Part shown: one piece after another, positions 1-64,000 of the stretch | Layout of the letters: every line of letters begins with the position of its first letter | Position numbering within the stretch: position 1 is the first letter of the stretch | Source: Obrimoposthia wandeli | Taxonomy: Eukaryota | Length of the DNA: 64,000 nucleotides | Assembly: GCA_977020255.1 (NCBI GenBank) | Contig: CDROCS010000506.1 | Coordinates: forward strand, 2,294,001-2,358,000 | Direction of reading: 5' to 3' | Notes under the pieces: model-generated | Database searches by the model: none | What the model saw: the letters and a program-made list of their open reading frames with translations, nothing else | Told to the model about the DNA's origin: nothing | Position numbers and translations under genes: made by a program

Positions 1-118
1 GGTAGTCCACGCCGTAAACGATGTCTACTCGGAGTTTGGTTCCTTGAGAACTGGGCTCTTAAGCTAACGCATTAAGTAGACCGCCTGGGGAGTACGGCCG
101 CAAGGTTAAAACTCAAAT

Positions 119-189
<71 letters not shown>

Positions 190-245
190 CTCTTGACATC
201 CACAGAATCTGGTAGAGATACCTCAGTGCCTTCGGGAACTGTGAG

Positions 246-277
<32 letters not shown>

Positions 278-283
278 TGTGAA

Positions 284-319
<36 letters not shown>

Positions 320-359
320 TCCTTATTTGCCAGCACGTAATGGTGGGAACTCTAAGGAG

Positions 360-412
<53 letters not shown>

Positions 413-587
413 CTTACGAGTAGGGCTACACACGTGCTACAATGGCGCATACAAAGGGCTGCAAACCAGCGATGGTAAGCGAATCCCATAAAGTGCGTCG
501 TAGTCCGGATTGGGGTCTGCAACTCGACCCCATGAAGTCGGAATCGCTAGTAATCGTGAATCAGAATGTCACGGTGAATACGTTCCT

Positions 588-623
<36 letters not shown>

Positions 624-744
624 GGCTGCACCAGAAGTCATTAGCTTAACCTTCGGGAGGGCGATGACCACGGTGTGGTTCATGACTGGGGTGAAGTCGT
701 AACAAGGTAGCCCTAGGGGAACCTGGGGCTGGATCACCTCCTTA
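1..744 (+). rRNA. rrs: 16S rRNA, operon 1 (3' part only; 5' end outside window)
   Basis: Universal motifs AAACTCAAATGAATTGACGG, GTACACACCGCCCGTCA, GAAGTCGTAACAAGG and anti-SD end GGATCACCTCCTTA at 731-744. Confidence 0.99.
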
Positions 745-821
745 CGTAAAGTCGTTAATTTTTGTAAGTGCCCACACAAATTGCTTGAATAAAGAAATTA
801 AAGACATAGTGAAATGTCAGT

Positions 822-898
822 AGGACTGTAGCTCAGTTGGTTAGAGCGCGCCCCTGATAAGGGTGAGGTCGGTAGTTCAAATCTACTCAGTCCTACCA
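822..898 (+). tRNA. tRNA-Ile (GAT), ITS of operon 1
   Basis: 77-nt cloverleaf, anticodon loop CTGATAA, encoded CCA end. Confidence 0.97.
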
Positions 899-919
899 AT
901 TTCACTAACCACATGATGT

Positions 920-995
920 GGGGCTATAGCTCAGCTGGGAGAGCGCCTGCCTTGCACGCAGGAGGTCTGCGGTTCGATCCCGCATAGCTCCACCA
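920..995 (+). tRNA. tRNA-Ala (TGC), ITS of operon 1
   Basis: GGGGCTATAGCTCAGCTGGGAGAGC...TTGCA...GGTTCGATCC...CCACCA, 76 nt. Confidence 0.98.
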
Positions 996-1272
996 CATCA
1001 TGTTCTCAGGAAGAGACCAAAGTTAATACTGCTTAGAATAGCAAGCAAATTAACTTTGGTTTTTTTAACTCTGAAATTCAGAGTTAGAGACACGAAATGT
1101 TGCTTTTTAGCGACTTGCTCTTTAAAAATTTGGAAAGCTGAATAAATAAAGAAGTTCTTAAAACACGTTATTACTTCGGTAATAACAATGAAGTGTTCTT
1201 GAGTATTCTTGAGGCGAAAAAAACTAGATAATACCTAGTTATTTCAATTGTACGGTCTACTTTAGATTGTAT

Positions 1273-3152
1273 GGTTAAGTGACTAAGCGTATACGGTGGA
1301 TGCCTAGGCAGTCAGAGGCGATGAAGGACGTGTTAATCTGCGTTAAGCTGTGGGGAGTTGATAAAAAGCGTTAATCCACAGATTTCCGAATGGGGAACCC
1401 ACCTTACTAAGTAAGGTATCGTTAAGTGAATACATAGCTTAACGAAGCGAACCGGGAGAACTGAAACATCTAAGTACCCCGAGGAAAAGAAATCAATAGA
1501 GATACCCTTAGTAGCGGCGAGCGAACGGGGTCTAGCCCTTAAGCAGTTTGGAAGTTAATGGAAGAATCTGGAAAGTTTCACGATACAGGGTGATAGTCCC
1601 GTACATGAAAACGACCTTACTGTGAAATCGAGTAGGACGGCACACGTGATATGCTGTTTGAATATGGGAGGACCATCTTCCAAGGCTAAATACTACTGAC
1701 TGACCGATAGTGAACCAGTACCGTGAGGGAAAGGCGAAAAGAACCCCTGTGAGGGGAGTGAAATAGAACCTGAAACCGTATACGTACAAGCAGTGGGAGC
1801 AGACTTGTTCTGTGACTGCGTACCTTTTGTATAATGGGTCAACGACTTAATTTCAGTAGCAAGGTTAAGCGAATAGCGGAGCCGTAGGGAAACCGAGTGT
1901 TAACTGCGCGAATAGTTGCTGGGATTAGACCCGAAACCCGGTGATCTAGCCATGGGCAGGTTGAAGGTTGAGTAACATCAACTGGAGGACCGAACCGACT
2001 AATGTTGAAAAATTAGCGGATGACTTGTGGCTGGGGGTGAAAGGCCAATCAAACCGGGAGATAGCTGGTTCTCCTCGAAAGCTATTTAGGTAGCGCCTCG
2101 CGTCTAACTATTGGGGGTAGAGCACTGTTAAGGCTAGGGGTCATCCCGACTTACCAACCCTTTGCAAACTCCGAATACCAATAAGTTCAATCGCGGGAGA
2201 CACACGGCGGGTGCTAACGTCCGTCGTGGAAAGGGGAAACAACCCAGACCGTCAGCTAAGGTCCCAAAGTGTATGTTAAGTGGGAAACGATGTGGAAAGG
2301 CTCAGACAGCCGGAAGTTGGCTTAGAAGCAGCCATCTTTTAAAGAAAGCGTAATAGCTCACTGGTCGAGTCGGTCTGCGCGGAAGATTTAACGGGGCTAA
2401 ACATACCACCGAAGCTACGGATGCAAAGACTTGTTCTTTGCATGGTAGAGGAGCGTTCTGTAAGCCGTTGAAGGTGAGTTGAGAAGCTTGCTGGAGGTAT
2501 CAGAAGTGCGAATGTTGACATGAGTAACGATAATGGGGGTGAAAAACCTCCACGCCGAAAGACCAAGGGTTCCTGTCCAACGTTAATCGGGGCAGGGTGA
2601 GTCGACTCCTAAGGCGAGGCCGAAAGGCGTAGTCGATGGGAAACTGGTTAATATTCCAGTACTCGCTTATATTGCGATGGGGTGACGGAGAAGGTTAGGC
2701 TAGCATGGCGATGGTTGTCCATGTTTAAGGTAGTAGGCAAGTGACTTAGGCAAATCCGGGTCGCTCTCTTTAGTGAGAATGCTGAGAACTGATGACGAGT
2801 CTCTACGGAGATGAAGTAGTTGATACCCGGCTTCCAGGAAAACCTCTAAGCTTCAGATAGGAGAGATCCGTACCCCAAACCGACACAGGTGGTTAGGTAG
2901 AGAATACTAAGGCGCTTGAGAGAACTCGGGTGAAGGAACTAGGCAAAATGGTACCGTAACTTCGGGAGAAGGTACGCCAATGATGGTGAAGGACTTGCTC
3001 CGTAAGCTATTGTTGGTCGCAGAGAAATGGTGGCTGCAACTGTTTATTAAAAACACAGCACTGTGCAAAATCGAAAGATGACGTATACGGTGTGACGCCT
3101 GCCCGGTGCCGGAAGGTTAATTGATTGGGTTAGACTTAGGTCGAAGCTCATG

Positions 3153-3250
<98 letters not shown>

Positions 3251-3509
3251 GGCCACGCTGTCTCCACCCGAGACTCAGTGAAATTGAAATCGCTGTTAAG
3301 ATGCAGTGTACCCGCGGCTAGACGGAAAGACCCCGTGAACCTTTACTATAGCTTGGCACTGAACATTGAACCTACATGTGTAGGATAGGTGGGAGACTGT
3401 GAAACATTGTCGCTAGATGATGTGGAGTCTACCTTGAAATACCACCCTTGTACGTTTGATGTTCTAACGTAGGTCCCCTTATCGGGATTGCGGACAGTGT
3501 CTGGTGGGT

Positions 3510-3552
<43 letters not shown>

Positions 3553-3673
3553 ACGAAGGTTGGCTAAACATGGTTGGACATCATGTGGTTAGTGCAAAGG
3601 CATAAGCCAGCTTAACTGCGAGACAGACACGTCGAGCAGGTACGAAAGTAGGTCTTAGTGATCCGGTGGTTCT

Positions 3674-3729
<56 letters not shown>

Positions 3730-3758
3730 ACCGCCCAAGAGTTCATATCGACGGCGGT

Positions 3759-3801
<43 letters not shown>

Positions 3802-3803
3802 TT

Positions 3804-3836
<33 letters not shown>

Positions 3837-4005
3837 TGGTACGCGAGCTGGGTTTAGAACGTCGTGAGACAGTTCGGTCCCTATCTGCCGTGGGCGTTTG
3901 AGAATTGAGAGGAGCTGCTCCTAGTACGAGAGGACCGGAGTGGACGAACCACTGGTGTTCGGGTTGTTATGCCAATAGCATTGCCCGGTAGCTAAGTTCG
4001 GAACT

Positions 4006-4036
<31 letters not shown>

Positions 4037-4173
4037 AGGCCTCGAGATGAGTTCTCACTGGAGCTTTAAGCTCCCTAAAGGGCCGTTGGAGACTACAACG
4101 TTGATAGGCAAGGTGTGTAAGTGCTGTGAGGCATTGAGCTAACTTGTACTAATTACCCGTGAGGCTTAACCAT
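1273..4173 (+). rRNA. rrl: 23S rRNA, operon 1
   Basis: Starts GGTTAAGTGACTAAGCG, ends GAGGCTTAACCAT; contains peptidyl-transferase-region motifs (GGATAACAGGCTGATACCG, GAGCTGGGTTTAGAACG). Ends approximate. Confidence 0.98.
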
Positions 4174-4305
4174 ACAAATTAAAGTATGATTAATTGAAAT
4201 ATCGACTTAAGAATAGATTGAACACTTTACGTTTTAAAGACTTCTTTATTTATAGCTTTTCAGATTAAAACGAAGTGAAAACTTCTATAGAAAGCAAACC
4301 AGATT

Positions 4306-4424
4306 TGCTTGGTGACCATAGTGTTGCGGTACCACCTGATTCCATTCCGAACTCAGTAGTGAAACGTAATAACGCCGATGGTAGTGTGGGGCTTCCCCAT
4401 GTGAGAGTAGGGCATCGCCAAGCG
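4306..4424 (+). rRNA. rrf: 5S rRNA, operon 1
   Basis: TGCTTGGTGACCATAG...CCGAACTCAG...CGATGGTAGTG...CGCCAAGC with pairing ends; about 119 nt. Confidence 0.96.
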
Positions 4425-4462
4425 CCAAATTAAGACTGATATTATATCAGCACAGATTGTGC

Positions 4463-4539
4463 GGAGTGGTAGTTCAGTTGGTTAGAATACCGGCCTGTCA
4501 CGCCGGGGGTCGCGAGTTCGAGTCTCGTCCACTCCGCCA
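4463..4539 (+). tRNA. tRNA-Asp (GTC), distal tRNA of operon 1
   Basis: GGAGTGGTAGTTCAGTTGGTTAGAATACC...CTGTCAC...GTTCGAGTC...CCGCCA, 77 nt. Confidence 0.97.
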
Positions 4540-4617
4540 ACAATTCTTAAATAACATTCTATGAGTGTTATTTTAAAATTGTAATGCTTAGCGCATACAA
4601 TCAGACCGAAAGGTCAA

Positions 4618-4629
4618 TGCTCTTTAACA
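4618..4629 (+). promoter_or_regulatory. boxA antitermination signal, leader of operon 2
   Basis: TGCTCTTTAACA matches the rrn boxA consensus. Confidence 0.9.
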
Positions 4630-4825
4630 ATTTATTCAAGCAATCTGTGTGAGCACTTGCAGAGATATAATGACCAAATATTATATCAATGTAATTGTGA
4701 ACATTAAATTAAATCGAAAGATTTGGTTTTATAAACAACAAACTTAGGTTTGTTGTTGAAGTACAGAATTCATTGAGCCGACTTAATCGAATCTACTTGT
4801 AGATTGGGTTAGTCAAAAAACTTTT

Positions 4826-5112
4826 AATTGAAGAGTTTGATCATGGCTCAGATTGAACGCTGGCGGTAGGCTTAACACATGCAAGTCGAGCGGAAACGAA
4901 GAATAGCTTGCTATTCTGGCGTCGAGCGGCGGACGGGTGAGTAATGCTTGGGAATCTGCCTAGTCGAGGGGGACAACAGTTGGAAACGACTGCTAATACC
5001 GCATACGACCTACGGGTGAAAGGGGGCCTCTTCTTGAAAGCTCTCGCGACTAGATGAGCCCAAGTGGGATTAGCTTGTTGGTGAGGTAAGAGCTCACCAA
5101 GGCGACGATCCC

Positions 5113-5165
<53 letters not shown>

Positions 5166-5325
5166 TCCTACGGAGGCAGCAGTGGGGAATATTGCACAAT
5201 GGGCGAAAGCCTGATGCAGCCATACCGCGTGTATGAAGAAGGCCTTCGGGTTGTAAAAGTACTTTCAGCGAGGAGGAAAGGTTAGCAGCTTAATACGTTG
5301 TTACTGTGACGTTACTTCGCAGAAG

Positions 5326-5369
<44 letters not shown>

Positions 5370-5605
5370 GTGCAAGCGTTGTTCGGAATTATTGGGTGTA
5401 AAGCGGATGTAGGTGGCTTGTTAAGCCAGATGTGAAAGCCCGGGCTCAACCTTAGGGAACTGCATTTCGAACTGGCAAACTAGAGTTCTTGAGAGGGTGG
5501 TAGAATTTCAGGTGTAGCGGTGAAATGCGTAGAGATCTGAAGGAATACCAGTGGCGAAGGCGGCCACCTGGCAAGTAACTGACGCTCAGATGCGAAAGCG
5601 TGGGT

Positions 5606-5639
<34 letters not shown>

Positions 5640-5744
5640 CGTAAACGATGTCTACTCGAGTTTGGTTCCTTGAGAACTGGGCTCTTAAGCTAACGCATTA
5701 AGTAGACCGCCTGGGGAGTACGGCCGCAAGGTTAAAACTCAAAT

Positions 5745-5815
<71 letters not shown>

Positions 5816-5871
5816 CTCTTGACATCCACAGAATCTGGTAGAGATACCTCAGTGCCTTCGGGAACTGTGAG

Positions 5872-5903
<32 letters not shown>

Positions 5904-5909
5904 TGTGAA

Positions 5910-5945
<36 letters not shown>

Positions 5946-5985
5946 TCCTTATTTGCCAGCACGTAATGGTGGGAACTCTAAGGAG

Positions 5986-6038
<53 letters not shown>

Positions 6039-6196
6039 CTTACGAGTAGGGCTACACACGTGCTACAATGGCGCATACAAAGGGCTGCAAACCAGCGATG
6101 GTAAGCGAATCCCATAAAGTGCGTCGTAGTCCGGATTGGGGTCTGCAACTCGACCCCATGAAGTCGGAATCGCTAGTAATCGTGAATCAGAATGTC

Positions 6197-6250
<54 letters not shown>

Positions 6251-6371
6251 GGCTGCACCAGAAGTCATTAGCTTAACCTTCGGGAGGGCGATGACCACGG
6301 TGTGGTTCATGACTGGGGTGAAGTCGTAACAAGGTAGCCCTAGGGGAACCTGGGGCTGGATCACCTCCTTA
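4826..6371 (+). rRNA. rrs: 16S rRNA, operon 2
   Basis: AATTGAAGAGTTTGATCATGGCTCAG start to GATCACCTCCTTA end; anomalous segment about 5335-5460 (see findings). Confidence 0.98.
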
Positions 6372-6491
6372 CGTAAAGTTGTTAATCTTTGTAAGTGCCC
6401 ACACAAATTGCTTGAATAGAAAATTAGAAAGCATGTCTTATTAATAGTAAGACAACGATTGGGATGAAATCCAATCGTGAAAGTAAATAGT

Positions 6492-6567
6492 GTCCCGTTC
6501 GTCTAGAGGCCTAGGACACCGCCCTTTCACGGCGGTAACACGAGTTCAAATCTCGTACGGGATACCA
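6492..6567 (+). tRNA. tRNA-Glu (TTC), ITS of operon 2
   Basis: GTCCCGTTCGTCTAGAGGCCTAGGAC...CTTTCAC...GATACCA, 76 nt. Confidence 0.97.
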
Positions 6568-6791
6568 CTTATCTTTTATAAAAAATCAAAAATAACTAAG
6601 CATTTTAGATTCATTATCTTTGCTTTTTAGCAAATGCTCTTTAAAAATTTGGAAAGCTGAATAAATAAAGAAGTTCTTAAAACACGTTATTACTTCGGTA
6701 ATAACAATGAAGTGTTCTTGAGTATTCTTGAGGCGAAAAAAACTAGATAATACCTAGTTATTTCAATTGTACGGTCTACTTTAGATTGTAT

Positions 6792-8667
6792 GGTTAAGTG
6801 ACTAAGCGTATACGGTGGATGCCTAGGCAGTCAGAGGCGATGAAGGACGTGTTAATCTGCGTTAAGCTGTGGGGAGTTGATAAAAAGCGTTAATCCACAG
6901 ATTTCGAATGGGGAACCCACCTACTAAGTAAGGTATCGTTAAGTGAATACATAGCTTAACGAAGCGAACCGGGAGAACTGAAACATCTAAGTACCCCGAG
7001 GAAAAGAAATCAATAGAGATACCCTTAGTAGCGGCGAGCGAACGGGGTCTAGCCCTTAAGCAGTTTGGAAGTTAATGGAAGAATCTGGAAAGTTTCACGA
7101 TACAGGGTGATAGTCCCGTACATGAAAACGACCTTACTGTGAAATCGAGTAGACGGCACACGTGATATGCTGTTTGAATATGGGAGGACCATCTTCCAAG
7201 GCTAAATACTACTGACTGACCGATAGTGAACCAGTACCGTGAGGGAAAGGCGAAAAGAACCCCTGTGAGGGGAGTGAAATAGAACCTGAAACCGTATACG
7301 TACAAGCAGTGGGAGCAGACTTGTTCTGTGACTGCGTACCTTTTGTATAATGGGTCAACGACTTAATTTCAGTAGCAAGGTTAAGCGAATAGCGGAGCCG
7401 TAGGGAAACCGAGTGTTAACTGCGCGAATAGTTGCTGGGATTAGACCCGAAACCCGGTGATCTAGCCATGGGCAGGTTGAAGGTTGAGTAACATCAACTG
7501 GAGGACCGAACCGACTAATGTTGAAAAATTAGCGGATGACTTGTGGCTGGGGGTGAAAGGCCAATCAAACCGGGAGATAGCTGGTTCTCCTCGAAAGCTA
7601 TTTAGGTAGCGCCTCGCGTCTAACTATTGGGGGTAGAGCACTGTTAAGGCTAGGGGGTCATCCCGACTTACCAACCCTTTGCAAACTCCGAATACCAATA
7701 AGTTCAATCGCGGGAGACACACGGCGGGTGCTAACGTCCGTCGTGGAAAGGGAAACAACCCAGACCGTCAGCTAAGGTCCCAAAGTGTATGTTAAGTGGG
7801 AAACGATGTGGAAGGCTCAGACAGCCAGGGAAGTTGGCTTAGAAGCAGCCATCTTTTTAAAGAAAGCGTAATAGCTCACTGGTCGAGTCGGTCTGCGCGG
7901 AAGATTTAACGGGGCTAAACATACCACCGAAGCTACGGATGCAAGACTTGTTCTTGCATGGTAGAGGAGCGTTCTGTAAGCCGTTGAAGGTGAGTTGAGA
8001 AGCTTGCTGGAGGTATCAGAAGTGCGAATGTTGACATGAGTAACGATAATGGGGGTGAAAACCTCCACGCCGAAAGACCAAGGGTTCCTGTCCAACGTTA
8101 ATCGGGGCAGGGTGAGTCGACTCTAAGGCGAGGCCGAAAGGCGTAGTCGATGGGAAACTGGTTAATATTCCAGTACTCGCTTATATTGCGATGGGGTGAC
8201 GGAGAAGGTTAGGCTAGCATGGCGATGGTTGTCCATGTTTAAGGTAGTAGGCAAGTGACTTAGGCAAATCCGGGTCGCTCTCTTTAGTGAGAATGCTGAG
8301 AACTGATGACGAGTCTCTACGGAGATGAAGTAGTTGATACCCGGCTTCCAGGAAAAACCTCTAAGCTTCAGATATGAGAGAATCGTACCCCAAACCGACA
8401 CAGGTGGTTAGGTAGAGAATACTAAGGCGCTTGAGAGAACTCGGGTGAAGGAACTAGGCAAAATGGTACCGTAACTTCGGGAGAAGGTACGCCAATGATG
8501 GTGAAGGACTTGCTCCGTAAGCTATTGTTGGTCGCAGAGAAATGGTGGCTGCAACTGTTTATTAAAAACACAGCACTGTGCAAAATCGAAAGATGACGTA
8601 TACGGTGTGACGCCTGCCCGGTGCCGGAAGGTTAATTGATTGGGTTAGACTTAGGTCGAAGCTCATG

Positions 8668-8765
<98 letters not shown>

Positions 8766-9024
8766 GGCCACGCTGTCTCCACCCGAGACTCAGTGAAATT
8801 GAAATCGCTGTTAAGATGCAGTGTACCCGCGGCTAGACGGAAAGACCCCGTGAACCTTTACTATAGCTTGGCACTGAACATTGAACCTACATGTGTAGGA
8901 TAGGTGGGAGACTGTGAAACATTGTCGCTAGATGATGTGGAGTCTACCTTGAAATACCACCCTTGTACGTTTGATGTTCTAACGTAGGTCCCCTTATCGG
9001 GATTGCGGACAGTGTCTGGTGGGT

Positions 9025-9067
<43 letters not shown>

Positions 9068-9188
9068 ACGAAGGTTGGCTAAACATGGTTGGACATCATG
9101 TGGTTAGTGCAAAGGCATAAGCCAGCTTAACTGCGAGACAGACACGTCGAGCAGGTACGAAAGTAGGTCTTAGTGATCCGGTGGTTCT

Positions 9189-9244
<56 letters not shown>

Positions 9245-9273
9245 ACCGCCCAAGAGTTCATATCGACGGCGGT

Positions 9274-9316
<43 letters not shown>

Positions 9317-9318
9317 TT

Positions 9319-9351
<33 letters not shown>

Positions 9352-9520
9352 TGGTACGCGAGCTGGGTTTAGAACGTCGTGAGACAGTTCGGTCCCTATC
9401 TGCCGTGGGCGTTTGAGAATTGAGAGGAGCTGCTCCTAGTACGAGAGGACCGGAGTGGACGAACCACTGGTGTTCGGGTTGTTATGCCAATAGCATTGCC
9501 CGGTAGCTAAGTTCGGAACT

Positions 9521-9551
<31 letters not shown>

Positions 9552-9688
9552 AGGCCTCGAGATGAGTTCTCACTGGAGCTTTAAGCTCCCTAAAGGGCCG
9601 TTGGAGACTACAACGTTGATAGGCAAGGTGTGTAAGTGCTGTGAGGCATTGAGCTAACTTGTACTAATTACCCGTGAGGCTTAACCAT
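6792..9688 (+). rRNA. rrl: 23S rRNA, operon 2
   Basis: Same termini and motifs as the operon 1 copy. Confidence 0.98.
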
Positions 9689-9820
9689 ACAAATTAAAGT
9701 ATGATTAATTGAAATATCGACTTAAGAATAGATTGAACACTTTACGTTTTAAAGACTTCTTTATTTATAGCTTTTCAGATTAAAACGAAGTGAAAGCTTC
9801 TATAGAAAGCAAACCAGATT

Positions 9821-9939
9821 TGCTTGGTGACCATAGTGTTGCGGTACCACCTGACTCCATTCCGAACTCAGTAGTGAAACGTAATAACGCCGATGGTAGT
9901 GTGGGGCTTCCCCATGTGAGAGTAGGGCATCGCCAAGCG
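9821..9939 (+). rRNA. rrf: 5S rRNA, operon 2
   Basis: Near-identical to 4306-4424. Confidence 0.96.
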
Positions 9940-9952
9940 CCAAATTAGAATT

Positions 9953-9983
9953 AGCCGATATCAGTGATGATATCGGCTTTTTT
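9953..9983 (+). terminator. rrn T1-like intrinsic terminator
   Basis: AGCCGATATC-AGTGAT-GATATCGGCT stem followed by a T-run. Confidence 0.9.
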
Positions 9984-10105
9984 GTGTCCAAAATTTACAG
10001 CTATAAGCTAATATCCGCTGGGCGGTATGCTCATAAACGCAGAAAAGGGCAGACATCAGTCACGAAATAGCGCTAAACCGTTATAAATGGCCTACGCCAG
10101 ACAAT

Positions 10106-10131
10106 AAAAAACCAGCCTACGGCTGGTTTTT
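10106..10131 (+). terminator. rrn T2-like terminator
   Basis: AAAAACCAGCC-TAC-GGCTGGTTTTT. Confidence 0.85.
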
Positions 10132-10617
10132 GTGTTTCTTGGCTCTGCTTAAATAAATATTATGAGCGATCTATTCGTTTATGGTGCTGTTATTTCAGTC
10201 TTCACTACTCGAGTTAGCATAATAAAAGGTAGGCTTTTCGACATAGTGATGAACAGTGAGTTTTATTTGATGGATCTCAGCTGCCTCGGTAGTTCGTAGA
10301 TGGTTATAAATAATGAGTGGCGTGTTTTTTCATGGGTATTTACCGCGCGGGCAGATCATATTGCTGTCGCTGCGCGTATTTCTGCCACCTGATTTGCACT
10401 TTATAGTGCAGATTATTGGCAGCATCGATAGAACACGACTACATTCATTGGGCTAAAGTGGTGTTTTGTTGAAATCGCGGATCAAACGCGGATGTATTAT
10501 TAATCACGTGAAACGCTGTAATAATCACCGTTCGTACGGAACGTGATCGTTAAATTACGTTTTATTGCTGGTTTTTTCGACGTTAGATATTAATTCAAGA
10601 TCTGTGCATAAAAAGCA

Positions 10618-10655
10618 TTGCCAATAGGATCGAAATCTCTATAATGCGACCTCAC
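10618..10655 (+). promoter_or_regulatory. rrn P1 promoter of operon 3
   Basis: TTGCCA (10618-10623), 16-bp spacer, TATAAT (10640-10645), GC-rich discriminator GCGACCTC; the 16-bp spacer and discriminator are rrn P1 hallmarks. Confidence 0.85.
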
Positions 10656-10740
10656 TGACACGGCAACAGCCGCTAGGTAAGGTGTTTAAAAACAACTTAG
10701 GTTACTTTTTAAACGTCCTGAATAAAGCGCAAATAGGTGC

Positions 10741-10778
10741 TTGACTTCGAAACTGGTTTGCGTAGAATACGCAGCCTG
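10741..10778 (+). promoter_or_regulatory. rrn P2 promoter of operon 3
   Basis: TTGACT (10741-10746), 16-bp spacer, TAGAAT (10763-10768), then ACGCAGCC; about 120 bp downstream of P1 as in enterobacterial rrn operons. Confidence 0.85.
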
Positions 10779-10804
10779 ACTACGACGAAAGACGTCAAGG
10801 TCAA

Positions 10805-10816
10805 CGCTCTTTAACA
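10805..10816 (+). promoter_or_regulatory. boxA, leader of operon 3
   Basis: CGCTCTTTAACA. Confidence 0.88.
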
Positions 10817-11002
10817 ATTTATTCAAGCAATCTGTGTGAGCACTTGCAGAGATATAATGACCAAATATTATATCAATGTAATTGTGAACATTAAATTAAA
10901 TCGAAAGATTTGGTTTTATAAACAATGAACTTCGGTTTGTTGTTGAAGTACAGAATTCATTGAGCCGACTTGGTTACTTAGGTAGCCAGTCAAAAAACTT
11001 TT

Positions 11003-11289
11003 AATTGAAGAGTTTGATCATGGCTCAGATTGAACGCTGGCGGTAGGCTTAACACATGCAAGTCGAGCGGAAACGAAGAATAGCTTGCTATTCTGGCGTC
11101 GAGCGGCGGACGGGTGAGTAATGCTTGGGAATCTGCCTAGTCGAGGGGGACAACAGTTGGAAACGACTGCTAATACCGCATACGACCTACGGGTGAAAGG
11201 GGGCCTCTTCTTGAAAGCTCTCGCGACTAGATGAGCCCAAGTGGGATTAGCTTGTTGGTGAGGTAAGAGCTCACCAAGGCGACGATCCC

Positions 11290-11372
<83 letters not shown>

Positions 11373-11777
11373 CACAATGGGCGAAAGCCTGATGCAGCCA
11401 TACCGCGTGTATGAAGAAGGCCTTCGGGTTGTAAAGTACTTTCAGCGAGGAGGAAAGGTCGGTAGTTAATAACTGCTAACTGTGACGTTACTCGCAGAAG
11501 ACGGCCCGCCTAGCGACGTGCCAGCAGCCGCGGTAATACGGAGGGCCCGACGGTTAACCGGAATTACTGGGCGTAAAGCGCATGCAGGCGGTTTGTTAAG
11601 CGAGATGTGAAAGCCCCGGGCTCAACAGGAACTGCATTTCGAACTGGCAAACTAGAGTTCTTGAGAGGGTGGTAGAATTTCAGGTGTAGCGGTGAAATGC
11701 GTAGAGATCTGAAGGAATACCAGTGGCGAAGGCGGCCACCTGGCAAGTAACTGACGCTCAGATGCGAAAGCGTGGGT

Positions 11778-11811
<34 letters not shown>

Positions 11812-11917
11812 CGTAAACGATGTCTACTCGGAGTTTGGTTCCTTGAGAACTGGGCTCTTAAGCTAACGCATTAAGTAGACCGCCTGGGGAGTACGGCCGC
11901 AAGGTTAAAACTCAAAT

Positions 11918-11988
<71 letters not shown>

Positions 11989-12044
11989 CTCTTGACATCC
12001 ACAGAATCTGGTAGAGATACCTCAGTGCCTTCGGGAACTGTGAG

Positions 12045-12076
<32 letters not shown>

Positions 12077-12082
12077 TGTGAA

Positions 12083-12118
<36 letters not shown>

Positions 12119-12158
12119 TCCTTATTTGCCAGCACGTAATGGTGGGAACTCTAAGGAG

Positions 12159-12211
<53 letters not shown>

Positions 12212-12369
12212 CTTACGAGTAGGGCTACACACGTGCTACAATGGCGCATACAACGGGCTGCAAACCAGCGATGGTAAGCGAATCCCATAAAGTGCGTCGT
12301 AGTCCGGATTGGGGTCTGCAACTCGACCCCATGAAGTCGGAATCGCTAGTAATCGTGAATCAGAATGTC

Positions 12370-12423
<54 letters not shown>

Positions 12424-12544
12424 GGCTGCACCAGAAGTCATTAGCTTAACCTTCGGGAGGGCGATGACCACGGTGTGGTTCATGACTGGGGTGAAGTCGT
12501 AACAAGGTAGCCCTAGGGGAACCTGGGGCTGGATCACCTCCTTA
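11003..12544 (+). rRNA. rrs: 16S rRNA, operon 3
   Basis: Full-length with standard termini; aberrant helix-18 region about 11501-11560 (see findings). Confidence 0.97.
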
Positions 12545-12662
12545 CGTAAAGTTGTTAATCTTTGTAAGTGCCCACACAAATTGCTTGAATAGAAAATTAG
12601 AAAGCATGTCTTATTAATAGTAAGACAACGATTGGGATGAAATCCAATCGTGAAAGTAAATA

Positions 12663-12714
12663 AGAGGCCTATTTCACGGCGGTAACACGAGTTCAAATCT
12701 CGTACGGGATACCA
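12663..12714 (+). pseudogene. Degenerate tRNA-Glu remnant in ITS of operon 3
   Basis: Versus 6492-6567, lacks GTGTCCCGTTCGTCT (15 nt, including the 5' acceptor strand) and GGACACCGCCC (11 nt); 3' half intact to CCA. May be an assembly artefact. Confidence 0.75.
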
Positions 12715-12932
12715 CTTTACTCTCTTTATAAAAATCAAAGCTAAGCATTGTTGTTTATCTTTGCTTTTTAGCAAATGCTCTTTAAAAATTTGGAAAGCTG
12801 AATAAATAAAGAAGTTCTTAAAACACGTTATTACTTCGGTAATAACAATGAAGTGTTCTTGAGTATTCTTGAGGCGAAAAAAACTAGATAATACCTAGTT
12901 ATTTCAATTGTACGGTCTACTTTAGATTGTAT

Positions 12933-14810
12933 GGTTAAGTGACTAAGCGTATACGGTGGATGCCTAGGCAGTCAGAGGCGATGAAGGACGTGTTAATCTG
13001 CGTTAAGCTGTGGGGAGTTGATAAAAAGCGTTAATCCACAGATTTCCGAATGGGGGAACCCACCTTACTAAGTAAGGTATCGTTAAGTGAATACATAGCT
13101 TAACGAAGCGAACCGGGAGAACTGAAACATCTAAGTACCCCGAGGAAAAGAAATCAATAGAGATACCCTTAGTAGCGGCGAGCGAACGGGGTCTAGCCCT
13201 TAAGCAGTTTGGAAGTTAGTGGAAGAATCTGGAAAGTTTCACGATACAGGGTGATAGTCCCGTACATGAAAACGACCTTACTGTGAAATCGAGTAGGACG
13301 GCACACGTGATATGCTGTTTGAATATGGGAGGACCATCTTCCAAGGCTAAATACTACTGACTGACCGATAGTGAACCAGTACCGTGAGGGAAAGGTGAAA
13401 AGCACCCCGACGAGGGGAGTGAAATAGAACCTGAAACCGTATACGTACAAGCAGTGGGAGCAGACTTGTTCTGTGACTGCGTACCTTTTGTATAATGGGT
13501 CAACGACTTAATTTCAGTAGCAAGGTTAAGCGAATAGCGGAGCCGTAGGGAAACCGAGTGTTAACTGCGCGAATAGTTGCTGGGATTAGACCCGAAACCC
13601 GGTGATCTCAGCCATGGGCAGGTTGAAGGTTGAGTAACATCAACTGGAGGACCGAACCGACTAATGTTGAAAAATTAGCGGATGACTTGTGGCTGGGGTG
13701 AAAGGCCAATCAAATCTGGAGATAGCTGGTTCTCCCCGAAAGCTATTTAGGTAGCGCCTCGCGTCTAACTATTGGGGGTAGAGCACTGTTAAGGCTAGGG
13801 GTCATCCCGACTTACCAACCCTTTGCAAACTCCGAATACCAATAAGTTCAATCGCGGGAGACACACGGCGGGTGCTAACGTCCGTCGTGGAAAGGGAAAC
13901 AACCCAGACCGTCAGCTAAGGTCCCAAAGTGTATGTTAAGTGGGAAACGATGTGGAAAGGCTCAGACAGCCAGGAAGTTGGCTTAGAAGCAGCCATCTTT
14001 TAAAGAAAGCGTAATAGCTCACTGGTCGAGTCGGTCTGCGCGGAAGATTTAACGGGGCTAAACATACCACCGAAGCTACGGATGCAAGACTTGTTCTTGC
14101 ATGGTAGAGGAGCGTTCTGTAAGCCGTTGAAGGTGAGTTGAGAAGCTTGCTGGAGGTATCAGAAGTGCGAATGTTGACATGAGTAACGATAATGGGGGTG
14201 AAAAACCTCCACGCCGAAAGACCAAGGGTTCCTGTCCAACGTTAATCGGGGCAGGGTGAGTCGACTCTAAGGCGAGGCCGAAAGGCGTAGTCGATGGGAA
14301 ACTGGTTAATATTCCAGTACTCGCTTATATTGCGATGGGGTGACGGAGAAGGTTAGGCTAGCATGGCGATGGTTGTCCATGTTTAAGGTAGTAGGCAAGT
14401 GACTTAGGCAAATCCGGGTCGCTCTCTTTAGTGAGAATGCTGAGAACTGATGACGAGTCTCTACGGAGATGAAGTAGTTGATACCCGGCTTCAGGAAAAA
14501 CCTCTAAGCTTCAGATATGAGAGAATCGTACCCCAAACCGACACAGGTGGTTAGGTAGAGAATACTAAGGCGCTTGAGAGAACTCGGGTGAAGGAACTAG
14601 GCAAAATGGTACCGTAACTTCGGGAGAAGGTACGCCAATGATGGTGAAGGACTTGCTCCGTAAGCTATTGTTGGTCGCAGAGAAATGGTGGCTGCAACTG
14701 TTTATTAAAAACACAGCACTGTGCAAAATCGAAAGATGACGTATACGGTGTGACGCCTGCCCGGTGCCGGAAGGTTAATTGATTGGGTTAGACTTAGGTC
14801 GAAGCTCATG

Positions 14811-14908
<98 letters not shown>

Positions 14909-15166
14909 GGCCACGCTGTCTCCACCCGAGACTCAGTGAAATTGAAATCGCTGTTAAGATGCAGTGTACCCGCGGCTAGACGGAAAGACCCCGTGAACCT
15001 TTACTATAGCTTGGCACTGAACATTGAACCTACATGTGTAGGATAGGTGGGAGACTGTGAAACATTGTCGCTAGATGATGTGGAGTCTACCTTGAAATAC
15101 CACCCTTGTACGTTTGATGTTCTAACGTAGGTCCCTTATCGGGATTGCGGACAGTGTCTGGTGGGT

Positions 15167-15209
<43 letters not shown>

Positions 15210-15330
15210 ACGAAGGTTGGCTAAACATGGTTGGACATCATGTGGTTAGTGCAAAGGCATAAGCCAGCTTAACTGCGAGACAGACACGTCGAGCAGGTAC
15301 GAAAGTAGGTCTTAGTGATCCGGTGGTTCT

Positions 15331-15386
<56 letters not shown>

Positions 15387-15415
15387 ACCGCCCAAGAGTT
15401 CATATCGACGGCGGT

Positions 15416-15458
<43 letters not shown>

Positions 15459-15460
15459 TT

Positions 15461-15493
<33 letters not shown>

Positions 15494-15662
15494 TGGTACG
15501 CGAGCTGGGTTTAGAACGTCGTGAGACAGTTCGGTCCCTATCTGCCGTGGGCGTTTGAGAATTGAGAGGAGCTGCTCCTAGTACGAGAGGACCGGAGTGG
15601 ACGAACCACTGGTGTTCGGGTTGTTATGCCAATAGCATTGCCCGGTAGCTAAGTTCGGAACT

Positions 15663-15693
<31 letters not shown>

Positions 15694-15830
15694 AGGCCTC
15701 GAGATGAGTTCTCACTGGAGCTTTAAGCTCCCTAAAGGGCCGTTGGAGACTACAACGTTGATAGGCAAGGTGTGTAAGTGCTGTGAGGCATTGAGCTAAC
15801 TTGTACTAATTACCCGTGAGGCTTAACCAT
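12933..15830 (+). rRNA. rrl: 23S rRNA, operon 3
   Basis: Same termini and motifs; divergent patches at about 13396-13412 and 13714-13736. Confidence 0.98.
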
Positions 15831-15962
15831 ACAAATTAAAGTATGATTAATTGAAATATCGACTTAAGAATAGATTGAACACTTTACGTTTTAAAGACTT
15901 CTTTATTTATAGCTTTTCAGATTAAAACGAAGTGAAAGCTTCTATAGAAAGCAAACCAGATT

Positions 15963-16081
15963 TGCTTGGTGACCATAGTGTTGCGGTACCACCTGACTCC
16001 ATTCCGAACTCAGTAGTGAAACGTAATAACGCCGATGGTAGTGTGGGGCTTCCCCATGTGAGAGTAGGGCATCGCCAAGCG
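15963..16081 (+). rRNA. rrf: 5S rRNA, operon 3
   Basis: Matches the operon 2 5S on reading. Confidence 0.96.
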
Positions 16082-16094
16082 CCAAATTAGAATT

Positions 16095-16125
16095 AGCCGA
16101 TATCAGTGATGATATCGGCTTTTTT
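16095..16125 (+). terminator. rrn T1-like terminator
   Basis: Same stem as 9953-9983. Confidence 0.9.
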
Positions 16126-16164
16126 GTGTCTAAAATTTAAGGTCTGATACTTAAATATAGCAAT

Positions 16165-16193
16165 AAAATAACCAGCCTGCGGCTGGTTATTTT
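16165..16193 (+). terminator. rrn T2-like terminator
   Basis: AAAATAACCAGCC-TGC-GGCTGGTTATTTT. Confidence 0.85.
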
Positions 16194-16370
16194 ACACCGA
16201 GACTTGGTTACCTCTGCAATACTGAAAAATGTCCTTCTTGATCACCTTAGAATCTCAATTTACGAATGTTTATCTATTTCTGTCGCAAAAACCAACATGT
16301 TGTTTTTTCTATATTGCATAGTGAGTAGCTATGCTCCACAATTCCAGTAGGTTATTAGTCTGGAGTTACC

Positions 16371-19300
16371 GTGTTTAATCTTTATCATTCGAATCAGTTA
16401 GATATTTTAAAAGAGCTTATGGCTCACTTTATTGCTAAAGATCCACTTGCCGACCCTTTTGTTGAAGAGCAAGTTCTTGTTCAAAGTCCGGGTATGGCGC
16501 AATGGGTTAAAATGGAATTGGCGAAGTCGATGGGCATATCGGCGAATATCACCTTCCCATTACCAGCATCTTTCATTTGGAAAATGTTCCAGAAAGTATT
16601 ACCTAATATTCCAGACAAAAGTGCTTTTAATAAAGAGGCTATGTCGTGGAAGTTAATGCTAATACTGCCTGATTTATTAGAACAAATTGAATTCGAATCA
16701 TTAAAGCATTACTTAGCGGATGACTCTGATGACTATCGCCTATTTCAGCTATGCCAAAAAATATCTGATACGTTTGATCAATATTTAGTATATCGACCAG
16801 AATGGGTTGCAGCTTGGGAGTCAGGTGAAAATATTCATGCGGATACACACCCTTGGCAACCGTTATTATGGCGTGCATTAGTCAAAAGAACAGAAGAGTT
16901 GGGTCAATCTCATTACCACCGTGCAAACTTATATGATCAATTTATTGCGCGTCTTAATCAGCCTAATTTTGATGCTACGCTTTTACCTGCGCGCATATTT
17001 GTATTTGGCGTTTCAGCACTGCCTCCACGCTATTTAGATGCGCTGCAAACGCTTGGTAAACATACTGATGTTCACTTTATGTTATCCAACCCTTGTCGAT
17101 TATATTGGGGTGATCTTATCGACCCTAAATGGCTGCTAAAACAACGGACCATGCTTAATCATAATAATGAAAAGTTAGGTATGAGCCATAAAGTAAGCGC
17201 GAGTGATGAAGATACTGTTCGAGCTTTATTTGATGAAGATGATGCCTTTAAAGTGGGTAATCCATTATTAGCTTCTATGGGCAAATTAGGTCGAGATAAC
17301 CTGGCGTTATTAACTGGATTTGGTTGTCAGGAGTTAGACGTATTTGTTGAACCGACTGATGAAGGCTTATTGGCTAGTATCCAGCGTGATATTTTAGATT
17401 TATCTGATCGCAGTATGGCTGAATTTAGTTCGTCAATAAATGATGGTTCAGAACCTGATAGCAGTTATAAGCTTAGCGTCAGTACAACTGATTCTTCACT
17501 TGAGCTTCATAGTTGCCACAGCCCTATGCGTGAAGTCGAAGTCTTACATAATAACTTGCTTTCAATGTTTGCGGAAAATCCAGATTTAAACCCGCGTGAT
17601 GTGGTTATCATGATGCCTGATGTGAATGGCTATAGCCCTTATATTCAAGCCGTGTTTGGTGCCATCGATCGTTATGATGAACGTTATATTCCTTTTTCGG
17701 TTTCTGATAGTGGCGCGCAATACGATAACCCTATTCTACTTAGTTTTTTACAATTATTGGCTTTACCTTTATCACGCTGTAATGTCTCTGAACTATTGTC
17801 GTTATTAGAAGTACCCGCGGTATTAGCTCGTTTTGCTATTACACCTGATGAGTTTAACCGATTACGCCAATGGATTGATGAGTCTGGTATCCGCTGGGGA
17901 TTAGACGAGGATGATGCGACACGCTTTGATTTGCCTGGCATGAAGCAAAATACCTGGTTGTTTGGCTTACATCGCATGCTGTTAGGCTATGCATATGGCG
18001 GTGATGATATTTACCAAGGTATTTTACCGTATCAAGAAGTGCAGGGCATTGAAGCTGAGTTGTTAGGTAAACTTGCTCAATTTATTGAAGCGTTGTTAGA
18101 TAGTATTACCTCATTGCAAGATCCTAAATCGATTATTGATTGGATCAAGTTAGCGAATACACTCATTGATGATTTTTACAAAATAGATGTTGATGATGAG
18201 CAATCGATAAAGATTATTCGCGATGCTTTTTCTCATCTTGATGAGCAATTAAAAAGTGCTAGTTACGACAAATTAATTACACCCTTGGTGTTACGTGATT
18301 ATTTAAATAACTCATTATCCCAAGTTGGTTCAAGTCAAAAATTCCTCGCCGGACAAGTTAACTTTTGTACGCTTATGCCAATGCGTTCAATACCCTTTAA
18401 AGTCATTTGTTTACTTGGTATGAATGACGGTGTTTATCCGCGTTCGATTCCACCGATGGGCTTTGATTTAATGGCGAATGATCACAAGCAAGGTGATCGT
18501 AGTCGTCGTGATGATGACCGTTACCTATTTCTAGAAGCGTTGATTTCAGCACAAAGTAAATTATACATTAGCTACATAGGTAACAGCATTCGCGATAAGA
18601 GTGAACGTTTACCATCTGTGTTGATTACTGAGTTATTACAATATTGCCAGCAAAGCTTTTGTATTGCGGGTGATGAACAGCTCTCACCAGATGAATCAGC
18701 AGAGCGTTTGTTGAGTCATTTAATTAATCATCATGCATTGCAGCCTTTTGATGCACGTTATTTTAATCCTGAGTCGCCAATGTCTTTCGCGAAAGAATGG
18801 TTACCCGCATTAGCGCCGAATGTTGAATTAAGAGAATTCTTAAGCGAACCTTTACCTGCATTAGTTGTTAACGATGATACTCAAGAAATTGAGTTAGCGG
18901 AGTTATTGCGTTTTTACCGACATCCAACCAAGTATTTCTTTAACCGACGTTTGAAGGTTTACTTTAACCAAGCAAGTCTAGATGTATTAGATGATGAACC
19001 TTTCGATGTTGATAATTTAGAAAAATATCACCTTAAAGCGCAATTGTTAGAAACAGAATTAGCGGGTGGAGATGTTGCACAGGTGACAGCTAGGTTAGTT
19101 GCCTCTGGTAGTTTGCCGCTAGGCCGATTTGGACAAATATCATTAAACAAAGAAGTGGCGACGGTAAGCCAACTTGCTCAGGTGTTAACACCTCTTTTAA
19201 CCAATAATAATGATGATATCGAAGTTGATATTCCACTGGTATCAGGGCGCTTAGTTGGTTGGTTAAAACAAGTATATAACGGTGGTTTGGTGAGACATAA

Positions 19301-19763
19301 GCCCAGCGGCTTCAATGGTAAAGATTATTTACAAGTTTGGTTAGAGCACTTGTGCTTTTGCATTAGTATTAAAAATCCGATGCCGACTACTTTAGTTCAT
19401 TTAACCGCGGGTAAGCCTATCGTACAAAGCCTTAAAGTAATTGAAGCATCTCGAGCGAGAGAATTATTATTTCAATTACTTGAAGTATATAACGATGGTT
19501 GTTGTCAGCCTTTTGCGCTATTTCCAAAAACGGGTTGGGGTTGGGCAAAGTCCATGTGTTCAAGTTCTGAGCCTGATGAATATAAATTACGTGCTGAAGC
19601 ATTATTAAATTTCGAAGGTGGTTATAACCGCATGGGTGAAAATGCGGATGATTACTTACAGCGCAGTTTTCCACGTTTAAATGATGACGTTTATGACTTG
19701 ATGAAAGCATCCTCTGAAACCACACTATTTCCAATATTTGATTACCTAGAGGATGTTGAATAA
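16371..19763 (+). CDS. recC: Exodeoxyribonuclease V gamma subunit
   Basis: 1130 aa; N-terminal YHSNQL...LVQSPGMAQW, FCTLMPMRSIPFKV and DRSRRDDDRYLFLEA motifs; GTG start with GGAG RBS at 16362-16365. Confidence 0.97.
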   Translation: MFNLYHSNQLDILKELMAHFIAKDPLADPFVEEQVLVQSPGMAQWVKMELAKSMGISANITFPLPASFIWKMFQKVLPNIPDKSAFNKEAMSWKLMLILPDLLEQIEFESLKHYLADDSDDYRLFQLCQKISDTFDQYLVYRPEWVAAWESGENIHADTHPWQPLLWRALVKRTEELGQSHYHRANLYDQFIARLNQPNFDATLLPARIFVFGVSALPPRYLDALQTLGKHTDVHFMLSNPCRLYWGDLIDPKWLLKQRTMLNHNNEKLGMSHKVSASDEDTVRALFDEDDAFKVGNPLLASMGKLGRDNLALLTGFGCQELDVFVEPTDEGLLASIQRDILDLSDRSMAEFSSSINDGSEPDSSYKLSVSTTDSSLELHSCHSPMREVEVLHNNLLSMFAENPDLNPRDVVIMMPDVNGYSPYIQAVFGAIDRYDERYIPFSVSDSGAQYDNPILLSFLQLLALPLSRCNVSELLSLLEVPAVLARFAITPDEFNRLRQWIDESGIRWGLDEDDATRFDLPGMKQNTWLFGLHRMLLGYAYGGDDIYQGILPYQEVQGIEAELLGKLAQFIEALLDSITSLQDPKSIIDWIKLANTLIDDFYKIDVDDEQSIKIIRDAFSHLDEQLKSASYDKLITPLVLRDYLNNSLSQVGSSQKFLAGQVNFCTLMPMRSIPFKVICLLGMNDGVYPRSIPPMGFDLMANDHKQGDRSRRDDDRYLFLEALISAQSKLYISYIGNSIRDKSERLPSVLITELLQYCQQSFCIAGDEQLSPDESAERLLSHLINHHALQPFDARYFNPESPMSFAKEWLPALAPNVELREFLSEPLPALVVNDDTQEIELAELLRFYRHPTKYFFNRRLKVYFNQASLDVLDDEPFDVDNLEKYHLKAQLLETELAGGDVAQVTARLVASGSLPLGRFGQISLNKEVATVSQLAQVLTPLLTNNNDDIEVDIPLVSGRLVGWLKQVYNGGLVRHKPSGFNGKDYLQVWLEHLCFCISIKNPMPTTLVHLTAGKPIVQSLKVIEASRARELLFQLLEVYNDGCCQPFALFPKTGWGWAKSMCSSSEPDEYKLRAEALLNFEGGYNRMGENADDYLQRSFPRLNDDVYDLMKASSETTLFPIFDYLEDVE

Positions 19764-22700
19764 TGGCTGATGTAAATATTCTAAATGCAATGACGTTTCC
19801 CTTATATGGAGAACGCCTCATTGAAGCATCTGCTGGTACGGGTAAAACATTTACCATCGCCAGCTTATACCTGCGTTTACTTTTAGGGCATGGCGGCGAA
19901 AATGCTTATCACAAAGATGGTGAAAACCAACTTCTCACGGTTGAACAAATATTAGTTGTAACCTTTACGGAAGCGGCTACCGCAGAATTACGCGATCGTA
20001 TTCGTGCCCGTATTCATCAAGCGCGGGTCGCATTTAGTGTTGGTCACAGTAGCGATCCCGTGATTAGCTTGCTGCTGGCAGATATTAAAGATCAAGATTA
20101 CGGACGTTGTGCAAAATTATTATTAGCTGCAGAAAGACAAATGGACGAAGCGGCGATTTATACTATTCATGGTTTTTGTCAGCGCATGCTTAAGCAAAAT
20201 GCATTTGAATCGGGCGCATTATTTGAAAGTGAATTTATTACTGACGAATCGCAGTTAAAATTTAATGCCATTGCCGATTTTTGGCGCAGTCATTTCTATC
20301 GTTATAAAGATGGCATGGTGGATATGGTACATAGCTTTTGGTCATCGCCTCAAGCGCTATTGCGAGACATTGCTGGGTACCTATCTAATACTGATATTGA
20401 GTTTATTGCCAAAACAAGCAGTGATGATATCGCTGAAGATTATGACAAACTCGTGGACTCGATTCAGCAGGTCAAAGCGTCGTGGTTTAAAAACGTAGGT
20501 GATCTTTGTGAATTGATTCAAGCGGGAAATTTAAACGGCAATAGCTACCGTCCTGCAAGCGTATCGAAATGGTTGCATGAAATGCTGACGTGGTCGCAAT
20601 CAGAAACCACTCAAAATGATCTGCCTGATTGTTTAGTTAAATTTTCTCAACATGCTTTGACGACCAAAACCAAAAAGGGTAAAGAATCACCAGAACATCA
20701 GGTATTTGCTGACATTGAACTACTATTAGAAAAACCTCTGTCGCTTAAAGATTGTTTCATCGTTAAAGCCGTTGAATACGTGCGTGCGCGTGTGATGAAA
20801 ACTAAAAATCAATCACAACTGTTGTCGTTTGATGATCTGCTGTCTGGGTTATCAGATGCGTTAACTGGTGATCAAGCTGTTAGTTTAGCTGAGTGTATCC
20901 GCAGCCAATATCCAATCGCGATGATTGATGAATTCCAAGATACCGATCAACAACAGTACGATATTTTCAATACCATTTATGGCAAGCAAGATGGTGCTGG
21001 TTTGTTCATGATTGGCGACCCGAAACAAGCTATTTATAGTTTCCGTGGTGCTGATATTTTTACTTACATGCAAGCCCGTGAAAATGTTGAAGCGCACTAT
21101 ACGTTAGCTAAAAACTGGCGGTCTTCGAATTCGATGGTTAGCGCAGTTAACCGCGTATTTGAACATGCCAATAAGCCGTTTATTTATGAAGACAGTATCA
21201 GTTTCCTGCCCGTTGATTCACATGGTAAAAGCAAGCCGTTATTATTAAATGGTATTGAACCTGCGGCGTTACAATTGTGGTTGCATGAAGAGGAAGACCA
21301 AAAAAATATCACCAAGGGTCGATACCAACAAGTTTATGCGAAAGCAACTGCGAACCAAATTGCGACCTTATTGACGGATGCCCAGCAAGGTAATGCCATG
21401 CTATCGGGGCGTCCGATAAAAGCAGGTGATATTGCCATTCTTGTGCGTACTGGTGCTGAAGCTAAATTAGTCCGTGATCAGCTTGATGCTTTAGCTATTC
21501 CTAGTGTGTATATGTCGAATCGCGAAAGTGTATTCGCCAGTCGTGAAGCGCGCGAGTTGTATCATATCTTTGCAGCTATATTGAACCCTGAAGATGAGGG
21601 GTTATTACGAGCGGCATTAGCGACATCTATTTTTGAAAAACCGGCGATTGAATTAGACCAGCTCAGTAATGATGAAAAAGTGTGGGAACAAACAGTTGCT
21701 GAATTTAAGCTGTATCAAAAAACCTTACAGTGGCAAGGCTTCTTACCGGCATTAAGATTGTTATTGAATAAACAAAATATCGCCGCGATCATGCTATCTG
21801 CTCAAGGCGGTGATCGCCGTTTAACTGATGTTCTGCATTTAGGTGAACTGCTGCAAGAAGCAAGTTTAGAGCTTGATGGAGAATACAGTTTATTCCGTTG
21901 GTTTGGTGAGAAGATTGAAAACCCTAATGGTGATGCACAAGAGCAATTAGTACGTTTAGAAAGTGAAGCAGACTTGGTGCAGGTTGTTACTATTCATAAA
22001 TCCAAAGGATTGGAATATAACTTAGTATTCTTGCCATTCATTTGTGCGACTAGACAAGCATCAACGCCGCTTTATCATCAAGATGGGCATACTTATGTGC
22101 ATCTTGATTTAGATGATGCAGAGAAGCTTGAAGCAGCTAAAGAGCAAGCGGATGAAGAGCGTTTGGCGGAAGATTTACGTTTGCTTTATGTTGCGTTAAC
22201 GCGTGGTGTTTATGCAACGTGGTTAGGACTTGGCGCCGTTAAAATGGGTAATTCTCATAATAAGATGCACCTTAACGCAATGGGTTATCTATTACAGCAA
22301 GGCGAAGAGTGCAAAGATACCGAATTTAAAACCTGTGTTGAAAAGCTGGCAGAGCAATCCGTTGATGAACTGAGATCGTGCGTTGCTATTGTGGAACCAC
22401 CGTTAGCTGCAGTACCTGCTTACCAGCCTGTTGCTGAGCCAGTAGTAACCTATCAAGCTAAAACCATGACTAACCCGATCAGCAAGAATTGGTGGGTAAC
22501 CAGTTATTCGGCATTGTCTCGTCATCGCTCTAGCGGTAACGCTGGTAACAGTCATTCTAGTTACGATGCCTCGCTGGAGTTACCAGGGTTTGATGCCGAA
22601 GTGAATACCGAAAAAGATGAAGAGCAGGAAATGAGTTGGGATATTTTTAGTTTCCCACGCGGTGCTGCCGCCGGTACTTTATTACATACTGTGTTTGAGC

Positions 22701-23359
22701 ATATTGATTTTGCTAATGTTGATGAGGAAGCGTTAACTGAGCAGATCTTACAATTATTAGAACGTGAAGGTTACGATATTGCTTGGCTACCTATTTTACT
22801 TGAATTGGTGAACCAGGTACTGGATTGCCCACTACAAGATGGTTTTAGTTTACGTCAACTGGCCCCCTCACAAAAGAAAGTTGAGATGGAATTCTTTATG
22901 CCTATCTCATCGCTTAACTGTGATGATTTGAACGTATTGATAAAGCAGCATGACGGATTATCTCAGCAAGCGGGCGAGTTAGATTTTCAGCAGGTCAGCG
23001 GTATGTTAAAAGGTTTTATCGATTTGGTGTTTGTCTATGAAGGCCGCTATTACGTCCTTGATTATAAATCTAACCATTTAGGTGACAGCCAAGCTGAATA
23101 CACTGCCGATGCGATTGATCATGTCATGATTGAGCATCGCTATGAACTGCAGTATCAGTTATATACTTTGGCGTTGCATCGTTTTTTACGTTCGCGTATT
23201 CCAGATTATGATTACGAACAGCATTTTGGCGGCGTCTATTACTTATTCTTACGTGGAATGAGGGTTGAGACAGGCAATGAATATGGTGTGTTTTTTACCA
23301 AACCATCACTCGATTTTGTTATGCAGTTAGATGAATTATTTTTAGGAGAACTTGCATAA
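19763..23359 (+). CDS. recB: Exodeoxyribonuclease V beta subunit (helicase/nuclease)
   Basis: Walker A EASAGTGKT, IDEFQDTD, VTIHKSKGLE, nuclease GFIDLVF...DYKSN; TAATG coupling with recC. Confidence 0.98.
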   Translation: MADVNILNAMTFPLYGERLIEASAGTGKTFTIASLYLRLLLGHGGENAYHKDGENQLLTVEQILVVTFTEAATAELRDRIRARIHQARVAFSVGHSSDPVISLLLADIKDQDYGRCAKLLLAAERQMDEAAIYTIHGFCQRMLKQNAFESGALFESEFITDESQLKFNAIADFWRSHFYRYKDGMVDMVHSFWSSPQALLRDIAGYLSNTDIEFIAKTSSDDIAEDYDKLVDSIQQVKASWFKNVGDLCELIQAGNLNGNSYRPASVSKWLHEMLTWSQSETTQNDLPDCLVKFSQHALTTKTKKGKESPEHQVFADIELLLEKPLSLKDCFIVKAVEYVRARVMKTKNQSQLLSFDDLLSGLSDALTGDQAVSLAECIRSQYPIAMIDEFQDTDQQQYDIFNTIYGKQDGAGLFMIGDPKQAIYSFRGADIFTYMQARENVEAHYTLAKNWRSSNSMVSAVNRVFEHANKPFIYEDSISFLPVDSHGKSKPLLLNGIEPAALQLWLHEEEDQKNITKGRYQQVYAKATANQIATLLTDAQQGNAMLSGRPIKAGDIAILVRTGAEAKLVRDQLDALAIPSVYMSNRESVFASREARELYHIFAAILNPEDEGLLRAALATSIFEKPAIELDQLSNDEKVWEQTVAEFKLYQKTLQWQGFLPALRLLLNKQNIAAIMLSAQGGDRRLTDVLHLGELLQEASLELDGEYSLFRWFGEKIENPNGDAQEQLVRLESEADLVQVVTIHKSKGLEYNLVFLPFICATRQASTPLYHQDGHTYVHLDLDDAEKLEAAKEQADEERLAEDLRLLYVALTRGVYATWLGLGAVKMGNSHNKMHLNAMGYLLQQGEECKDTEFKTCVEKLAEQSVDELRSCVAIVEPPLAAVPAYQPVAEPVVTYQAKTMTNPISKNWWVTSYSALSRHRSSGNAGNSHSSYDASLELPGFDAEVNTEKDEEQEMSWDIFSFPRGAAAGTLLHTVFEHIDFANVDEEALTEQILQLLEREGYDIAWLPILLELVNQVLDCPLQDGFSLRQLAPSQKKVEMEFFMPISSLNCDDLNVLIKQHDGLSQQAGELDFQQVSGMLKGFIDLVFVYEGRYYVLDYKSNHLGDSQAEYTADAIDHVMIEHRYELQYQLYTLALHRFLRSRIPDYDYEQHFGGVYYLFLRGMRVETGNEYGVFFTKPSLDFVMQLDELFLGELA

Positions 23360-25386
23360 TGAGCATACTTCAGTGTTTAAAAGAATTAGCCAATGAAAAT
23401 CAGATCCGTCAACTTGATTATCAATTCGCTCGATTTATTAGTAATTATGAATCTGAACCCGCGATCATTTTATTAGCCTGCTTAACCAGTTATCAACTGG
23501 GTAAAGGCCATGTGTGCATTGATTTACAGGGTATCGATAGTAATGCGTTATTTGATCTAAATCTAACTCGTTCACACTTATTACTGGCGGAAATATCGAG
23601 TCGCAATGAGTCTTGGCCAAGTTTATTAGCAAACTCAGCTGTTGTGGGTGAGTCTGCGCCACTGCAGTTTGTTGCTGACGCAGGTAAATTATATTTACAG
23701 CGTTACTGGGCTTACGAATTACAAGTTGCGCAGCAGTTGAAGAATTTAGCAAAGCAAAGTCAACAGCCAGATCTCAGTGCCAGCCTTAACCGTTTATTTA
23801 AACGTGATTATGGTTTCCTCTTTCCTATTTTAGCCAAAGAACGAGAAGTTAATTTTAGTACGCAGTCATTTGTGGCCAAGTACTTAGATGTCGTCAAGAA
23901 AGGTCGTATTAGCTGGAGTGATGTGGAGCAAGTATTACTCACGGCTAAAAATGCCCAAGAACTGCATGCTTTAGATAGCTTGATCCCTGAGGCGTATTGT
24001 CTTAATTGGCAAAAGCTATCTGTCGCTGTCGCAGCGACACGTCATTTCTCAGTTATTTCAGGTGGCCCCGGTACAGGTAAAACAACCACAGTAACTAAAC
24101 TATTGGCGTTATTGATTGAACAAGGTTTACTCGCGCAGCAGGCGTTAACGATTAAACTTGTTGCACCAACAGGTAAAGCGGCAGCTCGTTTAACTGAGTC
24201 GATCGCGGGTGCGAAGGGCAAATTGGATTTACCCGTGAATGTAGCGGATCTTATTCCTGAACAAGCAGGAACAATACACCGATTATTAGGGGTTATCCCG
24301 AATAGACAAGCATTCCGTCACAATAAAGATAACCCATTACACCTAGATGTTCTGGTTGTTGATGAAGCTTCAATGGTCGATTTACCACTGATGGCGAAAT
24401 TATTAGCGGCATTACCGCCCCATGCTCGATTGATATTACTGGGCGATAAAGATCAACTTGCGTCGGTAGAGGCGGGCTCTGTATTAGCGGATATCTGTGC
24501 TTATGCAACGAAGGGTTATTCTGCTGGGCAAGTAAACTGGTTATCTGGTATTACCGATTACGATCTAAACCAGTACCAAGCAACAGATGCGACGGCGATA
24601 TATGACAGCCTCTGCTTATTACGTAAGAGTTATCGTTTCGATGCTGAATCTGGCATTGGTTGTTTAGCTGGGGCGGTGAATCGAGGTGATCTAAATGAAT
24701 TTGATAGCGTTTGGGAAAACCAACATGATGATATTAACTTGCACCCGTTATCGGCAGAAACCTATGACGCGCTTATTGCTATGGCCAAAACAGGTTATCA
24801 AGATTACTTAGCTAAGGTAGTTGTATCACCGAGTGATGAGGACGCAAAATCGATACTCCGTAGTTTTAATGATTTCCAAATTTTAACCGCAATCAGAGAA
24901 GGCGATTTTGGTGTTGATGGTTTAAATCAACGTATCGAAAAAGCATTATTAGCGGCGCGTAAGATACGTAAAGATCAATCGGAATGGTATGCCGGTAGAC
25001 CGATTATGATCACTAATAATGACCATGGCCTTGGTTTATACAATGGTGATATTGGTATTTGTATGCAGGATGAAGATCGTCGTATGCGGGTTTACTTTGA
25101 AATGGCGGACGGTCATGTGCAATCTTTTTTACCGAGTCGATTGCCGCCACATCAAACTGTCTTTGCAATGACTATCCATAAATCACAAGGTTCTGAGTTT
25201 AGACACACGGTCATGATTTTACCTAATCGCTTTAATCCAGTGCTGACCAGAGAGCTAGTTTATACTGGTATTACCCGTGCAAAAGAGCAATTAGATATAT
25301 TCACTAATGTGACGGTGATGAAAAAGGCGATTAAATTACGTACCGAACGCGTCAGTGGGTTAATGGCATTGCTTAACCAAGATTAA
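23359..25386 (+). CDS. recD: Exodeoxyribonuclease V alpha subunit
   Basis: GGPGTGKTT, APTGKAAARL, VDEASMVD, AMTIHKSQGSEF, YTGITRAK; TAATG coupling with recB. Confidence 0.97.
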   Translation: MSILQCLKELANENQIRQLDYQFARFISNYESEPAIILLACLTSYQLGKGHVCIDLQGIDSNALFDLNLTRSHLLLAEISSRNESWPSLLANSAVVGESAPLQFVADAGKLYLQRYWAYELQVAQQLKNLAKQSQQPDLSASLNRLFKRDYGFLFPILAKEREVNFSTQSFVAKYLDVVKKGRISWSDVEQVLLTAKNAQELHALDSLIPEAYCLNWQKLSVAVAATRHFSVISGGPGTGKTTTVTKLLALLIEQGLLAQQALTIKLVAPTGKAAARLTESIAGAKGKLDLPVNVADLIPEQAGTIHRLLGVIPNRQAFRHNKDNPLHLDVLVVDEASMVDLPLMAKLLAALPPHARLILLGDKDQLASVEAGSVLADICAYATKGYSAGQVNWLSGITDYDLNQYQATDATAIYDSLCLLRKSYRFDAESGIGCLAGAVNRGDLNEFDSVWENQHDDINLHPLSAETYDALIAMAKTGYQDYLAKVVVSPSDEDAKSILRSFNDFQILTAIREGDFGVDGLNQRIEKALLAARKIRKDQSEWYAGRPIMITNNDHGLGLYNGDIGICMQDEDRRMRVYFEMADGHVQSFLPSRLPPHQTVFAMTIHKSQGSEFRHTVMILPNRFNPVLTRELVYTGITRAKEQLDIFTNVTVMKKAIKLRTERVSGLMALLNQD

Positions 25387-25572
25387 CGAATCGTAGATTT
25401 AGACCCTTAATTATCATTTATCCTAAAAAGGCAATGCTTTGTTATCGATTTTGCAAAGATATAGACTAAAAGTTGGCGTTTGATCACATTTATGCCTTAC
25501 TTACCGTGTTATCTTCGCCGCGATTTTCGTTAACCTATAATATATCGCTTAAAGCCTTATTTGGAGAGTGTT

Positions 25573-26808
25573 TTGCTTACGGATAAAAAGAGTTTAGTTA
25601 AAAATATTGGATTTCAAGTTGTTATCGCCATGATCATTGGTGCAGCTGTTGGTGCATTTATGGGGGAAGGCGCTGCCATTTTTGCACCGTTGGGTGCGTT
25701 ATTCATTAATTTGATTAAAATGTTAGTTATCCCACTTGTTGCTGTATCGATTATTGCCGGTGCTGCAAATCTTGGTGATAGCCCTTCCGCAGGTAAAATT
25801 GGTGTTGGTACGTTTTTATTCTTTATGCTGACATCTGCAATTGCAGTGGCGCTTGCCTTAATTATGGGTAATGTATTTGAGCCAGGTGTAGGTGTTGATT
25901 TTTCTCAGCATACTGCGGGTCTGGCTGTTGTAACTGCCGAACAAGGTGCGTTGCCAGGTGTATTTGATACTATTATCGGTATGATCCCTACGAATGTATT
26001 CAGTGCTTTAACTAGTGGCAATATTCTCCAAATCTTAGTATTTAGTATTTTCTTTGGTATTGCGCTGACGAAAGTAGATCGTGCGCGTTCAAAACCGATT
26101 ATGGATGGTCTAAACACGATCATCGATGCGTTTGTGTGGATGATTAATTGTGTGATGATCATTGCCCCAATTGGTGTGTTTGGTCTGATGGCTGAATCGG
26201 TGGGTACGTTTGGTTTTAGTGCATTAGCAGTAGTATTGAAATTATTCGTGGTTTATATCGCAGCGATTATTATTTACGGTTTTATTTTCTATCCACTCGT
26301 TGTGAAGTTCTTTTCTGATACGCCTGTACTCAAATTTATGTCGGCGATGAAGAAACCACAGGCACTTGCATTATCGACAGCGTCATCAATGGCGACACTA
26401 CCAGTGACACTGGAAGTGTGTGAGAAAGAATTAAACATTGCTAAATCAACAGCGTCATTTGTATTGCCGTTAGGCGCGACAATCAATATGAGTGGTAATG
26501 CCATTTATTATGGTTTGGTTGCTGTGTTCTTTGCGCAAATGTTCAATGTTGAATTGGGTATGGCGGCTTACGTTGCGATTATCTTTACATCGACATTGGG
26601 TGCAATTGGTCAAGCGGGTGTACCTGGACCTTCTTTCCTTGTTGTTGCGGTATTACTTGCCGCTGGTATTCCAATCGAAGGTTTACCACTATTATTCGCA
26701 TTAGACCGTATTTTCGACATGGTGCGTACTGCACTGAATATTACTGGTGATGCTGTGTGTGCTGTCGTTATGGATAAATATAACCCAGAGCACCAAGTCA
26801 CTAAATAA
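25573..26808 (+). CDS. Dicarboxylate/amino acid:cation symporter (DAACS/GltP family)
   Basis: STASSMATLP, PLGATINMSG and DRIFDMVRTALNITGD transporter motifs; probable TTG start at 25573 after GGAG (ORF track starts 25561). Confidence 0.92.
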   Translation: MLTDKKSLVKNIGFQVVIAMIIGAAVGAFMGEGAAIFAPLGALFINLIKMLVIPLVAVSIIAGAANLGDSPSAGKIGVGTFLFFMLTSAIAVALALIMGNVFEPGVGVDFSQHTAGLAVVTAEQGALPGVFDTIIGMIPTNVFSALTSGNILQILVFSIFFGIALTKVDRARSKPIMDGLNTIIDAFVWMINCVMIIAPIGVFGLMAESVGTFGFSALAVVLKLFVVYIAAIIIYGFIFYPLVVKFFSDTPVLKFMSAMKKPQALALSTASSMATLPVTLEVCEKELNIAKSTASFVLPLGATINMSGNAIYYGLVAVFFAQMFNVELGMAAYVAIIFTSTLGAIGQAGVPGPSFLVVAVLLAAGIPIEGLPLLFALDRIFDMVRTALNITGDAVCAVVMDKYNPEHQVTK

Positions 26809-26877
26809 TACTGACTTAGATAATGCTTACTTCAATTGAATAATAAATAATAGAGCAAGTAGATAGTTTTAGATTAG

Positions 26878-26906
26878 AAGCCACGCCGATTCGGAGTGGC
26901 TTTTTT
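26878..26906. terminator. Intrinsic terminator between convergent symporter and miaA-like genes
   Basis: AAGCCAC...GTGGCTT stem plus T-run. Confidence 0.75.
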
Positions 26907-26951
26907 GATGCTAGGAAGTGAGGATTTAGCGTTATTATGCGAGTCTAAATG

Positions 26952-27875
26952 TTAGCTTCTTTGAAATTGATTGAGTACCGCTTGTGCTTGTTCATTAATA
27001 TCACCAGTACCGTCTAACCAGTGAATAATAGCACCTTGGCGTTCCATTCTTCTAAACCAGGTATCTTGGCGCTTGGCGTATTTATGAATGGCAATATTTA
27101 ATATATCAAACATTTCATCATAGCTGATCTTGCCTTCGATATACTGGCTAACAAAGCGGTATTCAAGCCCAAGGTACTCTAACTTCTCATGGGTAATACC
27201 TTGCGCTAACAAGCCTTCAACTTCTTCAATCATGCCGTGTTCTAAACGTTCTTTTAAACGTAAGGTAATGCGCTGACGTAATACACTGCGATCCCATTTT
27301 ATACCGAAATACAGTGGTTTTATTTCTGGAAGCACTGTTTTGATAACTGTGCTTGTTTGTGATGCCGCATGTTGGGCTATTTCAATGGCGCGATACAAAC
27401 GTGGACGCACAGTAATATCCGTTGCTGTATAGGATTGGCTATCAAGTTCAAGCAAAATTTGTTGCACATCCTCTAAAGCCATTTCAGCAAACTGTTCTCG
27501 CTGGGGGATATTTTTATCGAGTTGTACAAATTCATAACCAGCAACCACTGCATCTATGTATAAACCAGTGCCGCCGACAAGTAGTGGTAATTTTTCACGT
27601 TGGTTAATATCTTTAAATGCCTTGAAGAAGTCACGCTGAAATTGAAAGGCGTTATATTCTTTACCGGGTTCGATAATATCAATCAGATGGTAAGGCACAT
27701 CACCATACTCAGCTAAATCTTTGCCTGAACCAATATCGAGGCCAGTATAGACCTGTCGAGAATCGCCCGAAATCACTTCACCGTTTAATTTTTTGGCTAA
27801 ATCGACACCTAAGCGTGTTTTCCCCGATGCGGTCGCGCCGAGTACGACGATAAGATTATATTGTTGTTGAGACAT
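26952..27875 (-). CDS. miaA: tRNA dimethylallyltransferase-family protein (stand-alone MiaA paralogue)
   Basis: GATASGKT P-loop, DSRQVY, PYHLIDI, VGGTGLY, YAKRQDTWFR; not in the usual mutL-miaA-hfq context. Confidence 0.88.
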   Translation of the reverse strand: MSQQQYNLIVVLGATASGKTRLGVDLAKKLNGEVISGDSRQVYTGLDIGSGKDLAEYGDVPYHLIDIIEPGKEYNAFQFQRDFFKAFKDINQREKLPLLVGGTGLYIDAVVAGYEFVQLDKNIPQREQFAEMALEDVQQILLELDSQSYTATDITVRPRLYRAIEIAQHAASQTSTVIKTVLPEIKPLYFGIKWDRSVLRQRITLRLKERLEHGMIEEVEGLLAQGITHEKLEYLGLEYRFVSQYIEGKISYDEMFDILNIAIHKYAKRQDTWFRRMERQGAIIHWLDGTGDINEQAQAVLNQFQRS

Positions 27876-28145
27876 TAAGTTACCTGAATAAATAATTGCG
27901 CTATGTGCAGACCGAAATGGTAACTCAAGCAGGCTGTGTGACCAATAGTCTTTTTAAGATTGCCAGTAAACTAATTTTAATTTTGAAAAATTAAGCGATT
28001 AATTAATGAAATAGTGGGGAAATCGCAGTTATGCAGTCAAAAAGGTGGTAATTTATCAAGATTATTCAAATTATACGCTAGATGATTATGGTTTTAGCGT
28101 TATAATCGACTTCTTGTATTGTTACTTATGATCGGAATCGTTGTA

Positions 28146-28607
28146 ATGTCGCTTAATGCTCATCTTGATGAATTAGATAAAAAAATCCTTAATGCATTGA
28201 TGGTTAATGCGCGCGTTCCTTATGCTGAACTGGCGAAAAAGTTTAATGTAAGTGCGGGTACTATCCATGTTCGTGTCGAAAAAATGAAATCAACAGGTGT
28301 CATCCTTGGCACTAAAGTTGAAGTGTGTCCGAAGAAGCTTGGCTATGACGTGTGTTGTTTTATTGGTATTAATTTAAAGAGCGCAAAAGATTATCCTTCT
28401 GCGTTAGCGCAATTAAAAGCGTTAGATGAAGTCGTTGAAGCATATTACACAACGGGTAATTATAATATTTTTGTAAAACTGATGACGCGCTCGATTGATG
28501 AATTACAAAAAGTATTGATTGATAAAATTCAACAGATTGAAGAAGTGCAATCGACAGAAACATTGATCTCGTTACAAAACCCTATTAGCCGTGATGTTCA
28601 TCCGTAA
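28146..28607 (+). CDS. asnC: Lrp/AsnC-family regulator AsnC
   Basis: LGYDVCCFIGINLKSAKDYPSAL, EAYYTTG, STETLISLQNPI match E. coli AsnC closely; probable ATG at 28146 (ORF track starts 28119). Confidence 0.9.
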   Translation: MSLNAHLDELDKKILNALMVNARVPYAELAKKFNVSAGTIHVRVEKMKSTGVILGTKVEVCPKKLGYDVCCFIGINLKSAKDYPSALAQLKALDEVVEAYYTTGNYNIFVKLMTRSIDELQKVLIDKIQQIEEVQSTETLISLQNPISRDVHP

Positions 28608-28705
28608 CTTTAGCCGCTAATTATAAATGACATAAATGCTATAAGTTAACCTCGTCCTGATCAATAATGAGGTTAACGTCAATTTGTTGTATGCAAGGAA
28701 TAACA

Positions 28706-29941
28706 ATGAAAGAGCAGGGATTCACTACGCATTTAGTTCATCATGATCACAATCAAAATTTAGAGTTTGGCGCTATTCACGCACCAATTTATAACTCTGC
28801 CACTTACGGCTATGATGATATTCAAGATCTTATCGATATCTTTCAAGGTCGCCAAGCTGGCCAAGCCTATGCTCGTCAAGCAACGCCAACGATTGATATG
28901 TTACAGAACATGATCTGTGAAATGGAACAGGGTAAAGCATCACTTTGTTTTAGCTCCGGTATGGCGGCGATTGTCGCGGTATTTTTGACTTTATTAAAAG
29001 GTGGCGATCATATCGTTGCCAGCCGTTTCTTATTCGGTAATACCTCAAGTGTGTTTGGCACGTTAAAAAGTTTTGGTATTGAAGTAACGCTTGTAGATGC
29101 TACAGATGTTGCCAACGTTGCAGCAGCTTGCCAAGCGAACACTAAAATGGTGTTTGTAGAAACAATTGCTAACCCAGCTACACAAGTCTGTGATTTAGCT
29201 GAAATCGGTGAACTATGTGATGCCAAAGGCTTACTATATGTTGTCGATAATACGATTACGTCAGCCTATCTTTTCCAACCGAAAGCGGTTAAATGCCATC
29301 TGATCGTTACTTCGCTATCAAAGTATTTTGGTGGTCACGGTAATGTGATTGGTGGCTCTGTTACGGACACGGGTTTATTTGACTGGTCACAGTATCCAAA
29401 TATTTTTGAAGCGTACCGTAAAGGTGATCCTGCAATGTGGGGTTATGCGCAGATGAAGAAGAAAGGCTTACGTGATATGGGGGCTTGCTTGAGTTCTGAA
29501 GCCGCTGGCCAATTAGCGCTAGGTTCAGAAACGATGGCGCTGCGTATAAAACAATCATCTAGCTCGGCGTTGGCTCTTGCACTCATGTTAGAGAACCACC
29601 CAAAAGTTGATCGTGTTTATTATCCTGGTCTAGAATCACACCCACAATATGCCCGTGCTAAATCATTATTTGGCGCATCAGGGTCGATGTTGAGTTTAGA
29701 CTTGAAAGAAGGCTTCGATTGTTGCCAATTTTTGAATGAATTGAAACTGGTTATTGGCGCAACGCACTTAGGTGATAATCGTAGTTTAGCACTACCTGTA
29801 GCACCGACTATTTTCTATGAAATAGGGCTAGCAGCGCGTCAAGAATCGGGTATTAGTGAGAATATGATCCGCTGTTCAATTGGTATTGAAGATACCGAAG
29901 ATTTACTGGCTGACTTTACCCAAGCACTAGCAAGTCTGTAA
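28706..29941 (+). CDS. Cystathionine gamma-synthase-family PLP trans-sulfuration enzyme
   Basis: FSSGMAAI, ETIANP, VVDNT, TSLSKYFGGHG (PLP lysine), LGDNRSL, SIGIEDTEDL; probable ATG 28706 after AAGGA. Confidence 0.9.
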   Translation: MKEQGFTTHLVHHDHNQNLEFGAIHAPIYNSATYGYDDIQDLIDIFQGRQAGQAYARQATPTIDMLQNMICEMEQGKASLCFSSGMAAIVAVFLTLLKGGDHIVASRFLFGNTSSVFGTLKSFGIEVTLVDATDVANVAAACQANTKMVFVETIANPATQVCDLAEIGELCDAKGLLYVVDNTITSAYLFQPKAVKCHLIVTSLSKYFGGHGNVIGGSVTDTGLFDWSQYPNIFEAYRKGDPAMWGYAQMKKKGLRDMGACLSSEAAGQLALGSETMALRIKQSSSSALALALMLENHPKVDRVYYPGLESHPQYARAKSLFGASGSMLSLDLKEGFDCCQFLNELKLVIGATHLGDNRSLALPVAPTIFYEIGLAARQESGISENMIRCSIGIEDTEDLLADFTQALASL

Positions 29942-29959
29942 GTCGTCACGCTATATAAG

Positions 29960-29995
29960 AAAGGCCTAAGTCATTGTTGTGACTTAGGCCTTTTT
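29960..29995. terminator. Bidirectional intrinsic terminator
   Basis: AAAGGCCTAAGTCA...TGACTTAGGCCTTTTT between convergent genes. Confidence 0.9.
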
Positions 29996-30029
29996 AATTT
30001 TAATCGGACTACCAAATGGTTATGACGCT

Positions 30030-31712
30030 TTAACCGTGATGAGCATAATCAAAATCAATTTGTTTATCTTTATGTACAATACGGCAAGGGCCATATTCAC
30101 GTTGTGTGATTGTTGATGCCGACCCAATATTTAATGTCACATTATCAAAAATACATTTACCTACATCAATAAGGTGTACTTGGTAATATTGCTCTAGCTC
30201 TAACTGTAGTAGTTGTAATTCAATTTCATCATCTACGCGTTGTTGGTTGAATCTATTTTTAGAATACAGCATTTCTTTTATTTCAGTCACTACACCGTGA
30301 TCGTGTTTCCATTTTTCTTTCGGTGGTAGATTATTGATTTTAATCCACAGTGAGTTATCTTCTTCTACCAATGCTTTCAATTCTAGACTGCTATTTTGCA
30401 CTTGCTCACGTATGTCATCTTCTTGCATAGCACAAAAAATTTCAGTTTTAGTACCTGATGTCGCACCAATACTGACGACGTTAATACCATTGTTAGCGGT
30501 CACGCTGCCACCAACGATATCACCTCGGCGGTTGAAACCGTCATTGACTGTCAACTTGCCTTGGGTATTAGTAACACTGTGTAATAACTGTTTGGTGATG
30601 GTGATATCACCAATGGCTGTTAACGCTGAATATTGCACAAACTGTGCGCGTATCTGTCCTTGCGCGGTGATTTTAGTCGCCAGTTCTTGAAGGTTATCTT
30701 TGTTGGTTACTTGACGTCCTAAAACACCTTTGTTGACGATAACATCGCCTTCGGCTATTAAAGTTGCGGAATCAACGAATCCCATGACGGTAATATCACC
30801 ACTGCTTTGTACTATCATATCTGCATCAACATCACCGGTGATGAGGATGCTACCTTTAAATTTAATGTGTCCTGTACTGACATCGACACTTTTAATTGTC
30901 AGCATATCATCGACTTGTAAGACGCCTCTAACCTCAACGACTTGACCTGTCATGGTTGCAAGTAACTTCAATGGATTGTTGGGATCAATACAGGTACCAG
31001 GGCCAGCTTGTAGCTTGGTATCTTTACCTGATTTCGGTAATAGTTCTTTGCCCAATAAATCGAATCCTTTAGTACCATCATCGGCAGGTATTTTTTCGAT
31101 GAGGACATCGTTAGTCTCGACCATCTCTATTTCACCAAGGTTACGCATATCAACATTCCCGTCAGCTTTAAGCTGTGGCTGCAATAAGCGTTCTCGGGCT
31201 AATGATACTTGGCGTTTTAACTCAGCGTTTTTACCATGGATGGGTAATTGACCTTCTGCTGCGATAATCGTGATTTCTTGACCAGGAGATAGTGCAGATA
31301 ATTGAGTCAGTTGTGCAGCTATTTTTTGTTTATCAATACCAAGGTTAATTTTGCTGTTATTGAGTTCAGTTAAAATATCATCAACTGAAACCTGGTGTTC
31401 ACCCCAACCTGCCGTTAAATTTATTACTGCTTGCATGTTGTCTTTACTGAGCGAGATTTCTATTTTGCAGTTATTACGATCAGCGAGAATAAATAAAAAC
31501 TCTTCCGCGCCAGCGCGTTTTCCTGTGAGTTTATTTATTTGGCTGACGGCCTCTTCAAGGTTAGCAAGAATGGGCGATAATTGATTAAACGGCTCGACAT
31601 TGAGTAAGCTAAGTAGATTAGGTACTGTCAGTGGTGCGTGTTTATTTGGGATCAGGCGGACTTCGGCTTGATTATTGTCTTTACTTAGCCTAATTAATTC
31701 TGAGTCCAGCAT
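30030..31712 (-). CDS. DUF342/FapA-family protein
   Basis: VDMRNLG, VDVSTGHIKFKGSILITGDV, IVGGSVTA repeated beta-type motifs and a C-terminal coiled coil, typical of DUF342. Confidence 0.85.
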   Translation of the reverse strand: MLDSELIRLSKDNNQAEVRLIPNKHAPLTVPNLLSLLNVEPFNQLSPILANLEEAVSQINKLTGKRAGAEEFLFILADRNNCKIEISLSKDNMQAVINLTAGWGEHQVSVDDILTELNNSKINLGIDKQKIAAQLTQLSALSPGQEITIIAAEGQLPIHGKNAELKRQVSLARERLLQPQLKADGNVDMRNLGEIEMVETNDVLIEKIPADDGTKGFDLLGKELLPKSGKDTKLQAGPGTCIDPNNPLKLLATMTGQVVEVRGVLQVDDMLTIKSVDVSTGHIKFKGSILITGDVDADMIVQSSGDITVMGFVDSATLIAEGDVIVNKGVLGRQVTNKDNLQELATKITAQGQIRAQFVQYSALTAIGDITITKQLLHSVTNTQGKLTVNDGFNRRGDIVGGSVTANNGINVVSIGATSGTKTEIFCAMQEDDIREQVQNSSLELKALVEEDNSLWIKINNLPPKEKWKHDHGVVTEIKEMLYSKNRFNQQRVDDEIELQLLQLELEQYYQVHLIDVGKCIFDNVTLNIGSASTITQREYGPCRIVHKDKQIDFDYAHHG

Positions 31713-32051
31713 GCAAGATCCTAAATGTTCGCGGGGCGTTAGTGTTTCAATTATAGCAGTATAAACTTAACCTAAAGTAGTAATAACTTATTGAAATACT
31801 CGGTTTAGTGATCTTAAACTGACTTTGATATTTAAGCGATTTATTATATCGCGACGTGGTTTAATTTGGCGTTTTATATTGATTTATTATGTTTTAGGTC
31901 TGGATTTTAGCCGTATCGCAATGTATTTAATGGCTGTCATAGTCGATAATTATTAAACCGCATTATAATTTATCTTATTTTGTGAACTAGGGTTATTCAT
32001 CGAATCATTCCCTGCTAATTTCCTTTGTTACTTTTAGTTATGCGCATTTAC

Positions 32052-32090
32052 TTGTTGTACTTGTATTGACATGGTACTATTTCGCCCCGT
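32052..32090 (+). promoter_or_regulatory. Putative sigma70 promoter of rplY
   Basis: Extended -10 TGG-TACTAT (32072-32080), GC-rich discriminator TTCGCCCCG, weak -35 TTGTTG at 17 bp. Confidence 0.5.
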
Positions 32091-32195
32091 TAATTATACT
32101 GTTGTTGCCCGGTCGCAGGCAGCAGTTAAAAGACGCTTACTGATCTGGATTTTAGTCCAGATCCAATTATTTATACTTATTATTAGGAAAAGATT

Positions 32196-32486
32196 ATGTC
32201 TTTCACTTTTGAAGCACAAGTACGTTCTGACCTTGGGAAAGGTGCGAGCCGCCGCCTACGTCACGCTAACAAATTCCCTGCTGTAATCTACGGTAAAGGC
32301 GAAGAAGCGATCTCTATTGAACTAGAGCAAAACGCAATCAACAACGCACAAGCTGGTAACGCTGAGTTTTTCTCTTCAGTTATCACTCTTGTTGTTGACG
32401 GTAAAGAAATGGCTGTAACTGTTCAAGCTATGCAACGCCACGCGTTCAAGCCAAGAATCCAGCACATTGACTTTATGCGTGCTTAA
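32196..32486 (+). CDS. rplY: 50S ribosomal protein L25 (short form)
   Basis: [20 protein letters not shown] ... [15 protein letters not shown]. Confidence 0.98.
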
Positions 32487-32500
32487 TAACGTATTGTGAT

Positions 32501-32542
32501 AAAAAAGCGCCATGTTGATAATTCAACATGGCGCTTTTTTTT
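32501..32542. terminator. Bidirectional terminator
   Basis: AAAAAAGCGCCATGTTGA-TAAT-TCAACATGGCGCTTTTTTT perfect stem with A and T tails. Confidence 0.93.
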
Positions 32543-33050
32543 ACGGTTTTTTACAGACTATCTGCGCAATCGCTCGATCTGGATCACGTTCAATCCCTTC
32601 AAAATAATGCAAACATTCCCAATCACTGAACATCTGTTTTAATTCCCCCAACTGTAATAAAAATGCATCACGGTTAGGTCGCCCAAACTGCCTATTTTCA
32701 ACAGTAAACGTTTCATAAATGACAATACCACCAGAGCATACCGCTTGTTTGATATCGTCAATGAGCGGGCGATGTAAATAGCGAAATACCACGATGCCTT
32801 GATAGCTGTTAGGGTGTAACTGCTGTTGACCCTCTTCAAAATCAACTTGCCAGCATTGTTCGGCACTAATGCCTGGCGTCATCGCTATACTGGTTAATGC
32901 CGCTTGATTGTTGTCGGCGAAAACCATTGGTATCTGCTGCTGTTGTAAATATAAACCATTGCGACCAGCGCCACAGGCTAAATCTAACACGGGTTTACCG
33001 CGGCTTTGAAATAACGAACTGTATTGCTGTAATAGTACCGATGCTGTCAT
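32541..33050 (-). CDS. Class I SAM-dependent methyltransferase (TehB-like)
   Basis: VLDLACGAGRNG motif I, IVVFRYLHRP, GGIVIYETF. Confidence 0.85.
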   Translation of the reverse strand: MTASVLLQQYSSLFQSRGKPVLDLACGAGRNGLYLQQQQIPMVFADNNQAALTSIAMTPGISAEQCWQVDFEEGQQQLHPNSYQGIVVFRYLHRPLIDDIKQAVCSGGIVIYETFTVENRQFGRPNRDAFLLQLGELKQMFSDWECLHYFEGIERDPDRAIAQIVCKKP

Positions 33051-33059
33051 AGGGAACCT

Positions 33060-33449
33060 TTAAGCGATTGCTAACCATGACATCACATCATGGCTTTTAG
33101 CTACGCCAAGAATGTAGGCAAATATAGCAATGGCGACAACACTTGCCCATAAACGGATCACAGCTGTCTTGCCACGTTTAATGGCGATAGTGCCAACAAT
33201 AATATAAGCGATAAGTGCGATTAATTTTGCCGTTAACCAAGCATCCACAAACGGGTATTGTTGGATTGTTACCATTAAATGACCAGCGAGTAATATAAGC
33301 AAGGTATCAATGATGTGCGGTAATATTTTGATTACTTTATTTTGTAATAATGCCGATTCGGTAACCGACAAAATTGAACGGAAAATAAAGAAAGTGATAC
33401 TTAGGTAAGCCATGCCCATGTGCATGTGTTTAACAAATGCGTAATCCAT
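33060..33449 (-). CDS. SirB2/YchQ-family membrane protein
   Basis: KHMH, KILPHIIDTLL, QYPFVDAWLTAKL pattern with four hydrophobic segments. Confidence 0.88.
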   Translation of the reverse strand: MDYAFVKHMHMGMAYLSITFFIFRSILSVTESALLQNKVIKILPHIIDTLLILLAGHLMVTIQQYPFVDAWLTAKLIALIAYIIVGTIAIKRGKTAVIRLWASVVAIAIFAYILGVAKSHDVMSWLAIA

Positions 33450-33668
33450 TGTAATTGCCTGTTGTAAAGTGGTGTGGTTAATTGATTAAGGAATAAATTT
33501 ACTTTCCTCCTTAAATACGTGCTCACGTAGCTTTCGATAAGAAGCATATCTAATTGTTACTGGGTTAGGTAATGAATGCAATGGTTTGGTTATACATAGA
33601 TTTTTAATTTCATATCTTAGGGGCTTGGCTTAAGATAGGGACAGTATACAAATTGGGAACTTACTAGC

Positions 33669-35705
33669 ATGCGATTTTATCTTTTACTCTGCTTATTATT
33701 GTCTTCTTACGCTTGTGCACAGCAAAGTGCGAGTGCCTTTGATCCTGCAGCGAAAGTGGCTACTGCGCAGATTTTATCAACGGCGAACGGCGTTAATGGC
33801 GCGAAGGTACTGTCAATGGGCTTAAAAATCACCTTAGAGGATGATTGGAAAACTTATTGGAGTTCTGCAGGATTAGCTGGTGCGCCGCCAAGTATTGACT
33901 GGCAAGGATCTGATAATTTAGCCAATGTTGAATGGTTATGGCCTATTCCAACGCGCATGATGGTATATGACGTTGAGACCTATGGTTACAAACATGAAGT
34001 TATTTATCCACTGCAAATAACGGTTACAGATCCAAGTAAAGCGTTAGCGCTAAAAGCTAAAACGACAATGTTAGTATGCCGAGAAGTGTGTATACGCGCG
34101 CAGGTCAATCTTGCGTTGGATTTACCTGCTACAGATACCAGTATAGATAAAGCATCAAGCGCGCAGCTACAAGCTTATGTCGCCAATGTGCCTGTTGATA
34201 TCAGTGCAACATCGGCATCATTACAGCAACTCGGTTGGGATAGTGCGTCATCACAATTGATTATTGAAGTGGCTGGGTTAACAGCTCCTGTTGTTGATGG
34301 CTTTGTCGAAGGTGTGGACTTTACCTTGTTTAGTCGACCGAAAATCACTCAACAAGATGGGGTGACGCGCCTCATCATGGCTGTTGAAGATATGGCGGGT
34401 ACCCCGGCAAGACTCGATCCTAATCAAGCACTAAAAGTGACCCTTACCTCTGCGCAAGGTGGTATCAGCTTTACTAATAATATTACCCCGACTGTAATTG
34501 AACAAACCTTACCAAGTTGGATCTACATGTTATTGCTGGCGGTTGCTGGTGGTTTCATTTTAAATTTAATGCCGTGTGTATTACCGGTATTATCGATTAA
34601 ATTATTAGGGGTGGTTGAATCGGTTAGTGAATCGAGTGCGCAACGACGGGTTAACTTTTTATTAAGTGCTGCTGGTATTTTTGTCGCCTTTTGGTTATTA
34701 GGTTTACTGTTTATTGGGCTTAAATATTTTGGTATTGGCTTTGGGTGGGGCGTGCAATTTCAATCGGCGACATTTTTACTAATTATGATCCCTGTGTTGG
34801 TGTTATTTGCCTTAAACCTATTAGATAAATTCGATGTGCAGTTACCACAAAGTTTAATGGATAAGTTATCGGGTTCAAACAAAGGCCATTTCTATCAAGG
34901 TATTTTTGCGGTGTTATTAGCTACCCCGTGCTCCGCGCCTTTTTTAGGCACTGCCGTTGCGTTTGCATTAGCCGGCTCTAGTTGGCAAATAATGGTGATA
35001 TTCAGTGGTCTTGCCTTTGGATTATCATTACCGTATTTGCTGATCGCAATTTGGCCGAATAGCGTTAAGGTCATGCCTAAACCAGGGTTGTGGATGGTCC
35101 GTTTTCGTCAATTTTTAGCCGCATTATTATGTGCGACGTTGGTTTGGTTAATTTGGCTATTACAAGCGCATTTGAGCATGATGTTGTGGACTATTTTTAG
35201 CATCATCATATGTGCCATGGTACTACTCCTGATCATCAAACCCGGGCCTCGAGCCTTGGTAAGTTCATTTGCGGTGTATTTATTGTTAGCGAATACTATT
35301 ATTTGGTCACCAGTATCGCTATCAGGTAGTAGGGTAAGTACAGAGTCTAATTCAGCAATACAATGGCAAGTATTCGAACCGGAAAAAATTGCCGGATATA
35401 TTGATGAGGGTAAAACGGTGTTCATCGATATTACTGCTGATTGGTGTATTACTTGCGTGGTTAATGAGCGCGCGGTATTACAACGTAGTGATATTATTAA
35501 ACACTTAAATGCTGACAACGTGGTGGCGATGAAAGGTGACTGGACTAAACCAGATAAGCAAATTGAAGATTATTTAAAACGTTATGGCCGTTATGCTATT
35601 CCTTTTAATCAGGTGTTTGGTCCGGCATTACCGCAAGGTAAATTGCTGCCAGAATTGTTAACCAAAGATGCCGTGGCGCTAGCGTTAACCCAAGCTGGGC
35701 AATAA
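33669..35705 (+). CDS. Protein-disulfide reductase, DsbD/ScsB-like
   Basis: Signal peptide, N-domain WKTYW...CREVC, TM cysteines MPCVLP and TPCSAP, C-terminal thioredoxin TADWCITC. Confidence 0.9.
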   Translation: MRFYLLLCLLLSSYACAQQSASAFDPAAKVATAQILSTANGVNGAKVLSMGLKITLEDDWKTYWSSAGLAGAPPSIDWQGSDNLANVEWLWPIPTRMMVYDVETYGYKHEVIYPLQITVTDPSKALALKAKTTMLVCREVCIRAQVNLALDLPATDTSIDKASSAQLQAYVANVPVDISATSASLQQLGWDSASSQLIIEVAGLTAPVVDGFVEGVDFTLFSRPKITQQDGVTRLIMAVEDMAGTPARLDPNQALKVTLTSAQGGISFTNNITPTVIEQTLPSWIYMLLLAVAGGFILNLMPCVLPVLSIKLLGVVESVSESSAQRRVNFLLSAAGIFVAFWLLGLLFIGLKYFGIGFGWGVQFQSATFLLIMIPVLVLFALNLLDKFDVQLPQSLMDKLSGSNKGHFYQGIFAVLLATPCSAPFLGTAVAFALAGSSWQIMVIFSGLAFGLSLPYLLIAIWPNSVKVMPKPGLWMVRFRQFLAALLCATLVWLIWLLQAHLSMMLWTIFSIIICAMVLLLIIKPGPRALVSSFAVYLLLANTIIWSPVSLSGSRVSTESNSAIQWQVFEPEKIAGYIDEGKTVFIDITADWCITCVVNERAVLQRSDIIKHLNADNVVAMKGDWTKPDKQIEDYLKRYGRYAIPFNQVFGPALPQGKLLPELLTKDAVALALTQAGQ

Positions 35706-35745
35706 ATAGGAGATTCAGGGGCCTTATTATTACCGCCTAAATCGA

Positions 35746-35794
35746 GCAAGACAAAAACGAATGCAAACTACACGCATCAAACGTTTTGTCTTGC
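35746..35794. repeat. Long imperfect inverted repeat downstream of the dsbD-like gene
   Basis: GCAAGACAAAAACG ... ACGTTTTGTCTTGC with inner ATGC/GCAT pairing. Confidence 0.7.
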
Positions 35795-35919
35795 AGTTCG
35801 ATATTTTTGCTGTTCTAATTGCGCTCTTCTGAATTTATACAAGATTAATTTTATTGTTTGGCGATGGATAAAGCACAGAAAAGTGCAACTAGCTCGTTAA
35901 TTAATAGAATAGATATACG

Positions 35920-36285
35920 ATGAAAACAGTCACTGAAACTTTAGCGCACCCACGTTTAAAACGTGAAATGCGCCTGCAAAATGCAATGATCACTATGTAT
36001 TGTAAACAACACCATGTTTATCAAGGTAAAGTGTGTCGAGAGTGCGATCGTCTACAACAAATGACGGCACGTAAATTGGCATTTTGTGAGAGTGGTACAG
36101 AAAAACCAACCTGCGCAACCTGCACGGCTGTATGTTATACCCCGATAGTCGCGAAGCAAGTAAAGACCATTTATCGTTGGGGTCGCCTGCGTATCTGCTT
36201 ACGACACCCCATTTTAATGGCGCTATACTGCTTTGATAGCCTTATGCCAAGTCAAATGCCAAAACCTAAATTACTAAATCTGTAG
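35920..36285 (+). CDS. YgbA-family (nitrous oxide-stimulated promoter family) Cys-rich protein
   Basis: MITMYCKQHH, CRECDRL, CESGTEKPTCATCTAVCY, LRHPI. Confidence 0.85.
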   Translation: MKTVTETLAHPRLKREMRLQNAMITMYCKQHHVYQGKVCRECDRLQQMTARKLAFCESGTEKPTCATCTAVCYTPIVAKQVKTIYRWGRLRICLRHPILMALYCFDSLMPSQMPKPKLLNL

Positions 36286-37096
36286 CGGATTGATGCTTAA
36301 ATTGGTAGCTTAATAATGCTTTCAACTTATCGTTGGCAATGATGCAATCTGGTTTACTGTTGTCATCGCTAAAGCGGGGGACTGTGATGCCGAGTTGCTT
36401 AGCACCTTGTTGATAAAATGCTTGCCTGCTAGCATGCTGATCGCAGCAGGCATTGAATATCTGTCCCCAACATTGCTGTTTTATCACGGCCTGAATAACG
36501 CCAATAGCATCGTTTTGATGGATCAAATTGACTGGTGATGCACCCGCATCAAAAATATGCCCGTTAGCGCTTTTTTTAGATAAGCTGCGTGTTGGATTTC
36601 TATCTTCGCTAATCAGTCCCGCAAAGCGAATTATTGTGTAATCAATATCTTGCTGTTGTTGTATCAACTGTTCTGCCGCGAACACGGTACTGTTAGGGTT
36701 TAATGGTGCCGTTTCTGCTAGCGCATTATTGGTTTTTTGATAAATACTGGTAGAACTGACAAAAATAAATTTACCCACGTTATATTGCTTCAACATTATC
36801 AGTAATTGCTTTATTTGCACTGCCAAAGGTGTATCTGCATGATTACCACGGCTGGCAGGAAGCAGGCAGATGGCAATATCTTTATTGGCTAATAAGCCCT
36901 GCCAATCACCTTGTGGCTCACTGGTTAGTGTTGCACTAACCGCAGGGATTTCTTGAGTTACTAAGCTGGCTGCTTTGTCGGCATGACTGCAACTGACTGT
37001 TAATGGGTAGTCTTGTGCGCGTAATGCCAGCGCCAGCGGTTTACCTAACCAGCCAGCGCCTATGATGGCAATGCAGGGTAATTTATTTGTGCTCAT
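36266..37096 (-). CDS. NAD(P)-binding SDR/epimerase-like protein (YeeZ-like)
   Basis: IIGAGWLG Rossmann motif, FVSSTSIY, IIRFAGL, VNLIHQND. Confidence 0.85.
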   Translation of the reverse strand: MSTNKLPCIAIIGAGWLGKPLALALRAQDYPLTVSCSHADKAASLVTQEIPAVSATLTSEPQGDWQGLLANKDIAICLLPASRGNHADTPLAVQIKQLLIMLKQYNVGKFIFVSSTSIYQKTNNALAETAPLNPNSTVFAAEQLIQQQQDIDYTIIRFAGLISEDRNPTRSLSKKSANGHIFDAGASPVNLIHQNDAIGVIQAVIKQQCWGQIFNACCDQHASRQAFYQQGAKQLGITVPRFSDDNSKPDCIIANDKLKALLSYQFKHQSATDLVI

Positions 37097-37192
37097 ATCA
37101 ATCGCCTGTATATCAAGTTAGATACAAGCGTAACGATTTTTTGTTACAATAGCGATTGATAACCTGTCGTCACCTAAACTAAAGAGAAAACC

Positions 37193-37663
37193 ATGAGTAG
37201 ATTTATAGATAGCTGGGCTATCGTGCATATTGATGATTCTTACAATGCATCAGTATTGGGTAGCAGGGGCACTAAGCTGCACTGGTGTAGTGGCCGTAAA
37301 GAAGCTATCGAGTTTATTTATGGCGAGTACTTGGCTATTTTAGCTGATACTGGTGAGATGGATGGTGAGTTAGTGTTTGCCGCGAAGCAACGCTTTAAAG
37401 TATTACAAGCACAAACAAATTCAGATGAAGAATGGATTGAACACGTTAACGAGCTAACCATCGATTTACGCCATATTGTTTGGTTTGGTAGCATTGCTGA
37501 TATGGCTGAACTGAATAATGACTTCGCTTGTGCAGTACGTGAAGTGTATTGGGAAGAGTTTGGTGAATATGACGAAGATGACCCAACGGCTTATGTACCA
37601 GAAGATGAGTGGCTGAATTTATCAGAAGCTTTGGTTGAATATTTAGGCCGTGCAATCGTATAA
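37193..37663 (+). CDS. Hypothetical acidic protein
   Basis: 156-aa ORF with GAGA RBS-like element, no overlap with neighbours; no family recognised. Confidence 0.75.
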   Translation: MSRFIDSWAIVHIDDSYNASVLGSRGTKLHWCSGRKEAIEFIYGEYLAILADTGEMDGELVFAAKQRFKVLQAQTNSDEEWIEHVNELTIDLRHIVWFGSIADMAELNNDFACAVREVYWEEFGEYDEDDPTAYVPEDEWLNLSEALVEYLGRAIV

Positions 37664-38009
37664 AGAATAGTAGACGCTGTGTGTTATAAAAATAGTGACG
37701 CACAGTGATACTTCTAATCCATCCTATTTATGTTCGCCTCGATCAATATTTATATTATTTATTTTTATTCTCCTCAAATAAAGCAATTCAAGTGCTTAAA
37801 AGCCTCTTTTATCTCATTACCCCTTTCTGATGTTATCGCTTACTAGCGTATATGATATTTGCATCTATTATTTGATCTAATATGCTGGATTGTCGTTGAA
37901 TTGCGATATATAAAATCAACATTGATGATTAACTAGCGTTATACATCTTATATTAGAGTGTTTTTCATTTAATTATGTTCGGGTGCACTCGTTACAATTA
38001 AGGTCATCT

Positions 38010-40787
38010 ATGCGATTGATAATGTCTATAAAGCAATTTATTATTTTGTGGACCTTAAGTGTAGGTGTGGGGGCTTATGCTAATTCGCTTGCCGATGTCA
38101 CCTCATTTTCAGCGTCCACAGGTCAGCCCCAATCCATCGCATTTTATTACAATAATATTGATTCTGTTCGCGAGTTAATGAGCTACGATCGTGTCGTTGT
38201 TAACTCTAATTTAATTACTGAAAAACAGATAGAAACCTTACACCTTGCAAATACAAGTGTATTTGCTTATATCAGTATCGGTGAATTTTCGGGCGGTCAA
38301 TTACCTACGTCATTACGTGATGCAGCCATGGTTGAAAACACGACTTGGCATAGTCACGCGATGGATCTTACCTACCCGCGTTGGCAATCTTACTTACTTC
38401 AGCAAGCACAAGGTTATTTAGATAAAGGTTTTGATGGTCTCTTTTTAGATACATTAGATAGTTACATGCTATTTGCGCAAGGTGATGAGCAGCAAGTTCA
38501 GCAACATGCATTAATAAGTATTATTCAACGCTTGCAGATAATGAACCCTCAGCCGAGGCTGATCCTGAATCGTGGTTTTACTATTATACCGGAACTTAAG
38601 CAACCCATCGAAGCCGTTGCAGTTGAATCATTGTGGCATAGCTATCACCCAGTCAATGATAGCTACTTGAATGTGAAAAAGGCGGATACCGCATGGCTAC
38701 AAGGGAAGTTGGAAACCGTTAAATCTCTGGGTATTGAAGCCATCGTTATTGATTATTTACCGACAGCCTCACGACCTGCGCAAATTAAACTGGCGAAGCG
38801 ATTGATTGCTGCGGGTTATACGCCTTACGTCAGTGATGGTTTGTTGTATGAGTTTGGAGTCAGTACGATAAAGCTTATTCCTAAGCGGATATTTGGTTTA
38901 TATAATGGCGCGAATGAACGTAAAATCGATTCATATTGTCATCGCTTAATATCAATGCCCATTGAGTATCAAGGTTACGTGCTTGACTGTAACGATATCA
39001 GTTCTTTGGATTTTAGCCGCATTGATACCAGTAAATACGCTGGTGCTATCATTTGGTTGGATCAAGCTGCTTATAATCAATATCCACAACTATCACAATG
39101 GTTAGCGCAGGTGTTAAACCGTTGGCCTATTTTATTTATCAGTTCATTACCAACAGATAAAAAACTGTTGGCAAAATTAGGTGTGCAGTTAAACGGTCAG
39201 CTTGAGGGGAAAGTAAAAATAACCAAAGGTAGTGAATGGTTTGAAAATAGCTACCCATTATCACTTAGTGAATTTGATGTACATCCTCGTTGGCAAGTTG
39301 CAACGCAAGGGTTGAAGGAACATGTCACTATCGCTGATACACATCATAATACTTCGACACTATTTTTTAGTGCTGATTGGGGTGGGGCGATTATGTCACC
39401 CTTACCGGTATTTAATTTAGCCAATAATAAAGAAAAATGGCTTATTGACCCTTTCAAAATATTTGAATTAACATTGGCGTTGCCGGTCATTCCCGCACCA
39501 GATGTGACGACGGAATCTGGCCGCCGTATTTTAACTAGCCACGTTGATGGCGATGGCTTTTTATCTAAAGGTTGGTTTCCGGGTAAGCCTTATACAGCCG
39601 AAGTCTTACATGATAATGTTTTTAAGGTTTATTCTTTTCCACAAACTGTGTCAGTCATTGAAGGCGAGGTTGGCAGTCGCGGTGTCAATCCGCAACAAAG
39701 TTCAAAACTAGAAGCCATCGCCCGTGATATTTTTAAGTTACCTCACATCGAAATTGCATCACATACTTTCAGTCATCCATTTTTTTGGGGGCAGAATAAG
39801 CACGCTGATAATGAGCAATACGGTGAACATCTACCGATACCAAATTACACGCTAGATTATGAGCAAGAAATACTGGGTTCCATTCGTTACATAAAAGAGA
39901 CGTTAGCACCGAAAGATAAAGCCGTGAACGTTATCTTATGGTCAGGGAAAGCAGATCCTGATGAAGCCACACTCGCCATGGCCGATGATGCAGGATTACT
40001 TAACTTGAACGGAGGTAATACTTTTACTGTTATTGGCAATCATGATTGGAGCAATGTATCACCGACAATCGCTTGGTATCCTTCTGCTGTTCAAGTATAT
40101 GCGCCGGTATTAAATGAGAATTTGTACACTAATCTGTGGCGAGAGAATCATGATGGTTATAAAAGAACGATTGAAACATTCGAACTGTTAGGTCAGCCAC
40201 GTCGTTTAAAAACCATTAGTATTTATTATCATATGTATTCAGGTGCTTATCCTGTATCGCTAAATAGTTTAATTAAAGTTTATGATTGGGCATTAGCTGA
40301 AAAAGTGACACCGTTATATATAAGTGAGTATTCAGCTAGAGCTAAGCACTTGTATGAAACCAGTTTAGCGAAAACCTTAGACGGTAATTGGCTTGTTAAT
40401 TCCACCGGGGTACGCAGTATTAGGTTAGCCAGAGAATTAGGTTTTCCGATTATGAATCAGAGTAATATAGCAGGTTGGGAACGTGGCCCTGATGGTAAGT
40501 ATGTGACCTTAATTGCGCCGAGAACACAATTAACCTTGTCGGTAAAAAATCACAAACAAGTACGTTTATCGAGTGCTAACGGAGTTCTCACAAAGTGGGT
40601 TGTCGATAACGACAGTATTAACTGGGCGTTTTATAGCTATGTGCCTTTGCAGTTAGAAATTGCGAATGCGGCAGGTTGCAGTATTAATACAGGGGGGACG
40701 CTCACGTTCGCTAGAAAAGCGGACCAGACATTATTATTAACCTCATCACAAGCGGGCGCTTTTTCAGGTTCCTTACATTGTAATTAA
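38010..40787 (+). CDS. pelA: PelA: bifunctional Pel glycoside hydrolase (GH166-type) and deacetylase
   Basis: Hydrolase motifs AYISIGE, FDGLFLDTLDSY, ILNRGF, AVESL; deacetylase motifs SHVDGDG, IASHTFSHPF, YYHMYS; probable ATG 38010 after TAAGGT (ORF track GTG 37983). Confidence 0.92.
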   Translation: MRLIMSIKQFIILWTLSVGVGAYANSLADVTSFSASTGQPQSIAFYYNNIDSVRELMSYDRVVVNSNLITEKQIETLHLANTSVFAYISIGEFSGGQLPTSLRDAAMVENTTWHSHAMDLTYPRWQSYLLQQAQGYLDKGFDGLFLDTLDSYMLFAQGDEQQVQQHALISIIQRLQIMNPQPRLILNRGFTIIPELKQPIEAVAVESLWHSYHPVNDSYLNVKKADTAWLQGKLETVKSLGIEAIVIDYLPTASRPAQIKLAKRLIAAGYTPYVSDGLLYEFGVSTIKLIPKRIFGLYNGANERKIDSYCHRLISMPIEYQGYVLDCNDISSLDFSRIDTSKYAGAIIWLDQAAYNQYPQLSQWLAQVLNRWPILFISSLPTDKKLLAKLGVQLNGQLEGKVKITKGSEWFENSYPLSLSEFDVHPRWQVATQGLKEHVTIADTHHNTSTLFFSADWGGAIMSPLPVFNLANNKEKWLIDPFKIFELTLALPVIPAPDVTTESGRRILTSHVDGDGFLSKGWFPGKPYTAEVLHDNVFKVYSFPQTVSVIEGEVGSRGVNPQQSSKLEAIARDIFKLPHIEIASHTFSHPFFWGQNKHADNEQYGEHLPIPNYTLDYEQEILGSIRYIKETLAPKDKAVNVILWSGKADPDEATLAMADDAGLLNLNGGNTFTVIGNHDWSNVSPTIAWYPSAVQVYAPVLNENLYTNLWRENHDGYKRTIETFELLGQPRRLKTISIYYHMYSGAYPVSLNSLIKVYDWALAEKVTPLYISEYSARAKHLYETSLAKTLDGNWLVNSTGVRSIRLARELGFPIMNQSNIAGWERGPDGKYVTLIAPRTQLTLSVKNHKQVRLSSANGVLTKWVVDNDSINWAFYSYVPLQLEIANAAGCSINTGGTLTFARKADQTLLLTSSQAGAFSGSLHCN

Positions 40788-40836
40788 ATCAAGGACGTTA
40801 GCACGATAGAAAGGATGTTAAGTAGATAGGCCAATT

Positions 40837-43800
40837 ATGAATAACCGCCGTTCGAGTGAAGTAACGAACAACAAAAAATCGCGAGTTAAGGTGCTAACGC
40901 TAGTGCCGCTCGCTGTACTTTTGATGTCTGCATTATCTACGCTGTGGTTAATAACACCAACGAAAGAAGTACTGCTTACATTAATTTCTCGCTCAACTTC
41001 GCCGAAGATATCGTTATCATTTTTAAATGTGTTATTAGTTCGAGACCCTAACAATCGTCATATTAAACTGCTCATAGCAAAAAACATCTATCAAACGGGT
41101 GATATCCGTCGTGTCATTGAATTTGTAGAACCTTTGCTTAACGATGCCAACAATAATCAAGATTGGCGAGCTTACTCCTTATATTTAGAAGCCGTGGTCG
41201 AAGGGGGTTATGCGAGAGATGCTAGTTTAAATAGCTATTCAAATCAAAAATTAGACTTATTGTTTAAGAATATCAAACATATTCCGGATGCCAAAGTCGC
41301 GCGTCGATTTGCAGATGTAGCCTTGTCGCTTAACATGCCTGCTCAAGCGTTGAATATATTAAGGCCTCATATAGCAAGTCTTGAGACAAGTTATGAAGAA
41401 CTTATCTCTTTGGCGTTGCAAGTATCCGATTACGACACTGCTTTGACGTTGTTATCTGCTAGTTCAGGGTTATCTTATGATGATACAGGTGTGATAAGAG
41501 GTGCGCATGTTAATACTCAATACAATAAAGGCATAGCTGATAAATTAGCTCGTATACATCAAATATATCGTTGGCAGGGGAGCACGACCAAGGCTCTTGA
41601 AATTAGTTTGTTGCTTGCGGCGCATGAGCCAACGGAGCAAGTATTGCGGGATGGGCTTTCTGAAGCGAAAGCGTTAGGCGATATTTACCATGAGGGGCTT
41701 TTTTATAACCAATTAGCGGTCCGTTCTCAGTTAACTACCGCTGAATATGCACCTTGGTTAAATGCCCTCGAAAAATCTCAAGGAACAGAAGCTGCGCTAA
41801 CTACGTTGGATAAGCTACGTCAAGAAAACCCTGGTAATCGCCAGTTTATTATTGAGTTAGCGCGGCTATACAGTTATTCCAGTACTCACGAACAGGTCAT
41901 CAGTTTACACCCACAGCTTAAAGTTAATGGTCCCTTAATCGCCTCAGAAACACGAAGGTTTGCCAATGCTTACATCATGTTGAATCAACCTGATGATGCT
42001 CTGGCTGTGTTAATTGAACCAACAGATTGGTTAGATGCCGATGACGAATATTTGCAGATGGTGGCTGTATTAGCGTGGGATTTAAGCAATAAAGAAGTGG
42101 CGTTAGCCAGCCAACATGCGTTAATTAAACGTTCAGATAAGCACATAGACGTGTACCGCTATGTTCGGTTACATAGGCCTTTTAGCGAATATGATGTGCC
42201 TGAATTAGTGGCCTTATATCGTCGAACAAAAAATAAGACGTTACTGCTGGAAGCGATGAACGTGGTTGCTAACGGAGTGACTAAAAAGTTAACTTCGCCG
42301 CATGAAGTGGTTAGCAATGAGTATGGAATGGGAAAATTGCTCGATTTAGCATTACAGAACAAAACCATGAATGAGCGCGCTGATGTATATTATTATCGCG
42401 CCATGTACGCAATACAACAGAGTCGGATGCGTGACGGACACCGATTTTTTAGATTATCATTAAATGCAGAACCGTTATTTATACCGACAATCAATAGCTA
42501 TATTTGGTGGGCGATTGAGATCCAAGATCGCAATACGATGCGCGAACTTTATGATAACTATAGTTTTGTACTAAAAGATCATTCCGCATTAGGGTTAACA
42601 TTTGCAACCCTTAGCCAAGAGTTAGCTAATCATCAACATGCGCGCTATTGGTATCAAGAGTATTTATTGGTGGATGAGAAAACGGATATTACAGCGTTGA
42701 TCCACTATGCTTCACTGTTAACCGATATGAAGTTATACGAGCAAGCGAATCGATTACGTTTTTATATTGCCATCCATCATGCTTCATCGCTTGCTGAATT
42801 GCCTAATCATGCAGTATTCCAACATGCTTTGGTCGGTTTGTCGGCTGGTGATGCTGTGGCTGCCAACTTAGCGACAAAGCAAGTATTAATACAGCCGTCA
42901 GCCAGTTCGGTAGCGCAATTTTTTGAATATCAATTGATGACAGGCAATACTGATGCCACACGGTTTTGGTATCAACGGACATCATTATCACATTACGCGC
43001 TACCTAAAAGTCAGTTACTGGCGATAGAAAAGCATAATCAGGTACCTGCACAAGCTGAAGACATAACCACGAGGAGAGATTCTGCATGGATACCAGCATT
43101 ACAATATGCAGATAATGCGAATCAAATACCCTCTCAAATTTCGAGTTGGCAGGTTGAAGGTGGGTTTTATCCACAATTCACAAATTACCGATCGGCATTA
43201 CGCAGTCAATATATAGCCAATACAGCATGGGATATTAATACCGTTCGCTTAGATTATTATCAGCTTGCTAAATTTGGCAACTGGCAACTCAGTAATTATT
43301 ATCAGACCGCGGATAGCACGGGTGTCTTTGCTAGCGATAACATCGAAGATGAATTTCGATTAAGAGGATTAGCGCATTATTGGTTTAATCGAAGTGATTG
43401 GCAGTTTATGTTTGATTTTTCTGAGGGTGTTGGGGAACAGCGACTTGGTCTGAATGTTAATTACAGTACGCAGTTTAATCGACGTTGGCGGTTCGAGCTG
43501 GGAGCAGGGATAAATAATGATATTAGGGCGAGTCAAGCGCTGGCCCTTGCTGGTAGTGACAACGTGGTAAATGCGGGGGCCTTATACCAACCGAGTTACC
43601 GGACTAATGTTGAGTTTAAAGCCAAGTTTCATCAGTTATCGACCCGCTTTGATGACGAGATTGGAGATGGTTGGAGTGGTTCTCTACGTGTCACTGAACA
43701 GTTATTTTTTAATTCACCTGCTTGGCAGATATATGCGGATTATAGTATGCATGAGGTCAATTTAAGTTCTACGCCATTATTAGGTATTAACGACTGGCAC

Positions 43801-44124
43801 CAAGGTCTGACGCCGCTAACCAGCAGTGACTTTATTAGTCCACGTTATCAACGACTCGCACTTGGACAACGATTTTATCGGGGGGCGGTCGGTATATCCG
43901 ATTCGATTAAACAGTTTAATTATTTATCTCAACCTCGTTATTGGTTCGATAGCGCTGTTGGCTATGACCTTGTTACTTCACAGCCTGTGTTATTACTGGG
44001 TTTGGGACTAGGCTGGCCAATCTTTGGTCATGATGAATTGTATTTTAATGTCGATTGGCAAAGCCAAGATCGCAATGGCGAAGAAGCAGAAAAAGTGTCA
44101 ATTGGTTACTTTTATTCTTTTTAA
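40837..44124 (+). CDS. pelB: PelB: TPR-containing outer-membrane export protein
   Basis: N-terminal hydrophobic segment, long helical-repeat region, C-terminal amphipathic beta strands ending GYFYSF; position between pelA and pelC. Confidence 0.85.
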   Translation: MNNRRSSEVTNNKKSRVKVLTLVPLAVLLMSALSTLWLITPTKEVLLTLISRSTSPKISLSFLNVLLVRDPNNRHIKLLIAKNIYQTGDIRRVIEFVEPLLNDANNNQDWRAYSLYLEAVVEGGYARDASLNSYSNQKLDLLFKNIKHIPDAKVARRFADVALSLNMPAQALNILRPHIASLETSYEELISLALQVSDYDTALTLLSASSGLSYDDTGVIRGAHVNTQYNKGIADKLARIHQIYRWQGSTTKALEISLLLAAHEPTEQVLRDGLSEAKALGDIYHEGLFYNQLAVRSQLTTAEYAPWLNALEKSQGTEAALTTLDKLRQENPGNRQFIIELARLYSYSSTHEQVISLHPQLKVNGPLIASETRRFANAYIMLNQPDDALAVLIEPTDWLDADDEYLQMVAVLAWDLSNKEVALASQHALIKRSDKHIDVYRYVRLHRPFSEYDVPELVALYRRTKNKTLLLEAMNVVANGVTKKLTSPHEVVSNEYGMGKLLDLALQNKTMNERADVYYYRAMYAIQQSRMRDGHRFFRLSLNAEPLFIPTINSYIWWAIEIQDRNTMRELYDNYSFVLKDHSALGLTFATLSQELANHQHARYWYQEYLLVDEKTDITALIHYASLLTDMKLYEQANRLRFYIAIHHASSLAELPNHAVFQHALVGLSAGDAVAANLATKQVLIQPSASSVAQFFEYQLMTGNTDATRFWYQRTSLSHYALPKSQLLAIEKHNQVPAQAEDITTRRDSAWIPALQYADNANQIPSQISSWQVEGGFYPQFTNYRSALRSQYIANTAWDINTVRLDYYQLAKFGNWQLSNYYQTADSTGVFASDNIEDEFRLRGLAHYWFNRSDWQFMFDFSEGVGEQRLGLNVNYSTQFNRRWRFELGAGINNDIRASQALALAGSDNVVNAGALYQPSYRTNVEFKAKFHQLSTRFDDEIGDGWSGSLRVTEQLFFNSPAWQIYADYSMHEVNLSSTPLLGINDWHQGLTPLTSSDFISPRYQRLALGQRFYRGAVGISDSIKQFNYLSQPRYWFDSAVGYDLVTSQPVLLLGLGLGWPIFGHDELYFNVDWQSQDRNGEEAEKVSIGYFYSF

Positions 44125-44138
44125 TTAAGGAGATATAA

Positions 44139-44669
44139 ATGAAGTGGTCATTAATCTTAGTAATGCTGTTAACTTTATCGGCATGTTCTAGTCATCGTAT
44201 ACCAGATAGTCCTCCGTTAGCAGCGTCGGCAGCATGGGTTATCATGCCGTTAGAAAATAATTCAAGTACGCCTCTGGCAGCAGAAAAAGCGGAGAGAATA
44301 TTAAGTTCACAATTATATCGAAAAGGTATTAAAGCGGTTGTTTATCCGAAAGCGCCGCTTAATAGCTTAACGGATATTCTCGATCAAACAGTCAAATATA
44401 AACATGCTGAGGCATGGCTTATCACATCTCCAGCAGACTATATTATTAGCGGATCTGTTGAAGAATGGCGTTATAAAAATGGCCTCGATGCAGAACCCGC
44501 TGTTGGCGTTACATTAGAAATTAAAGACGCGAAAACGCATAAAGTAATATGGAGAGCCAGTGCCAGTCGAGTCGGTTGGGGTAGGGAAAGTGTCAGTGGT
44601 GCTGGGATTGAGGTGATCGATACGTTACTCGAGGGGATAAAAATAACTCCGTCTGGGGCGGTGAAATAA
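44139..44669 (+). CDS. pelC: PelC lipoprotein
   Basis: Lipobox LSAC, MPLENNSSTPLAAE, GSVEEWRYKNGLDAEPAVG, GWGRES. Confidence 0.92.
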   Translation: MKWSLILVMLLTLSACSSHRIPDSPPLAASAAWVIMPLENNSSTPLAAEKAERILSSQLYRKGIKAVVYPKAPLNSLTDILDQTVKYKHAEAWLITSPADYIISGSVEEWRYKNGLDAEPAVGVTLEIKDAKTHKVIWRASASRVGWGRESVSGAGIEVIDTLLEGIKITPSGAVK

Positions 44670-44686
44670 CATGATAGTGTTTATTT

Positions 44687-46024
44687 ATGGATAAATTATG
44701 GTGCGGTTTCATCAAACCTCTGCAAGGGGCGCGTTTGGCGTGGATGGAAATCATGTTTATTACTTTGATTTCTGCGGCGAGTTGGGTGTATTTTTATCCC
44801 TTTCCGCAGGGGTTAAAGGCGCATTATTTCTTTTGGCCTTTGCTGGGACCGTTACTGGTTGCTTTACGTTATGGGTTTGCTAAAGGTTTCATTTGTACAA
44901 TGTTAATGACCATCATATTTGTGTTTGTGGCAAAAGATGATGGTGTCTTGCTCTCATTCCCTTTTTCTTTGGTTGTTGGCTTGTTTTTCATGGTTATGGC
45001 CGCCGGTGAGTTTCGAGATCATTGGCAACGTCGTATTGATAAATGTGTACTCGAGCATAAACGTATGCAACAAAAATTAGCCGACTTTACTAAAAATTAT
45101 CATTTACTCAAAGTATCGCATGACCAATTAGAATTACGTCATGTCGGCAAACCTGTCAGTCTTCGTGCAGAAATAAATTCATTGCAGCAACTGGCTCTAC
45201 AGCATAGCGAACGTCGATTAATTCATATTGCCGATCCACTATTGGCCTTACTTGCACATGTCGGTGGGCTACAAGTCGCAGGTATTTATACTGTAATGAA
45301 TGATGATATCGAGCTGCAGCCTAATGCACTCATTGGCGATAAACACAAGCTTGTACTTGATGATCCAATGCTACAAGATATGTTGGAATGTAAAAAACTA
45401 CTCTCCCCGATAACCAGCCATATACCGCATCGTTCACGTTATCAATTATGTATTCCGCTGGTGGATAGTACGGGTAAACTGCAAGCTGTAGTATTAGCTG
45501 AAACAGTGAGGTTTTTTTCATTAACACCCGCGAATGTCGTTTTGCTGTCATTGATTGCTGATAATGCAGCTGATTTATTAAGTCATGATTTATTAACGCC
45601 AGTGTTGATGGAATATCAACATGATCTGTTTATCCGTTATATCTACCGCGCGCATTATAATCACCGAGAGTATGCCATGGATAGTTGCTTAATCATTTTA
45701 GATGACTGCAGTGGTCTACATCATAACGAATTACATAGCTTAATTAATTACCGCCGAGGTGGTGATGTATATTGGGTATGCGAACCACCTAATCAGCCAG
45801 CGCGGCTGATGGTTTTATTGCCACTCACCTCGATGGCAGATAGTCTGCTATACATTTCCCGAGTAAAAGAAGTCTTGTTTGAGAATTTGGGAGAACGCAG
45901 TAATGATATCGATATTTTAGGGCCTTTTTCATTTGATAAAGAGCAAGATAATATTGATGAACTCATTAAAAAATGGGGGCCTAATGATGACAATACTACT
46001 GTTTCTACTGGCGCTTTCGGCTGA
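44687..46024 (+). CDS. pelD: PelD: c-di-GMP receptor (TM, GAF, degenerate GGDEF)
   Basis: LVALRYG, GEFRDHW, LLKVSHDQLE; I-site RxxD retained as RGGD (45755-45766), followed by LMVLLPLT. Confidence 0.9.
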   Translation: MDKLWCGFIKPLQGARLAWMEIMFITLISAASWVYFYPFPQGLKAHYFFWPLLGPLLVALRYGFAKGFICTMLMTIIFVFVAKDDGVLLSFPFSLVVGLFFMVMAAGEFRDHWQRRIDKCVLEHKRMQQKLADFTKNYHLLKVSHDQLELRHVGKPVSLRAEINSLQQLALQHSERRLIHIADPLLALLAHVGGLQVAGIYTVMNDDIELQPNALIGDKHKLVLDDPMLQDMLECKKLLSPITSHIPHRSRYQLCIPLVDSTGKLQAVVLAETVRFFSLTPANVVLLSLIADNAADLLSHDLLTPVLMEYQHDLFIRYIYRAHYNHREYAMDSCLIILDDCSGLHHNELHSLINYRRGGDVYWVCEPPNQPARLMVLLPLTSMADSLLYISRVKEVLFENLGERSNDIDILGPFSFDKEQDNIDELIKKWGPNDDNTTVSTGAFG

Positions 46025-46961
46025 ATTATGGAGCTTCTACGTTTTACTCGGTGCTGATTTTTCAGCGCTAAATTGGGGGCGTTATGCCGCAATACATCTT
46101 GGTGCTTGCGGTGTATTTACTTGGCGTGCTTGGTTATTATTACCGCATGGTTATAAATTCCCAGTATGGCGTAATATTTGTTTTTTATTCAGCTTTTCAT
46201 TTTTCATTCCGCTACTTGGTATGTTTGGTGGCGGCGCTTTATTGGTTGCTTTGTATCGCCCCAAAGTCAATGTTCCTGTTACTTGGGGGGAGTGTGAACC
46301 CACTTCACTTTCCTCCTTATCAACACAATTAGATGTGAATAGTACTCAGCATTATAGTGCTGGGGCACTTCGCGATATATTAATGCATTGTCTGGATCCT
46401 GAACCTCGTTTACAGGCAGTTAATTTTGCTTGTCATTTATCACCGCAACAAGCGATACCAATTCTACAATTAGCGTTAAAGGATTTATCTGATGATGTCC
46501 GACTGTTCTCTTATGCTTCTTTGGAAGAAATGGAAGCTAAAATTAATGTATCAATTACCCAGCTTAAATCGCAATTCGTGTCTCAAAAAAAGGCCGGTAT
46601 AGCGTTCAATATTGCCGAACAGTACTGGGAGTTATGTTATCTCGGCCTCGCTGAAAGCGTGTTGTATTCACACTATCTAGAGCAAGCATCTTGGTACCTT
46701 ACTCGTGCAAATCAGATTACTGAGAGTGCCACGAGTAATTTATTACTTGGACGTATAATGCTAGCGCAGAAAAAACCAGAGCAAGCATTAGGTTACTTAA
46801 CTCGAGCATTAGATGGCGGATTATTGACTCAGCAAGTATTACCTTATCTTGCCGAAGCTAGTTTTGCATTGGGTAACTATGAGTTGACTAAATACTACAT
46901 AACGCAGTTACAAACCAGTAAACATAATCCGTTACAACAACTAAAGGAATATTGGCTATGA
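45984..46961 (+). CDS. pelE: PelE inner-membrane TPR-like protein
   Basis: N-terminal TM helices, ALKDLSDDVRLFSY, YWELCYLGLA; probable ATG 45984 (ORF track starts 45933). Confidence 0.87.
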   Translation: MMTILLFLLALSAELWSFYVLLGADFSALNWGRYAAIHLGACGVFTWRAWLLLPHGYKFPVWRNICFLFSFSFFIPLLGMFGGGALLVALYRPKVNVPVTWGECEPTSLSSLSTQLDVNSTQHYSAGALRDILMHCLDPEPRLQAVNFACHLSPQQAIPILQLALKDLSDDVRLFSYASLEEMEAKINVSITQLKSQFVSQKKAGIAFNIAEQYWELCYLGLAESVLYSHYLEQASWYLTRANQITESATSNLLLGRIMLAQKKPEQALGYLTRALDGGLLTQQVLPYLAEASFALGNYELTKYYITQLQTSKHNPLQQLKEYWL

Positions 46962-48472
46962 AGAACGATGTCGATATTTGTTTGTTGCTTGAAGGCACTT
47001 ATCCCTATGTGCGGGGGGGCGTTTCTAGTTGGATGCATCAAATTATTAAAGGTTTACCTGAATTTTCTTTTCATATCATCTTTTTGGGCAGTGAACCGAC
47101 GTTATATAGCAAGCCTGCTTATGATCTTCCTGATAATGTGGTCGGATTTGAAATACATTATTTATTACCCCTCGAGGATAATAAAATACCAACACCGACC
47201 GTTGGAGACCGCCGTTTATTTGATTCCTGGCAACGTTTTTTAACTTTTTTTAACAGTGCCAAAGAACCGATACCAAGTGAACTGCTTGGTGAGATTGTCG
47301 AATTTTTAGGAAAAAAAAATAAATTAAGTTTGACTGATTTTCTTAATAGTCGAGCTTCATGGGACGTGCTTATTGAGCATTATCAACAACAGCAAACTAA
47401 TGAGTCCTTTGTCGATTTTTTTTGGACATATCGTAATATTTATCAAGCGCTCTTTGTGTTGGCTAGTATCTCTCAATCACTGCCAAATGCGCGGGCTTAT
47501 CATAGTATTTCTACGGGTTATGCAGGATTCTTGGGGGCGTGTTGTCGACAGAAAAGTAACCGACCTTTTTTAATCACTGAGCATGGCATTTATACCAAAG
47601 AACGAAAAATAGATTTATCTCAAGTCAGTTGGATCACAGATAAACATGATTTGTTGGATGTCAGTATGCATAAAAGTATGGATGCAACTCGGCAAACTTG
47701 GACTCGGTTTTTTGAGCAATTGGGCATGTCTGCTTACCATCAGGCCGATCGTGTCGTTGCGCTTTTTGAAGGTAATCGGCAGCGGCAACATGCAGATGGA
47801 GCGACGAGTGATAAAACTCAGGTTATTGCTAATGGTATTGATATAGAACGCTTTTCATCCGCATATGAACAGCGCCTTGATATCCCCCCTATGGTTGTAG
47901 GTTTAGTCGGAAGAGTCGTGCCAATTAAAGATATCAAAACCTTTATCCGTACATTAAAAAGCGCAGTAGAAAAAATACCGACCATAGAGGGCTGGATCAT
48001 TGGGCCCGCGGAAGAAAATGAGATTTATGCGCATGAGTGTAGATTATTAATTAGCAGTTTAGGGTTGGAAGACCGAGTTAAAATGTTAGGAAGCCAAAAT
48101 GTAGCCGAAATTATGCCCAAGCTTGGCATCATGATGTTAACTTCGATCAGTGAGGCACAACCTTTGGTACTACTTGAGGCCATGGCGTCAGGGATCCCTT
48201 GTATTGCAACGGATGTCGGAGCGTGCAGTGAAATTCTTAATGGCATGGTAGGTGAGGATGCGAGTCTTGGTTCCTGCGGTATGATAATCCCAATCGCAAG
48301 CCCCACTGTCGGTGCCAAGGCCATTGTTAAATTATTCTCTGATGCTGGAATATGGCGTAAAACTGGCGATATAGGTAAGACGAGAGTCGCTAAATATTAC
48401 GATCAAGAGTTGATGTACGATGCATATCGACATTTATATAAAGGAGCGATTGATGGCGGGTATCGGCTTTGA
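46958..48472 (+). CDS. pelF: PelF GT4 glycosyltransferase
   Basis: LLEGTYPYVRGGVSSW, STGYAG, TEHGIYTKER, GRVVPIKDIKTF, LTSISEAQPL, TDVG; ATGA overlap with the pelE stop. Confidence 0.95.
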   Translation: MKNDVDICLLLEGTYPYVRGGVSSWMHQIIKGLPEFSFHIIFLGSEPTLYSKPAYDLPDNVVGFEIHYLLPLEDNKIPTPTVGDRRLFDSWQRFLTFFNSAKEPIPSELLGEIVEFLGKKNKLSLTDFLNSRASWDVLIEHYQQQQTNESFVDFFWTYRNIYQALFVLASISQSLPNARAYHSISTGYAGFLGACCRQKSNRPFLITEHGIYTKERKIDLSQVSWITDKHDLLDVSMHKSMDATRQTWTRFFEQLGMSAYHQADRVVALFEGNRQRQHADGATSDKTQVIANGIDIERFSSAYEQRLDIPPMVVGLVGRVVPIKDIKTFIRTLKSAVEKIPTIEGWIIGPAEENEIYAHECRLLISSLGLEDRVKMLGSQNVAEIMPKLGIMMLTSISEAQPLVLLEAMASGIPCIATDVGACSEILNGMVGEDASLGSCGMIIPIASPTVGAKAIVKLFSDAGIWRKTGDIGKTRVAKYYDQELMYDAYRHLYKGAIDGGYRL

Positions 48473-49823
48473 ACTCAGAAAAATATTAAAGCGTAATACG
48501 TTATTATCCATTGTTGAGGCATATGGATTAGCGGGTTTGATTAGTTCAGGCCCTTGGGTATTATCAATTTTAGCCCTGCTGGTGATTGGGATTGTTAGTT
48601 TAGGTACATTCGAGTCTTATGTGATAACTCAATTTTTGATACTCGTGACCTATTTAATGGCGGGTTCACTGATCATCAGTGGATTATTTCAATTACTGTT
48701 AACGCGTTTTATCTCTGATTTAATTTATGCGAAACAAGAACAGCGCATTGTGCCTAATCTGTTAGGTGCGATGTTCGTGACAACGGTATTATCCGCGATT
48801 TTAGCGGGGGGGATTTTGGCTATAGCGGTAGAAATAAATCCACTCACTAAAGTTATTATACTTGCTGCGTTTGTTATTCTTTGTAATCAATGGTTGGTGT
48901 TAATATTTCTGAGTGGGTTAAAAGAATATTACCGAATATTTTTTACGATCGCGGGGTGTTATGGGTTAATGGTGGTTTTATGTATCCTTGTTCCCCCATT
49001 TGGATTGACTGGATTCATGGCTATTTTTACTTTTTGCCAAGCATTGCTCACGTTCATTTTTCTCTATCATGTGATTCGACAATTTCCTGCAAAACGATTA
49101 ATTTTATTTGAATTTATTGATCATGAAAATGTATTTTTCTCGTTGTTGTTTTGTGGTTTTTTTTATAATTTAGGCGTATGGCTGGATAAATTTGTATTTT
49201 GGTCAAGAGATGAAACATCGCATCAAGTATTTAGTTTTTTACGCGCTTCTTATATCTATGACTTACCTATTTTTATTGCTTACCTTGCGATAGTCCCCGG
49301 TATGGCTGTTTTTATTATGCGCATGGAAACTGATTTTTCCCAAGCCTGCTTGAAGTTTTACAATACCGTACGTGAAGGCGGGACGTTGGATGAGATCTAC
49401 CAGCTAAAAGATAACATGGTACTTACTTGCCGGCACAGCATGTATGAAATATTTAAAGTACAGGGAATGACGTTAGTATTGTTATTGTTGTGGAGTGAGG
49501 ATATTTTACAGGCGTTGGACATTGATCTTGCCTATCTGCATTTACTTTATGTCGATCTTATTGGTGTTAGTTTACAAGTGTTAGTCATGGCCATATTAAA
49601 TATCATGTATTACCTAGATAAGCGTTATGCAGCATTAGCATTAACGTTATTTATGGCGGTGAGTAACTTTGTCTTAGCGCATATCAGCATTGAAATAGGA
49701 CCACTATTCTATGGTTATGGTTTTACGTTGACCATGTTACTGACAACGCTTATCGGCTTCATCATGTTAGATAAACAGTTTGCTGACTTAGAATACCAAA
49801 CATTTATGCTGCAGCGCTCATAA
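48453..49823 (+). CDS. pelG: PelG inner-membrane transporter
   Basis: MAGIGFELRK N-terminus, SSGPW, GVWLDKFVFW, YDLPIF, RMETDF; AAGGAG RBS before ATG 48453. Confidence 0.95.
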   Translation: MAGIGFELRKILKRNTLLSIVEAYGLAGLISSGPWVLSILALLVIGIVSLGTFESYVITQFLILVTYLMAGSLIISGLFQLLLTRFISDLIYAKQEQRIVPNLLGAMFVTTVLSAILAGGILAIAVEINPLTKVIILAAFVILCNQWLVLIFLSGLKEYYRIFFTIAGCYGLMVVLCILVPPFGLTGFMAIFTFCQALLTFIFLYHVIRQFPAKRLILFEFIDHENVFFSLLFCGFFYNLGVWLDKFVFWSRDETSHQVFSFLRASYIYDLPIFIAYLAIVPGMAVFIMRMETDFSQACLKFYNTVREGGTLDEIYQLKDNMVLTCRHSMYEIFKVQGMTLVLLLLWSEDILQALDIDLAYLHLLYVDLIGVSLQVLVMAILNIMYYLDKRYAALALTLFMAVSNFVLAHISIEIGPLFYGYGFTLTMLLTTLIGFIMLDKQFADLEYQTFMLQRS

Positions 49824-50708
49824 ACAACTCCATCGGTAGCTATCATCAAGCGCGAGAGGGAGTATTAAGGTGCTAAACTTTCTATTATTAGCATCTAAGC
49901 ATAAGGCATCGCGAGCATCTTGGTCATTAATATATATTTTCTTGTATTCAGCATTAAAAACAGGTTTTTCTGCGTCAATGAAGGGTGTTAGTAGTGCGCA
50001 TTCCTTATACTGAAAGCATTGTTCATTAACAGCGAAATCATAATGTGATACGAGATCGCTAACTTGGTCTAAATTATTTTTAAGGCCAATAGACAGGCCT
50101 TGCTTATGGGCTTCGCTGGCTAACCAGATGTTATAGTCGAGCTGATCAATGGCTGTGAAGCTAAAGCCAGGGTTGTTGGTATAACCATCGACATTGTCTG
50201 GTTCCACGCCATCACAGGCTTTATCTTTGGCGGTGATTAAGCGCGCTTTCATAATGTCTCTTACATTGTCAGAACGAACATCTATCCAACGCTCTCCTGG
50301 CCATTCATCAAGTGGATTGCCAAGATCTGATGCGGTAAATTCGTTTGCATCATCACGCCAATCTTCGTAAGTGCCTGCGGAGAAATAACAAATGACCTTT
50401 TTATTTTGCTCATGTAATGAGGTTATCTGCTGCATGTTAGTATCAAATAAATCAACATCATAAATATTAACGGAGTAACTGGTATTAATTGTTCCTTGCA
50501 GTTGCCATTGCCAAGTATCCATGACTGCGGGCTTGTACCATGGCTCGGGGCTCGGGTCTGGATTGGGAATAGGCTCCGGATCAGGATTGGGTGCTGGAAT
50601 TGGTATGTCAGGCTCCTCAGGTATCGAGGATACATTATCATCACTTGAACAACTGCCAAACCCGATAATCATTAACGCGCTTAAGGTAATTACAAGGACA
50701 TTTCTCAT
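49818..50708 (-). CDS. GH114 endo-alpha-1,4-polygalactosaminidase-like lipoprotein (Ega3-like)
   Basis: Lipobox FGSC (Cys20), Pro-rich linker, WQWQLQG, YDVDLFD, ICYFSAGTYEDWRDD, WPGERWIDVR, DGVEPDNVDGY, GLKN, AVNEQC, VFNAEY. Confidence 0.9.
   Translation of the reverse strand: MRNVLVITLSALMIIGFGSCSSDDNVSSIPEEPDIPIPAPNPDPEPIPNPDPSPEPWYKPAVMDTWQWQLQGTINTSYSVNIYDVDLFDTNMQQITSLHEQNKKVICYFSAGTYEDWRDDANEFTASDLGNPLDEWPGERWIDVRSDNVRDIMKARLITAKDKACDGVEPDNVDGYTNNPGFSFTAIDQLDYNIWLASEAHKQGLSIGLKNNLDQVSDLVSHYDFAVNEQCFQYKECALLTPFIDAEKPVFNAEYKKIYINDQDARDALCLDANNRKFSTLILPLALDDSYRWSCL
50541..50621 (-). repeat. Pro-X low-complexity linker (PEEPDIPIPAPNPDPEPIPNPDPSPEP)
   Basis: Residues 30-56 of the GH114 ORF; imperfect PNPDP duplication. 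Confidence 0.9.
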
Positions 50709-50710
50709 CG

Positions 50711-53245
50711 TTATTTATCCGCTTGATCAACAGTAAAGGTACGACCATTATGATCAACATCGGTAGTAATAAGGCGTTGCCCGCCATAAAATATACCGCC
50801 AGTTATACCCGTTGCTCTTGCTTTAATCGCATCGTCGGCAAATAACGTCACGCTATTGTTATTCCGGTTCCAGGTACCGCGTAGATTAGCTGACTTGGCT
50901 GCTAATTTTTCTTCGGTCATTACCCCGATAGTATAATAATCTAAGTTAATAATTGGCAGGGTCAGTAATTGATTGAAATAATCGGTGACTGCATGCAGCC
51001 AATCGTATTGCAAGGTAAGTCCGTTACCATAATTATGTAAGTTACTAATATGGAAATAGTGTGGCGAAGGACTAAAAGTCAGCATATGCCTAAAGGTAGT
51101 TTCTGCTTCAGCGGCTAATATGCCATTATAATTACGTGGCTGGCAGATAGCACCAGCAATATGACAAGGATTATCTCCAGCCTCAATGTGACGTTCATAA
51201 AATATATAGTTGTACTCGTCGGTTAATTCCTCTGGTGTGGTGACATTATAAAATAAAGAGGTGGGATAACGCGGCAGTAATAAAATATTAGTGTCTGGCA
51301 CATAAGAAGGAATATTTTGGTTTGGACGTGATATATCAGAGGCCATATAACGAATACCTAGTGTGGCCATACTTTCAAATAATTCGGTATTCCGGCCCTC
51401 CGGATAATCAACAAAGATGGACGATGCTTCGTTGGAACTTTCGGAATCTTCTAAGCCAGAATGATTACCCGTTACTAAAACTTGAGATGCATTGGTAAAC
51501 CCTGGAAGGTTCAGACGGAGCCAAAGGATTAGGTTATCACTTATTTCTTGGAAGGCTATATCATAAGTTGCACCTGAACTTTTATACATATCCCGATGGC
51601 TGAAAGTATGATTTAAAAATCGGAAATTATTTTTATATTTGGTTATTGTATCGGTAAGTGGTTCTTGGCTCGTATATCGAATGATTAAACGTGGGCGTCT
51701 GAGTTCTCGGCCGGTTTCAGTACTATAAATTTGAATGGCTTGGTCTGCGTCTGCCATGATCATAAGACCCGCTTTAGGAATATTAGTTTGTTGCCATTGA
51801 TTTACTAGTGATGTGATGTTGGCTTTGATGCGGTTTTTAGCAATTGTGTAGCTTATACAACTTGAAGGATCAAAATCACCACCTTTATTTATCCAACTTC
51901 TTTGTACACTATTGTGTGTCCAGTTGGCTTGATCTTCCCATTTTTGTTGTATTAAGCATATACGTCCTGTACCTGTCACTACTTCACCACGCGCGACTTT
52001 TACTCTCAATTTTAAAACTGCTTTCGAAGATAGGTTGTGAACATTGTCTGGTAATTCAAAAGTAACGAGTGCTCGCGCTTGCTGTGTACTTGAATTATTT
52101 ATATTCAGTACTTTACTTTCAGCATAACTACTACTTTGTCTTGCTGAACTAATGTAAGTATCAGAGATGGATTCTAATATCACTTTCGCTGGCGTGTTTA
52201 CTGAAGCGCCAGCACCGTTAAATACCATATCTAGTTTAAAGTTAGTTAAATTTGAATATGTCGAATTAAATTGATTGTTCGCTGCGACGATATTCTCTAT
52301 ATCATTTGCGGTGTTGCGGTAAATTTTATAATCGTTAGTTATATTTTTTAGTGGATCCCAAATTTCGTCGGCAAGATAGAGATCATCAATGTGTGCTGCG
52401 AGATAAACTTGGCGGGAACCAATAAATACACCTTGTGTGGCAAAGTTTAAAAATTCGTAATTTAATAACTGTGAATAAATCAAATACCAAGCATTGGTGA
52501 TACTTGAAAATAGTACTTCGCGACCGTCGTTATAGATTAATTTTGATACCATTATTTTACCCGATGCTTTGTCAGTAAGCAGTGGTGTAACGACCGGCCC
52601 ATTTGGATCTAGACTCGGTGTTGTGATTATGGTGTAGTCAGTGATAGGGAGGGTATTGGCTTTATTTACATATTCAAAGATGTCATTGTTGTTAATGGGT
52701 AACTGCCAGACGCCGGTATAAGAAAACCCCGCGACCAACGAATTCATATCCATCCCATAGTCTAGATCGTAAGTGACTCGGAAATATTCACCTGACATCG
52801 GATACCCAGATAATACCGATTCTCGGACTTTAAAATCACGCTCATAAGCATGTAATCGCTTCCATTCTTCTAGTGTGAATGCAGAGCCGTTAACGTTACC
52901 GTTGCCCAAATAATACAGCGAACTGTCGGTTAAAATTATACCGTTGTAATTACCTTGGTCATTTGTCACTAACACATCATCTGTGAGTTCGGTTTGTGTC
53001 GCGTCTAAAACATCATAAGGAACGCCCATTTCATCGAGCATATCATCGATTAAATCTAAACCTTGATCTTGCTCTGCAGTACCAGTAGTGATCACTAAAA
53101 CTTTTAAGTCCACGATAGGTGTACTACTTGCTGATAAAGGTAATAACAATAAGATCGGCAGAATAAATAACCAAGGTGGTGTTTTTAATATGCGCGCGAC
53201 TTTACTGGATGCTTTATTGAGTAACATACTGTGACTCCAATACAT
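50711..53245 (-). CDS. Secreted Agd3 (CE18)-like carbohydrate deacetylase with inserted DNRLRE-like domain
   Basis: Signal-peptide-like WLFILPILLLLPLSAS; GVPYDVL and YNGIIL N-domain; YLAAHIDDLYL (HIDD at 52382-52393), FLNHTFSH (HTFSH at 51596-51610), LLPRYPTSLFYN, PHYFHISNL. Family recognised from motif order, not from a search; true start may be ATG 53227. Confidence 0.78.
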   Translation of the reverse strand: MYWSHSMLLNKASSKVARILKTPPWLFILPILLLLPLSASSTPIVDLKVLVITTGTAEQDQGLDLIDDMLDEMGVPYDVLDATQTELTDDVLVTNDQGNYNGIILTDSSLYYLGNGNVNGSAFTLEEWKRLHAYERDFKVRESVLSGYPMSGEYFRVTYDLDYGMDMNSLVAGFSYTGVWQLPINNNDIFEYVNKANTLPITDYTIITTPSLDPNGPVVTPLLTDKASGKIMVSKLIYNDGREVLFSSITNAWYLIYSQLLNYEFLNFATQGVFIGSRQVYLAAHIDDLYLADEIWDPLKNITNDYKIYRNTANDIENIVAANNQFNSTYSNLTNFKLDMVFNGAGASVNTPAKVILESISDTYISSARQSSSYAESKVLNINNSSTQQARALVTFELPDNVHNLSSKAVLKLRVKVARGEVVTGTGRICLIQQKWEDQANWTHNSVQRSWINKGGDFDPSSCISYTIAKNRIKANITSLVNQWQQTNIPKAGLMIMADADQAIQIYSTETGRELRRPRLIIRYTSQEPLTDTITKYKNNFRFLNHTFSHRDMYKSSGATYDIAFQEISDNLILWLRLNLPGFTNASQVLVTGNHSGLEDSESSNEASSIFVDYPEGRNTELFESMATLGIRYMASDISRPNQNIPSYVPDTNILLLPRYPTSLFYNVTTPEELTDEYNYIFYERHIEAGDNPCHIAGAICQPRNYNGILAAEAETTFRHMLTFSPSPHYFHISNLHNYGNGLTLQYDWLHAVTDYFNQLLTLPIINLDYYTIGVMTEEKLAAKSANLRGTWNRNNNSVTLFADDAIKARATGITGGIFYGGQRLITTDVDHNGRTFTVDQADK

Positions 53246-53436
53246 GTTTAAATGATGATATTAAATAGACGTTATCCGCTGATACCTTGTGAATACGTGT
53301 TGACGCATGATTGGGATAGCGCTTGTAATAACATTTTAAAGTGTAGACATTAAATCTAGCAGTGTAAAATACTGCATAGTGTCTTTTAACGTGATAGATA
53401 ACTGGTATAGACTTATCTTTTAAAATTAGCTACATT

Positions 53437-53456
53437 AACTGTTTATTCATACAGTT
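53437..53456. promoter_or_regulatory. LexA (SOS) box upstream of topB
   Basis: AA-CTGT-TTATTCAT-ACAG-TT: exact CTGT-N8-ACAG with palindromic flanks; the core ends 18 bp before the topB ATG and TATAAT lies at 53457-53462. Confidence 0.8.
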
Positions 53457-53472
53457 TATAATTGCTAACATC

Positions 53473-55422
53473 ATGAAACTTTATATTGCCGAAAAACCCA
53501 GCCTTGGTCGTGCTATTGCCGACGTATTACCCAAACCTCACAAGAAACAGCAAGGTTATATTGAGGTTGGTAATGGCGATGTAGTGTCTTGGTGTATTGG
53601 TCATCTGCTCGAACAAGCTGAACCTGACGCTTATGATGATGCTTATAAAAAATGGCGTTTAGAACACCTACCTATCGTCCCTGAAACTTGGCAATTAAAG
53701 AAAAAACCGAATACCAGTAAACAGCTAACCGTATTAAGAGGGCTTGTTAAAAAAGCCACTAGTTTGGTGCATGCGGGTGATCCCGACAGAGAAGGGCAGT
53801 TACTGGTAGATGAAGTGATTGAGTTTTTGAAAACCCCAGCGAAAAAGAAAAATACTGCTCAACGCTTGTTGATTAGCGATATGAACCCAGCGGCGGTCAC
53901 CAAAGCCTTAAATAATCTGCAACCCAATAGTGATTACATTCCGTTGTCGGTATCCGCTTTAGCACGCTCGCGAGCCGATTGGCTCTATGGCATGAATATG
54001 ACTCGTGCTTATACCTTGCAAGGCCAAAAAGTGGGATACCAAGGCGTCTTGTCGGTCGGTCGAGTGCAGACGCCTATCTTAGGTTTAGTTGTTCGACGTG
54101 ATATCGAGATCGCCAATTTTGTCAGTAAGCCTTTTTATGAAGTATTGGCGCATCTACAAACCCAACAGCAAGAAACATTTACCGCTAAATGGAAACCGAG
54201 TGAAGCTTGTCGTCCATACATGGATGAAGATGGCCGCGTGTTAGTGAAAAAACTGGCTGAAAATGTGGTGAGTCGTGTCCAAGGGAAAATGGGCGAAGTG
54301 ACTAAGCTGGAAAAGAAAAATAAACAACAAGCAGCGCCATTACCGTATAACTTATCGTCATTACAAATTGACGGTGCTAAGCGTTTTGGCATGAGTGCAC
54401 AGCAAGTATTAGATACCTGCCAAGCGTTGTACGAGCGCCACAAACTGATTACTTACCCACGTTCTGACAGCCGCTATTTACCCAAAGAGCATTATGGCCA
54501 TCGTGGTAGTGTGATTAAGGCGATAGCCAATACTAGCAGCTCATTAAATCAAGCCGCTGTGAATGCCGATCAGAGTTTACGCAGCAAAGCGTGGAACGAT
54601 GGCAAGGTGGAAGCGCATCATGCCATTATTCCAACCGAAAAAAGTAGCAGCGTCGATCGACTTAACAGCAGCGAAAAAAATATTTATGAATTAGTCGCAA
54701 GACAATACTTGTGTCAGTTTTATCCGGCTTATGAATATGCCGATACAGTGGCTGAAATTACCATTGCTGGTGGACTGTTTATTGCCAAAGCAAAAATGAC
54801 CTTAAAGCAGGGCTGGAAAGTGCTGTTCCCTAAATCAGCCGCCAGTAATGCCAAGCAAACGGAAGCTGACAAAGAATTAGCAGCGCAACTCCCCACCATC
54901 AAAAAAGGGGAACAAGTACTATGTCAGCAGGCTGAATGTATTGAAAAGCAGACTCAACCGCCAAAACATTTCAGTGATGCGACTTTATTAGCAGCGATGA
55001 CGGGGATCTCGCGTTACGTCAAAGACAGTGAGATCCGTAAGATTTTAAAAGATACCGATGGTCTGGGTACTGAAGCTACGCGAGCGGGAATTATTGAGTT
55101 GTTATTCAGACGTAATTTCTTAGTGCGTAATAACAAACTGATTTTATCCACGGACGCAGGAAAAGGCTTAATTAATGCTTTGCCAGAGTCGGCAACATTG
55201 CCAGATATGACCGCGCAATGGGAGTCGGTACTTGATGGTATTAGTAAAAAAGAAGCGAGTTATCAGCATTTCATGGGCGGACTATTACAACAATTATCAG
55301 GCATGATTGAACAAGCGAAAGCGACATTGCCTGATGGTTTACGTGGCCTTTCTAGTGGTAAGCCTGCGGGTAGTCGGTTTAAGAAAAAACCAGCAGCAAA
55401 AAGGACTTATAAAAAATCATAA
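53473..55422 (+). CDS. topB: DNA topoisomerase III
   Basis: IAEKPS, DPDREGQLL, SVGRVQTP, ITYPRSD (catalytic Tyr), EAHHAIIPT, GLGTEATRA. Confidence 0.97.
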   Translation: MKLYIAEKPSLGRAIADVLPKPHKKQQGYIEVGNGDVVSWCIGHLLEQAEPDAYDDAYKKWRLEHLPIVPETWQLKKKPNTSKQLTVLRGLVKKATSLVHAGDPDREGQLLVDEVIEFLKTPAKKKNTAQRLLISDMNPAAVTKALNNLQPNSDYIPLSVSALARSRADWLYGMNMTRAYTLQGQKVGYQGVLSVGRVQTPILGLVVRRDIEIANFVSKPFYEVLAHLQTQQQETFTAKWKPSEACRPYMDEDGRVLVKKLAENVVSRVQGKMGEVTKLEKKNKQQAAPLPYNLSSLQIDGAKRFGMSAQQVLDTCQALYERHKLITYPRSDSRYLPKEHYGHRGSVIKAIANTSSSLNQAAVNADQSLRSKAWNDGKVEAHHAIIPTEKSSSVDRLNSSEKNIYELVARQYLCQFYPAYEYADTVAEITIAGGLFIAKAKMTLKQGWKVLFPKSAASNAKQTEADKELAAQLPTIKKGEQVLCQQAECIEKQTQPPKHFSDATLLAAMTGISRYVKDSEIRKILKDTDGLGTEATRAGIIELLFRRNFLVRNNKLILSTDAGKGLINALPESATLPDMTAQWESVLDGISKKEASYQHFMGGLLQQLSGMIEQAKATLPDGLRGLSSGKPAGSRFKKKPAAKRTYKKS

Positions 55423-55548
55423 GTAAAAATTTTGGTCTGCTGGCGCTTTTATATCAGATTGTGCTGATATTGTGATAATTCTGTGATGAACAATTTGTGG
55501 AAATAGACCATTATTAGCTTATGGAAAGTTAACCAAGCAGGTAACGGA

Positions 55549-56571
55549 ATGATAATTAAGTCTAAAAGCAAATCTCAAGCAAGTGAAAATGATGTTATTG
55601 CGGAACCGGTATATCAGCAACGTCGACAATTCCTCAAACAATTAGGTCTTGCTGGCGTAGGGCTGGCTGCTGCGAGCCCAGCACAAGCAAGCATCTTTGA
55701 TATATTTTCTGATGACAAGAGCAAGGCTGGTGGTCAGGCATTTGTACAATCACCGCTGACATTAACCGGCAGTAAAGATTACGCCAATGGTGAGATCTGG
55801 ACACCAGAGAAAAAAGTGCTCTCACATAATAACTTTTACGAGTTTGGTACGGCTAAAACCGACCCGCAAAAAAATGCACAGGATTTTAAAGTCGAACCTT
55901 GGACGTTAACCATCACAGGCGCGGTTGAAAAAGAAATTACCCTAGGTTATGACGATTTATTTAAAATCGCAGATTTAGAAGAGCGTATTTATCGTATGCG
56001 CTGCGTTGAAGCGTGGTCGATGGTGATCCCGTGGACAGGTTTTTCACTGGCTGAAATCATCAAAAAAGCCAATCCGACTTCAAAAGCCAAATATGTCGCG
56101 TTTGAAACCTTATACGATCCGAAACAAATGCCTGGGCAAGCCTCGTCTTATTTAGGCGGTAGTCTGGATTGGCCTTATGTGGAAGGTTTACGCATGGATG
56201 AAGCGATGCACCCGTTAACGATGTTGTCTGTTGGTACGTTTGGTAAAACCCTAGCGCCACAAAATGGTGCGCCAATTCGTTTGGTTGTGCCATGGAAATA
56301 TGGCTTCAAAGGCATTAAATCGATTGTTAAAATTCACTTATTAGAAAAAGAACCACCAACGACCTGGAATCGCCTTGCATCTCGTGAATACGGTTTTTAT
56401 GCCAATGTTAATCCAGCGGTAGATCACCCGCGTTGGAGTCAAGCGTCTGAACGCCGTATTGGTAATGGTAGTATTTTTTCATCGAAGCGTATTAAAACAT
56501 TACCGTTCAATGGCTATGCTGAAGAAGTGGCGAGTTTATACCAAGGAATGGATCTGAAGAGGTACATCTAA
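55549..56571 (+). CDS. msrP: Periplasmic methionine sulfoxide reductase catalytic subunit
   Basis: Tat motif [49 protein letters not shown]. Confidence 0.96.
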
Positions 56572-56573
56572 TT

Positions 56574-57152
56574 ATGCCAGTGCTAACCTATAAAAGAATG
56601 CCTTACTTTAAGGCTTATATACATGTACTTGCGCTTATGCCGTTGGTATATCTTGGGTTGGCAATTGATGCTGATGCATTGGGTGGCGACCCAGTGCAAG
56701 CTGTGATCCATTTTTTAGGCAAAGGCGCGTTAAATTTATTAGTCTTAACATTAGTTATCTCGCCGTTAGCCAAGCGTTATAAAGAAGGTTTGTTGATCTC
56801 GGCACGTCGTCTTATTGGTTTATATTGCTTCTTCTATGCAAGTCTGCACTTAACTGCGTTTGCCTGGTTAGACTTAGGGTGGGATATCGCCTTACTGTTC
56901 CAAGAACTCGTAAAAAGGCCATATATTTGGCTTGGCATGATCGCATTTGTGATTTTACTTCTGCTAGCGTTAACGTCGCCGATTTATGTGCGTCGTAAAA
57001 TGCAGCGCAATTGGCAAAAATTACACAATTTTATTTATTTGGCTGCGCTGTTAACGCCACTACATTATTACCTTTCGGTGAAATCTGGCTGGATTGAACC
57101 GATGATATATGCCGCATTAATGATATTCCTGCTAAAACAGAGACGGAAATAA
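56574..57152 (+). CDS. msrQ: Heme-binding membrane subunit of MsrPQ
   Basis: RRLIGLYCFFYASLH, KRPYI, WQKLHNFIY, LHY. Confidence 0.94.
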   Translation: MPVLTYKRMPYFKAYIHVLALMPLVYLGLAIDADALGGDPVQAVIHFLGKGALNLLVLTLVISPLAKRYKEGLLISARRLIGLYCFFYASLHLTAFAWLDLGWDIALLFQELVKRPYIWLGMIAFVILLLLALTSPIYVRRKMQRNWQKLHNFIYLAALLTPLHYYLSVKSGWIEPMIYAALMIFLLKQRRK

Positions 57153-57231
57153 CGTTGCTAGCCTCAAAAAACGTTATTTTTATCTCATATTCACTATTAC
57201 TTTATAAATAAGTTAGTAAATAATATTTTCT

Positions 57232-57273
57232 TTGATCTGTTGCAATTTATCTTACTTGACCTTACTTTACACT
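57232..57273 (+). promoter_or_regulatory. Possible FNR-type site and -10 element of the torECA promoter
   Basis: TTGAT-CTGT-TGCAA (57232-57245; consensus TTGAT-N4-ATCAA, 2 mismatches) and TACACT (57268-57273); spacing fits a class II site near -41.5. Confidence 0.35.
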
Positions 57274-57319
57274 ATCCTAAACTCTAATCTAGAGATCATC
57301 ATTTCTGCAGGAATTTTAG

Positions 57320-57493
57320 ATGAAACAACAAACAAGTAATATAGAGACCGAGAAAGTTGAGAAAAAAGGTGAGTGGAAACTATTTGTTTTCCTAACTGTC
57401 TTCTTATTCCCTATTCTCGCAACTGTTAGTGTATTTGGTTATGGTTTTGTCATTTGGATGAGTCATATCCTTTTTGGCCTACCAACACATTAA
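57320..57493 (+). CDS. torE: TorE/NapE-family small membrane protein (57 aa, not in ORF track)
   Basis: Manual translation MKQQTSNIETEKVEKKGEWKLFVFLTVFLFPILATVSVFGYGFVIWMSHILFGLPTH; FxFL..FPIL...GYGF..WM...GLP pattern; directly upstream of torC. Confidence 0.9.
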   Translation: MKQQTSNIETEKVEKKGEWKLFVFLTVFLFPILATVSVFGYGFVIWMSHILFGLPTH

Positions 57494-57532
57494 TCAAATT
57501 ACTCAACTAATCATTATCTAGGTATTACTATA

Positions 57533-58726
57533 ATGAAAAAATTATTTTCTATGATCGCTCATTCTTGGAGCGTATTCAGTAAACCAAGTAAACATATCTC
57601 TTTAGGTATTATTACTTGTGGTGCTTTCCTTGCTGGTGTTATTTTTTGGGGTGGTTTCAATACTGCACTAGAAGCAACCAACACTGAAGCATTTTGTATT
57701 TCTTGTCATAGTATGAAAGAGAATAACTATCAAGAAATTCAAAGCACGATCCATTGGTCTAACCGTAGTGGTGTGCGTGCAACTTGCCCTGATTGCCATG
57801 TTCCACATCGCTGGCAGAATAAAATTGCTGCAAAAGCACGTGCGAGTAAAGACGTATTTGGTTGGTTACTTGGTACTGTCGATACCAAAGAAAAATTCGA
57901 AGACAAACGTTTGCACCTAGCGCAAAACGAATGGGCTCGTTTTAAAGCCAATGGCTCACTTGAATGTCGTAACTGTCATGACTATAAGAGCATGGACTTC
58001 ACCAAGATGTCTGAAAAAGCACAAGTGCAAATGCGTGGTGCTGCTGAACGAGATCAATCTTGCCTAGATTGCCACAAAGGTATTGCTCACCATTTACCAG
58101 AAATGGATACCACTGCAATCAGTGAACTAGGTAAAATGGCGAAAAACCTTGAAGGTCACTCATTTGAAATTGGTAAAGAGTACTACTCTCTTGTACAAAC
58201 GCCACTTTATAAAGATGATAAAGAAACTGAGTACCTAGGTGTATTAACACCAGCGACGAAGTTTAAAGTAATTGCAGAGTCTGGTAATCGTTTAGAAGTT
58301 GAATTAGTGACTTGGCATAAAGCCAAAGGTTATGGTCGCGTACTGTACTTTGATTTTGCTAAAAACATTGTTCAAGCAACATTATCAAAAGAAGCTTCTC
58401 AAGATGAATCACTATTCGTTCGTGGTGATAAACGAGAAGATGATTTAACTGGTCTACCTTGGGAACAAGTAACGTTCACGCTATGGGTTGATAAAAAAGG
58501 CTATGAAGAAAACCTACAAAATATTTGGGATTATGCGAAAGGCGCTTACCAAACAACATGTAGTGTTTGTCATACCCAACCAGCTGAAGCGCATTTTGAT
58601 GCAAATACTTGGGTTGGTATGTTTGCCGGCATGCAGGGTTTTGTAAACTTAGATGGTGATACACATGATGTTATCTTGAAGTATCTACAAAACCATTCAT
58701 CTGATTACAGCAAAGATGCTCACTAA
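57533..58726 (+). CDS. torC: Pentaheme c-type cytochrome TorC
   Basis: N-terminal TM, FWGGFN, five CxxCH motifs (CISCH, CPDCH, CRNCH, CLDCH, CSVCH). Confidence 0.95.
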
Positions 58727-58739
58727 TTCAAAGAGAAGT

Positions 58740-61253
58740 ATGACTATGTTTAATAGAGACAAAAAGTCTAATAGAGAAAATGTATCAGTAAGCCGTCGCT
58801 CCTTTCTAAAGGGTGTGATGGCGACATCTGCAGTTGCTGTGATTGGTCCTAGTTTATTGGTACCAAATACAGCAAGTGCGGCGACGATGACTGAGCGTGC
58901 TGAATGGAAACTAACTGGTTCGCACTGGGGTGCGTTCCGTGCCAAGATCCATGGCGGTAAAGTTACTGAAGTTAAAGCCTTTGAATTAGATAAATATCCA
59001 ACAGATATGCTGAAAGGCATTGAAGGCATTATCTATAGCCCATCTCGTGTACGTTACCCTATGGTACGTTTAGATTGGTATCTAAACCGTGAGAAGAGTG
59101 ACACAAAACAACGTGGTGATAACCGCTTTATTCGTGTTACTTGGGATCAAGCATTAGACATGTTCTATGAAGAGTTAGAACGTGTTCAGAATACCTATGG
59201 CCCATCTGGTCTACATACTGGTGCTAACGGTTGGCGTGCAACTGGTCAATTACACAGCTGTGGTAGCCACATGGCTCGTGCGATAGCAATGCATGGCGCG
59301 TCAGTAAAAGATGTAGGTGATTACTCAACTGGTGCAGGTCAAACAATTCTGCCTTACGTACTTGGTTCGACAGAAGTATATGCACCGGGCACATCATGGC
59401 CGTTAATCCTAGATAATAGTAAAACAATTATCTTATGGGCAACGGATCCAGTGAAAAACCTACAAGTAGGTTGGAACTGTGAAACGCATGATAGTTTTGA
59501 GTACTTAGAACAACTGAAAGACAAAGTTGCAGAGAAGAAAATTCGCGTGATCAGTGTTGATCCCGTGAAGAACAAAACGCAAAACTTCTTGGGCAATGAA
59601 CACCGATACATCAACCCACATACAGATGTACCTTTCATGCTTGCTGTAGCTCATACTATGGTAAAAGAAGATCTGCATGATAAGAAATTCATTGAGACTT
59701 ATGCACTTGGTTTCGATAAGTTCTTGCAGTATGTGCAAGGCGAAACTGAAGACAAAGTAGAGAAAACGCCGGAATGGGCGAGTGAAATCTGCGGTGTACC
59801 TGCTGATGAAATTCGTGATTTTGCCCGTTTAATTACCAATGGTCGTACCCAGCTATTATTTGGTTGGTCAATTCAACGTCAACAACATGGTGAACAACCA
59901 TATTGGATGGGTGCGGTACTAGCGACAATGATAGGTCAAATTGGTCTACCGGGTGGTGGTATTAGTTATGGTCATCACTATAGCTCGATTGGTGTACCTA
60001 GTTCAGGTGCTGTTGGCGCGGGTGCATTCCCACGTAACCCTGATTCAGGCAAGCCAATTCGCCATACAAGTACAGACTTTAAAGGCACAAGCTCAACAAT
60101 CCCTGTAGCGCGTTTTGTTGATGCACTACAAAACCCAGGTAAAGTGATTGATGCCAATGGCTCAAAAATTACTTTCCCTGATATTAAGATGATGGTATTC
60201 ACGGGTTGTAACCCTTGGCATCGTCATCAAGATCGTAACAACATGAAAGCAGCATTCCAAAAACTGGAAACTGTTATCGCGATTGATTATAACTGGACTG
60301 CAACGTGTCGTTTCTCTGATATCGTGCTACCTGCTTGTACTCAGTACGAACGTAACGATTTAGATATCTATGGTTCATACCGCGCGAAAGGTCTATTGGG
60401 TATGAAGAAGCTAGTTGACCCACTATTCCAATCTAAAACTGACTTTCAGATCTTTACTGAACTAACGAACCGTTGGGGCAAGAGTAAAGACTATACTCAA
60501 GGTAAGAGTGAAGTGCAGTGGTTAGAGCAGCTTTATAACGAATCTAAAGATGCCAATGCTGGTAAATGGGATATGCCTGATTTCCATGAATTCTGGAAAG
60601 AAGGTTACTTCCACTTCGGTGATGGTGAAAATTGGACTCGTCATGCTGATTTCCGTGAAGACCCTGAAGTTAACGCACTAGGTACGCCTTCTGGTTTCAT
60701 TGAGATCTATAGCCGTAAGATTGCCCGTTTTGGTTACGAGCACTGTAAAGGTCACCCAATGTGGTTCGAGAAAACAGAACGTTCACACGGTGGTCCAAAA
60801 TCAGATGAATTCCCAGTATGGATGCAATCTTGTCACCCGGACAAACGTCTGCATTCACAAATGTGTGAATCAGAGAAGTTCCGTGCTACTTACACCGTTC
60901 AAGGTCGTGAGCCTGTTTACATGAACTCTGCAGACGCCAAGAAACGTGGTATTAAAGATGGCGACATCGTCCGTGTATTCAATGACCGTGGTCAGCTATT
61001 AGCGGGAGCCGTAGTTGATGATAACTACCCTGTGAATGTGATTCGTCTTCAAGAAGGTGCTTGGTATGGTCCTGTAGATGAAACAATTGGTGCGTTAGAT
61101 ACTTATGGCGATCCAAATACTTTAACTATTGATATCGGTTCTTCTGAACTTGCGCAAGCAACGTCAGCGAATACATGTCAGGTTGAGTTTGAGAAATTCA
61201 AAGGCAAAGCACCAGCAGTTAATTCATTTGGTGGTCCAAAAGAAGTTGTTTAA
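58740..61253 (+). CDS. torA: Trimethylamine N-oxide reductase
   Basis: Tat [33 protein letters not shown] (Mo-ligating Ser); GANGW lacks the Tyr seen in DMSO reductases (TorA-type); HPDKRLHSQ; probable ATG 58740. Confidence 0.94.
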
Positions 61254-61288
61254 TGATGTAACCCTACATTAATTAACACTTGTTGATT

Positions 61289-61344
61289 AAGCCTAATAAG
61301 CCGCATGTTGTGAAAGCAATATGCGATTATTAGGCTTTTTTTTT
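61289..61344 (+). terminator. Intrinsic terminator after torA
   Basis: AAGCCTAATAA ... TTATTAGGCTT plus long T-run. Confidence 0.85.
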
Positions 61345-61414
61345 GGCTTAAGCTTTCTTGCCTTAAAGACTGGTGTATCATGCCTGTCATATCTCTCCTT
61401 TATTAGTGAACCCC

Positions 61415-61951
61415 ATGGCTTTAACGGCAACGATTTTAAAAGCAAAAGTATCTATTGTTGATCTCGACAATCATGTTTACCTTAATGATATCCCACTGAC
61501 ACTTGCACAACACCCTTCAGAGAACGATAACCGTCTAATGCTACGTTTGTTAGCCTGGATGTTAAACGTGGATGCAGAGGCTCGCTTAAGCTTTACTAAA
61601 GGCCTAGGTGAAGATGAAGAACCGGATATTTGGTTTAAATCGGATATCGGTGTGATCGAGCAATGGATTGACTTAGGGCAGCCATCGGATAAACGTTTAA
61701 AGAAAGCAAGTAATCAAGCAGAGAAAGCGACAATCTATACGTATGGCGGTCGTAGTGCAGGGTTATGGTTTAAGAAGATTAAATACAGTGCTGATAACTT
61801 ATCGATTCAATATATTGATGATGAAACTGCCGAGCAAATGGAAAAGCTATATAGCCGTAACATGGAGCTACAATTGATGATCCAAGATGGCGATATTCAA
61901 GTTATGTCTGGTGATACGACTATCGCAATCAAGCCAGAAGTTTGGTGCTAA
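61415..61951 (+). CDS. yaeQ: YaeQ-family protein
   Basis: MALTATILKA, LAQHPSE..RLMLRLLAW, FTKGL...DEEPDIW, WIDLGQP; probable ATG 61415. Confidence 0.92.
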   Translation: MALTATILKAKVSIVDLDNHVYLNDIPLTLAQHPSENDNRLMLRLLAWMLNVDAEARLSFTKGLGEDEEPDIWFKSDIGVIEQWIDLGQPSDKRLKKASNQAEKATIYTYGGRSAGLWFKKIKYSADNLSIQYIDDETAEQMEKLYSRNMELQLMIQDGDIQVMSGDTTIAIKPEVWC

Positions 61952-61981
61952 GCAGTCGGTTTAATTAGATTAGTTAGAGCG

Positions 61982-62022
61982 AATGAGTAACGACGCCGTA
62001 AAATCAAGCTGCGTTACTCATT
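61982..62022. terminator. Hairpin between convergent yaeQ and DUF808 genes
   Basis: AATGAGTAACG ... CGTTACTCATT 11-bp inverted repeat. Confidence 0.65.
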
Positions 62023-62060
62023 ACTTATTGAGGTAATTATGACCTTAAATATTGCCCTAA

Positions 62061-62972
62061 TCAGGCTCTTAATTTTTGTACGCCACTGACAACCAATAAC
62101 ACAATAAAACCAGCCAACAATCCGACTAAGCCATCGATCACAATCGGTGCAACAGTGCTGACTACCACGTTATGTGCGAATGCTTCTGGTAACATCGCTA
62201 GTAGCGAATGAACCACATCGTGAGAGCCCGGAATACTGTGCAACACGATACTGCCACCGACTAAGAACATCGCAACCGTACCTATGACAGCTAATGAACG
62301 CATCAGTTTTGGTGCAAAAGTCAGTAAGCCATTACCTAAATAATGTTTCAGCGTTTTTACTCGGCTGTTATTCACGAGATATAAACCCACATCATCCATT
62401 TTGACGATACCTGCAACCAAGCCATAAACACCCACTGTCATGAGCACCGCGATCAAACTGACTACGGTTAGCTGGGTAGCTAATGATTCAATTTGTACTG
62501 TGCCTAAGGCGATCACGATAATTTCGGCGGATAAGATGAAATCGGTACGAATAGCGCCTTTGACTTTTTGATTCTCGAACTCTTCAACGGATAATCCAGC
62601 TAAAGCATCATCGTCAGTATTATCTTCATGCTCGGGTGCTGACTTCGCATGATGCAGCTTCTCGGCACCTTCAAAGCATAAAAATAAGCCACCGATAAGT
62701 AACAGAGGGGTAATTAACCAAGGGGCGATGGCGCTAATGAGGAGGGCTGCAGGTACTAAAATTGCTTTGTTCTTAAAAGAACCTTTGGCGACCTTCCAAA
62801 CAACGGGGAGTTCGCGGTCTGCACTGACGCCTGAGACTTGTTGGGCATTGAGCGCCAGATCATCACCTAACACGCCTGCGGTTTTCTTTGCGGCGACTTT
62901 TGTCATCAATGCGACATCATCTAATACAGATGCGATATCATCGAGTAGGGCGATTAAACTTAATCCTGCCAT
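62061..62972 (-). CDS. DUF808/YedI-family inner-membrane protein
   Basis: MAGLSLIALLDDIASVLDDVA, GVLGDDLALNAQQV, ELPVVWKVAKGS, GAIRTDFILSAEI; start 62972 after GGAGAG. Confidence 0.92.
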   Translation of the reverse strand: MAGLSLIALLDDIASVLDDVALMTKVAAKKTAGVLGDDLALNAQQVSGVSADRELPVVWKVAKGSFKNKAILVPAALLISAIAPWLITPLLLIGGLFLCFEGAEKLHHAKSAPEHEDNTDDDALAGLSVEEFENQKVKGAIRTDFILSAEIIVIALGTVQIESLATQLTVVSLIAVLMTVGVYGLVAGIVKMDDVGLYLVNNSRVKTLKHYLGNGLLTFAPKLMRSLAVIGTVAMFLVGGSIVLHSIPGSHDVVHSLLAMLPEAFAHNVVVSTVAPIVIDGLVGLLAGFIVLLVVSGVQKLRA

Positions 62973-63052
62973 GGTTGCTCTCCTGTGAGCCAAGTTATGT
63001 TATACGTTTCTTTATAAAACAGTATAAACAAAAAGATCCAACCAGCATAAAT

Positions 63053-63078
63053 AAAAAAACCTGCTCGGGAGCAGGTTT
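63053..63078 (-). terminator. Terminator of the DEAD-box helicase gene
   Basis: AAAAAAACCTGCTC-GG-GAGCAGGTTT on +, so the T-tail is on the minus strand. Confidence 0.85.
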
Positions 63079-63084
63079 GTAGGA

Positions 63085-64000
63085 TTAATCTTCTTCGTGA
63101 CCATCGTCGATGATTTCAGCTCTTGGCTTTCTCTTCATCGGAGCGAAACCACTATCAACAGCACTTGCCATTGAATCGCGCATTGATTGTTTCTTCTCTT
63201 GTTTCGGCGCTGTGTTCTGTTTGTGCGTAGGTGCATTTTTATCACCTTTACGTGCCAGCTTCGTTGGTCGACCTTGATTGCTAGCCGGTAAGCGTTTCTT
63301 CGCTGGTTTTGGTTTTAGGCCTTTAAACTTAGCTTCAAAACCTTCTAGCATAGTGCAAGGCAGTTTTACTTTTAAGTAGCTTTCGATCTTACCAAATGAA
63401 GTCCAATCTTTCGGGCTTACTAATGAGATAGCGATACCTGTTGCGCCAGCACGACCAGTACGACCAGTACGGTGAATAAAGTCTTCTGGATTAATCGGTA
63501 AATCAAAGTTGATCACATGGCTTAATGTACGGATATCAAGACCACGCGCGGCAACGTCTGTTGCAACTAATACTTCAACACGACCACGACGGAAATCTTC
63601 TAAAGTACGTTTACGTTGATTTTGTAACATGTCACCGTGAATTGAAGTGGCATTGATATCGTTATCAACTAATAATTTTGCTAGACGTTCAGTATCTGAT
63701 TTTGTTGCTGTGAAGATCAACAGTTGGCGATATTCTTCAGTTTTAGCAATGTGGACTAATTGTTCTTCTTTATGCGTTAAATTGTCAGAGAAATGCAGAC
63801 GCTGTTCAATCTTTTCATGTTGATCGTTTGAACGGTTAATCTCAATACGTTCTGGTGCGCGTAATACTTGATTACAAATATTAGCTACATCAACGTGCTC
63901 AAGTGTTGCCGAGAACAACATTGTTTGACGTTTTACGTTCGGCGCGCTGTTTGAAATTGCAGATACGTCATCACGGAAACCCATGTCTAACATACGGTCA
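63085..64000 (-). CDS. DEAD-box RNA helicase (SrmB/RhlE-like), 5' part outside window
   Basis: Frame open to the window edge (DRMLDMGF), LFSAT, VATDVAARGLD, HRTGRTGRAG, Lys-rich C-tail. Confidence 0.93.
   Translation of the reverse strand, partial: DRMLDMGFRDDVSAISNSAPNVKRQTMLFSATLEHVDVANICNQVLRAPERIEINRSNDQHEKIEQRLHFSDNLTHKEEQLVHIAKTEEYRQLLIFTATKSDTERLAKLLVDNDINATSIHGDMLQNQRKRTLEDFRRGRVEVLVATDVAARGLDIRTLSHVINFDLPINPEDFIHRTGRTGRAGATGIAISLVSPKDWTSFGKIESYLKVKLPCTMLEGFEAKFKGLKPKPAKKRLPASNQGRPTKLARKGDKNAPTHKQNTAPKQEKKQSMRDSMASAVDSGFAPMKRKPRAEIIDDGHEED

What the first reader, a model, noticed from the sequence alone, without database searches (positions are those of the whole stretch)
37983..53245. 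Hybrid Pel / galactosaminogalactan-like system: full pelA-G plus a convergent Agd3-like + Ega3-like module
Seen: seven pel genes on +, and on - a two-gene operon (2 nt between the upstream stop and the downstream ATG) encoding a CE18-like deacetylase and a GH114 hydrolase. Known: Pel and Aspergillus fumigatus GAG are both partly de-N-acetylated alpha-1,4-GalNAc/GalN polymers; the fungal cluster uses Agd3 (CE18) and Ega3 (GH114), while Pseudomonas uses PelA for both activities. PelA here keeps both its hydrolase and deacetylase motifs, so the locus appears to carry two deacetylases and two hydrolases from unrelated families. Inference: since Ega3 cleaves deacetylated GalN stretches, the extra pair could be a deacetylate-then-cut remodelling or dispersal module, or could make a more cationic Pel. 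I know of no description of this arrangement in a Gram-negative pel locus, but cannot exclude one.
Basis: partly seen in the sequence, partly recalled or inferred. Interest (0 to 1): 0.9.

Follow-up and report, generated by a model that had tools for sequence, protein, structure and literature searches.

The report
Pel locus with extra Agd3/Ega3-like pair
A Moritella-type marine bacterium carries a complete Pel biofilm-polysaccharide operon with an extra, separately transcribed deacetylase and hydrolase like those fungi use on a similar polymer; the genes are real, but a 2020 paper already described this arrangement and its function is untested.

Summary
Seven plus-strand genes are pelABCDEFG. 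They converge on a two-gene minus-strand operon: an 844-aa Agd3-like CE18 deacetylase, then 2 nt later a 296-aa GH114 Ega3-like hydrolase. All catalytic residues I could map are kept in PelA (both domains), in the Agd3-like protein and in the GH114.

- The arrangement is published. Bamford et al. 2020 (PMC7229062) name Moritella among bacteria with Agd3 homologs. They call GH114 co-occurrence "highly consistent" and list gene orders with PelA + Agd3 + GH114.
- The complete genome of Moritella yayanosii DB21MT-5 has the same locus.
- The enzyme families are distantly related, not unrelated.
- Only two of the five fungal GAG genes are present, so "hybrid GAG system" overstates it.

In my survey of 72 Agd3-like loci, 21 are linked to pel genes. 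Of 12 Agd3+GH114 pairs outside Actinomycetota, 11 sit beside pel genes. In a Hahellaceae genome a close relative heads a pel operon that has no PelA deacetylase domain.

Best reading (about 0.55): an accessory, separately regulated module that further deacetylates Pel and cuts its deacetylated stretches. The scan had already noted both genes on this same window. Interest is low to moderate.

The parts
37983..40787 (+). pelA: bifunctional GH166 hydrolase plus CE21 deacetylase. The true start may be an internal Met.
   Evidence: E 8e-164 to 9CGY PelA over residues 48-907. D156 and E215 (hydrolase) align with Pa D160/E218. H520, D522, D524, H594, H598, E712 and H750 align with Pa H526, D528, D530, H600, H604, E723 and H761, named in PMC12022489.
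40837..44124 (+). pelB: TPR scaffold plus outer-membrane beta-barrel porin
   Evidence: PF24604 at E 3e-30 and TPR_15
44139..44669 (+). pelC: outer-membrane lipoprotein (LSAC lipobox)
   Evidence: E 3e-36 to PelC 9H80; N-terminus
44687..46024 (+). pelD: c-di-GMP receptor
   Evidence: PF16963. E 1e-26 to PelD 4ETX, with RGGD aligned to the RGLD I-site.
45933..46961 (+). pelE: inner-membrane TPR-like protein. The real start is probably about 17-20 codons downstream.
   Evidence: Weak TPR hits only. 63% identical to the Moritella PelE position. The M. yayanosii ortholog is 322 aa.
46952..48472 (+). pelF: GT4 glycosyltransferase
   Evidence: NF038011 PelF equivalog at 642 bits
48420..49823 (+). 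pelG: inner-membrane exporter-like protein. Its 3' end overlaps the GH114 3' end by 6 nt.
   Evidence: PF16933 at 444 bits. TCATAA at 49818-49823 holds both stop codons.
49818..50708 (-). GH114 Ega3-like endo-alpha-1,4-polygalactosaminidase. It is probably a lipoprotein on a Pro/Glu/Asp-rich linker.
   Evidence: PF03537 at 298 bits. E 3e-60 to Ega3 6OJ1. D171 and E229 align with Ega3 D189 and E247. GFGSC lipobox-like signal and PEP-rich linker.
50711..53245 (-). Agd3-like CE18 deacetylase with an N-terminal CBM87 domain, a split CE domain and a C-terminal beta domain. It has a Sec-type signal peptide, judged by inspection.
   Evidence: PF25116 and PF25115. Fold search hits 6NWZ at E 6e-33. D287/D288, H546/H550, R659 and H732 match Agd3 D377/D378, H510/H514, R613 and H668.
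51680..52162 (-). DNRLRE/CBM96-like beta-sandwich (residues ~362-522). It is inserted between catalytic motifs CM1 and CM2, where Agd3 has its 64-aa beta2 insertion.
   Evidence: NF033679 at E 7e-14. The model matches the alginate-binding CBM 7VBO and the chondroitin-sulfate-binding CBM 8WAB.
53246..53472 (.). Intergenic region shared with divergent topB. This is the presumed promoter region of the Agd3-like/GH114 operon.
   Evidence: Position only. The promoter-like matches here are no more frequent than in shuffled sequence.

Best explanation
The locus is a canonical c-di-GMP-controlled Pel synthase-dependent system (pelABCDEFG) with an accessory two-gene operon that also acts on Pel.

Proposed steps:
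1. The Agd3-like CE18 enzyme is exported by a Sec signal. It binds the alpha-1,4-GalNAc/GalN chain through its CBM87 groove and removes further N-acetyl groups by the metal-dependent Asp/His mechanism.
2. The lipid-anchored GH114 then cuts within the GalN-rich stretches that result.
3. The pair has its own promoter. It converges on pelG with a 6-nt tail-to-tail overlap and no terminator between. It can therefore be expressed independently of synthesis, and possibly in opposition to it. That would tune Pel charge, chain length, cell association or release.

Shown here: gene identities, intact catalytic residues, export signals by inspection, and recurrent linkage to pel.

Inferred: Pel as the substrate, the order of action, and the regulatory consequence of the convergent overlap.
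For: 1. All catalytic residues are conserved in both proteins.
2. The same locus, including the 6-nt overlap, is in M. yayanosii DB21MT-5. The same gene order is in Moritella sp. PE36 and a Moritella MAG.
3. 21 of 72 Agd3-like loci, from one genome per species, have pel genes within 10 kb. These lie in at least four separated clades of the Agd3-like tree: Moritella/Vibrio/Hahellaceae, Nitrosomonadaceae, deltaproteobacteria and Nitrospirae.
4. Of 17 loci with GH114 within 10 kb of Agd3-like, 11 are pel-linked and 5 are actinobacterial, 4 of those next to a distant PelF-like GT4 gene. Only 1 shows neither a pel nor a GT4 gene in the DNA held.
5. In Hahellaceae locus L016 a protein of the window's own well-supported clade heads an operon of Agd3-like, stand-alone PelA-hydrolase-like protein, PelB, D, E, F and G. 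No CE21 domain is present. Nitrosomonas loci L044 and L050 likewise lack CE21. So CE18 can stand in for the PelA deacetylase domain.
6. Literature: Ega3 is specific for deacetylated regions, and agd3/ega3 are described as functionally linked (PMC7229062). Pel is a GalN-GalNAc alpha-1,4 polymer (PMC9135694 title).
Against: - There are no biochemical or genetic data for any bacterial CE18 or pel-linked GH114.
- PelA here is fully intact, so the pair is not needed to supply a missing activity.
- Agd3-like genes are orphans in Pseudocolwellia and a Psychrobiaceae MAG, both in the same clade.
- GH114 genes are very common stand-alone genes in marine gammaproteobacteria.
- Vibrio sinensis and V. mytili pel loci carry Agd3-like without a nearby GH114.
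- Agd3 M666, which its authors report as important, is Tyr here.
- The inserted CBM96-like domain resembles binders of anionic polymers, not cationic ones.
- Promoter and terminator scans gave nothing above chance.
Confidence: 0.55

Rival explanations
1. The pair is a catabolic, foraging or competition module. It breaks down polygalactosamine-type polymers, which could be the cell's own stored Pel, fungal GAG, or Pel from other bacteria, for nutrition or to disrupt competitors. It would not be part of Pel maturation.
For: More than 7,800 GH114 homologs were found at E<=1e-10 among the 8,000 candidates scored. Those with source names are mostly marine bacteria, and the one whose neighbourhood I read (Litoribrevibacter) is a lone gene. 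Orphan Agd3-like genes exist. The pair is in a separate transcription unit in the opposite orientation. Zhang et al. 2021 suggest Pel may be a reserve carbon source in piezophilic Moritella (PMC8477399).
Against: No transporter or GalN/GalNAc catabolic gene lies next to the pair. The pair is tightly and repeatedly placed beside pel. In L016 the Agd3-like gene is the first gene of a pel operon. A lipid-anchored hydrolase is not obviously a foraging enzyme.
Confidence: 0.22
2. The locus is an evolutionary intermediate with redundancy. The CE18/GH114 pair duplicates the two PelA activities. It persists as a backup or on the way to replacing PelA, or being replaced by it, without a distinct role.
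For: Pel loci exist with CE18 and no CE21 (L016, L044, L050), with both (Moritella, Vibrio, Nitrosomonadaceae), and classically with CE21 only (Suppl. Data 2 of PMC7229062).
Against: Both sets keep every mapped catalytic residue. The arrangement is conserved among Moritella genomes whose Agd3-like proteins are only 66-69% identical, which argues for selection on both. Ega3 and PelA hydrolase have different reported specificities.
Confidence: 0.15
3. The pair is a chance neighbour acting on a different glycan, such as another GalNAc-containing surface polymer, and is unrelated to Pel.
For: The transcription unit is independent. 51 of 72 Agd3-like loci show no pel gene within 10 kb, although many of those contigs are short.
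Against: Linkage recurs in several proteobacterial classes and in a Nitrospirae genome. 11 of the 12 pairs outside Actinomycetota are pel-linked.
Confidence: 0.05

Closest known systems
Bacterial Agd3-homolog operons near pel genes (Bamford et al. 2020, Nat Commun, PMC7229062, Fig. 8c and Suppl. Data 2)
   Same: CE18 Agd3 homolog plus GH114 beside pel genes in Gram-negative bacteria. Moritella is named as a genus with Agd3 homologs. The listed gene orders include PelA together with Agd3 and GH114 (Stigmatella, Nitrosospira multiformis, Nitrosomonas communis).
   Different: That report is bioinformatic only. It does not discuss the intact bifunctional PelA coexisting with the pair, the convergent 6-nt overlap with pelG, or the CBM96-like insertion.
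Aspergillus fumigatus GAG cluster (uge3, sph3, gtb3, agd3, ega3)
   Same: An adjacent Agd3-type deacetylase and an Ega3-type GH114. The substrate is likely a partially deacetylated alpha-1,4-GalNAc polymer.
   Different: The synthase here is the Pel machinery, not Gtb3. There is no Sph3/GH135 and no Uge3 in the window. The GH114 is lipid-anchored rather than a type II membrane protein. The deacetylase carries an extra inserted beta-sandwich, and M666 is replaced by Tyr.
Pseudomonas aeruginosa pelABCDEFG
   Same: All seven genes are in the same order. The PelA catalytic residues, the PelD RxxD site and the PelC lipobox are conserved.
   Different: P. aeruginosa has no CE18 or GH114 partner genes at the locus (from my knowledge of that locus, not checked here).
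Bacillus cereus PelA_DA (CE26/CBM114; PMC13254593)
   Same: A Pel-system deacetylase with a three-domain, Agd3-reminiscent architecture, shown to deacetylate alpha-1,4-GalNAc oligosaccharides.
   Different: It belongs to a different CE and CBM family, comes from a Gram-positive operon, and is the sole deacetylase of that system.

Membership tests
Pel synthase-dependent system (pelABCDEFG) | PelA with both a GH166 hydrolase domain and a CE21 deacetylase domain, catalytic residues intact | tested here: met
   Full-length alignment to 9CGY at E 8e-164. D156/E215 and H520/D522/D524/H594/H598/E712/H750 are conserved.
Pel synthase-dependent system (pelABCDEFG) | PelB (TPR plus C-terminal porin), PelC lipoprotein, and PelD c-di-GMP receptor with RxxD | tested here: met
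   PF24604 and TPR. PelC hits 9H80 at E 3e-36. PelD hits 4ETX at E 1e-26 with RGGD.
Pel synthase-dependent system (pelABCDEFG) | PelF GT4 glycosyltransferase, PelG, and PelE in the canonical order | tested here: met
   NF038011 at 642 bits and PF16933 at 444 bits. PelE is identified only by position and by 63% identity to the Moritella PelE.
CE18 (Agd3 family) | Catalytic motifs CM1-CM4: base Asp, the Asp/His/His metal triad, the activating Arg, and the acid His | tested here: met
   D287, D288, H546, H550, R659 and H732 align to Agd3 D377, D378, H510, H514, R613 and H668. D287, D288, H546, R659 and H732 are invariant in the 16-sequence alignment A1.
CE18 (Agd3 family) | Three-domain architecture: CBM87, CE domain and C-terminal beta domain | tested here: met
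   Pfam CBM87_Agd3 and Agd3_CE are above cut-off. The AF2 model matches 6NWZ over its whole length, E 6e-33 and TM 0.74 by target. One extra inserted domain is present.
CE18 (Agd3 family) | De-N-acetylation of alpha-1,4-GalNAc polymer | not testable with these tools
   This needs an enzyme assay.
GH114 (Ega3 family) | GH114 TIM-barrel with the catalytic Asp and Glu | tested here: met
   PF03537 at 298 bits. E 3e-60 to 6OJ1. D171 and E229 align to D189 and E247 and are invariant in alignment A2.
Fungal GAG biosynthetic cluster | All five genes present: Uge3 epimerase, Gtb3 synthase, Sph3 (GH135), Agd3 and Ega3 | tested here: not met
   Only Agd3-like and Ega3-like are present. No GH135 or Gtb3-type protein was found among the window's ORFs of 150 aa or more. 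The only epimerase-like hit is a weak one in the NAD-binding ORF at 36266-37096.

The most novel reading that the evidence does not exclude
In piezophilic Moritella the convergent Agd3-like/GH114 operon could be a second-stage switch regulated against Pel synthesis. Transcription running into pelG, and the reverse, would set synthesis against remodelling. The CE18 enzyme would turn the alternating GalN-GalNAc Pel into long GalN runs. The lipid-anchored GH114 would then cut those runs to release or reshape the matrix. The CBM96-like insertion would dock the deacetylase on an anionic matrix partner, such as an acidic polysaccharide or eDNA. That would be a mode of exopolysaccharide tailoring not described for any Pel system.
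Probability: 0.15. Interest if true: 0.55.

Novelty: already known. Interest (0 to 1): 0.3.

Why it matters
Pel and fungal GAG are chemically similar cationic biofilm polymers. How much they are deacetylated, and where they are cut, controls adhesion and matrix properties. A locus holding both the bacterial (CE21/GH166) and the fungal-type (CE18/GH114) tailoring enzymes is a natural system for asking two questions. Do the two enzyme sets have different specificities? Does CE18 replace PelA in lineages that lack its deacetylase domain? The co-localisation itself was reported in 2020. What remains open is the biochemistry and the physiology, not the existence of the arrangement.

Tried and rejected
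- Promoter and terminator scans of 37-54 kb gave fewer matches than shuffled sequence, so they say nothing about regulation.
- GC content is flat at about 0.40 across the locus, so there is no compositional sign of recent transfer.
- I looked for the window's own genome record through an exact PelC look-up. Only a 3.9-kb Logan contig came back. The organism is therefore inferred only as Moritella-like, from 66-69% (Agd3-like) and 82% (PelG) identity to Moritella genomes and from identical synteny with M. yayanosii.
- The look-up of the Vibrio sinensis GH114 position failed. It is not within 10 kb of either Agd3-like copy there.
- The idea that PelA here might be degenerate, making the pair a replacement, is rejected: all mapped residues are kept.
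- The idea of a complete GAG-type cluster is rejected.
Full report
**What is in the sequence.** The seven plus-strand genes are pelABCDEFG.
- PelA aligns over residues 48-907 with the solved P. thermotolerans PelA (9CGY, E 8e-164).
- PelB has the PelB beta-barrel and TPR domains, and PelG matches PF16933 at 444 bits.
- PelF is an NCBIfam PelF equivalog at 642 bits.
- PelC matches the solved PelC 9H80 at E 3e-36 and has an LSAC lipobox.
- PelD matches the solved PelD 4ETX at E 1e-26, with RGGD at the RxxD c-di-GMP site.
- PelE is recognised only by position and by similarity to other pel loci.

On the minus strand, the 844-aa ORF ends in TAA. Two nucleotides later comes the ATG of the 296-aa ORF. 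The pelG stop codon and the 296-aa ORF's stop codon are the adjacent triplets TCA and TAA at 49818-49823. The two convergent units therefore overlap by 6 nt with no room for a terminator.

**The two extra enzymes.** The 296-aa protein is a GH114 (PF03537, 298 bits). It is about 50% identical to A. fumigatus Ega3 (6OJ1, E 3e-60).
- Its D171 and E229 align with the Ega3 catalytic pair D189/E247. Both are invariant among ten homologs.
- Its N-terminus has a lipobox-like GFGSC followed by a Pro/Glu/Asp-rich linker. The linker length varies among Moritella orthologs, and related marine GH114s have classical xGC lipoboxes.
- I read it as a lipoprotein. This is by inspection only.

The 844-aa protein passes the Pfam thresholds for CBM87_Agd3 and Agd3_CE.
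- An AlphaFold model (pLDDT 81) has Agd3 (6NWZ) as its best PDB match, E 6e-33 and TM 0.74 by target.
- Using the constant offset of 122 between 6NWZ chain numbering and Agd3 numbering, D287/D288, H546/H550, R659 and H732 correspond to D377/D378, H510/H514, R613 and H668. These are the residues Bamford et al. showed to be essential.
- Agd3 M666 is Tyr here.
- Residues ~362-522 form a DNRLRE-type beta-sandwich (NF033679, E 7e-14). It is inserted between CM1 and CM2, and it resembles the alginate-binding CBM 7VBO and the chondroitin-sulfate-binding CBM 8WAB.

**PelA is intact.** D156 and E215 align with the hydrolase residues D160 and E218 of PaPelA. E218 is from my memory of the PelA hydrolase work and was not checked here. 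H520, D522, D524, H594, H598, E712 and H750 align with H526, D528, D530, H600, H604, E723 and H761, which PMC12022489 names for the deacetylase. The locus therefore really encodes two deacetylases and two hydrolases.

They are not from unrelated families, however. The PelA deacetylase defines CE21, described as distantly homologous to CE4 and CE18. The Pfam GH114 model detects the PelA hydrolase domain at E 3.5e-9.

**Organism and synteny.** The nearest named relatives of the Agd3-like protein are from Moritella, at 67-69% identity. The complete genome of M. yayanosii DB21MT-5 (LS483250.1) has the same gene order, including the 6-nt overlap: dsbD, ygbA, an NAD-binding protein, a 158-aa ORF, pelABCDEFG, GH114 and Agd3-like on the opposite strand, then topB. 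Moritella sp. PE36 and a Moritella MAG show the same order as far as the fetched DNA reaches. Zhang et al. 2021 report a pel operon only in the piezophilic strains DB21MT-5 and PE36 (PMC8477399).

**Is the pair tied to pel?** I scanned one genome per species with an alignment of 16 homologs and recovered 72 loci. I then searched them with the window's proteins, with PelA split into domains.
- 21 of the 72 loci have pel genes within 10 kb. They come from gamma-, beta- and deltaproteobacteria and one Nitrospirae genome.
- 17 loci have a GH114 within 10 kb of the Agd3-like gene. Of these, 11 are pel-linked and 5 are actinobacterial, 4 of those next to a distant PelF-like GT4 gene. Only 1 shows neither a pel nor a GT4 gene in the DNA held.
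- A full PelA together with Agd3-like and GH114 occurs in five Nitrosomonadaceae loci as well as in Moritella.
- On a FastTree of 69 Agd3-like proteins, the pel-linked genes fall in at least four separated, well-supported clades.
- The window's protein sits in a clade of ten (support 98). Seven of the ten are pel-linked.
- One member of that clade, Hahellaceae locus L016, heads an operon of Agd3-like, a stand-alone 282-aa PelA-hydrolase-like protein, PelB, PelD, PelE, PelF and PelG. No CE21 domain is present.
- Nitrosomonas loci L044 and L050 are similar.
[quoted passage not shown] These CE21-less operons therefore imply that CE18 enzymes of this clade act on the Pel polymer.

Evidence on the other side:
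- Two members of the same clade are orphan genes, in Pseudocolwellia and a Psychrobiaceae MAG.
- The Vibrio pel loci carry Agd3-like without a nearby GH114.
- GH114 genes are numerous among marine gammaproteobacteria, and the one whose neighbourhood I read stands alone.

**Comparison with what is known.** Bamford et al. 2020 (PMC7229062) already reported several of these points:
- Agd3 homologs in 45 bacterial species, including Moritella, Burkholderia and Stigmatella.
- GH114 co-occurrence that is "highly consistent".
- Gram-negative operons containing Pel-machinery homologs, and some homologs located near Pel genes.

Their Supplementary Data 2 lists gene orders that combine PelA, Agd3 and GH114. 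One example is Nitrosomonas communis: "PelB, GH, D, E, F, G, GH114, A, Agd3, GH114, Agd3". NCBI already names the M. yayanosii ortholog "Agd3-related carbohydrate deacetylase" and the GH114s "endo alpha-1,4 polygalactosaminidase". The arrangement is therefore known. No paper found in my searches reports biochemistry or genetics for a bacterial CE18 or a pel-linked GH114. The label "hybrid GAG system" is too strong, because the window has no GH135 or Gtb3-type synthase and only a weak epimerase-like hit.

**Mechanism and verdict.** The best-supported reading (about 0.55) is an accessory, separately transcribed Pel-tailoring module. The exported CE18 deacetylates Pel further, and the tethered GH114 cleaves the GalN-rich stretches. 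This fits the reported Ega3 specificity for deacetylated regions. The rivals are a catabolic or competitive role (0.22), plain redundancy or an evolutionary intermediate (0.15), and an unrelated neighbour (0.05).

On novelty the arrangement is already known. Interest is low to moderate, because the functional question is open but the discovery is not new.

Noticed in passing
window 1-16080: Three rRNA operons lie in tandem on the plus strand: a partial 16S at 1-744, then 23S/5S, followed by two complete 16S-23S-5S sets, with tRNAs in the spacers. They are immediately followed by recC, recB and recD (16371-25386).
   Followed up: partly
window 51680-52162 (-), residues ~362-522 of the Agd3-like protein: The DNRLRE/CBM96-like insertion between CM1 and CM2 occurs in the gammaproteobacterial clade and in several actinobacterial Agd3-like proteins. 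It was not detected in the Nitrosomonadaceae or Chromatiales clades. Its structural relatives bind anionic polymers (alginate, chondroitin sulfate), which is odd for an enzyme of a cationic polymer.
   Followed up: partly
L003 and L008 (Vibrio sinensis NZ_QVMU01000001.1): Two pel gene sets lie in tandem on one scaffold. Each is preceded, in the same orientation, by its own Agd3-like gene about 400 nt upstream of pelA. No GH114 lies within 10 kb.
   Followed up: partly
L016:10019-22433 (Hahellaceae MAG): A pel operon in which PelA is replaced by two genes: an Agd3-like CE18 deacetylase with the insertion, and a stand-alone 282-aa PelA-hydrolase-like protein. No PelC match was found. Glycogen-metabolism genes lie upstream.
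   Followed up: partly
L050:10333-11754 (Nitrosomonas sp. JL21): The pel-linked GH114 here is 473 aa and carries an N-terminal 'GH114_assoc' domain (PF14741), which the Moritella enzyme lacks.
   Followed up: no
window 49818-49823; L080:18965-18970: The 6-nt tail-to-tail overlap of pelG and the GH114 gene is conserved between this genome and M. yayanosii. The transcripts must overlap at their 3' ends.
   Followed up: partly
window 37193-37663 (+): A 156-aa ORF with no Pfam match lies directly upstream of pelA. It is conserved in position in M. yayanosii, where it is 158 aa. Its function is unknown.
   Followed up: no
window 55549-61253: msrP/msrQ-like genes (Oxidored_molyb, Ferric_reduct) are followed by a NapC/NirT-type cytochrome and a molybdopterin oxidoreductase, which looks like a TMAO/DMSO reductase. 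The order matches M. yayanosii.
   Followed up: no

What the first reader, a model, noticed from the sequence alone, without database searches (positions are those of the whole stretch)
50711..53245. Bacterial Agd3 (CE18)-like deacetylase with apparently intact metal-binding motifs
Seen, in the order I recall for Agd3: HIDD (aa 285-288), HTFSH (aa 546-550), PRYP (aa 658-661), HYFHISNL (aa 729-736), after an N-terminal GVPYDV/YNGII domain and a Sec-type signal. These are CE4-like Asp-His-His metal-triad motifs in the CE18 layout. Inference: an active secreted alpha-1,4-GalNAc deacetylase, a family mostly studied in fungi, probably horizontally acquired by this lineage.
Basis: partly seen in the sequence, partly recalled or inferred. 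Interest (0 to 1): 0.8.

Follow-up and report, generated by a model that had tools for sequence, protein, structure and literature searches.

The report
Agd3-type deacetylase beside pel operon
This gene encodes a bacterial relative of the fungal biofilm enzyme Agd3 with every catalytic residue intact. It sits next to a complete Pel biofilm-sugar operon, an arrangement already reported for this bacterial group in 2020. The one less familiar feature is an extra sugar-binding domain inserted inside the catalytic domain.

Summary
ORF 50711-53245(-) exists and every motif sits at the stated residue.

**Family.** It is a CE18/Agd3-family protein:
- Pfam finds Agd3_CE and CBM87.
- The only PDB sequence hit is Agd3 (profile E 1.5e-29).
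- An AlphaFold model (pLDDT 89) superposes on Agd3 at Z 32.9 over 560 residues.
- All four catalytic motifs map residue by residue onto the Agd3 residues shown essential by mutagenesis.

- There is no sign of recent acquisition from fungi. GC and GC3 match the neighbours, Moritella relatives share the synteny, the tree follows bacterial taxonomy, and identity to fungal Agd3 is only 16-21%.
- The gene lies 2 nt upstream of a GH114 (Ega3-like) lipoprotein gene, tail to tail with a complete pelABCDEFG operon. The PelA there keeps its own deacetylase motifs, so this is a second Pel-type deacetylase.
- A 178-residue CBM96/DNRLRE domain is nested between CM1 and CM2. Relatives carry 0, 1 or 2 copies at that site.

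**Prior knowledge.** Bamford et al. 2020 already reported bacterial Agd3 homologues, naming Moritella, with GH114 partners and nearby Pel genes. NCBI already names the orthologue. The scan's own first readers also noted the pel/GAG hybrid, the insert and the GH114 gene on this window.

**Verdict.** A sound but largely known finding. It is a new member of a known kind with a modestly novel nested domain. Enzyme activity and substrate are untested.

The parts
50711..53245 (-). Agd3-like (CE18) deacetylase ORF, 844 codons. The likely true start is Met7 at nt 53227, giving 838 aa.
53123..53245 (-). N-terminal Sec-type signal peptide (aa 1-41). Cleavage is predicted by eye near S40/S41.
   Evidence: Sequence read directly; pLDDT below 50 for residues 1-41; homology to relatives begins at about aa 45.
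52421..53113 (-). CBM87-type alpha/beta/alpha domain (aa 45-275), which holds the GVPYDV and YNGII motifs. It is strongly acidic (net charge -20, pI 4.1).
   Evidence: Pfam PF25116 E 3e-14; superposes on the Agd3 N-terminal domain; charge
52199..52420 (-). First part of the CE18 catalytic domain (aa 276-349), with CM1: H285, D287 (catalytic base) and D288 (metal ligand).
   Evidence: Aligned to Agd3 D377/D378; invariant in 53 homologues
51665..52198 (-). Nested CBM96/DNRLRE-type beta-sandwich domain (aa 350-527), inserted as a clean cassette at the site of Agd3's beta2-insertion, between CM1 and CM2.
   Evidence: NCBIfam NF033679 E 7.4e-14 at aa 362-522; sub-threshold Pfam Disaggr_repeat; structural matches 8WAB Z 20.4 and 7VBO (CBM96) Z 17.4 over model residues 350-525; insert boundaries from alignment A2
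50891..51664 (-). Second part of the CE18 catalytic domain (aa 528-785): CM2 H546/H550 (metal ligands), CM3 R659 (in PRYP), CM4 H732 (catalytic acid; Y730 stands where Agd3 has M666).
   Evidence: Pfam PF25115 covering aa 536-774; residue-level alignment to Agd3 H510/H514, R613 and H668; conservation
50714..50890 (-). C-terminal beta-rich domain (aa 786-844), as in Agd3.
   Evidence: The model is all-beta here, and the superposition on 6NWZ reaches model residue 844 / Agd3 residue 805.
49818..50708 (-). GH114 (Ega3-like) endo-alpha-1,4-galactosaminidase homologue. It is a lipoprotein with a Pro-rich stalk. Its start lies 2 nt after the deacetylase stop, so the two are probably co-transcribed.
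   Evidence: Pfam PF03537 E 4.9e-89; Ega3 6OJ1 E 2.7e-60; junction sequence; one metatranscriptome contig spans the junction
37983..49823 (+). Complete pelABCDEFG operon, convergent with the pair. The stop codons of pelG and GH114 overlap tail to tail by 6 nt. PelA retains its CE21 deacetylase motifs.
   Evidence: Pfam hits for PelB barrel, PelD, PelF and PelG; PelA vs PtPelA 9CGY E 8e-164 with HxDxD, HTFSH and YYHxYSG conserved; PelC and PelE assigned by position and by tblastn matches in the syntenic pel clusters of related genomes, having no Pfam or NCBIfam family hit; overlap
53246..53472 (.). 227-bp intergenic region shared with the divergent topB gene; presumed promoter region of the agd3L-GH114 pair.
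   Evidence: One -35/-10-like site on the minus strand at 53368-53340, but the region's site count is no higher than in shuffled sequence. Inference only.

Best explanation
The gene encodes a Sec-exported, metal-dependent polysaccharide de-N-acetylase of family CE18, the Agd3 family. Its layout is CBM87, then the CE18 (beta/alpha)7 catalytic domain, then a C-terminal beta domain, with a CBM96/DNRLRE module nested in the loop after strand beta2. By homology, D288, H546 and H550 hold a divalent cation. D287, positioned by R659, activates the metal-bound water. H732 protonates the leaving amine, releasing acetate from GalNAc. The most likely substrate is the cell's own Pel polymer (alpha-1,4-GalNAc/GalN), made by the adjacent pelABCDEFG operon. 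PelA here keeps its own CE21 deacetylase motifs, so this enzyme would be a second deacetylase that raises or re-patterns the GalN content. Its translationally adjacent partner, a GH114 Ega3-like lipoprotein, would then cut the GalN-rich stretches so produced (deacetylate, then trim or release). Shown here: family membership, intact catalytic residues, fold, domain layout, gene linkage and conservation of that linkage. Inferred: activity, substrate, cellular location beyond the inner membrane, and the order of action with GH114.
For: Family and fold:
- Pfam Agd3_CE and CBM87.
- Agd3 is the only PDB sequence hit (profile E 1.5e-29).
- AF2 model with pLDDT 89.2 and pTM 0.81.
- Foldseek top hit 6NWZ, E 3.8e-32.
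- VIA-align Z 32.9, rmsd 2.6 A over 560 residues, spanning model 42-844 and Agd3 142-805.

Catalytic residues:
- D287/D288, H546/H550, R659 and H732 align with Agd3 D377/D378, H510/H514, R613 and H668. Each of these is essential in Agd3 by mutagenesis (PMC7229062).
- All are invariant in 53 homologues except H550, which is kept in 44 of 53 and is present here.
- Conserved Cys pairs 430/463 and 694/701, plus the signal peptide, fit an extracytoplasmic protein.

Context:
- A full pel operon is adjacent.
- Pel is partially de-N-acetylated alpha-1,4-GalNAc (PMC12022489).
- Fungal Agd3 de-N-acetylates re-N-acetylated Pel, and Ega3 cleaves native Pel (PMC9135694).
- The GH114 partner matches Ega3 at E 2.7e-60.

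Linkage to pel genes recurs in:
- Moritella, with the same synteny (L081).
- An insert-free close relative, where pelA-G, agd3L and GH114 are co-oriented (L080).
- Vibrio sinensis (two tandem agd3L-pel units), V. mytili and a Hahellaceae MAG.
- Nitrosomonadaceae and Methylococcales.

Other support:
- The acidic CBM87 and CE domains (pI 4.1-4.9) suit a polycationic product.
- Short metatranscriptome contigs at 95-100% identity cover both genes, and one crosses their junction.
Against: - No activity, substrate or localisation data exist for any bacterial CE18 in the literature I could search.
- PelA here looks fully competent, so a second deacetylase is not obviously needed.
- The three Colwelliaceae orthologues are orphan genes with no polysaccharide genes within 10 kb. 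About half of the insert-free homologues also lack pel or GH114 neighbours.
- The pair is convergent with pel rather than in the operon, so co-regulation is unproven.
- The nested domain's nearest structural relatives bind anionic polymers (chondroitin sulfate, alginate) rather than GalNAc/GalN chains. Its net charge varies from +8 to -8 among orthologues.
- Tyr replaces Agd3 M666, whose Ala mutant is inactive. Tyr or Phe is, however, the bacterial norm.
- The RNA-library contigs may derive from contaminating DNA.
Confidence: 0.7

Rival explanations
1. The Agd3-like/GH114 pair does not mature the cell's own Pel. It is a matrix-degrading or dispersal module: it deacetylates and then cleaves GalNAc-rich matrices, either the cell's own biofilm at dispersal or Pel/GAG-type matrices of competing bacteria and fungi, perhaps for nutrition.
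For: - The pair is a separate convergent transcription unit, not part of pelA-G.
- Ega3-type enzymes disrupt Pel and GAG biofilms (PMC9135694).
- Orphan orthologues exist in Colwelliaceae without pel genes.
- The GH114 is a lipoprotein on a long Pro-rich stalk, a plausible surface display.
- The extra CBM is typical of degradative enzymes (PMC9971899).
Against: - Pel linkage recurs in many lineages. In L080, V. sinensis and the Hahellaceae MAG the gene is co-oriented with, or directly abuts, pel genes.
- No transporter or GalN-catabolic genes lie next to the pair.
- Fungal Agd3 and Ega3 belong to the biosynthetic cluster.
Confidence: 0.17
2. The enzyme de-N-acetylates a different polymer, for example a chondroitin-like or other GalNAc/GlcNAc-containing capsule or glycan, and its position next to pel is coincidental or reflects only shared regulation.
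For: - The nested domain is structurally closest to a chondroitin-sulfate-binding CBM (8WAB, Z 20.4) and to the alginate-binding CBM96.
- The whole CE18 fold also resembles the heparan N-deacetylase domain of NDST1 (Z 25), showing that the fold serves other substrates.
- Many homologues have no pel neighbours.
Against: - The GH114 partner is very close to Ega3, an alpha-1,4-galactosaminidase.
- Pel linkage recurs independently on both main branches of the tree.
- The close relative without the nested CBM keeps the same pel and GH114 linkage, so the CBM does not define the substrate.
Confidence: 0.08
3. One reading: the gene was acquired recently by horizontal transfer, by implication from fungi, where the family is best known.
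For: - The family was first characterised in Aspergillus.
- The published tree suggests some ancient inter-kingdom transfer.
- The partner GH114 is unusually similar to fungal Ega3 (E 2.7e-60).
Against: - Gene GC 0.387 and GC3 0.329 lie within the range of the flanking genes.
- Synteny with topB and pel is conserved in other Moritella.
- The window's protein groups with Moritella (support 100), inside a Moritella/Colwelliaceae/Vibrio clade (support 100), within a wide bacterial radiation.
- 217 bacterial homologues were found.
- Identity to fungal Agd3 is only 16-21%.
- The authors of the family paper argue for transfer from bacteria to fungi.
Confidence: 0.03
4. The protein is a catalytically dead, lectin-like derivative that binds but does not modify the polymer.
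For: A subset of homologues, mainly actinobacterial, has lost the second metal-binding His (9 of 53). This shows that such drift happens in the family.
Against: The window's protein keeps all six key residues (DDHHRH), as do 69 of 74 genome-derived homologues.
Confidence: 0.02

Closest known systems
Aspergillus fumigatus Agd3 (CE18 + CBM87; PDB 6NWZ; PMC7229062)
   Same: - Same three-domain architecture and fold (Z 32.9, rmsd 2.6 A over 560 residues).
- The same four catalytic motifs, with all mutagenesis-validated residues conserved.
- Encoded next to a GH114 (Ega3-type) gene and near the synthase genes of an alpha-1,4-GalNAc polymer.
   Different: - Only 16-21% identical.
- Agd3 has a 64-residue helical beta2-insertion between CM1 and CM2. 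This protein has a 178-residue CBM96/DNRLRE beta-sandwich at that site, giving a CM1-CM2 spacing of 258 against about 132 in Agd3 (D378 to H510, residue numbers).
- Tyr stands where Agd3 has M666.
- Bacterial Sec signal; no N-glycans expected.
- The partner polymer system is Pel rather than GAG.
Bacterial 'Agd3-related carbohydrate deacetylase' homologues reported by Bamford et al. 2020 and so named by NCBI (e.g. Moritella yayanosii, 69% identical)
   Same: Direct orthologues. The paper names Moritella among the Gram-negative genera carrying homologues. It also notes the consistent GH114 co-occurrence and the proximity of some Gram-negative copies to Pel genes.
   Different: Nothing essential differs. 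In the text I could read, the paper does not mention the nested DNRLRE/CBM96 domain. It also does not mention that the accompanying PelA keeps an intact deacetylase. None of these bacterial proteins has been characterised.
PelA deacetylase domain (CE21; PtPelA 9CGY; PMC12022489) and B. cereus PelA_DA (CE26; PMC13254593)
   Same: These are metal-dependent de-N-acetylases of alpha-1,4-GalNAc in Pel systems, with related (beta/alpha)7 CE folds and MT1/MT2/MT5-type motifs. PelA_DA has a three-domain layout reminiscent of Agd3.
   Different: They belong to different CAZy families. PelA lacks the CM3 arginine and uses a His instead. The structural match of this model to 9CGY is weak (Z 12.7, rmsd 10 A). 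In this locus PelA is present as well, so the CE18 enzyme is additional and does not replace it.
CBM96 / DNRLRE domain (7VBO alginate-binding CBM, PMC9971899; 8WAB chondroitin-sulfate-binding CBM)
   Same: The nested domain (aa 350-527) matches NF033679 and shares the fold (Z 17.4 and 20.4).
   Different: Sequence identity is 15-19%. The known members are terminal modules of lyases that bind anionic polymers. Here the module is inserted inside a deacetylase catalytic domain, and its ligand is unknown.
Human NDST1 N-deacetylase domain (8CCY, 9F6Z)
   Same: Second-best structural match, spanning both the CBM87-like and CE domains (Z 22-25). The similarity between CE18 and heparosan N-deacetylases is already noted in the literature.
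   Different: 11-17% identity. NDST1 carries a fused sulfotransferase, acts on heparosan and is a eukaryotic Golgi enzyme.

Membership tests
CE18 (Agd3 family) | CM1: adjacent Asp-Asp (catalytic base plus metal ligand), Agd3 D377/D378 | tested here: met
   D287/D288 align with the Agd3 'IDD' and are invariant in 53 of 53 homologues.
CE18 (Agd3 family) | CM2: HxxxH metal ligands, Agd3 H510/H514 | tested here: met
   H546/H550 in HTFSH align with Agd3 HTFTH. H546 is invariant; H550 is kept in 44 of 53 homologues and is present here.
CE18 (Agd3 family) | CM3: late Arg that positions the catalytic base, Agd3 R613 | tested here: met
   In the profile alignment, PRYP aligns with Agd3 PRW, so R659 corresponds to chain residue 491, which is R613. 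It is invariant in 53 of 53.
CE18 (Agd3 family) | CM4: catalytic-acid His, Agd3 H668, preceded by a conserved hydrophobic residue (M666) | tested here: met
   H732 aligns with H668 and is invariant. The M666 position is Tyr here (Tyr in 35 and Phe in 18 of 53), so the His is met and the Met is replaced by an aromatic residue.
CE18 (Agd3 family) | Three-domain fold: CBM87, (beta/alpha)7 CE domain, C-terminal beta domain | tested here: met
   VIA-align Z 32.9 over 560 residues spanning model 42-844 and Agd3 142-805. Both Pfam models score above their cut-offs.
CE18 (Agd3 family) | Metal-dependent de-N-acetylation of alpha-1,4-GalNAc chains | not testable with these tools
   Needs an enzyme assay. 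Only genomic context (pel operon, GH114 partner) supports it.
CBM87 | Match to the Agd3 N-terminal alpha/beta/alpha module with its conserved aromatic residues (Agd3 W292, W334) | tested here: inconclusive
   The domain-level match is met (PF25116 E 3e-14; structural superposition). The aromatic positions were not resolved: the sequence alignment places T202 opposite W292, with Y204 two residues away.
CBM96 / DNRLRE domain | Match to the NF033679 / PF24517 profile and the beta-sandwich fold | tested here: met
   NF033679 E 7.4e-14, 52 bits against a cut-off of 34. Fold matches to 7VBO at Z 17.4 and 8WAB at Z 20.4. Pfam CBM96 itself did not score on this protein, only the related Disaggr_repeat below threshold, although it does score on homologues. 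The ligand was not tested.
Pel system accessory enzyme (working role, not a formal family) | Conserved physical linkage to pelA-G genes across lineages | tested here: met
   Linkage is seen in Moritella, Vibrio, a Hahellaceae MAG, L080, and subsets of Nitrosomonadaceae and Methylococcales. It is absent in Colwelliaceae and in many Nitrosospira copies, so the linkage is frequent but not universal.
Pel system accessory enzyme (working role, not a formal family) | Co-expression with pel genes and an effect on Pel | not testable with these tools
   The only data are fragmentary metatranscriptome contigs over the pair.

The most novel reading that the evidence does not exclude
Marine gammaproteobacteria such as this Moritella-like organism may run a two-stage Pel modification. 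PelA (CE21) would lay down the basal GalN-GalNAc pattern in the periplasm. The CE18 enzyme would then create longer GalN runs, and only these would make the polymer a good substrate for the tethered GH114. The translationally adjacent pair would thus act as a 'deacetylate-then-cut' switch controlling release or dispersal of Pel. In this reading, the CBM96 cassette nested at the beta2-insertion site (0, 1 or 2 copies in natural variants) sets where and how processively the enzyme acts. It would be the first case described of a CBM inserted inside a CE18 catalytic domain as a tunable specificity element.
Probability: 0.2. Interest if true: 0.55.

Novelty: new member of a known kind. Interest (0 to 1): 0.3.

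Why it matters
No bacterial CE18 enzyme has been characterised. The family is known only through fungal Agd3, a virulence and biofilm factor. This locus places a CE18 deacetylase and an Ega3-like hydrolase beside a complete pel operon that has its own competent PelA. That makes it a clean system for asking why a Pel producer needs a second deacetylase/hydrolase pair. It also bears on how the fungal GAG and bacterial Pel machineries are related.

Natural variants with and without the nested CBM96 module, at about 66% identity and with the same pel/GH114 linkage, offer a ready-made comparison for the role of that domain.

The basic facts were published in 2020: bacterial and Moritella Agd3 homologues, GH114 partners and Pel proximity. 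The finding therefore refines that work rather than overturning it.

Tried and rejected
- **Does the CE18 enzyme replace a decayed PelA deacetylase?** Rejected. The window's PelA aligns end to end with PtPelA (E 8e-164) and keeps the HxDxD, HTFSH and YYHxYSG motifs.
- **Recent HGT or a compositional island?** Rejected. GC and GC3 match the neighbours, synteny is conserved in Moritella, and the tree follows taxonomy locally.
- **Does the nested domain's charge hint at its ligand?** Uninformative. Net charge ranges from +8 to -8 among orthologues.
- **Promoter and terminator scan of 49600-53500.** No enrichment over shuffled sequence, and no terminator between the convergent pelG and GH114.
- **Search of the Bamford 2020 supplements for Moritella or DNRLRE.** Nothing was found in the files held as text. 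I therefore could not confirm whether a Moritella locus is one of the five drawn in their Fig. 8c.
- **Expression.** Only short Logan contigs from four metatranscriptomes map, at 95-100% identity. This is too thin to prove transcription and may come from contaminating DNA.
- **Rooting the tree with fungal sequences.** The tree is midpoint-rooted, so it says nothing about the direction of any inter-kingdom transfer.
- **Sensitive counting of GH114 neighbours.** The iterated search was partly confounded by the GH114-like N-terminal domain of PelA and by an ORF-length cut. The co-occurrence fractions are therefore approximate.
Full report
**1. Observation**

The minus-strand ORF 50711..53245 (844 codons) is real.

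The N-terminus has a basic stretch, a 13-residue hydrophobic core and a small-residue S-A-S-S site. This is a Sec-type signal by inspection. In the structure model residues 1-41 are disordered.

Met7 is the likelier start. It has a GGAG 9 nt upstream, Met1 has none, and the 98%-identical database protein P0001 has 838 residues.

**2. What it is**

Sequence evidence:
- Pfam finds Agd3_CE (PF25115, E 4.5e-16) and CBM87_Agd3 (PF25116, E 3e-14), both above their curated cut-offs.
- Against all PDB sequences the only hit is A. fumigatus Agd3 (6NWZ). It scores E 6.7e-13 with the single sequence and 1.5e-29 with a 53-sequence profile.

These alignments map the catalytic residues one to one:

| This protein | Agd3 | Motif and role |
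|---|---|---|
| D287 | D377 | CM1, catalytic base |
| D288 | D378 | CM1, metal ligand |
| H546, H550 | H510, H514 | CM2, metal ligands |
| R659 | R613 | CM3, positions the base |
| H732 | H668 | CM4, catalytic acid |

All of these Agd3 residues were shown essential by mutagenesis (PMC7229062). In my alignment of 53 homologues all are invariant except H550, which is lost in 9, mostly actinobacterial, sequences but kept here. Among 74 genome-derived homologues, 69 have the full DDHHRH set. Tyr or Phe stands where Agd3 has M666.

Structural evidence:
- An AlphaFold2 model built on the alignment is confident (mean pLDDT 89.2, pTM 0.81).
- Foldseek ranks 6NWZ first (E 3.8e-32).
- VIA-align gives Z 32.9 and rmsd 2.6 A over 560 residues, spanning model 42-844 against Agd3 142-805. 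That covers all three Agd3 domains.
- Next come the deacetylase halves of human NDST1 (Z 22-25). This similarity is already noted in the literature.
- PtPelA is a poor match (Z 12.7, rmsd 10 A).

**3. The nested domain**

CM1 and CM2 are 258 residues apart here. They are about 132 apart in Agd3 (D378 to H510), where a 64-residue helical 'beta2-insertion' caps the active site.

The extra sequence (aa 350-527) is a discrete beta-sandwich:
- NCBIfam DNRLRE_dom scores E 7.4e-14 at 362-522.
- Pfam Disaggr_repeat scores below threshold.
- Structural matches are a chondroitin-sulfate-binding CBM (8WAB, Z 20.4) and the alginate-binding CBM96 founder (7VBO, Z 17.4), over model residues 350-525.
- DNRLRE domains are the sequence family to which CBM96 belongs (PMC9971899).

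Across the family the CM1-CM2 spacing falls into classes: about 81-101 residues (no insert), 241-298 (one module), about 320, and about 448 (two modules). NCBIfam and Pfam confirm two DNRLRE/CBM96 stretches in the long class.

A close relative, P0010 (662 aa, 66% identical), lacks the module entirely. The alignment shows a clean cassette boundary, running from '...FNGxGA' straight to '...LTD/K...'. The module is therefore a labile, dispensable add-on at a fixed loop. Its ligand is unknown, and its net charge varies from +8 (here) to -8 among orthologues.

**4. Context**

- **Partner gene.** Two nucleotides after the stop codon begins a 296-residue lipoprotein with a Pro-rich stalk and a GH114 domain (Pfam E 4.9e-89). 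It matches fungal Ega3 (6OJ1) at E 2.7e-60.
- **pel operon.** The pair is convergent with a complete pelABCDEFG operon at 37983-49823. Pfam hits support PelA (GH114-like N-terminal domain), PelB, PelD, PelF and PelG. PelC and PelE have no family hit. I assign them by position and by their tblastn matches in the syntenic pel clusters of related genomes. The pelG and GH114 stop codons overlap tail to tail by 6 nt, and there is no terminator between them.
- **PelA is intact.** It aligns over its full length with P. thermotolerans PelA (E 8e-164) and keeps the CE21 motifs (HxDxD, HTFSH, YYHxYSG). The CE18 enzyme is therefore a second deacetylase and not a replacement.
- **Other flank.** The divergent neighbours are topB and msrPQ-like genes.

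**5. Relatives**

The big protein database returns 217 homologues. The closest named ones are Moritella ('Agd3-related carbohydrate deacetylase', 69%), then Vibrio sinensis and Pseudocolwellia. More distant ones come from Acidimicrobiia, Nitrosomonadaceae and Thiocystis.

Seventy-nine loci from species-representative genomes were fetched. In a tree built with the insert columns removed, the window's protein groups with Moritella (support 100). That group lies inside a Moritella/Colwelliaceae/Vibrio clade (support 100), then other Gammaproteobacteria. Insert-bearing forms also occur in two actinobacterial clades. Nitrosomonadaceae, Methylococcales and Chromatiales carry insert-free forms.

Gene neighbourhoods:
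- Moritella PE36, a Moritella MAG and Logan contig L081 share the window's arrangement.
- L080 has pelA-G, insert-free agd3L and GH114, all co-oriented.
- V. sinensis has two tandem agd3L-pel units.
- V. mytili and a Hahellaceae MAG have agd3L abutting pelA.
- Subsets of Nitrosomonadaceae and Methylococcales are pel-linked.
- Actinobacterial copies sit with GH114 and a PelF-like glycosyltransferase.
- The three Colwelliaceae copies and many Nitrosospira copies are orphans.
- Among loci with at least 8 kb on both sides, 11 of 13 insert-bearing and 11 of 24 insert-free copies have a pel-type or GH114 gene within 10 kb. These counts are approximate.

**6. Mechanism proposed**

By homology with Agd3, the enzyme would work as a metal-dependent acid/base de-N-acetylase acting on alpha-1,4-GalNAc chains. 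The CBM87 would extend the binding groove.

Pel is exactly such a polymer. Fungal Agd3 de-N-acetylates re-N-acetylated Pel, and Ega3 cuts native Pel at GalN sites (PMC9135694). The acidic CBM87 and CE domains (pI 4.1-4.9) suit a polycationic product. The conserved Cys pairs and the signal peptide suit an extracytoplasmic location.

I therefore propose a second-stage Pel deacetylase whose product is the preferred substrate of the co-encoded GH114. The fold, residues and linkage are shown. Activity, substrate, location and order of action are inferred.

Weak expression evidence: short contigs from four environmental metatranscriptomes match both genes at 95-100% identity. One spans the gene junction (50677-50918). 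DNA carry-over cannot be excluded.

**7.

This is not supported:
- GC (0.387) and GC3 (0.329) are within the range of the neighbours.
- Synteny is shared within Moritella.
- The local tree follows taxonomy.
- Identity to the fungal enzyme is 16-21%.

The family paper found separate bacterial and fungal clades and argued for transfer of the cluster from bacteria into fungi. My tree is midpoint-rooted and has no fungal sequences, so it does not address direction. The GH114 partner is far closer to its fungal counterpart than the deacetylase is. I did not follow up this asymmetry.

**8. Novelty**

Bamford et al. 2020 (PMC7229062) already reported several of these points:
- Agd3 homologues in 45 bacterial species, naming Moritella.
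- Conservation of the four motifs and of the three-domain layout.
- Consistent co-occurrence with GH114 genes.
- Proximity of some Gram-negative copies to Pel genes.

NCBI and UniRef already use the name 'Agd3-related carbohydrate deacetylase', or 'DNRLRE domain-containing protein', for orthologues.

I found no paper that characterises a bacterial CE18 enzyme or discusses the nested CBM96 module.

The scan's own first readers had separately noted the pel/GAG hybrid, the insert and the GH114 on this same window. I had reached the same points independently, before that look-up.

**Verdict.** This is a correct call of a known family in a genus where it was already reported. It comes with a modestly new architectural variant and a useful natural comparison with and without the insert.

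Noticed in passing
window 1-16080 (+): Three tandem rRNA operons explain the high GC (0.46-0.50), the strong GC skew and the absence of long ORFs here. The first 16S is cut by the window start. The tRNAs differ between units: Ile-GAT plus Ala-TGC in the first spacer, Asp-GTC after the first 5S, and Glu-TTC in the second spacer.
   Followed up: partly
window 49818-49823: pelG (+) and the GH114 gene (-) end tail to tail with a 6-nt overlap. Each stop codon lies opposite the last sense codon of the other gene, and no terminator-like hairpin lies between them. Convergent transcripts must overlap, which could cause transcriptional interference or antisense effects.
   Followed up: partly
L080:1-12868 (GCA_052426985.1 contig JBNOXG014710246.1): A close relative (about 66% identical) lacks the nested CBM96 domain. 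It sits co-oriented directly after pelA-G and before a GH114 gene. This is a natural minus-insert variant with the same linkage but inverted orientation relative to the window.
   Followed up: partly
L003 and L010 (Vibrio sinensis BEI233 scaffold_0, about 52-90 kb): Two paralogous agd3-like genes lie 15.5 kb apart, each followed by pel genes. The arrangement looks like a tandem duplication of an agd3L-pelA..G unit.
   Followed up: no
alignment A1: P0062, P0065, P0067, P0069, P0073, P0075, P0078, P0098, P0113; loci L014, L015, L017, L020, L039: In these, mainly Acidimicrobiia/actinobacterial, homologues the second metal-binding His of CM2 is replaced by Ala or Ser, while all other catalytic residues are kept. 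They may have altered metal coordination or have lost activity.
   Followed up: no
window 49818-50708 (-): The GH114 lipoprotein matches fungal Ega3 far more strongly (E 2.7e-60, 207 bits over about 231 residues) than the deacetylase matches fungal Agd3 (16-21% identity). The two genes of the pair may have different inter-kingdom histories.
   Followed up: no
model m21e1da281577, residues 45-785: The second-best structural match is the N-deacetylase half of human heparan sulfate NDST1 (Z 22-25), covering both the CBM87-like and CE domains. This link is already mentioned in the literature.
   Followed up: no
window 16371-25386 (+): Three large consecutive ORFs (1130, 1198 and 675 aa) lie directly after the rRNA operons. 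They were not examined.
   Followed up: no
L004, L005, L006 (Colwelliaceae): Orthologues that carry the nested domain are orphan genes here, with no polysaccharide genes within 10 kb. In L004 the topB neighbour is still present, which suggests the pel/GH114 block was lost or was never inserted there.
   Followed up: partly

What the first reader, a model, noticed from the sequence alone, without database searches (positions are those of the whole stretch)
51671..52189. About 170-aa DNRLRE/CBM96-like domain inserted inside the deacetylase catalytic region
Seen: between FNGAG and EPLTDTITKYKNNFRFLNHTFSH lies a beta-rich segment (SDTYISS...ARALVTFELP...AVLKL...ANWTH...WINKGGDF...NITSLVNQWQQ...GLMI...YSTE...RPRLII) with the pattern of DNRLRE domains. 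It separates the Asp motif from the His-His motif, so it must sit in a loop of the barrel rather than at a terminus. Known: some DNRLRE domains are classed as CBM96 and bind alginate. Inference: the insert may target the enzyme to a second, possibly anionic, polymer or surface - an architecture I do not recognise from described Agd3 proteins.
Basis: partly seen in the sequence, partly recalled or inferred. Interest (0 to 1): 0.7.

Follow-up and report, generated by a model that had tools for sequence, protein, structure and literature searches.

The report
Binding-type domain nested inside biofilm deacetylase
A Moritella-type bacterium carries a biofilm-sugar deacetylase (a relative of fungal Agd3) with a complete 180-residue binding-type domain spliced into a loop beside its active site; this add-on is common but optional in bacterial relatives, no paper I could search describes it, and in Moritella it is swapped between strains.

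Summary
ORF 50711-53245 (-), 844 aa, is an Agd3/CE18-type deacetylase with an N-terminal CBM87 domain. It lies next to a GH114 gene and a complete pelABCDEFG operon. Residues 348-529 form an autonomous DNRLRE-type beta-sandwich: NCBIfam NF033679 scores 52-58 bits against a cutoff of 34, and the fold matches two solved DNRLRE-type carbohydrate-binding modules (8WAB, Z 20; CBM96 founder 7VBO, Z 17). The domain sits directly after barrel strand beta2, between the Asp-Asp and His-x3-His motifs. Fungal Agd3 has a 64-residue helical "beta2-insertion" at this site.

The architecture is not rare. Among 120 relatives the loop holds 5-36 residues in 39, one such domain in about 67, and two in tandem in 10. 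A small clade has an unrelated domain there. Presence or absence changes at least 8 times on the family tree.

In Moritella the insert is a hypervariable, recombining block. Flanks are 86-93% identical while inserts are 34-52% identical, with synonymous divergence of 1.5 against 0.23.

The ligand is unknown, and net charge is not conserved, so the "anionic polymer" idea is untested. No paper in the searchable library describes this nested domain, although databases annotate it automatically. I class it as a new variant of a known kind, of moderate interest.

The parts
50711..53245 (-). Agd3/CE18-like polysaccharide deacetylase gene, 844 aa
   Evidence: ORF. Pfam PF25115 59.2 bits and PF25116 53.7 bits, both against a 27.6 cutoff. 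AF2 model pLDDT 92.5, pTM 0.86. VIA Z 33.5, rmsd 2.7 over 559 residues to Agd3 6NWZ.
53126..53245 (-). Probable Sec signal peptide (aa 1-40; basic n-region, WLFILPILLLLPL core, SAS before the likely cleavage site)
   Evidence: Read from the sequence. pLDDT is below 50 for aa 1-38. No signal-peptide predictor was available.
52430..53113 (-). [quoted passage not shown]
   Evidence: Pfam CBM87_Agd3 matches aa 45-151. Secondary structure and the alignment to 6NWZ support the wider span.
52205..52429 (-). First part of the CE18 barrel (aa 273-347): strand with CM1 Asp287-Asp288 (52382-52387), a hairpin, helix 313-329, and strand beta2 339-342
   Evidence: (D287 and D288 invariant in 121 sequences).
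51659..52204 (-). Nested DNRLRE/CBM96-like beta-sandwich with its two short linkers (aa 348-529); the HMM core is aa 362-522 (51680-52162)
   Evidence: NF033679 at 52-58 bits. The insert-only AF2 model has pLDDT 93.2 and pTM 0.89. VIA Z 20.4 to 8WAB and 17.0 to 7VBO. Homologue alignments define the boundaries.
51857..51958 (-). Conserved Cys430...Cys463 pair inside the insert (94% conserved each), probably a disulfide
   Evidence: Conservation among 67 single-insert homologues. The disulfide itself is inferred.
50888..51658 (-). Second part of the CE18 barrel (aa 530-786): CM2 His546-x3-His550 (51596-51610), invariant Arg659 (51269-51271, candidate CM3), CM4 His732 (51050-51052)
   Evidence: The equivalence of Arg659 with Agd3 R613 was not shown residue by residue.
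50714..50887 (-). C-terminal beta-rich domain (aa 787-844)
   Evidence: DSSP strands 789-839. The model aligns to 6NWZ out to residue 839.
49818..50708 (-). GH114 endo-alpha-1,4-polygalactosaminidase (Ega3-like), immediately downstream on the same strand
   Evidence: Pfam PF03537, 298 bits.
37983..49823 (+). pelABCDEFG operon, convergent with the Agd3-like/GH114 pair
   Evidence: Pfam hits for PelB barrel, PelD GGDEF, PelF (DUF3492 plus GT1) and PelG. PelA matches 9CGY at E 8e-164 with its CE21 motifs intact.

Best explanation
The gene encodes a secreted Agd3-type (CE18) metal-dependent de-N-acetylase. Together with the adjacent GH114 hydrolase, it most likely modifies the alpha-1,4-GalNAc polymer made by the neighbouring pel operon.

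A complete, independently folding DNRLRE/CBM96-type beta-sandwich (aa 348-529) is spliced into the loop after barrel strand beta2, on the catalytic face of the barrel. Fungal Agd3 carries a 64-residue helical 'beta2-insertion' at the same site, and that insertion walls its active-site cleft.

The most likely role of the domain is an optional binding or targeting module at the rim of the cleft. It would hold the enzyme on a glycan or a surface, either the substrate polymer itself or a second, strain-variable polymer. It is not needed for catalysis.

Shown: the domain's identity, the insertion site, its autonomy, its dispensability in close relatives, its patchy distribution, and its hypervariability and recombination in Moritella. 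Inferred: that it binds a ligand, what that ligand is, and the enzyme's substrate.
For: Identity and position:
- NF033679 scores above cutoff.
- The excised domain folds on its own at pLDDT 93.
- It matches two solved DNRLRE-type carbohydrate-binding modules far above background: 8WAB (Z 20.4, 162 of 176 residues) and 7VBO (Z 17.0), with the next hit at Z 12. The Nature paper PMC12611786 reports that UniProtKB classes 8WAB as a DNRLRE-domain protein.
- The order is beta2 (339-342), insert, helix 529-536, then the strand carrying His546. This is the same site as Agd3's beta2-insertion. The whole-protein pTM of 0.86 suggests a fixed orientation.

Optional module:
- Junctions are clean: FNGxGA | insert | (D/E)P-LT.
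- Close sister proteins carry a 6-12 residue loop instead (P0008/P0010, P0088, P0097).
- The loop holds 0, 1 or 2 copies across 121 sequences.
- The body tree requires 8-11 changes of presence or absence.

Under selection:
- dN/dS is 0.23 in the insert.
- A Cys pair and four Trp are conserved.

A variable partner rather than a passive wall:
- Moritella PE36 against a Moritella MAG: insert dS 1.5 against 0.23 in the flanks. Nucleotide divergence is 30-44% across the insert and mostly 2-10% in the rest of the gene.
- The window against metagenome contig L080: 1-3% at the gene ends and 41-56% over aa ~300-530.
- The insert tree rejects the clade that the flanks support (p-AU 0.0002).
- Insert net charge runs from +7 to -9 within the clade.

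Context:
- GH114 and pelA-G are adjacent.
- The same linkage recurs in Vibrio, Hahellaceae, Nitrosomonadaceae and Methylococcales.
- It was already noted for Moritella in PMC7229062.
Against: - There is no binding data.
- The query's insert misses Pfam's CBM96 threshold and has no detectable sequence similarity to 7VBO or 8WAB.
For the same reason the distance and orientation of the insert relative to the metal site are unmeasured.
- DNRLRE-like folds also serve in protein complexes, for example the Bacteroidota BAM subunit at Z 12 and TGF-beta prodomains at Z 10-11.
- Net charge is not conserved, so no single ligand class is implied.
- Hypervariability was seen only in the Moritella clade. 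In actinobacterial clades the inserts diverge about as much as the flanks.
Confidence: 0.55

Rival explanations
1. The domain is a passive cleft wall. It does what Agd3's helical beta2-insertion does, capping the loops after beta3 and beta4 and deepening or lengthening the substrate groove, and it has no ligand-binding site of its own.
For: It occupies the same insertion site as the Agd3 beta2-insertion, which forms one face of the cleft. The high pTM suggests rigid packing on the barrel. The body columns that differ most between insert-bearing and insert-less proteins fall in the loops after beta3 (aa 551-557) and beta4 (aa 602-608). That signal is weak and is confounded by the loops' general variability.
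Against: Many active-looking homologues manage with a 5-6 residue loop. A wall that lines a groove for one conserved substrate should not be the most variable and most recombined part of the gene. Two tandem copies in one loop are hard to explain as a wall.
Confidence: 0.2
2. The domain is a protein-docking module. It would attach the deacetylase to another component, such as the Pel export machinery or an outer-membrane or cell-surface protein, rather than to a glycan.
For: DNRLRE-like sandwiches occur as subunits of Bacteroidota BAM complexes (Z 10-12) and as TGF-beta prodomain arms (Z 9-11) (PMC12611786). Published work shows that P. aeruginosa PelA interacts with PelB and models B. cereus PelA_DA as interacting with PelG.
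Against: The two closest structures by a wide margin are carbohydrate-binding modules. Insert-bearing and insert-less enzymes are both found beside pel genes, so the insert does not track the pel machinery. Pel partners are conserved, whereas the insert is hypervariable.
Confidence: 0.12
3. The domain is an autoinhibitory lid. It would cover the active site until it is displaced or cleaved, in the manner of a prodomain.
For: It lies on the catalytic face. The fold resembles TGF-beta prodomains and gives weak matches (Z 6-7) to tyrosinase structures (7XIO, 8B74).
Against: Both ends of the domain are joined to the barrel, so proteolytic release would cut the catalytic domain in two. No processing motif is visible. 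Nothing comparable is known in CE4, CE18, CE21 or CE26 enzymes.
Confidence: 0.05
4. The insert is an artefact, produced by assembly chimera, gene fusion or mis-called ORF.
For: None beyond the fact that the window comes from a bacterial contig inside a very large mixed assembly.
Against: The same architecture, with the same junctions, occurs in dozens of independent genomes and metagenomes across Gammaproteobacteria and Actinomycetota. The reading frame is uninterrupted. The whole protein is modelled confidently.
Confidence: 0.01

Closest known systems
Aspergillus fumigatus Agd3 (CE18 + CBM87; PDB 6NWZ; PMC7229062)
   Same: It has the same three-domain body: CBM87-type alpha/beta/alpha domain, (beta/alpha)7 deacetylase barrel and C-terminal beta domain. 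The model matches at Z 33.5 with rmsd 2.7 over 559 residues. The CM1 Asp-Asp, CM2 His-x3-His and CM4 His are conserved. It is partnered with a GH114 enzyme. Both proteins have an insertion after barrel strand beta2.
   Different: Agd3's beta2-insertion is 64 residues of three short helices. Here the loop holds a 182-residue autonomous beta-sandwich. Sequence identity to Agd3 is only about 20%. The host is bacterial and the gene sits beside a pel operon rather than in a fungal GAG cluster.
CBM96 founder TM6-N4 of the Defluviitalea alginate lyase (PDB 7VBO; PMC9971899), and the chondroitin-sulfate-binding module 8WAB
   Same: They share the DNRLRE-type beta-sandwich fold over nearly the whole domain (Z 17.0 and 20.4; 160-162 residues aligned). 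The CBM96 paper itself links 7VBO to NF033679.
   Different: Those modules are parts of modular polysaccharide lyases and both bind acidic glycans. Here the domain is nested inside a catalytic barrel. It shows no detectable sequence similarity to either structure. It misses the Pfam CBM96 threshold. Its ligand is unknown.
Bacterial Agd3 homologues described by Bamford et al. 2020, Moritella included
   Same: This gene belongs to that group. The paper already reports Moritella homologues, linkage to GH114 genes, and Pel-like outer-membrane genes nearby.
   Different: The paper's text describes a 'three-domain configuration' and does not mention a nested DNRLRE/CBM96 domain, its 0/1/2-copy polymorphism or its variability. 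Its figures could not be seen here.
PelA (CE21) and B. cereus PelA_DA (CE26 + CBM114), the dedicated Pel deacetylases (PMC12022489, PMC13254593)
   Same: They are metal-dependent de-N-acetylases of alpha-1,4-GalNAc polymers with accessory binding domains that extend the substrate groove. An intact PelA is encoded in the same locus.
   Different: They belong to different CE families. Their accessory domains flank the barrel and are not nested in the beta2 loop.

Membership tests
CE18 (Agd3-type carbohydrate deacetylase) | Match to the family profile (Pfam PF25115 Agd3_CE) above the curated cutoff | tested here: met
   59.2 bits against 27.6, in two stretches split by the insert.
CE18 (Agd3-type carbohydrate deacetylase) | CM1 Asp-Asp (catalytic base and metal ligand; Agd3 D377/D378) | tested here: met
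   D287/D288 align with chain residues 255/256, which are D377/D378. Both are invariant in 121 sequences.
CE18 (Agd3-type carbohydrate deacetylase) | CM2 His-x3-His metal ligands (Agd3 H510/H514) | tested here: met
   HTFSH at aa 546-550 aligns with Agd3 HTFTH. H546 is invariant. H550 is present here but replaced by A, S or T in 39 of the 120 relatives.
CE18 (Agd3-type carbohydrate deacetylase) | CM3 arginine that coordinates the catalytic base (Agd3 R613) | tested here: inconclusive
   An invariant Arg659 in the P-R-x-P motif is the candidate. No residue-level alignment to R613 was obtained.
CE18 (Agd3-type carbohydrate deacetylase) | CM4 catalytic-acid histidine (Agd3 H668) | tested here: met
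   H732 in YFHISN aligns with MFHQAN, chain residue 546, which is H668. It is invariant.
CE18 (Agd3-type carbohydrate deacetylase) | Overall fold and domain order as in 6NWZ, including the CBM87 domain | tested here: met
   Foldseek E 4.5e-33. VIA Z 33.5 with 559 residues aligned. PF25116 scores 53.7 bits.
CE18 (Agd3-type carbohydrate deacetylase) | Metal-dependent de-N-acetylation of GalNAc-rich polymer | not testable with these tools
   This needs an enzyme assay.
DNRLRE domain (NCBIfam NF033679) | Match to the domain profile above the curated cutoff, over its full length | tested here: met
   52.1 bits in the whole protein and 57.9 bits for the piece, against a cutoff of 34; profile positions 1-163 of 164 are covered.
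DNRLRE domain (NCBIfam NF033679) | The name-giving DNRLRE sequence motif | tested here: inconclusive
   There is no literal DNRLRE string. KNRIKA at aa 470-475 resembles it, but I could not verify the equivalence because only the abstract of the defining paper is held.
CBM96 (CAZy; Pfam PF24517) | Match to the Pfam CBM96 profile above the cutoff | tested here: not met
   The query gives no PF24517 hit at E <= 1, only Disaggr_repeat at 27.7 bits against 33.9. Homologous inserts at the same site do pass: P0006 at 54 bits, P0031 at 101 bits in two copies, P0040 at 41 bits.
CBM96 (CAZy; Pfam PF24517) | Fold of the founding member 7VBO | tested here: met
   Z 17.0, rmsd 3.1, 160 of 182 residues aligned. 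Foldseek E 2.5e-9.
CBM96 (CAZy; Pfam PF24517) | Detectable sequence similarity to a characterised member | tested here: not met
   phmmer and a 20-sequence profile of inserts find neither 7VBO nor 8WAB at E <= 1-10.
CBM96 (CAZy; Pfam PF24517) | Carbohydrate (alginate) binding | not testable with these tools
   This needs binding assays. I could not map the binding residues of 7VBO without model coordinates.

The most novel reading that the evidence does not exclude
The nested domain is an exchangeable, diversifying targeting cassette. Strains would swap alleles of it by recombination so that a conserved Pel-modifying deacetylase is tethered to different, strain-specific surface or matrix polymers, or escapes something that recognises the domain. 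The beta2 loop of CE18 barrels would then be a general docking port that has accepted at least three unrelated inserts: a helical segment in fungi, one or two DNRLRE domains, and an unrelated ~168-residue domain.
Probability: 0.25. Interest if true: 0.65.

Novelty: new variant of a known kind. Interest (0 to 1): 0.5.

Why it matters
Agd3 and the Pel enzymes are models for how microbes make exopolysaccharides cationic and adhesive. The structural account of CE18 rests on the single fungal enzyme. This finding shows that most of its nearer bacterial relatives carry a full binding-type domain at the very site that shapes the Agd3 cleft. Evolution adds, doubles, replaces and removes that domain cleanly.

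That gives a natural experiment, in the form of sister enzymes with and without the module. It can be used to ask how accessory domains set the pattern and location of deacetylation. It also offers a ready-made permissive site for engineering.

The mosaic, fast-evolving insert in Moritella hints that the module meets a variable partner. If so, matrix-modifying enzymes could be under the kind of diversifying pressure usually seen in surface structures.

Tried and rejected
- Sequence searches of the insert against solved structures gave only chance hits, using a single sequence, a 20-sequence profile, and a double-insert homologue. The link to 7VBO and 8WAB therefore rests on fold and on the NCBIfam and Pfam profiles.
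- I tried to obtain a residue-level alignment of the CM3 arginine with Agd3 by searching the C-terminal half alone. The region did not align.
- I looked for direct or inverted DNA repeats flanking the insert that could mark a mobile element or a deletion mechanism. Only short chance repeats turned up.
- I compared insert-bearing and insert-less proteins column by column to find contact residues on the barrel. The top windows are the loops after beta3 and beta4 and part of the CBM87 domain, but these loops are variable anyway, so I do not rely on this.
- Net charge as a clue to an anionic ligand: rejected as a family-wide argument, because insert pI runs from 4.1 to 10.5.
- The model coordinates are not exposed to scripts. 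No distances, surface electrostatics or groove continuity could be computed.
- I asked whether the ~168-residue insert of P0036/P0038/P0050/P0053 is a divergent DNRLRE domain. The profile-profile probability is 2%, so I treat it as a different domain.
- I did not use the large representative-protein search or the read-mapping tools, because the claims do not rest on absence of relatives or on expression.
Full report
**What is in the sequence**

The finding's coordinates (51671-52189, minus strand) are aa 353-525 of an 844-residue ORF at 50711-53245. Pfam places Agd3_CE (PF25115, 59.2 bits, cutoff 27.6) in two stretches around this segment, and CBM87_Agd3 (PF25116, 53.7 bits) at the N-terminus. 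NCBIfam's DNRLRE_dom (NF033679) matches aa 362-522 over essentially the whole profile. It scores 52.1 bits in the protein and 57.9 bits for the excised piece, against a cutoff of 34.

The first 40 residues look like a Sec signal peptide (read from the sequence; pLDDT below 50).

The downstream gene on the same strand is a GH114 enzyme (298 bits). Converging on the pair is a complete pel operon:
- PelA matches 9CGY at E 8e-164.
- PelB shows its barrel and TPR regions.
- PelD, PelF and PelG have clear Pfam hits.
- PelC and PelE are assigned by position and by tblastn to other pel loci.

PelA keeps its own CE21 deacetylase motifs (HVDGDGF, HTFSH, YYHMYSG) (motif definitions from PMC12022489). The locus therefore encodes two deacetylases and two hydrolases for a GalNAc polymer.

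The window is not from a free-standing bacterial assembly. Its genome handle has 1.35 Gb in 6912 contigs, and the window lies at 2.29-2.36 Mb on one contig. The nearest named relatives are Moritella (68% identity). I read this as a Moritella-like bacterium assembled together with a large, probably eukaryotic, genome.

**Where exactly the domain sits**

Alignment to Agd3 (PDB 6NWZ) gives these pairings, using the chain-to-protein offset of 122 that fits the three motifs that align (CM1, CM2, CM4):
- D287/D288 with Agd3 D377/D378 (CM1)
- H546/H550 with H510/H514 (CM2)
- H732 with H668 (CM4)

An invariant Arg659 is the candidate for CM3, but I could not align it residue by residue.

Agd3 residues about 430-501 correspond to query residues 346-537. 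According to Bamford et al. 2020, the Agd3 stretch contains a 64-residue "beta2-insertion" of three short helices. It follows barrel strand beta2, caps the loops after beta3 and beta4, and deepens the cleft (PMC7229062). A later paper describes it as an electronegative extension of one face of the groove (PMC13254593).

In the AlphaFold2 model of the whole protein (pLDDT 92.5, pTM 0.86) the order is:
- strand 339-342
- an all-beta unit, 355-524
- helix 529-536
- strand 542-546, which ends in His546

The DNRLRE unit therefore occupies the very loop that holds Agd3's beta2-insertion, on the catalytic face of the barrel. The body of the model superposes on Agd3 with Z 33.5 and rmsd 2.7 A over 559 residues, so the barrel is predicted to close around the insert.

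**What the domain is**

Modelled on its own from an alignment of 20 inserts, aa 348-529 folds confidently (pLDDT 93.2, pTM 0.89). An exhaustive structural comparison with 48,161 PDB representatives gave these hits:
- 8WAB, a chondroitin-sulfate-binding module of a chondroitinase: Z 20.4, rmsd 2.7, 162 of 176 residues
- 7VBO, the alginate-binding founder of CBM96: Z 17.0, rmsd 3.1, 160 of 182 residues
- a Bacteroidota BAM subunit: Z 12
- TGF-beta-family prodomains: Z 9-11
- generic CBM sandwiches: below Z 8

The CBM96 paper itself ties 7VBO to NF033679 (PMC9971899). A Nature paper reports that UniProtKB classes 8WAB as a DNRLRE-domain protein (PMC12611786).

At the sequence level the link is weaker. 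The query's insert gets no Pfam CBM96 hit and only a sub-threshold Disaggr_repeat hit. Neither the single sequence nor a profile of inserts finds 7VBO or 8WAB. Homologous inserts at the same site do pass the CBM96 threshold (54, 101 and 41 bits). I therefore call it a DNRLRE-domain member with a CBM96-like fold, not a demonstrated CBM96 member.

**How common it is**

The word-based search returned 202 relatives, and I aligned the best 120 with the query. The number of residues between the conserved FNGxGA and (D/E)P-LT junctions falls into classes:
- 5-36 residues in 39 proteins
- 55-68 residues in 2
- 166-207 residues in 67
- 222-247 residues in 3
- 369-385 residues in 10

The last class holds two DNRLRE domains in tandem, confirmed by two HMM stretches in P0031.

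Among species-representative genomes, 283 stretches encode a relative. I could measure the loop in 76 of the best 78 loci. About 20 carry one DNRLRE-length insert. These are from Moritella, Vibrio sinensis (two copies), V. mytili, Colwellia, Pseudocolwellia, Halothiobacillaceae, Hahellaceae, Acidimicrobiales and other Actinomycetota. Three carry the double insert. Most Nitrosomonadaceae, Methylococcales and Chromatiales copies have a 16-27 residue loop.

NCBI already names some members "DNRLRE domain-containing protein" or "Agd3-related carbohydrate deacetylase". The architecture is thus visible in databases. I found no paper that describes it. Searches for Agd3, DNRLRE, CBM96 and CE18 return none that does. 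The text of Bamford et al. speaks only of a three-domain configuration in the bacterial homologues, Moritella among them.

**It is a clean, optional module**

A tree built from the body alone, with the insert columns removed, needs 11 changes of presence or absence. Well-supported branches alone force at least 8. The direction of each change cannot be told without a root.

Several sister pairs differ only by the module:
- P0059 (190-residue insert) and P0088 (11 residues)
- P0065 and P0097
- P0057 and P0063/P0064
- the Moritella clade and P0008/P0010 (6 residues)

In P0088 the remaining loop looks like the two linker ends joined.

Because a 5-6 residue loop can bridge the gap, the two anchor points on the barrel must be close. 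This fits a domain whose ends lie together, though that is an inference.

Across the 67 single-insert proteins, identity in the insert tracks identity in the body (Pearson r 0.83) but is much lower (27% against 51%). A cysteine pair (C430, C463) and four tryptophans (W436, W442, W451, W484) are each conserved in at least 90% of the 67 sequences.

A small clade (P0036, P0038, P0050, P0053, and the Methylothermaceae locus L013) has about 168 residues in the same loop. These lack the conserved residues, and profile comparison gives only a 2% probability of relationship to the DNRLRE inserts. With Agd3's helical segment, this makes at least three unrelated fillings of one loop.

**The insert is a recombining, hypervariable block in Moritella**

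This result was not part of the finding.

Moritella sp. PE36 (L002) against a Moritella MAG (L003):
- The flanks have dN 0.041 and dS 0.233.
- The 182 insert codons, aligned without gaps, have dN 0.348 and dS 1.52, giving dN/dS 0.23.
- A sliding window shows 30-44% nucleotide divergence over roughly the insert plus about 20 residues on each side. The rest of the gene is mostly at 2-10%.

The window's gene against metagenome contig L080:
- Divergence is 1-3% at the gene ends, 9-28% in between, and 41-56% over aa ~300-530.
- The neighbouring GH114 proteins are 94% identical.

At the protein level:
- Query against P0002: flanks 86-88% identical, insert 34%.
- P0003 against P0005: flanks 93%, insert 52%.

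On a tree of the inserts alone, P0002 groups with P0005 (support 100/99). The clade {query, P0001, P0002}, which the flanks support at 100, is rejected (p-AU 0.0002). I had seen the pairwise identities before running this test, so it was not fully blind.

Raised synonymous divergence and conflicting trees indicate replacement of the block by recombination among old allele lineages, not merely relaxed constraint. The dN/dS of 0.23 shows the domain is still under purifying selection.

Insert net charge in this clade runs from +7 (query, pI 9.6) to -9. The body of the enzyme is uniformly acidic, with a mean net charge of -37. GC content dips to 0.34-0.38 over the block, against about 0.40 around it.

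Actinobacterial clades do not show the effect. There, inserts and flanks are similarly diverged, for example 86% against 90%. The gene itself is accessory in the genus: I found it in 3 of 13 Moritella species genomes with this query.

**How it most likely works**

Shown:
- a CE18-type enzyme whose alignable catalytic motifs are conserved (the CM3 arginine could not be aligned)
- a binding-module fold nested at the rim-forming loop
- the module's dispensability in close relatives
- its copy-number variation
- purifying selection on it
- allelic shuffling in one clade

Inferred: the enzyme is exported and, with the GH114 enzyme, acts on the Pel-type alpha-1,4-GalNAc polymer made next door. The nested sandwich is an auxiliary binding or targeting module.

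The variability argues against a purely structural wall for a conserved substrate. It favours a partner that differs between strains. Both solved relatives bind acidic glycans, and this allele is basic, so an anionic ligand remains a fair guess for this protein in particular. The family as a whole does not support it.

I put about 0.55 on "binding or targeting module", 0.2 on "passive cleft wall", 0.12 on "protein docking", 0.05 on "autoinhibitory lid", and about 0.01 on artefact.

**Limits**

Model coordinates could not be read by scripts. The orientation of the domain, the continuity of its groove with the cleft, and its surface electrostatics are all unmeasured. The ligand, the substrate and the cellular location are not established. 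The hypervariability rests on five or six allele types from one genus.

**Verdict**

It is wrong about rarity, and the ligand remains open. This is a new variant of a known kind: a CE18 deacetylase with a nested, optional, sometimes duplicated DNRLRE/CBM96-like domain at the beta2-insertion site. The variant is widespread in databases but not described in the papers I could search. The unexpected extra is cassette-like diversification in Moritella.

Noticed in passing
whole window (G000:C506:2294001-2358000): The window's assembly has 1.35 Gb in 6912 contigs, yet this contig is bacterial and Moritella-like. Its nearest named relatives are Moritella sp. PE36 and M. yayanosii at 68-69% identity for this protein. 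It is probably a symbiont, gut bacterium or contaminant co-assembled with a large eukaryotic genome.
   Followed up: partly
window 51659-52204 versus L002:11021-11566, L003:11036-11581 and L080:850-3378: In Moritella the nested domain is a mosaic, hypervariable block. Its synonymous divergence is 1.5 against 0.23 in the flanks, and nucleotide divergence is 41-56% against 1-3% at the gene ends. The insert tree conflicts with the flank tree (p-AU 0.0002). This points to cassette replacement by recombination.
   Followed up: yes
P0036, P0038, P0050, P0053; L013:10991-11488: A Methylothermaceae-type clade carries an unrelated domain of about 168 residues in the same beta2 loop (motif NNDGDLDW...W.E.D; hhalign probability 2% against the DNRLRE inserts). 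It has no Pfam or NCBIfam hit and its identity is unknown.
   Followed up: partly
A1, column of query H550 (P0058, P0060-P0062, P0065, P0066 and others): In 39 of the 120 relatives (those named by NCBI are Acidimicrobiales) the second histidine of the His-x3-His metal motif is replaced by Ala, Ser or Thr, while the Asp-Asp pair and the first His are kept. These proteins may bind metal differently or be inactive.
   Followed up: no
window 37983-40787 (+): The PelA of this locus keeps all CE21 deacetylase motifs (HVDGDGF, HTFSH, YYHMYSG). The locus therefore has two deacetylases (CE21 and CE18) and two hydrolases (the PelA hydrolase domain and GH114) for one polymer.
   Followed up: partly
L004 and L011 (Vibrio sinensis NZ_QVMU01000001.1, 52-90 kb): Vibrio sinensis has two insert-bearing Agd3-like genes about 15 kb apart. 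Both lie in a stretch holding pelA-G-like genes and two PelA-like matches, which suggests a duplicated or compound locus.
   Followed up: no
model mb1452342c863, residues 45-786: The CBM87-plus-barrel body matches the N-terminal and deacetylase domains of human heparan-sulfate N-deacetylase/N-sulfotransferase NDST1 (8CCY: Z 25.4, 433 residues aligned). This match is far stronger than the matches to CE4 enzymes (Z 14-16).
   Followed up: no
13 Moritella species genomes (G001-G013): The Agd3-like gene was found in only 3 of 13 Moritella species genomes with this query, so it is an accessory gene in the genus. I did not check whether the pel operon is absent from the same genomes.
   Followed up: partly
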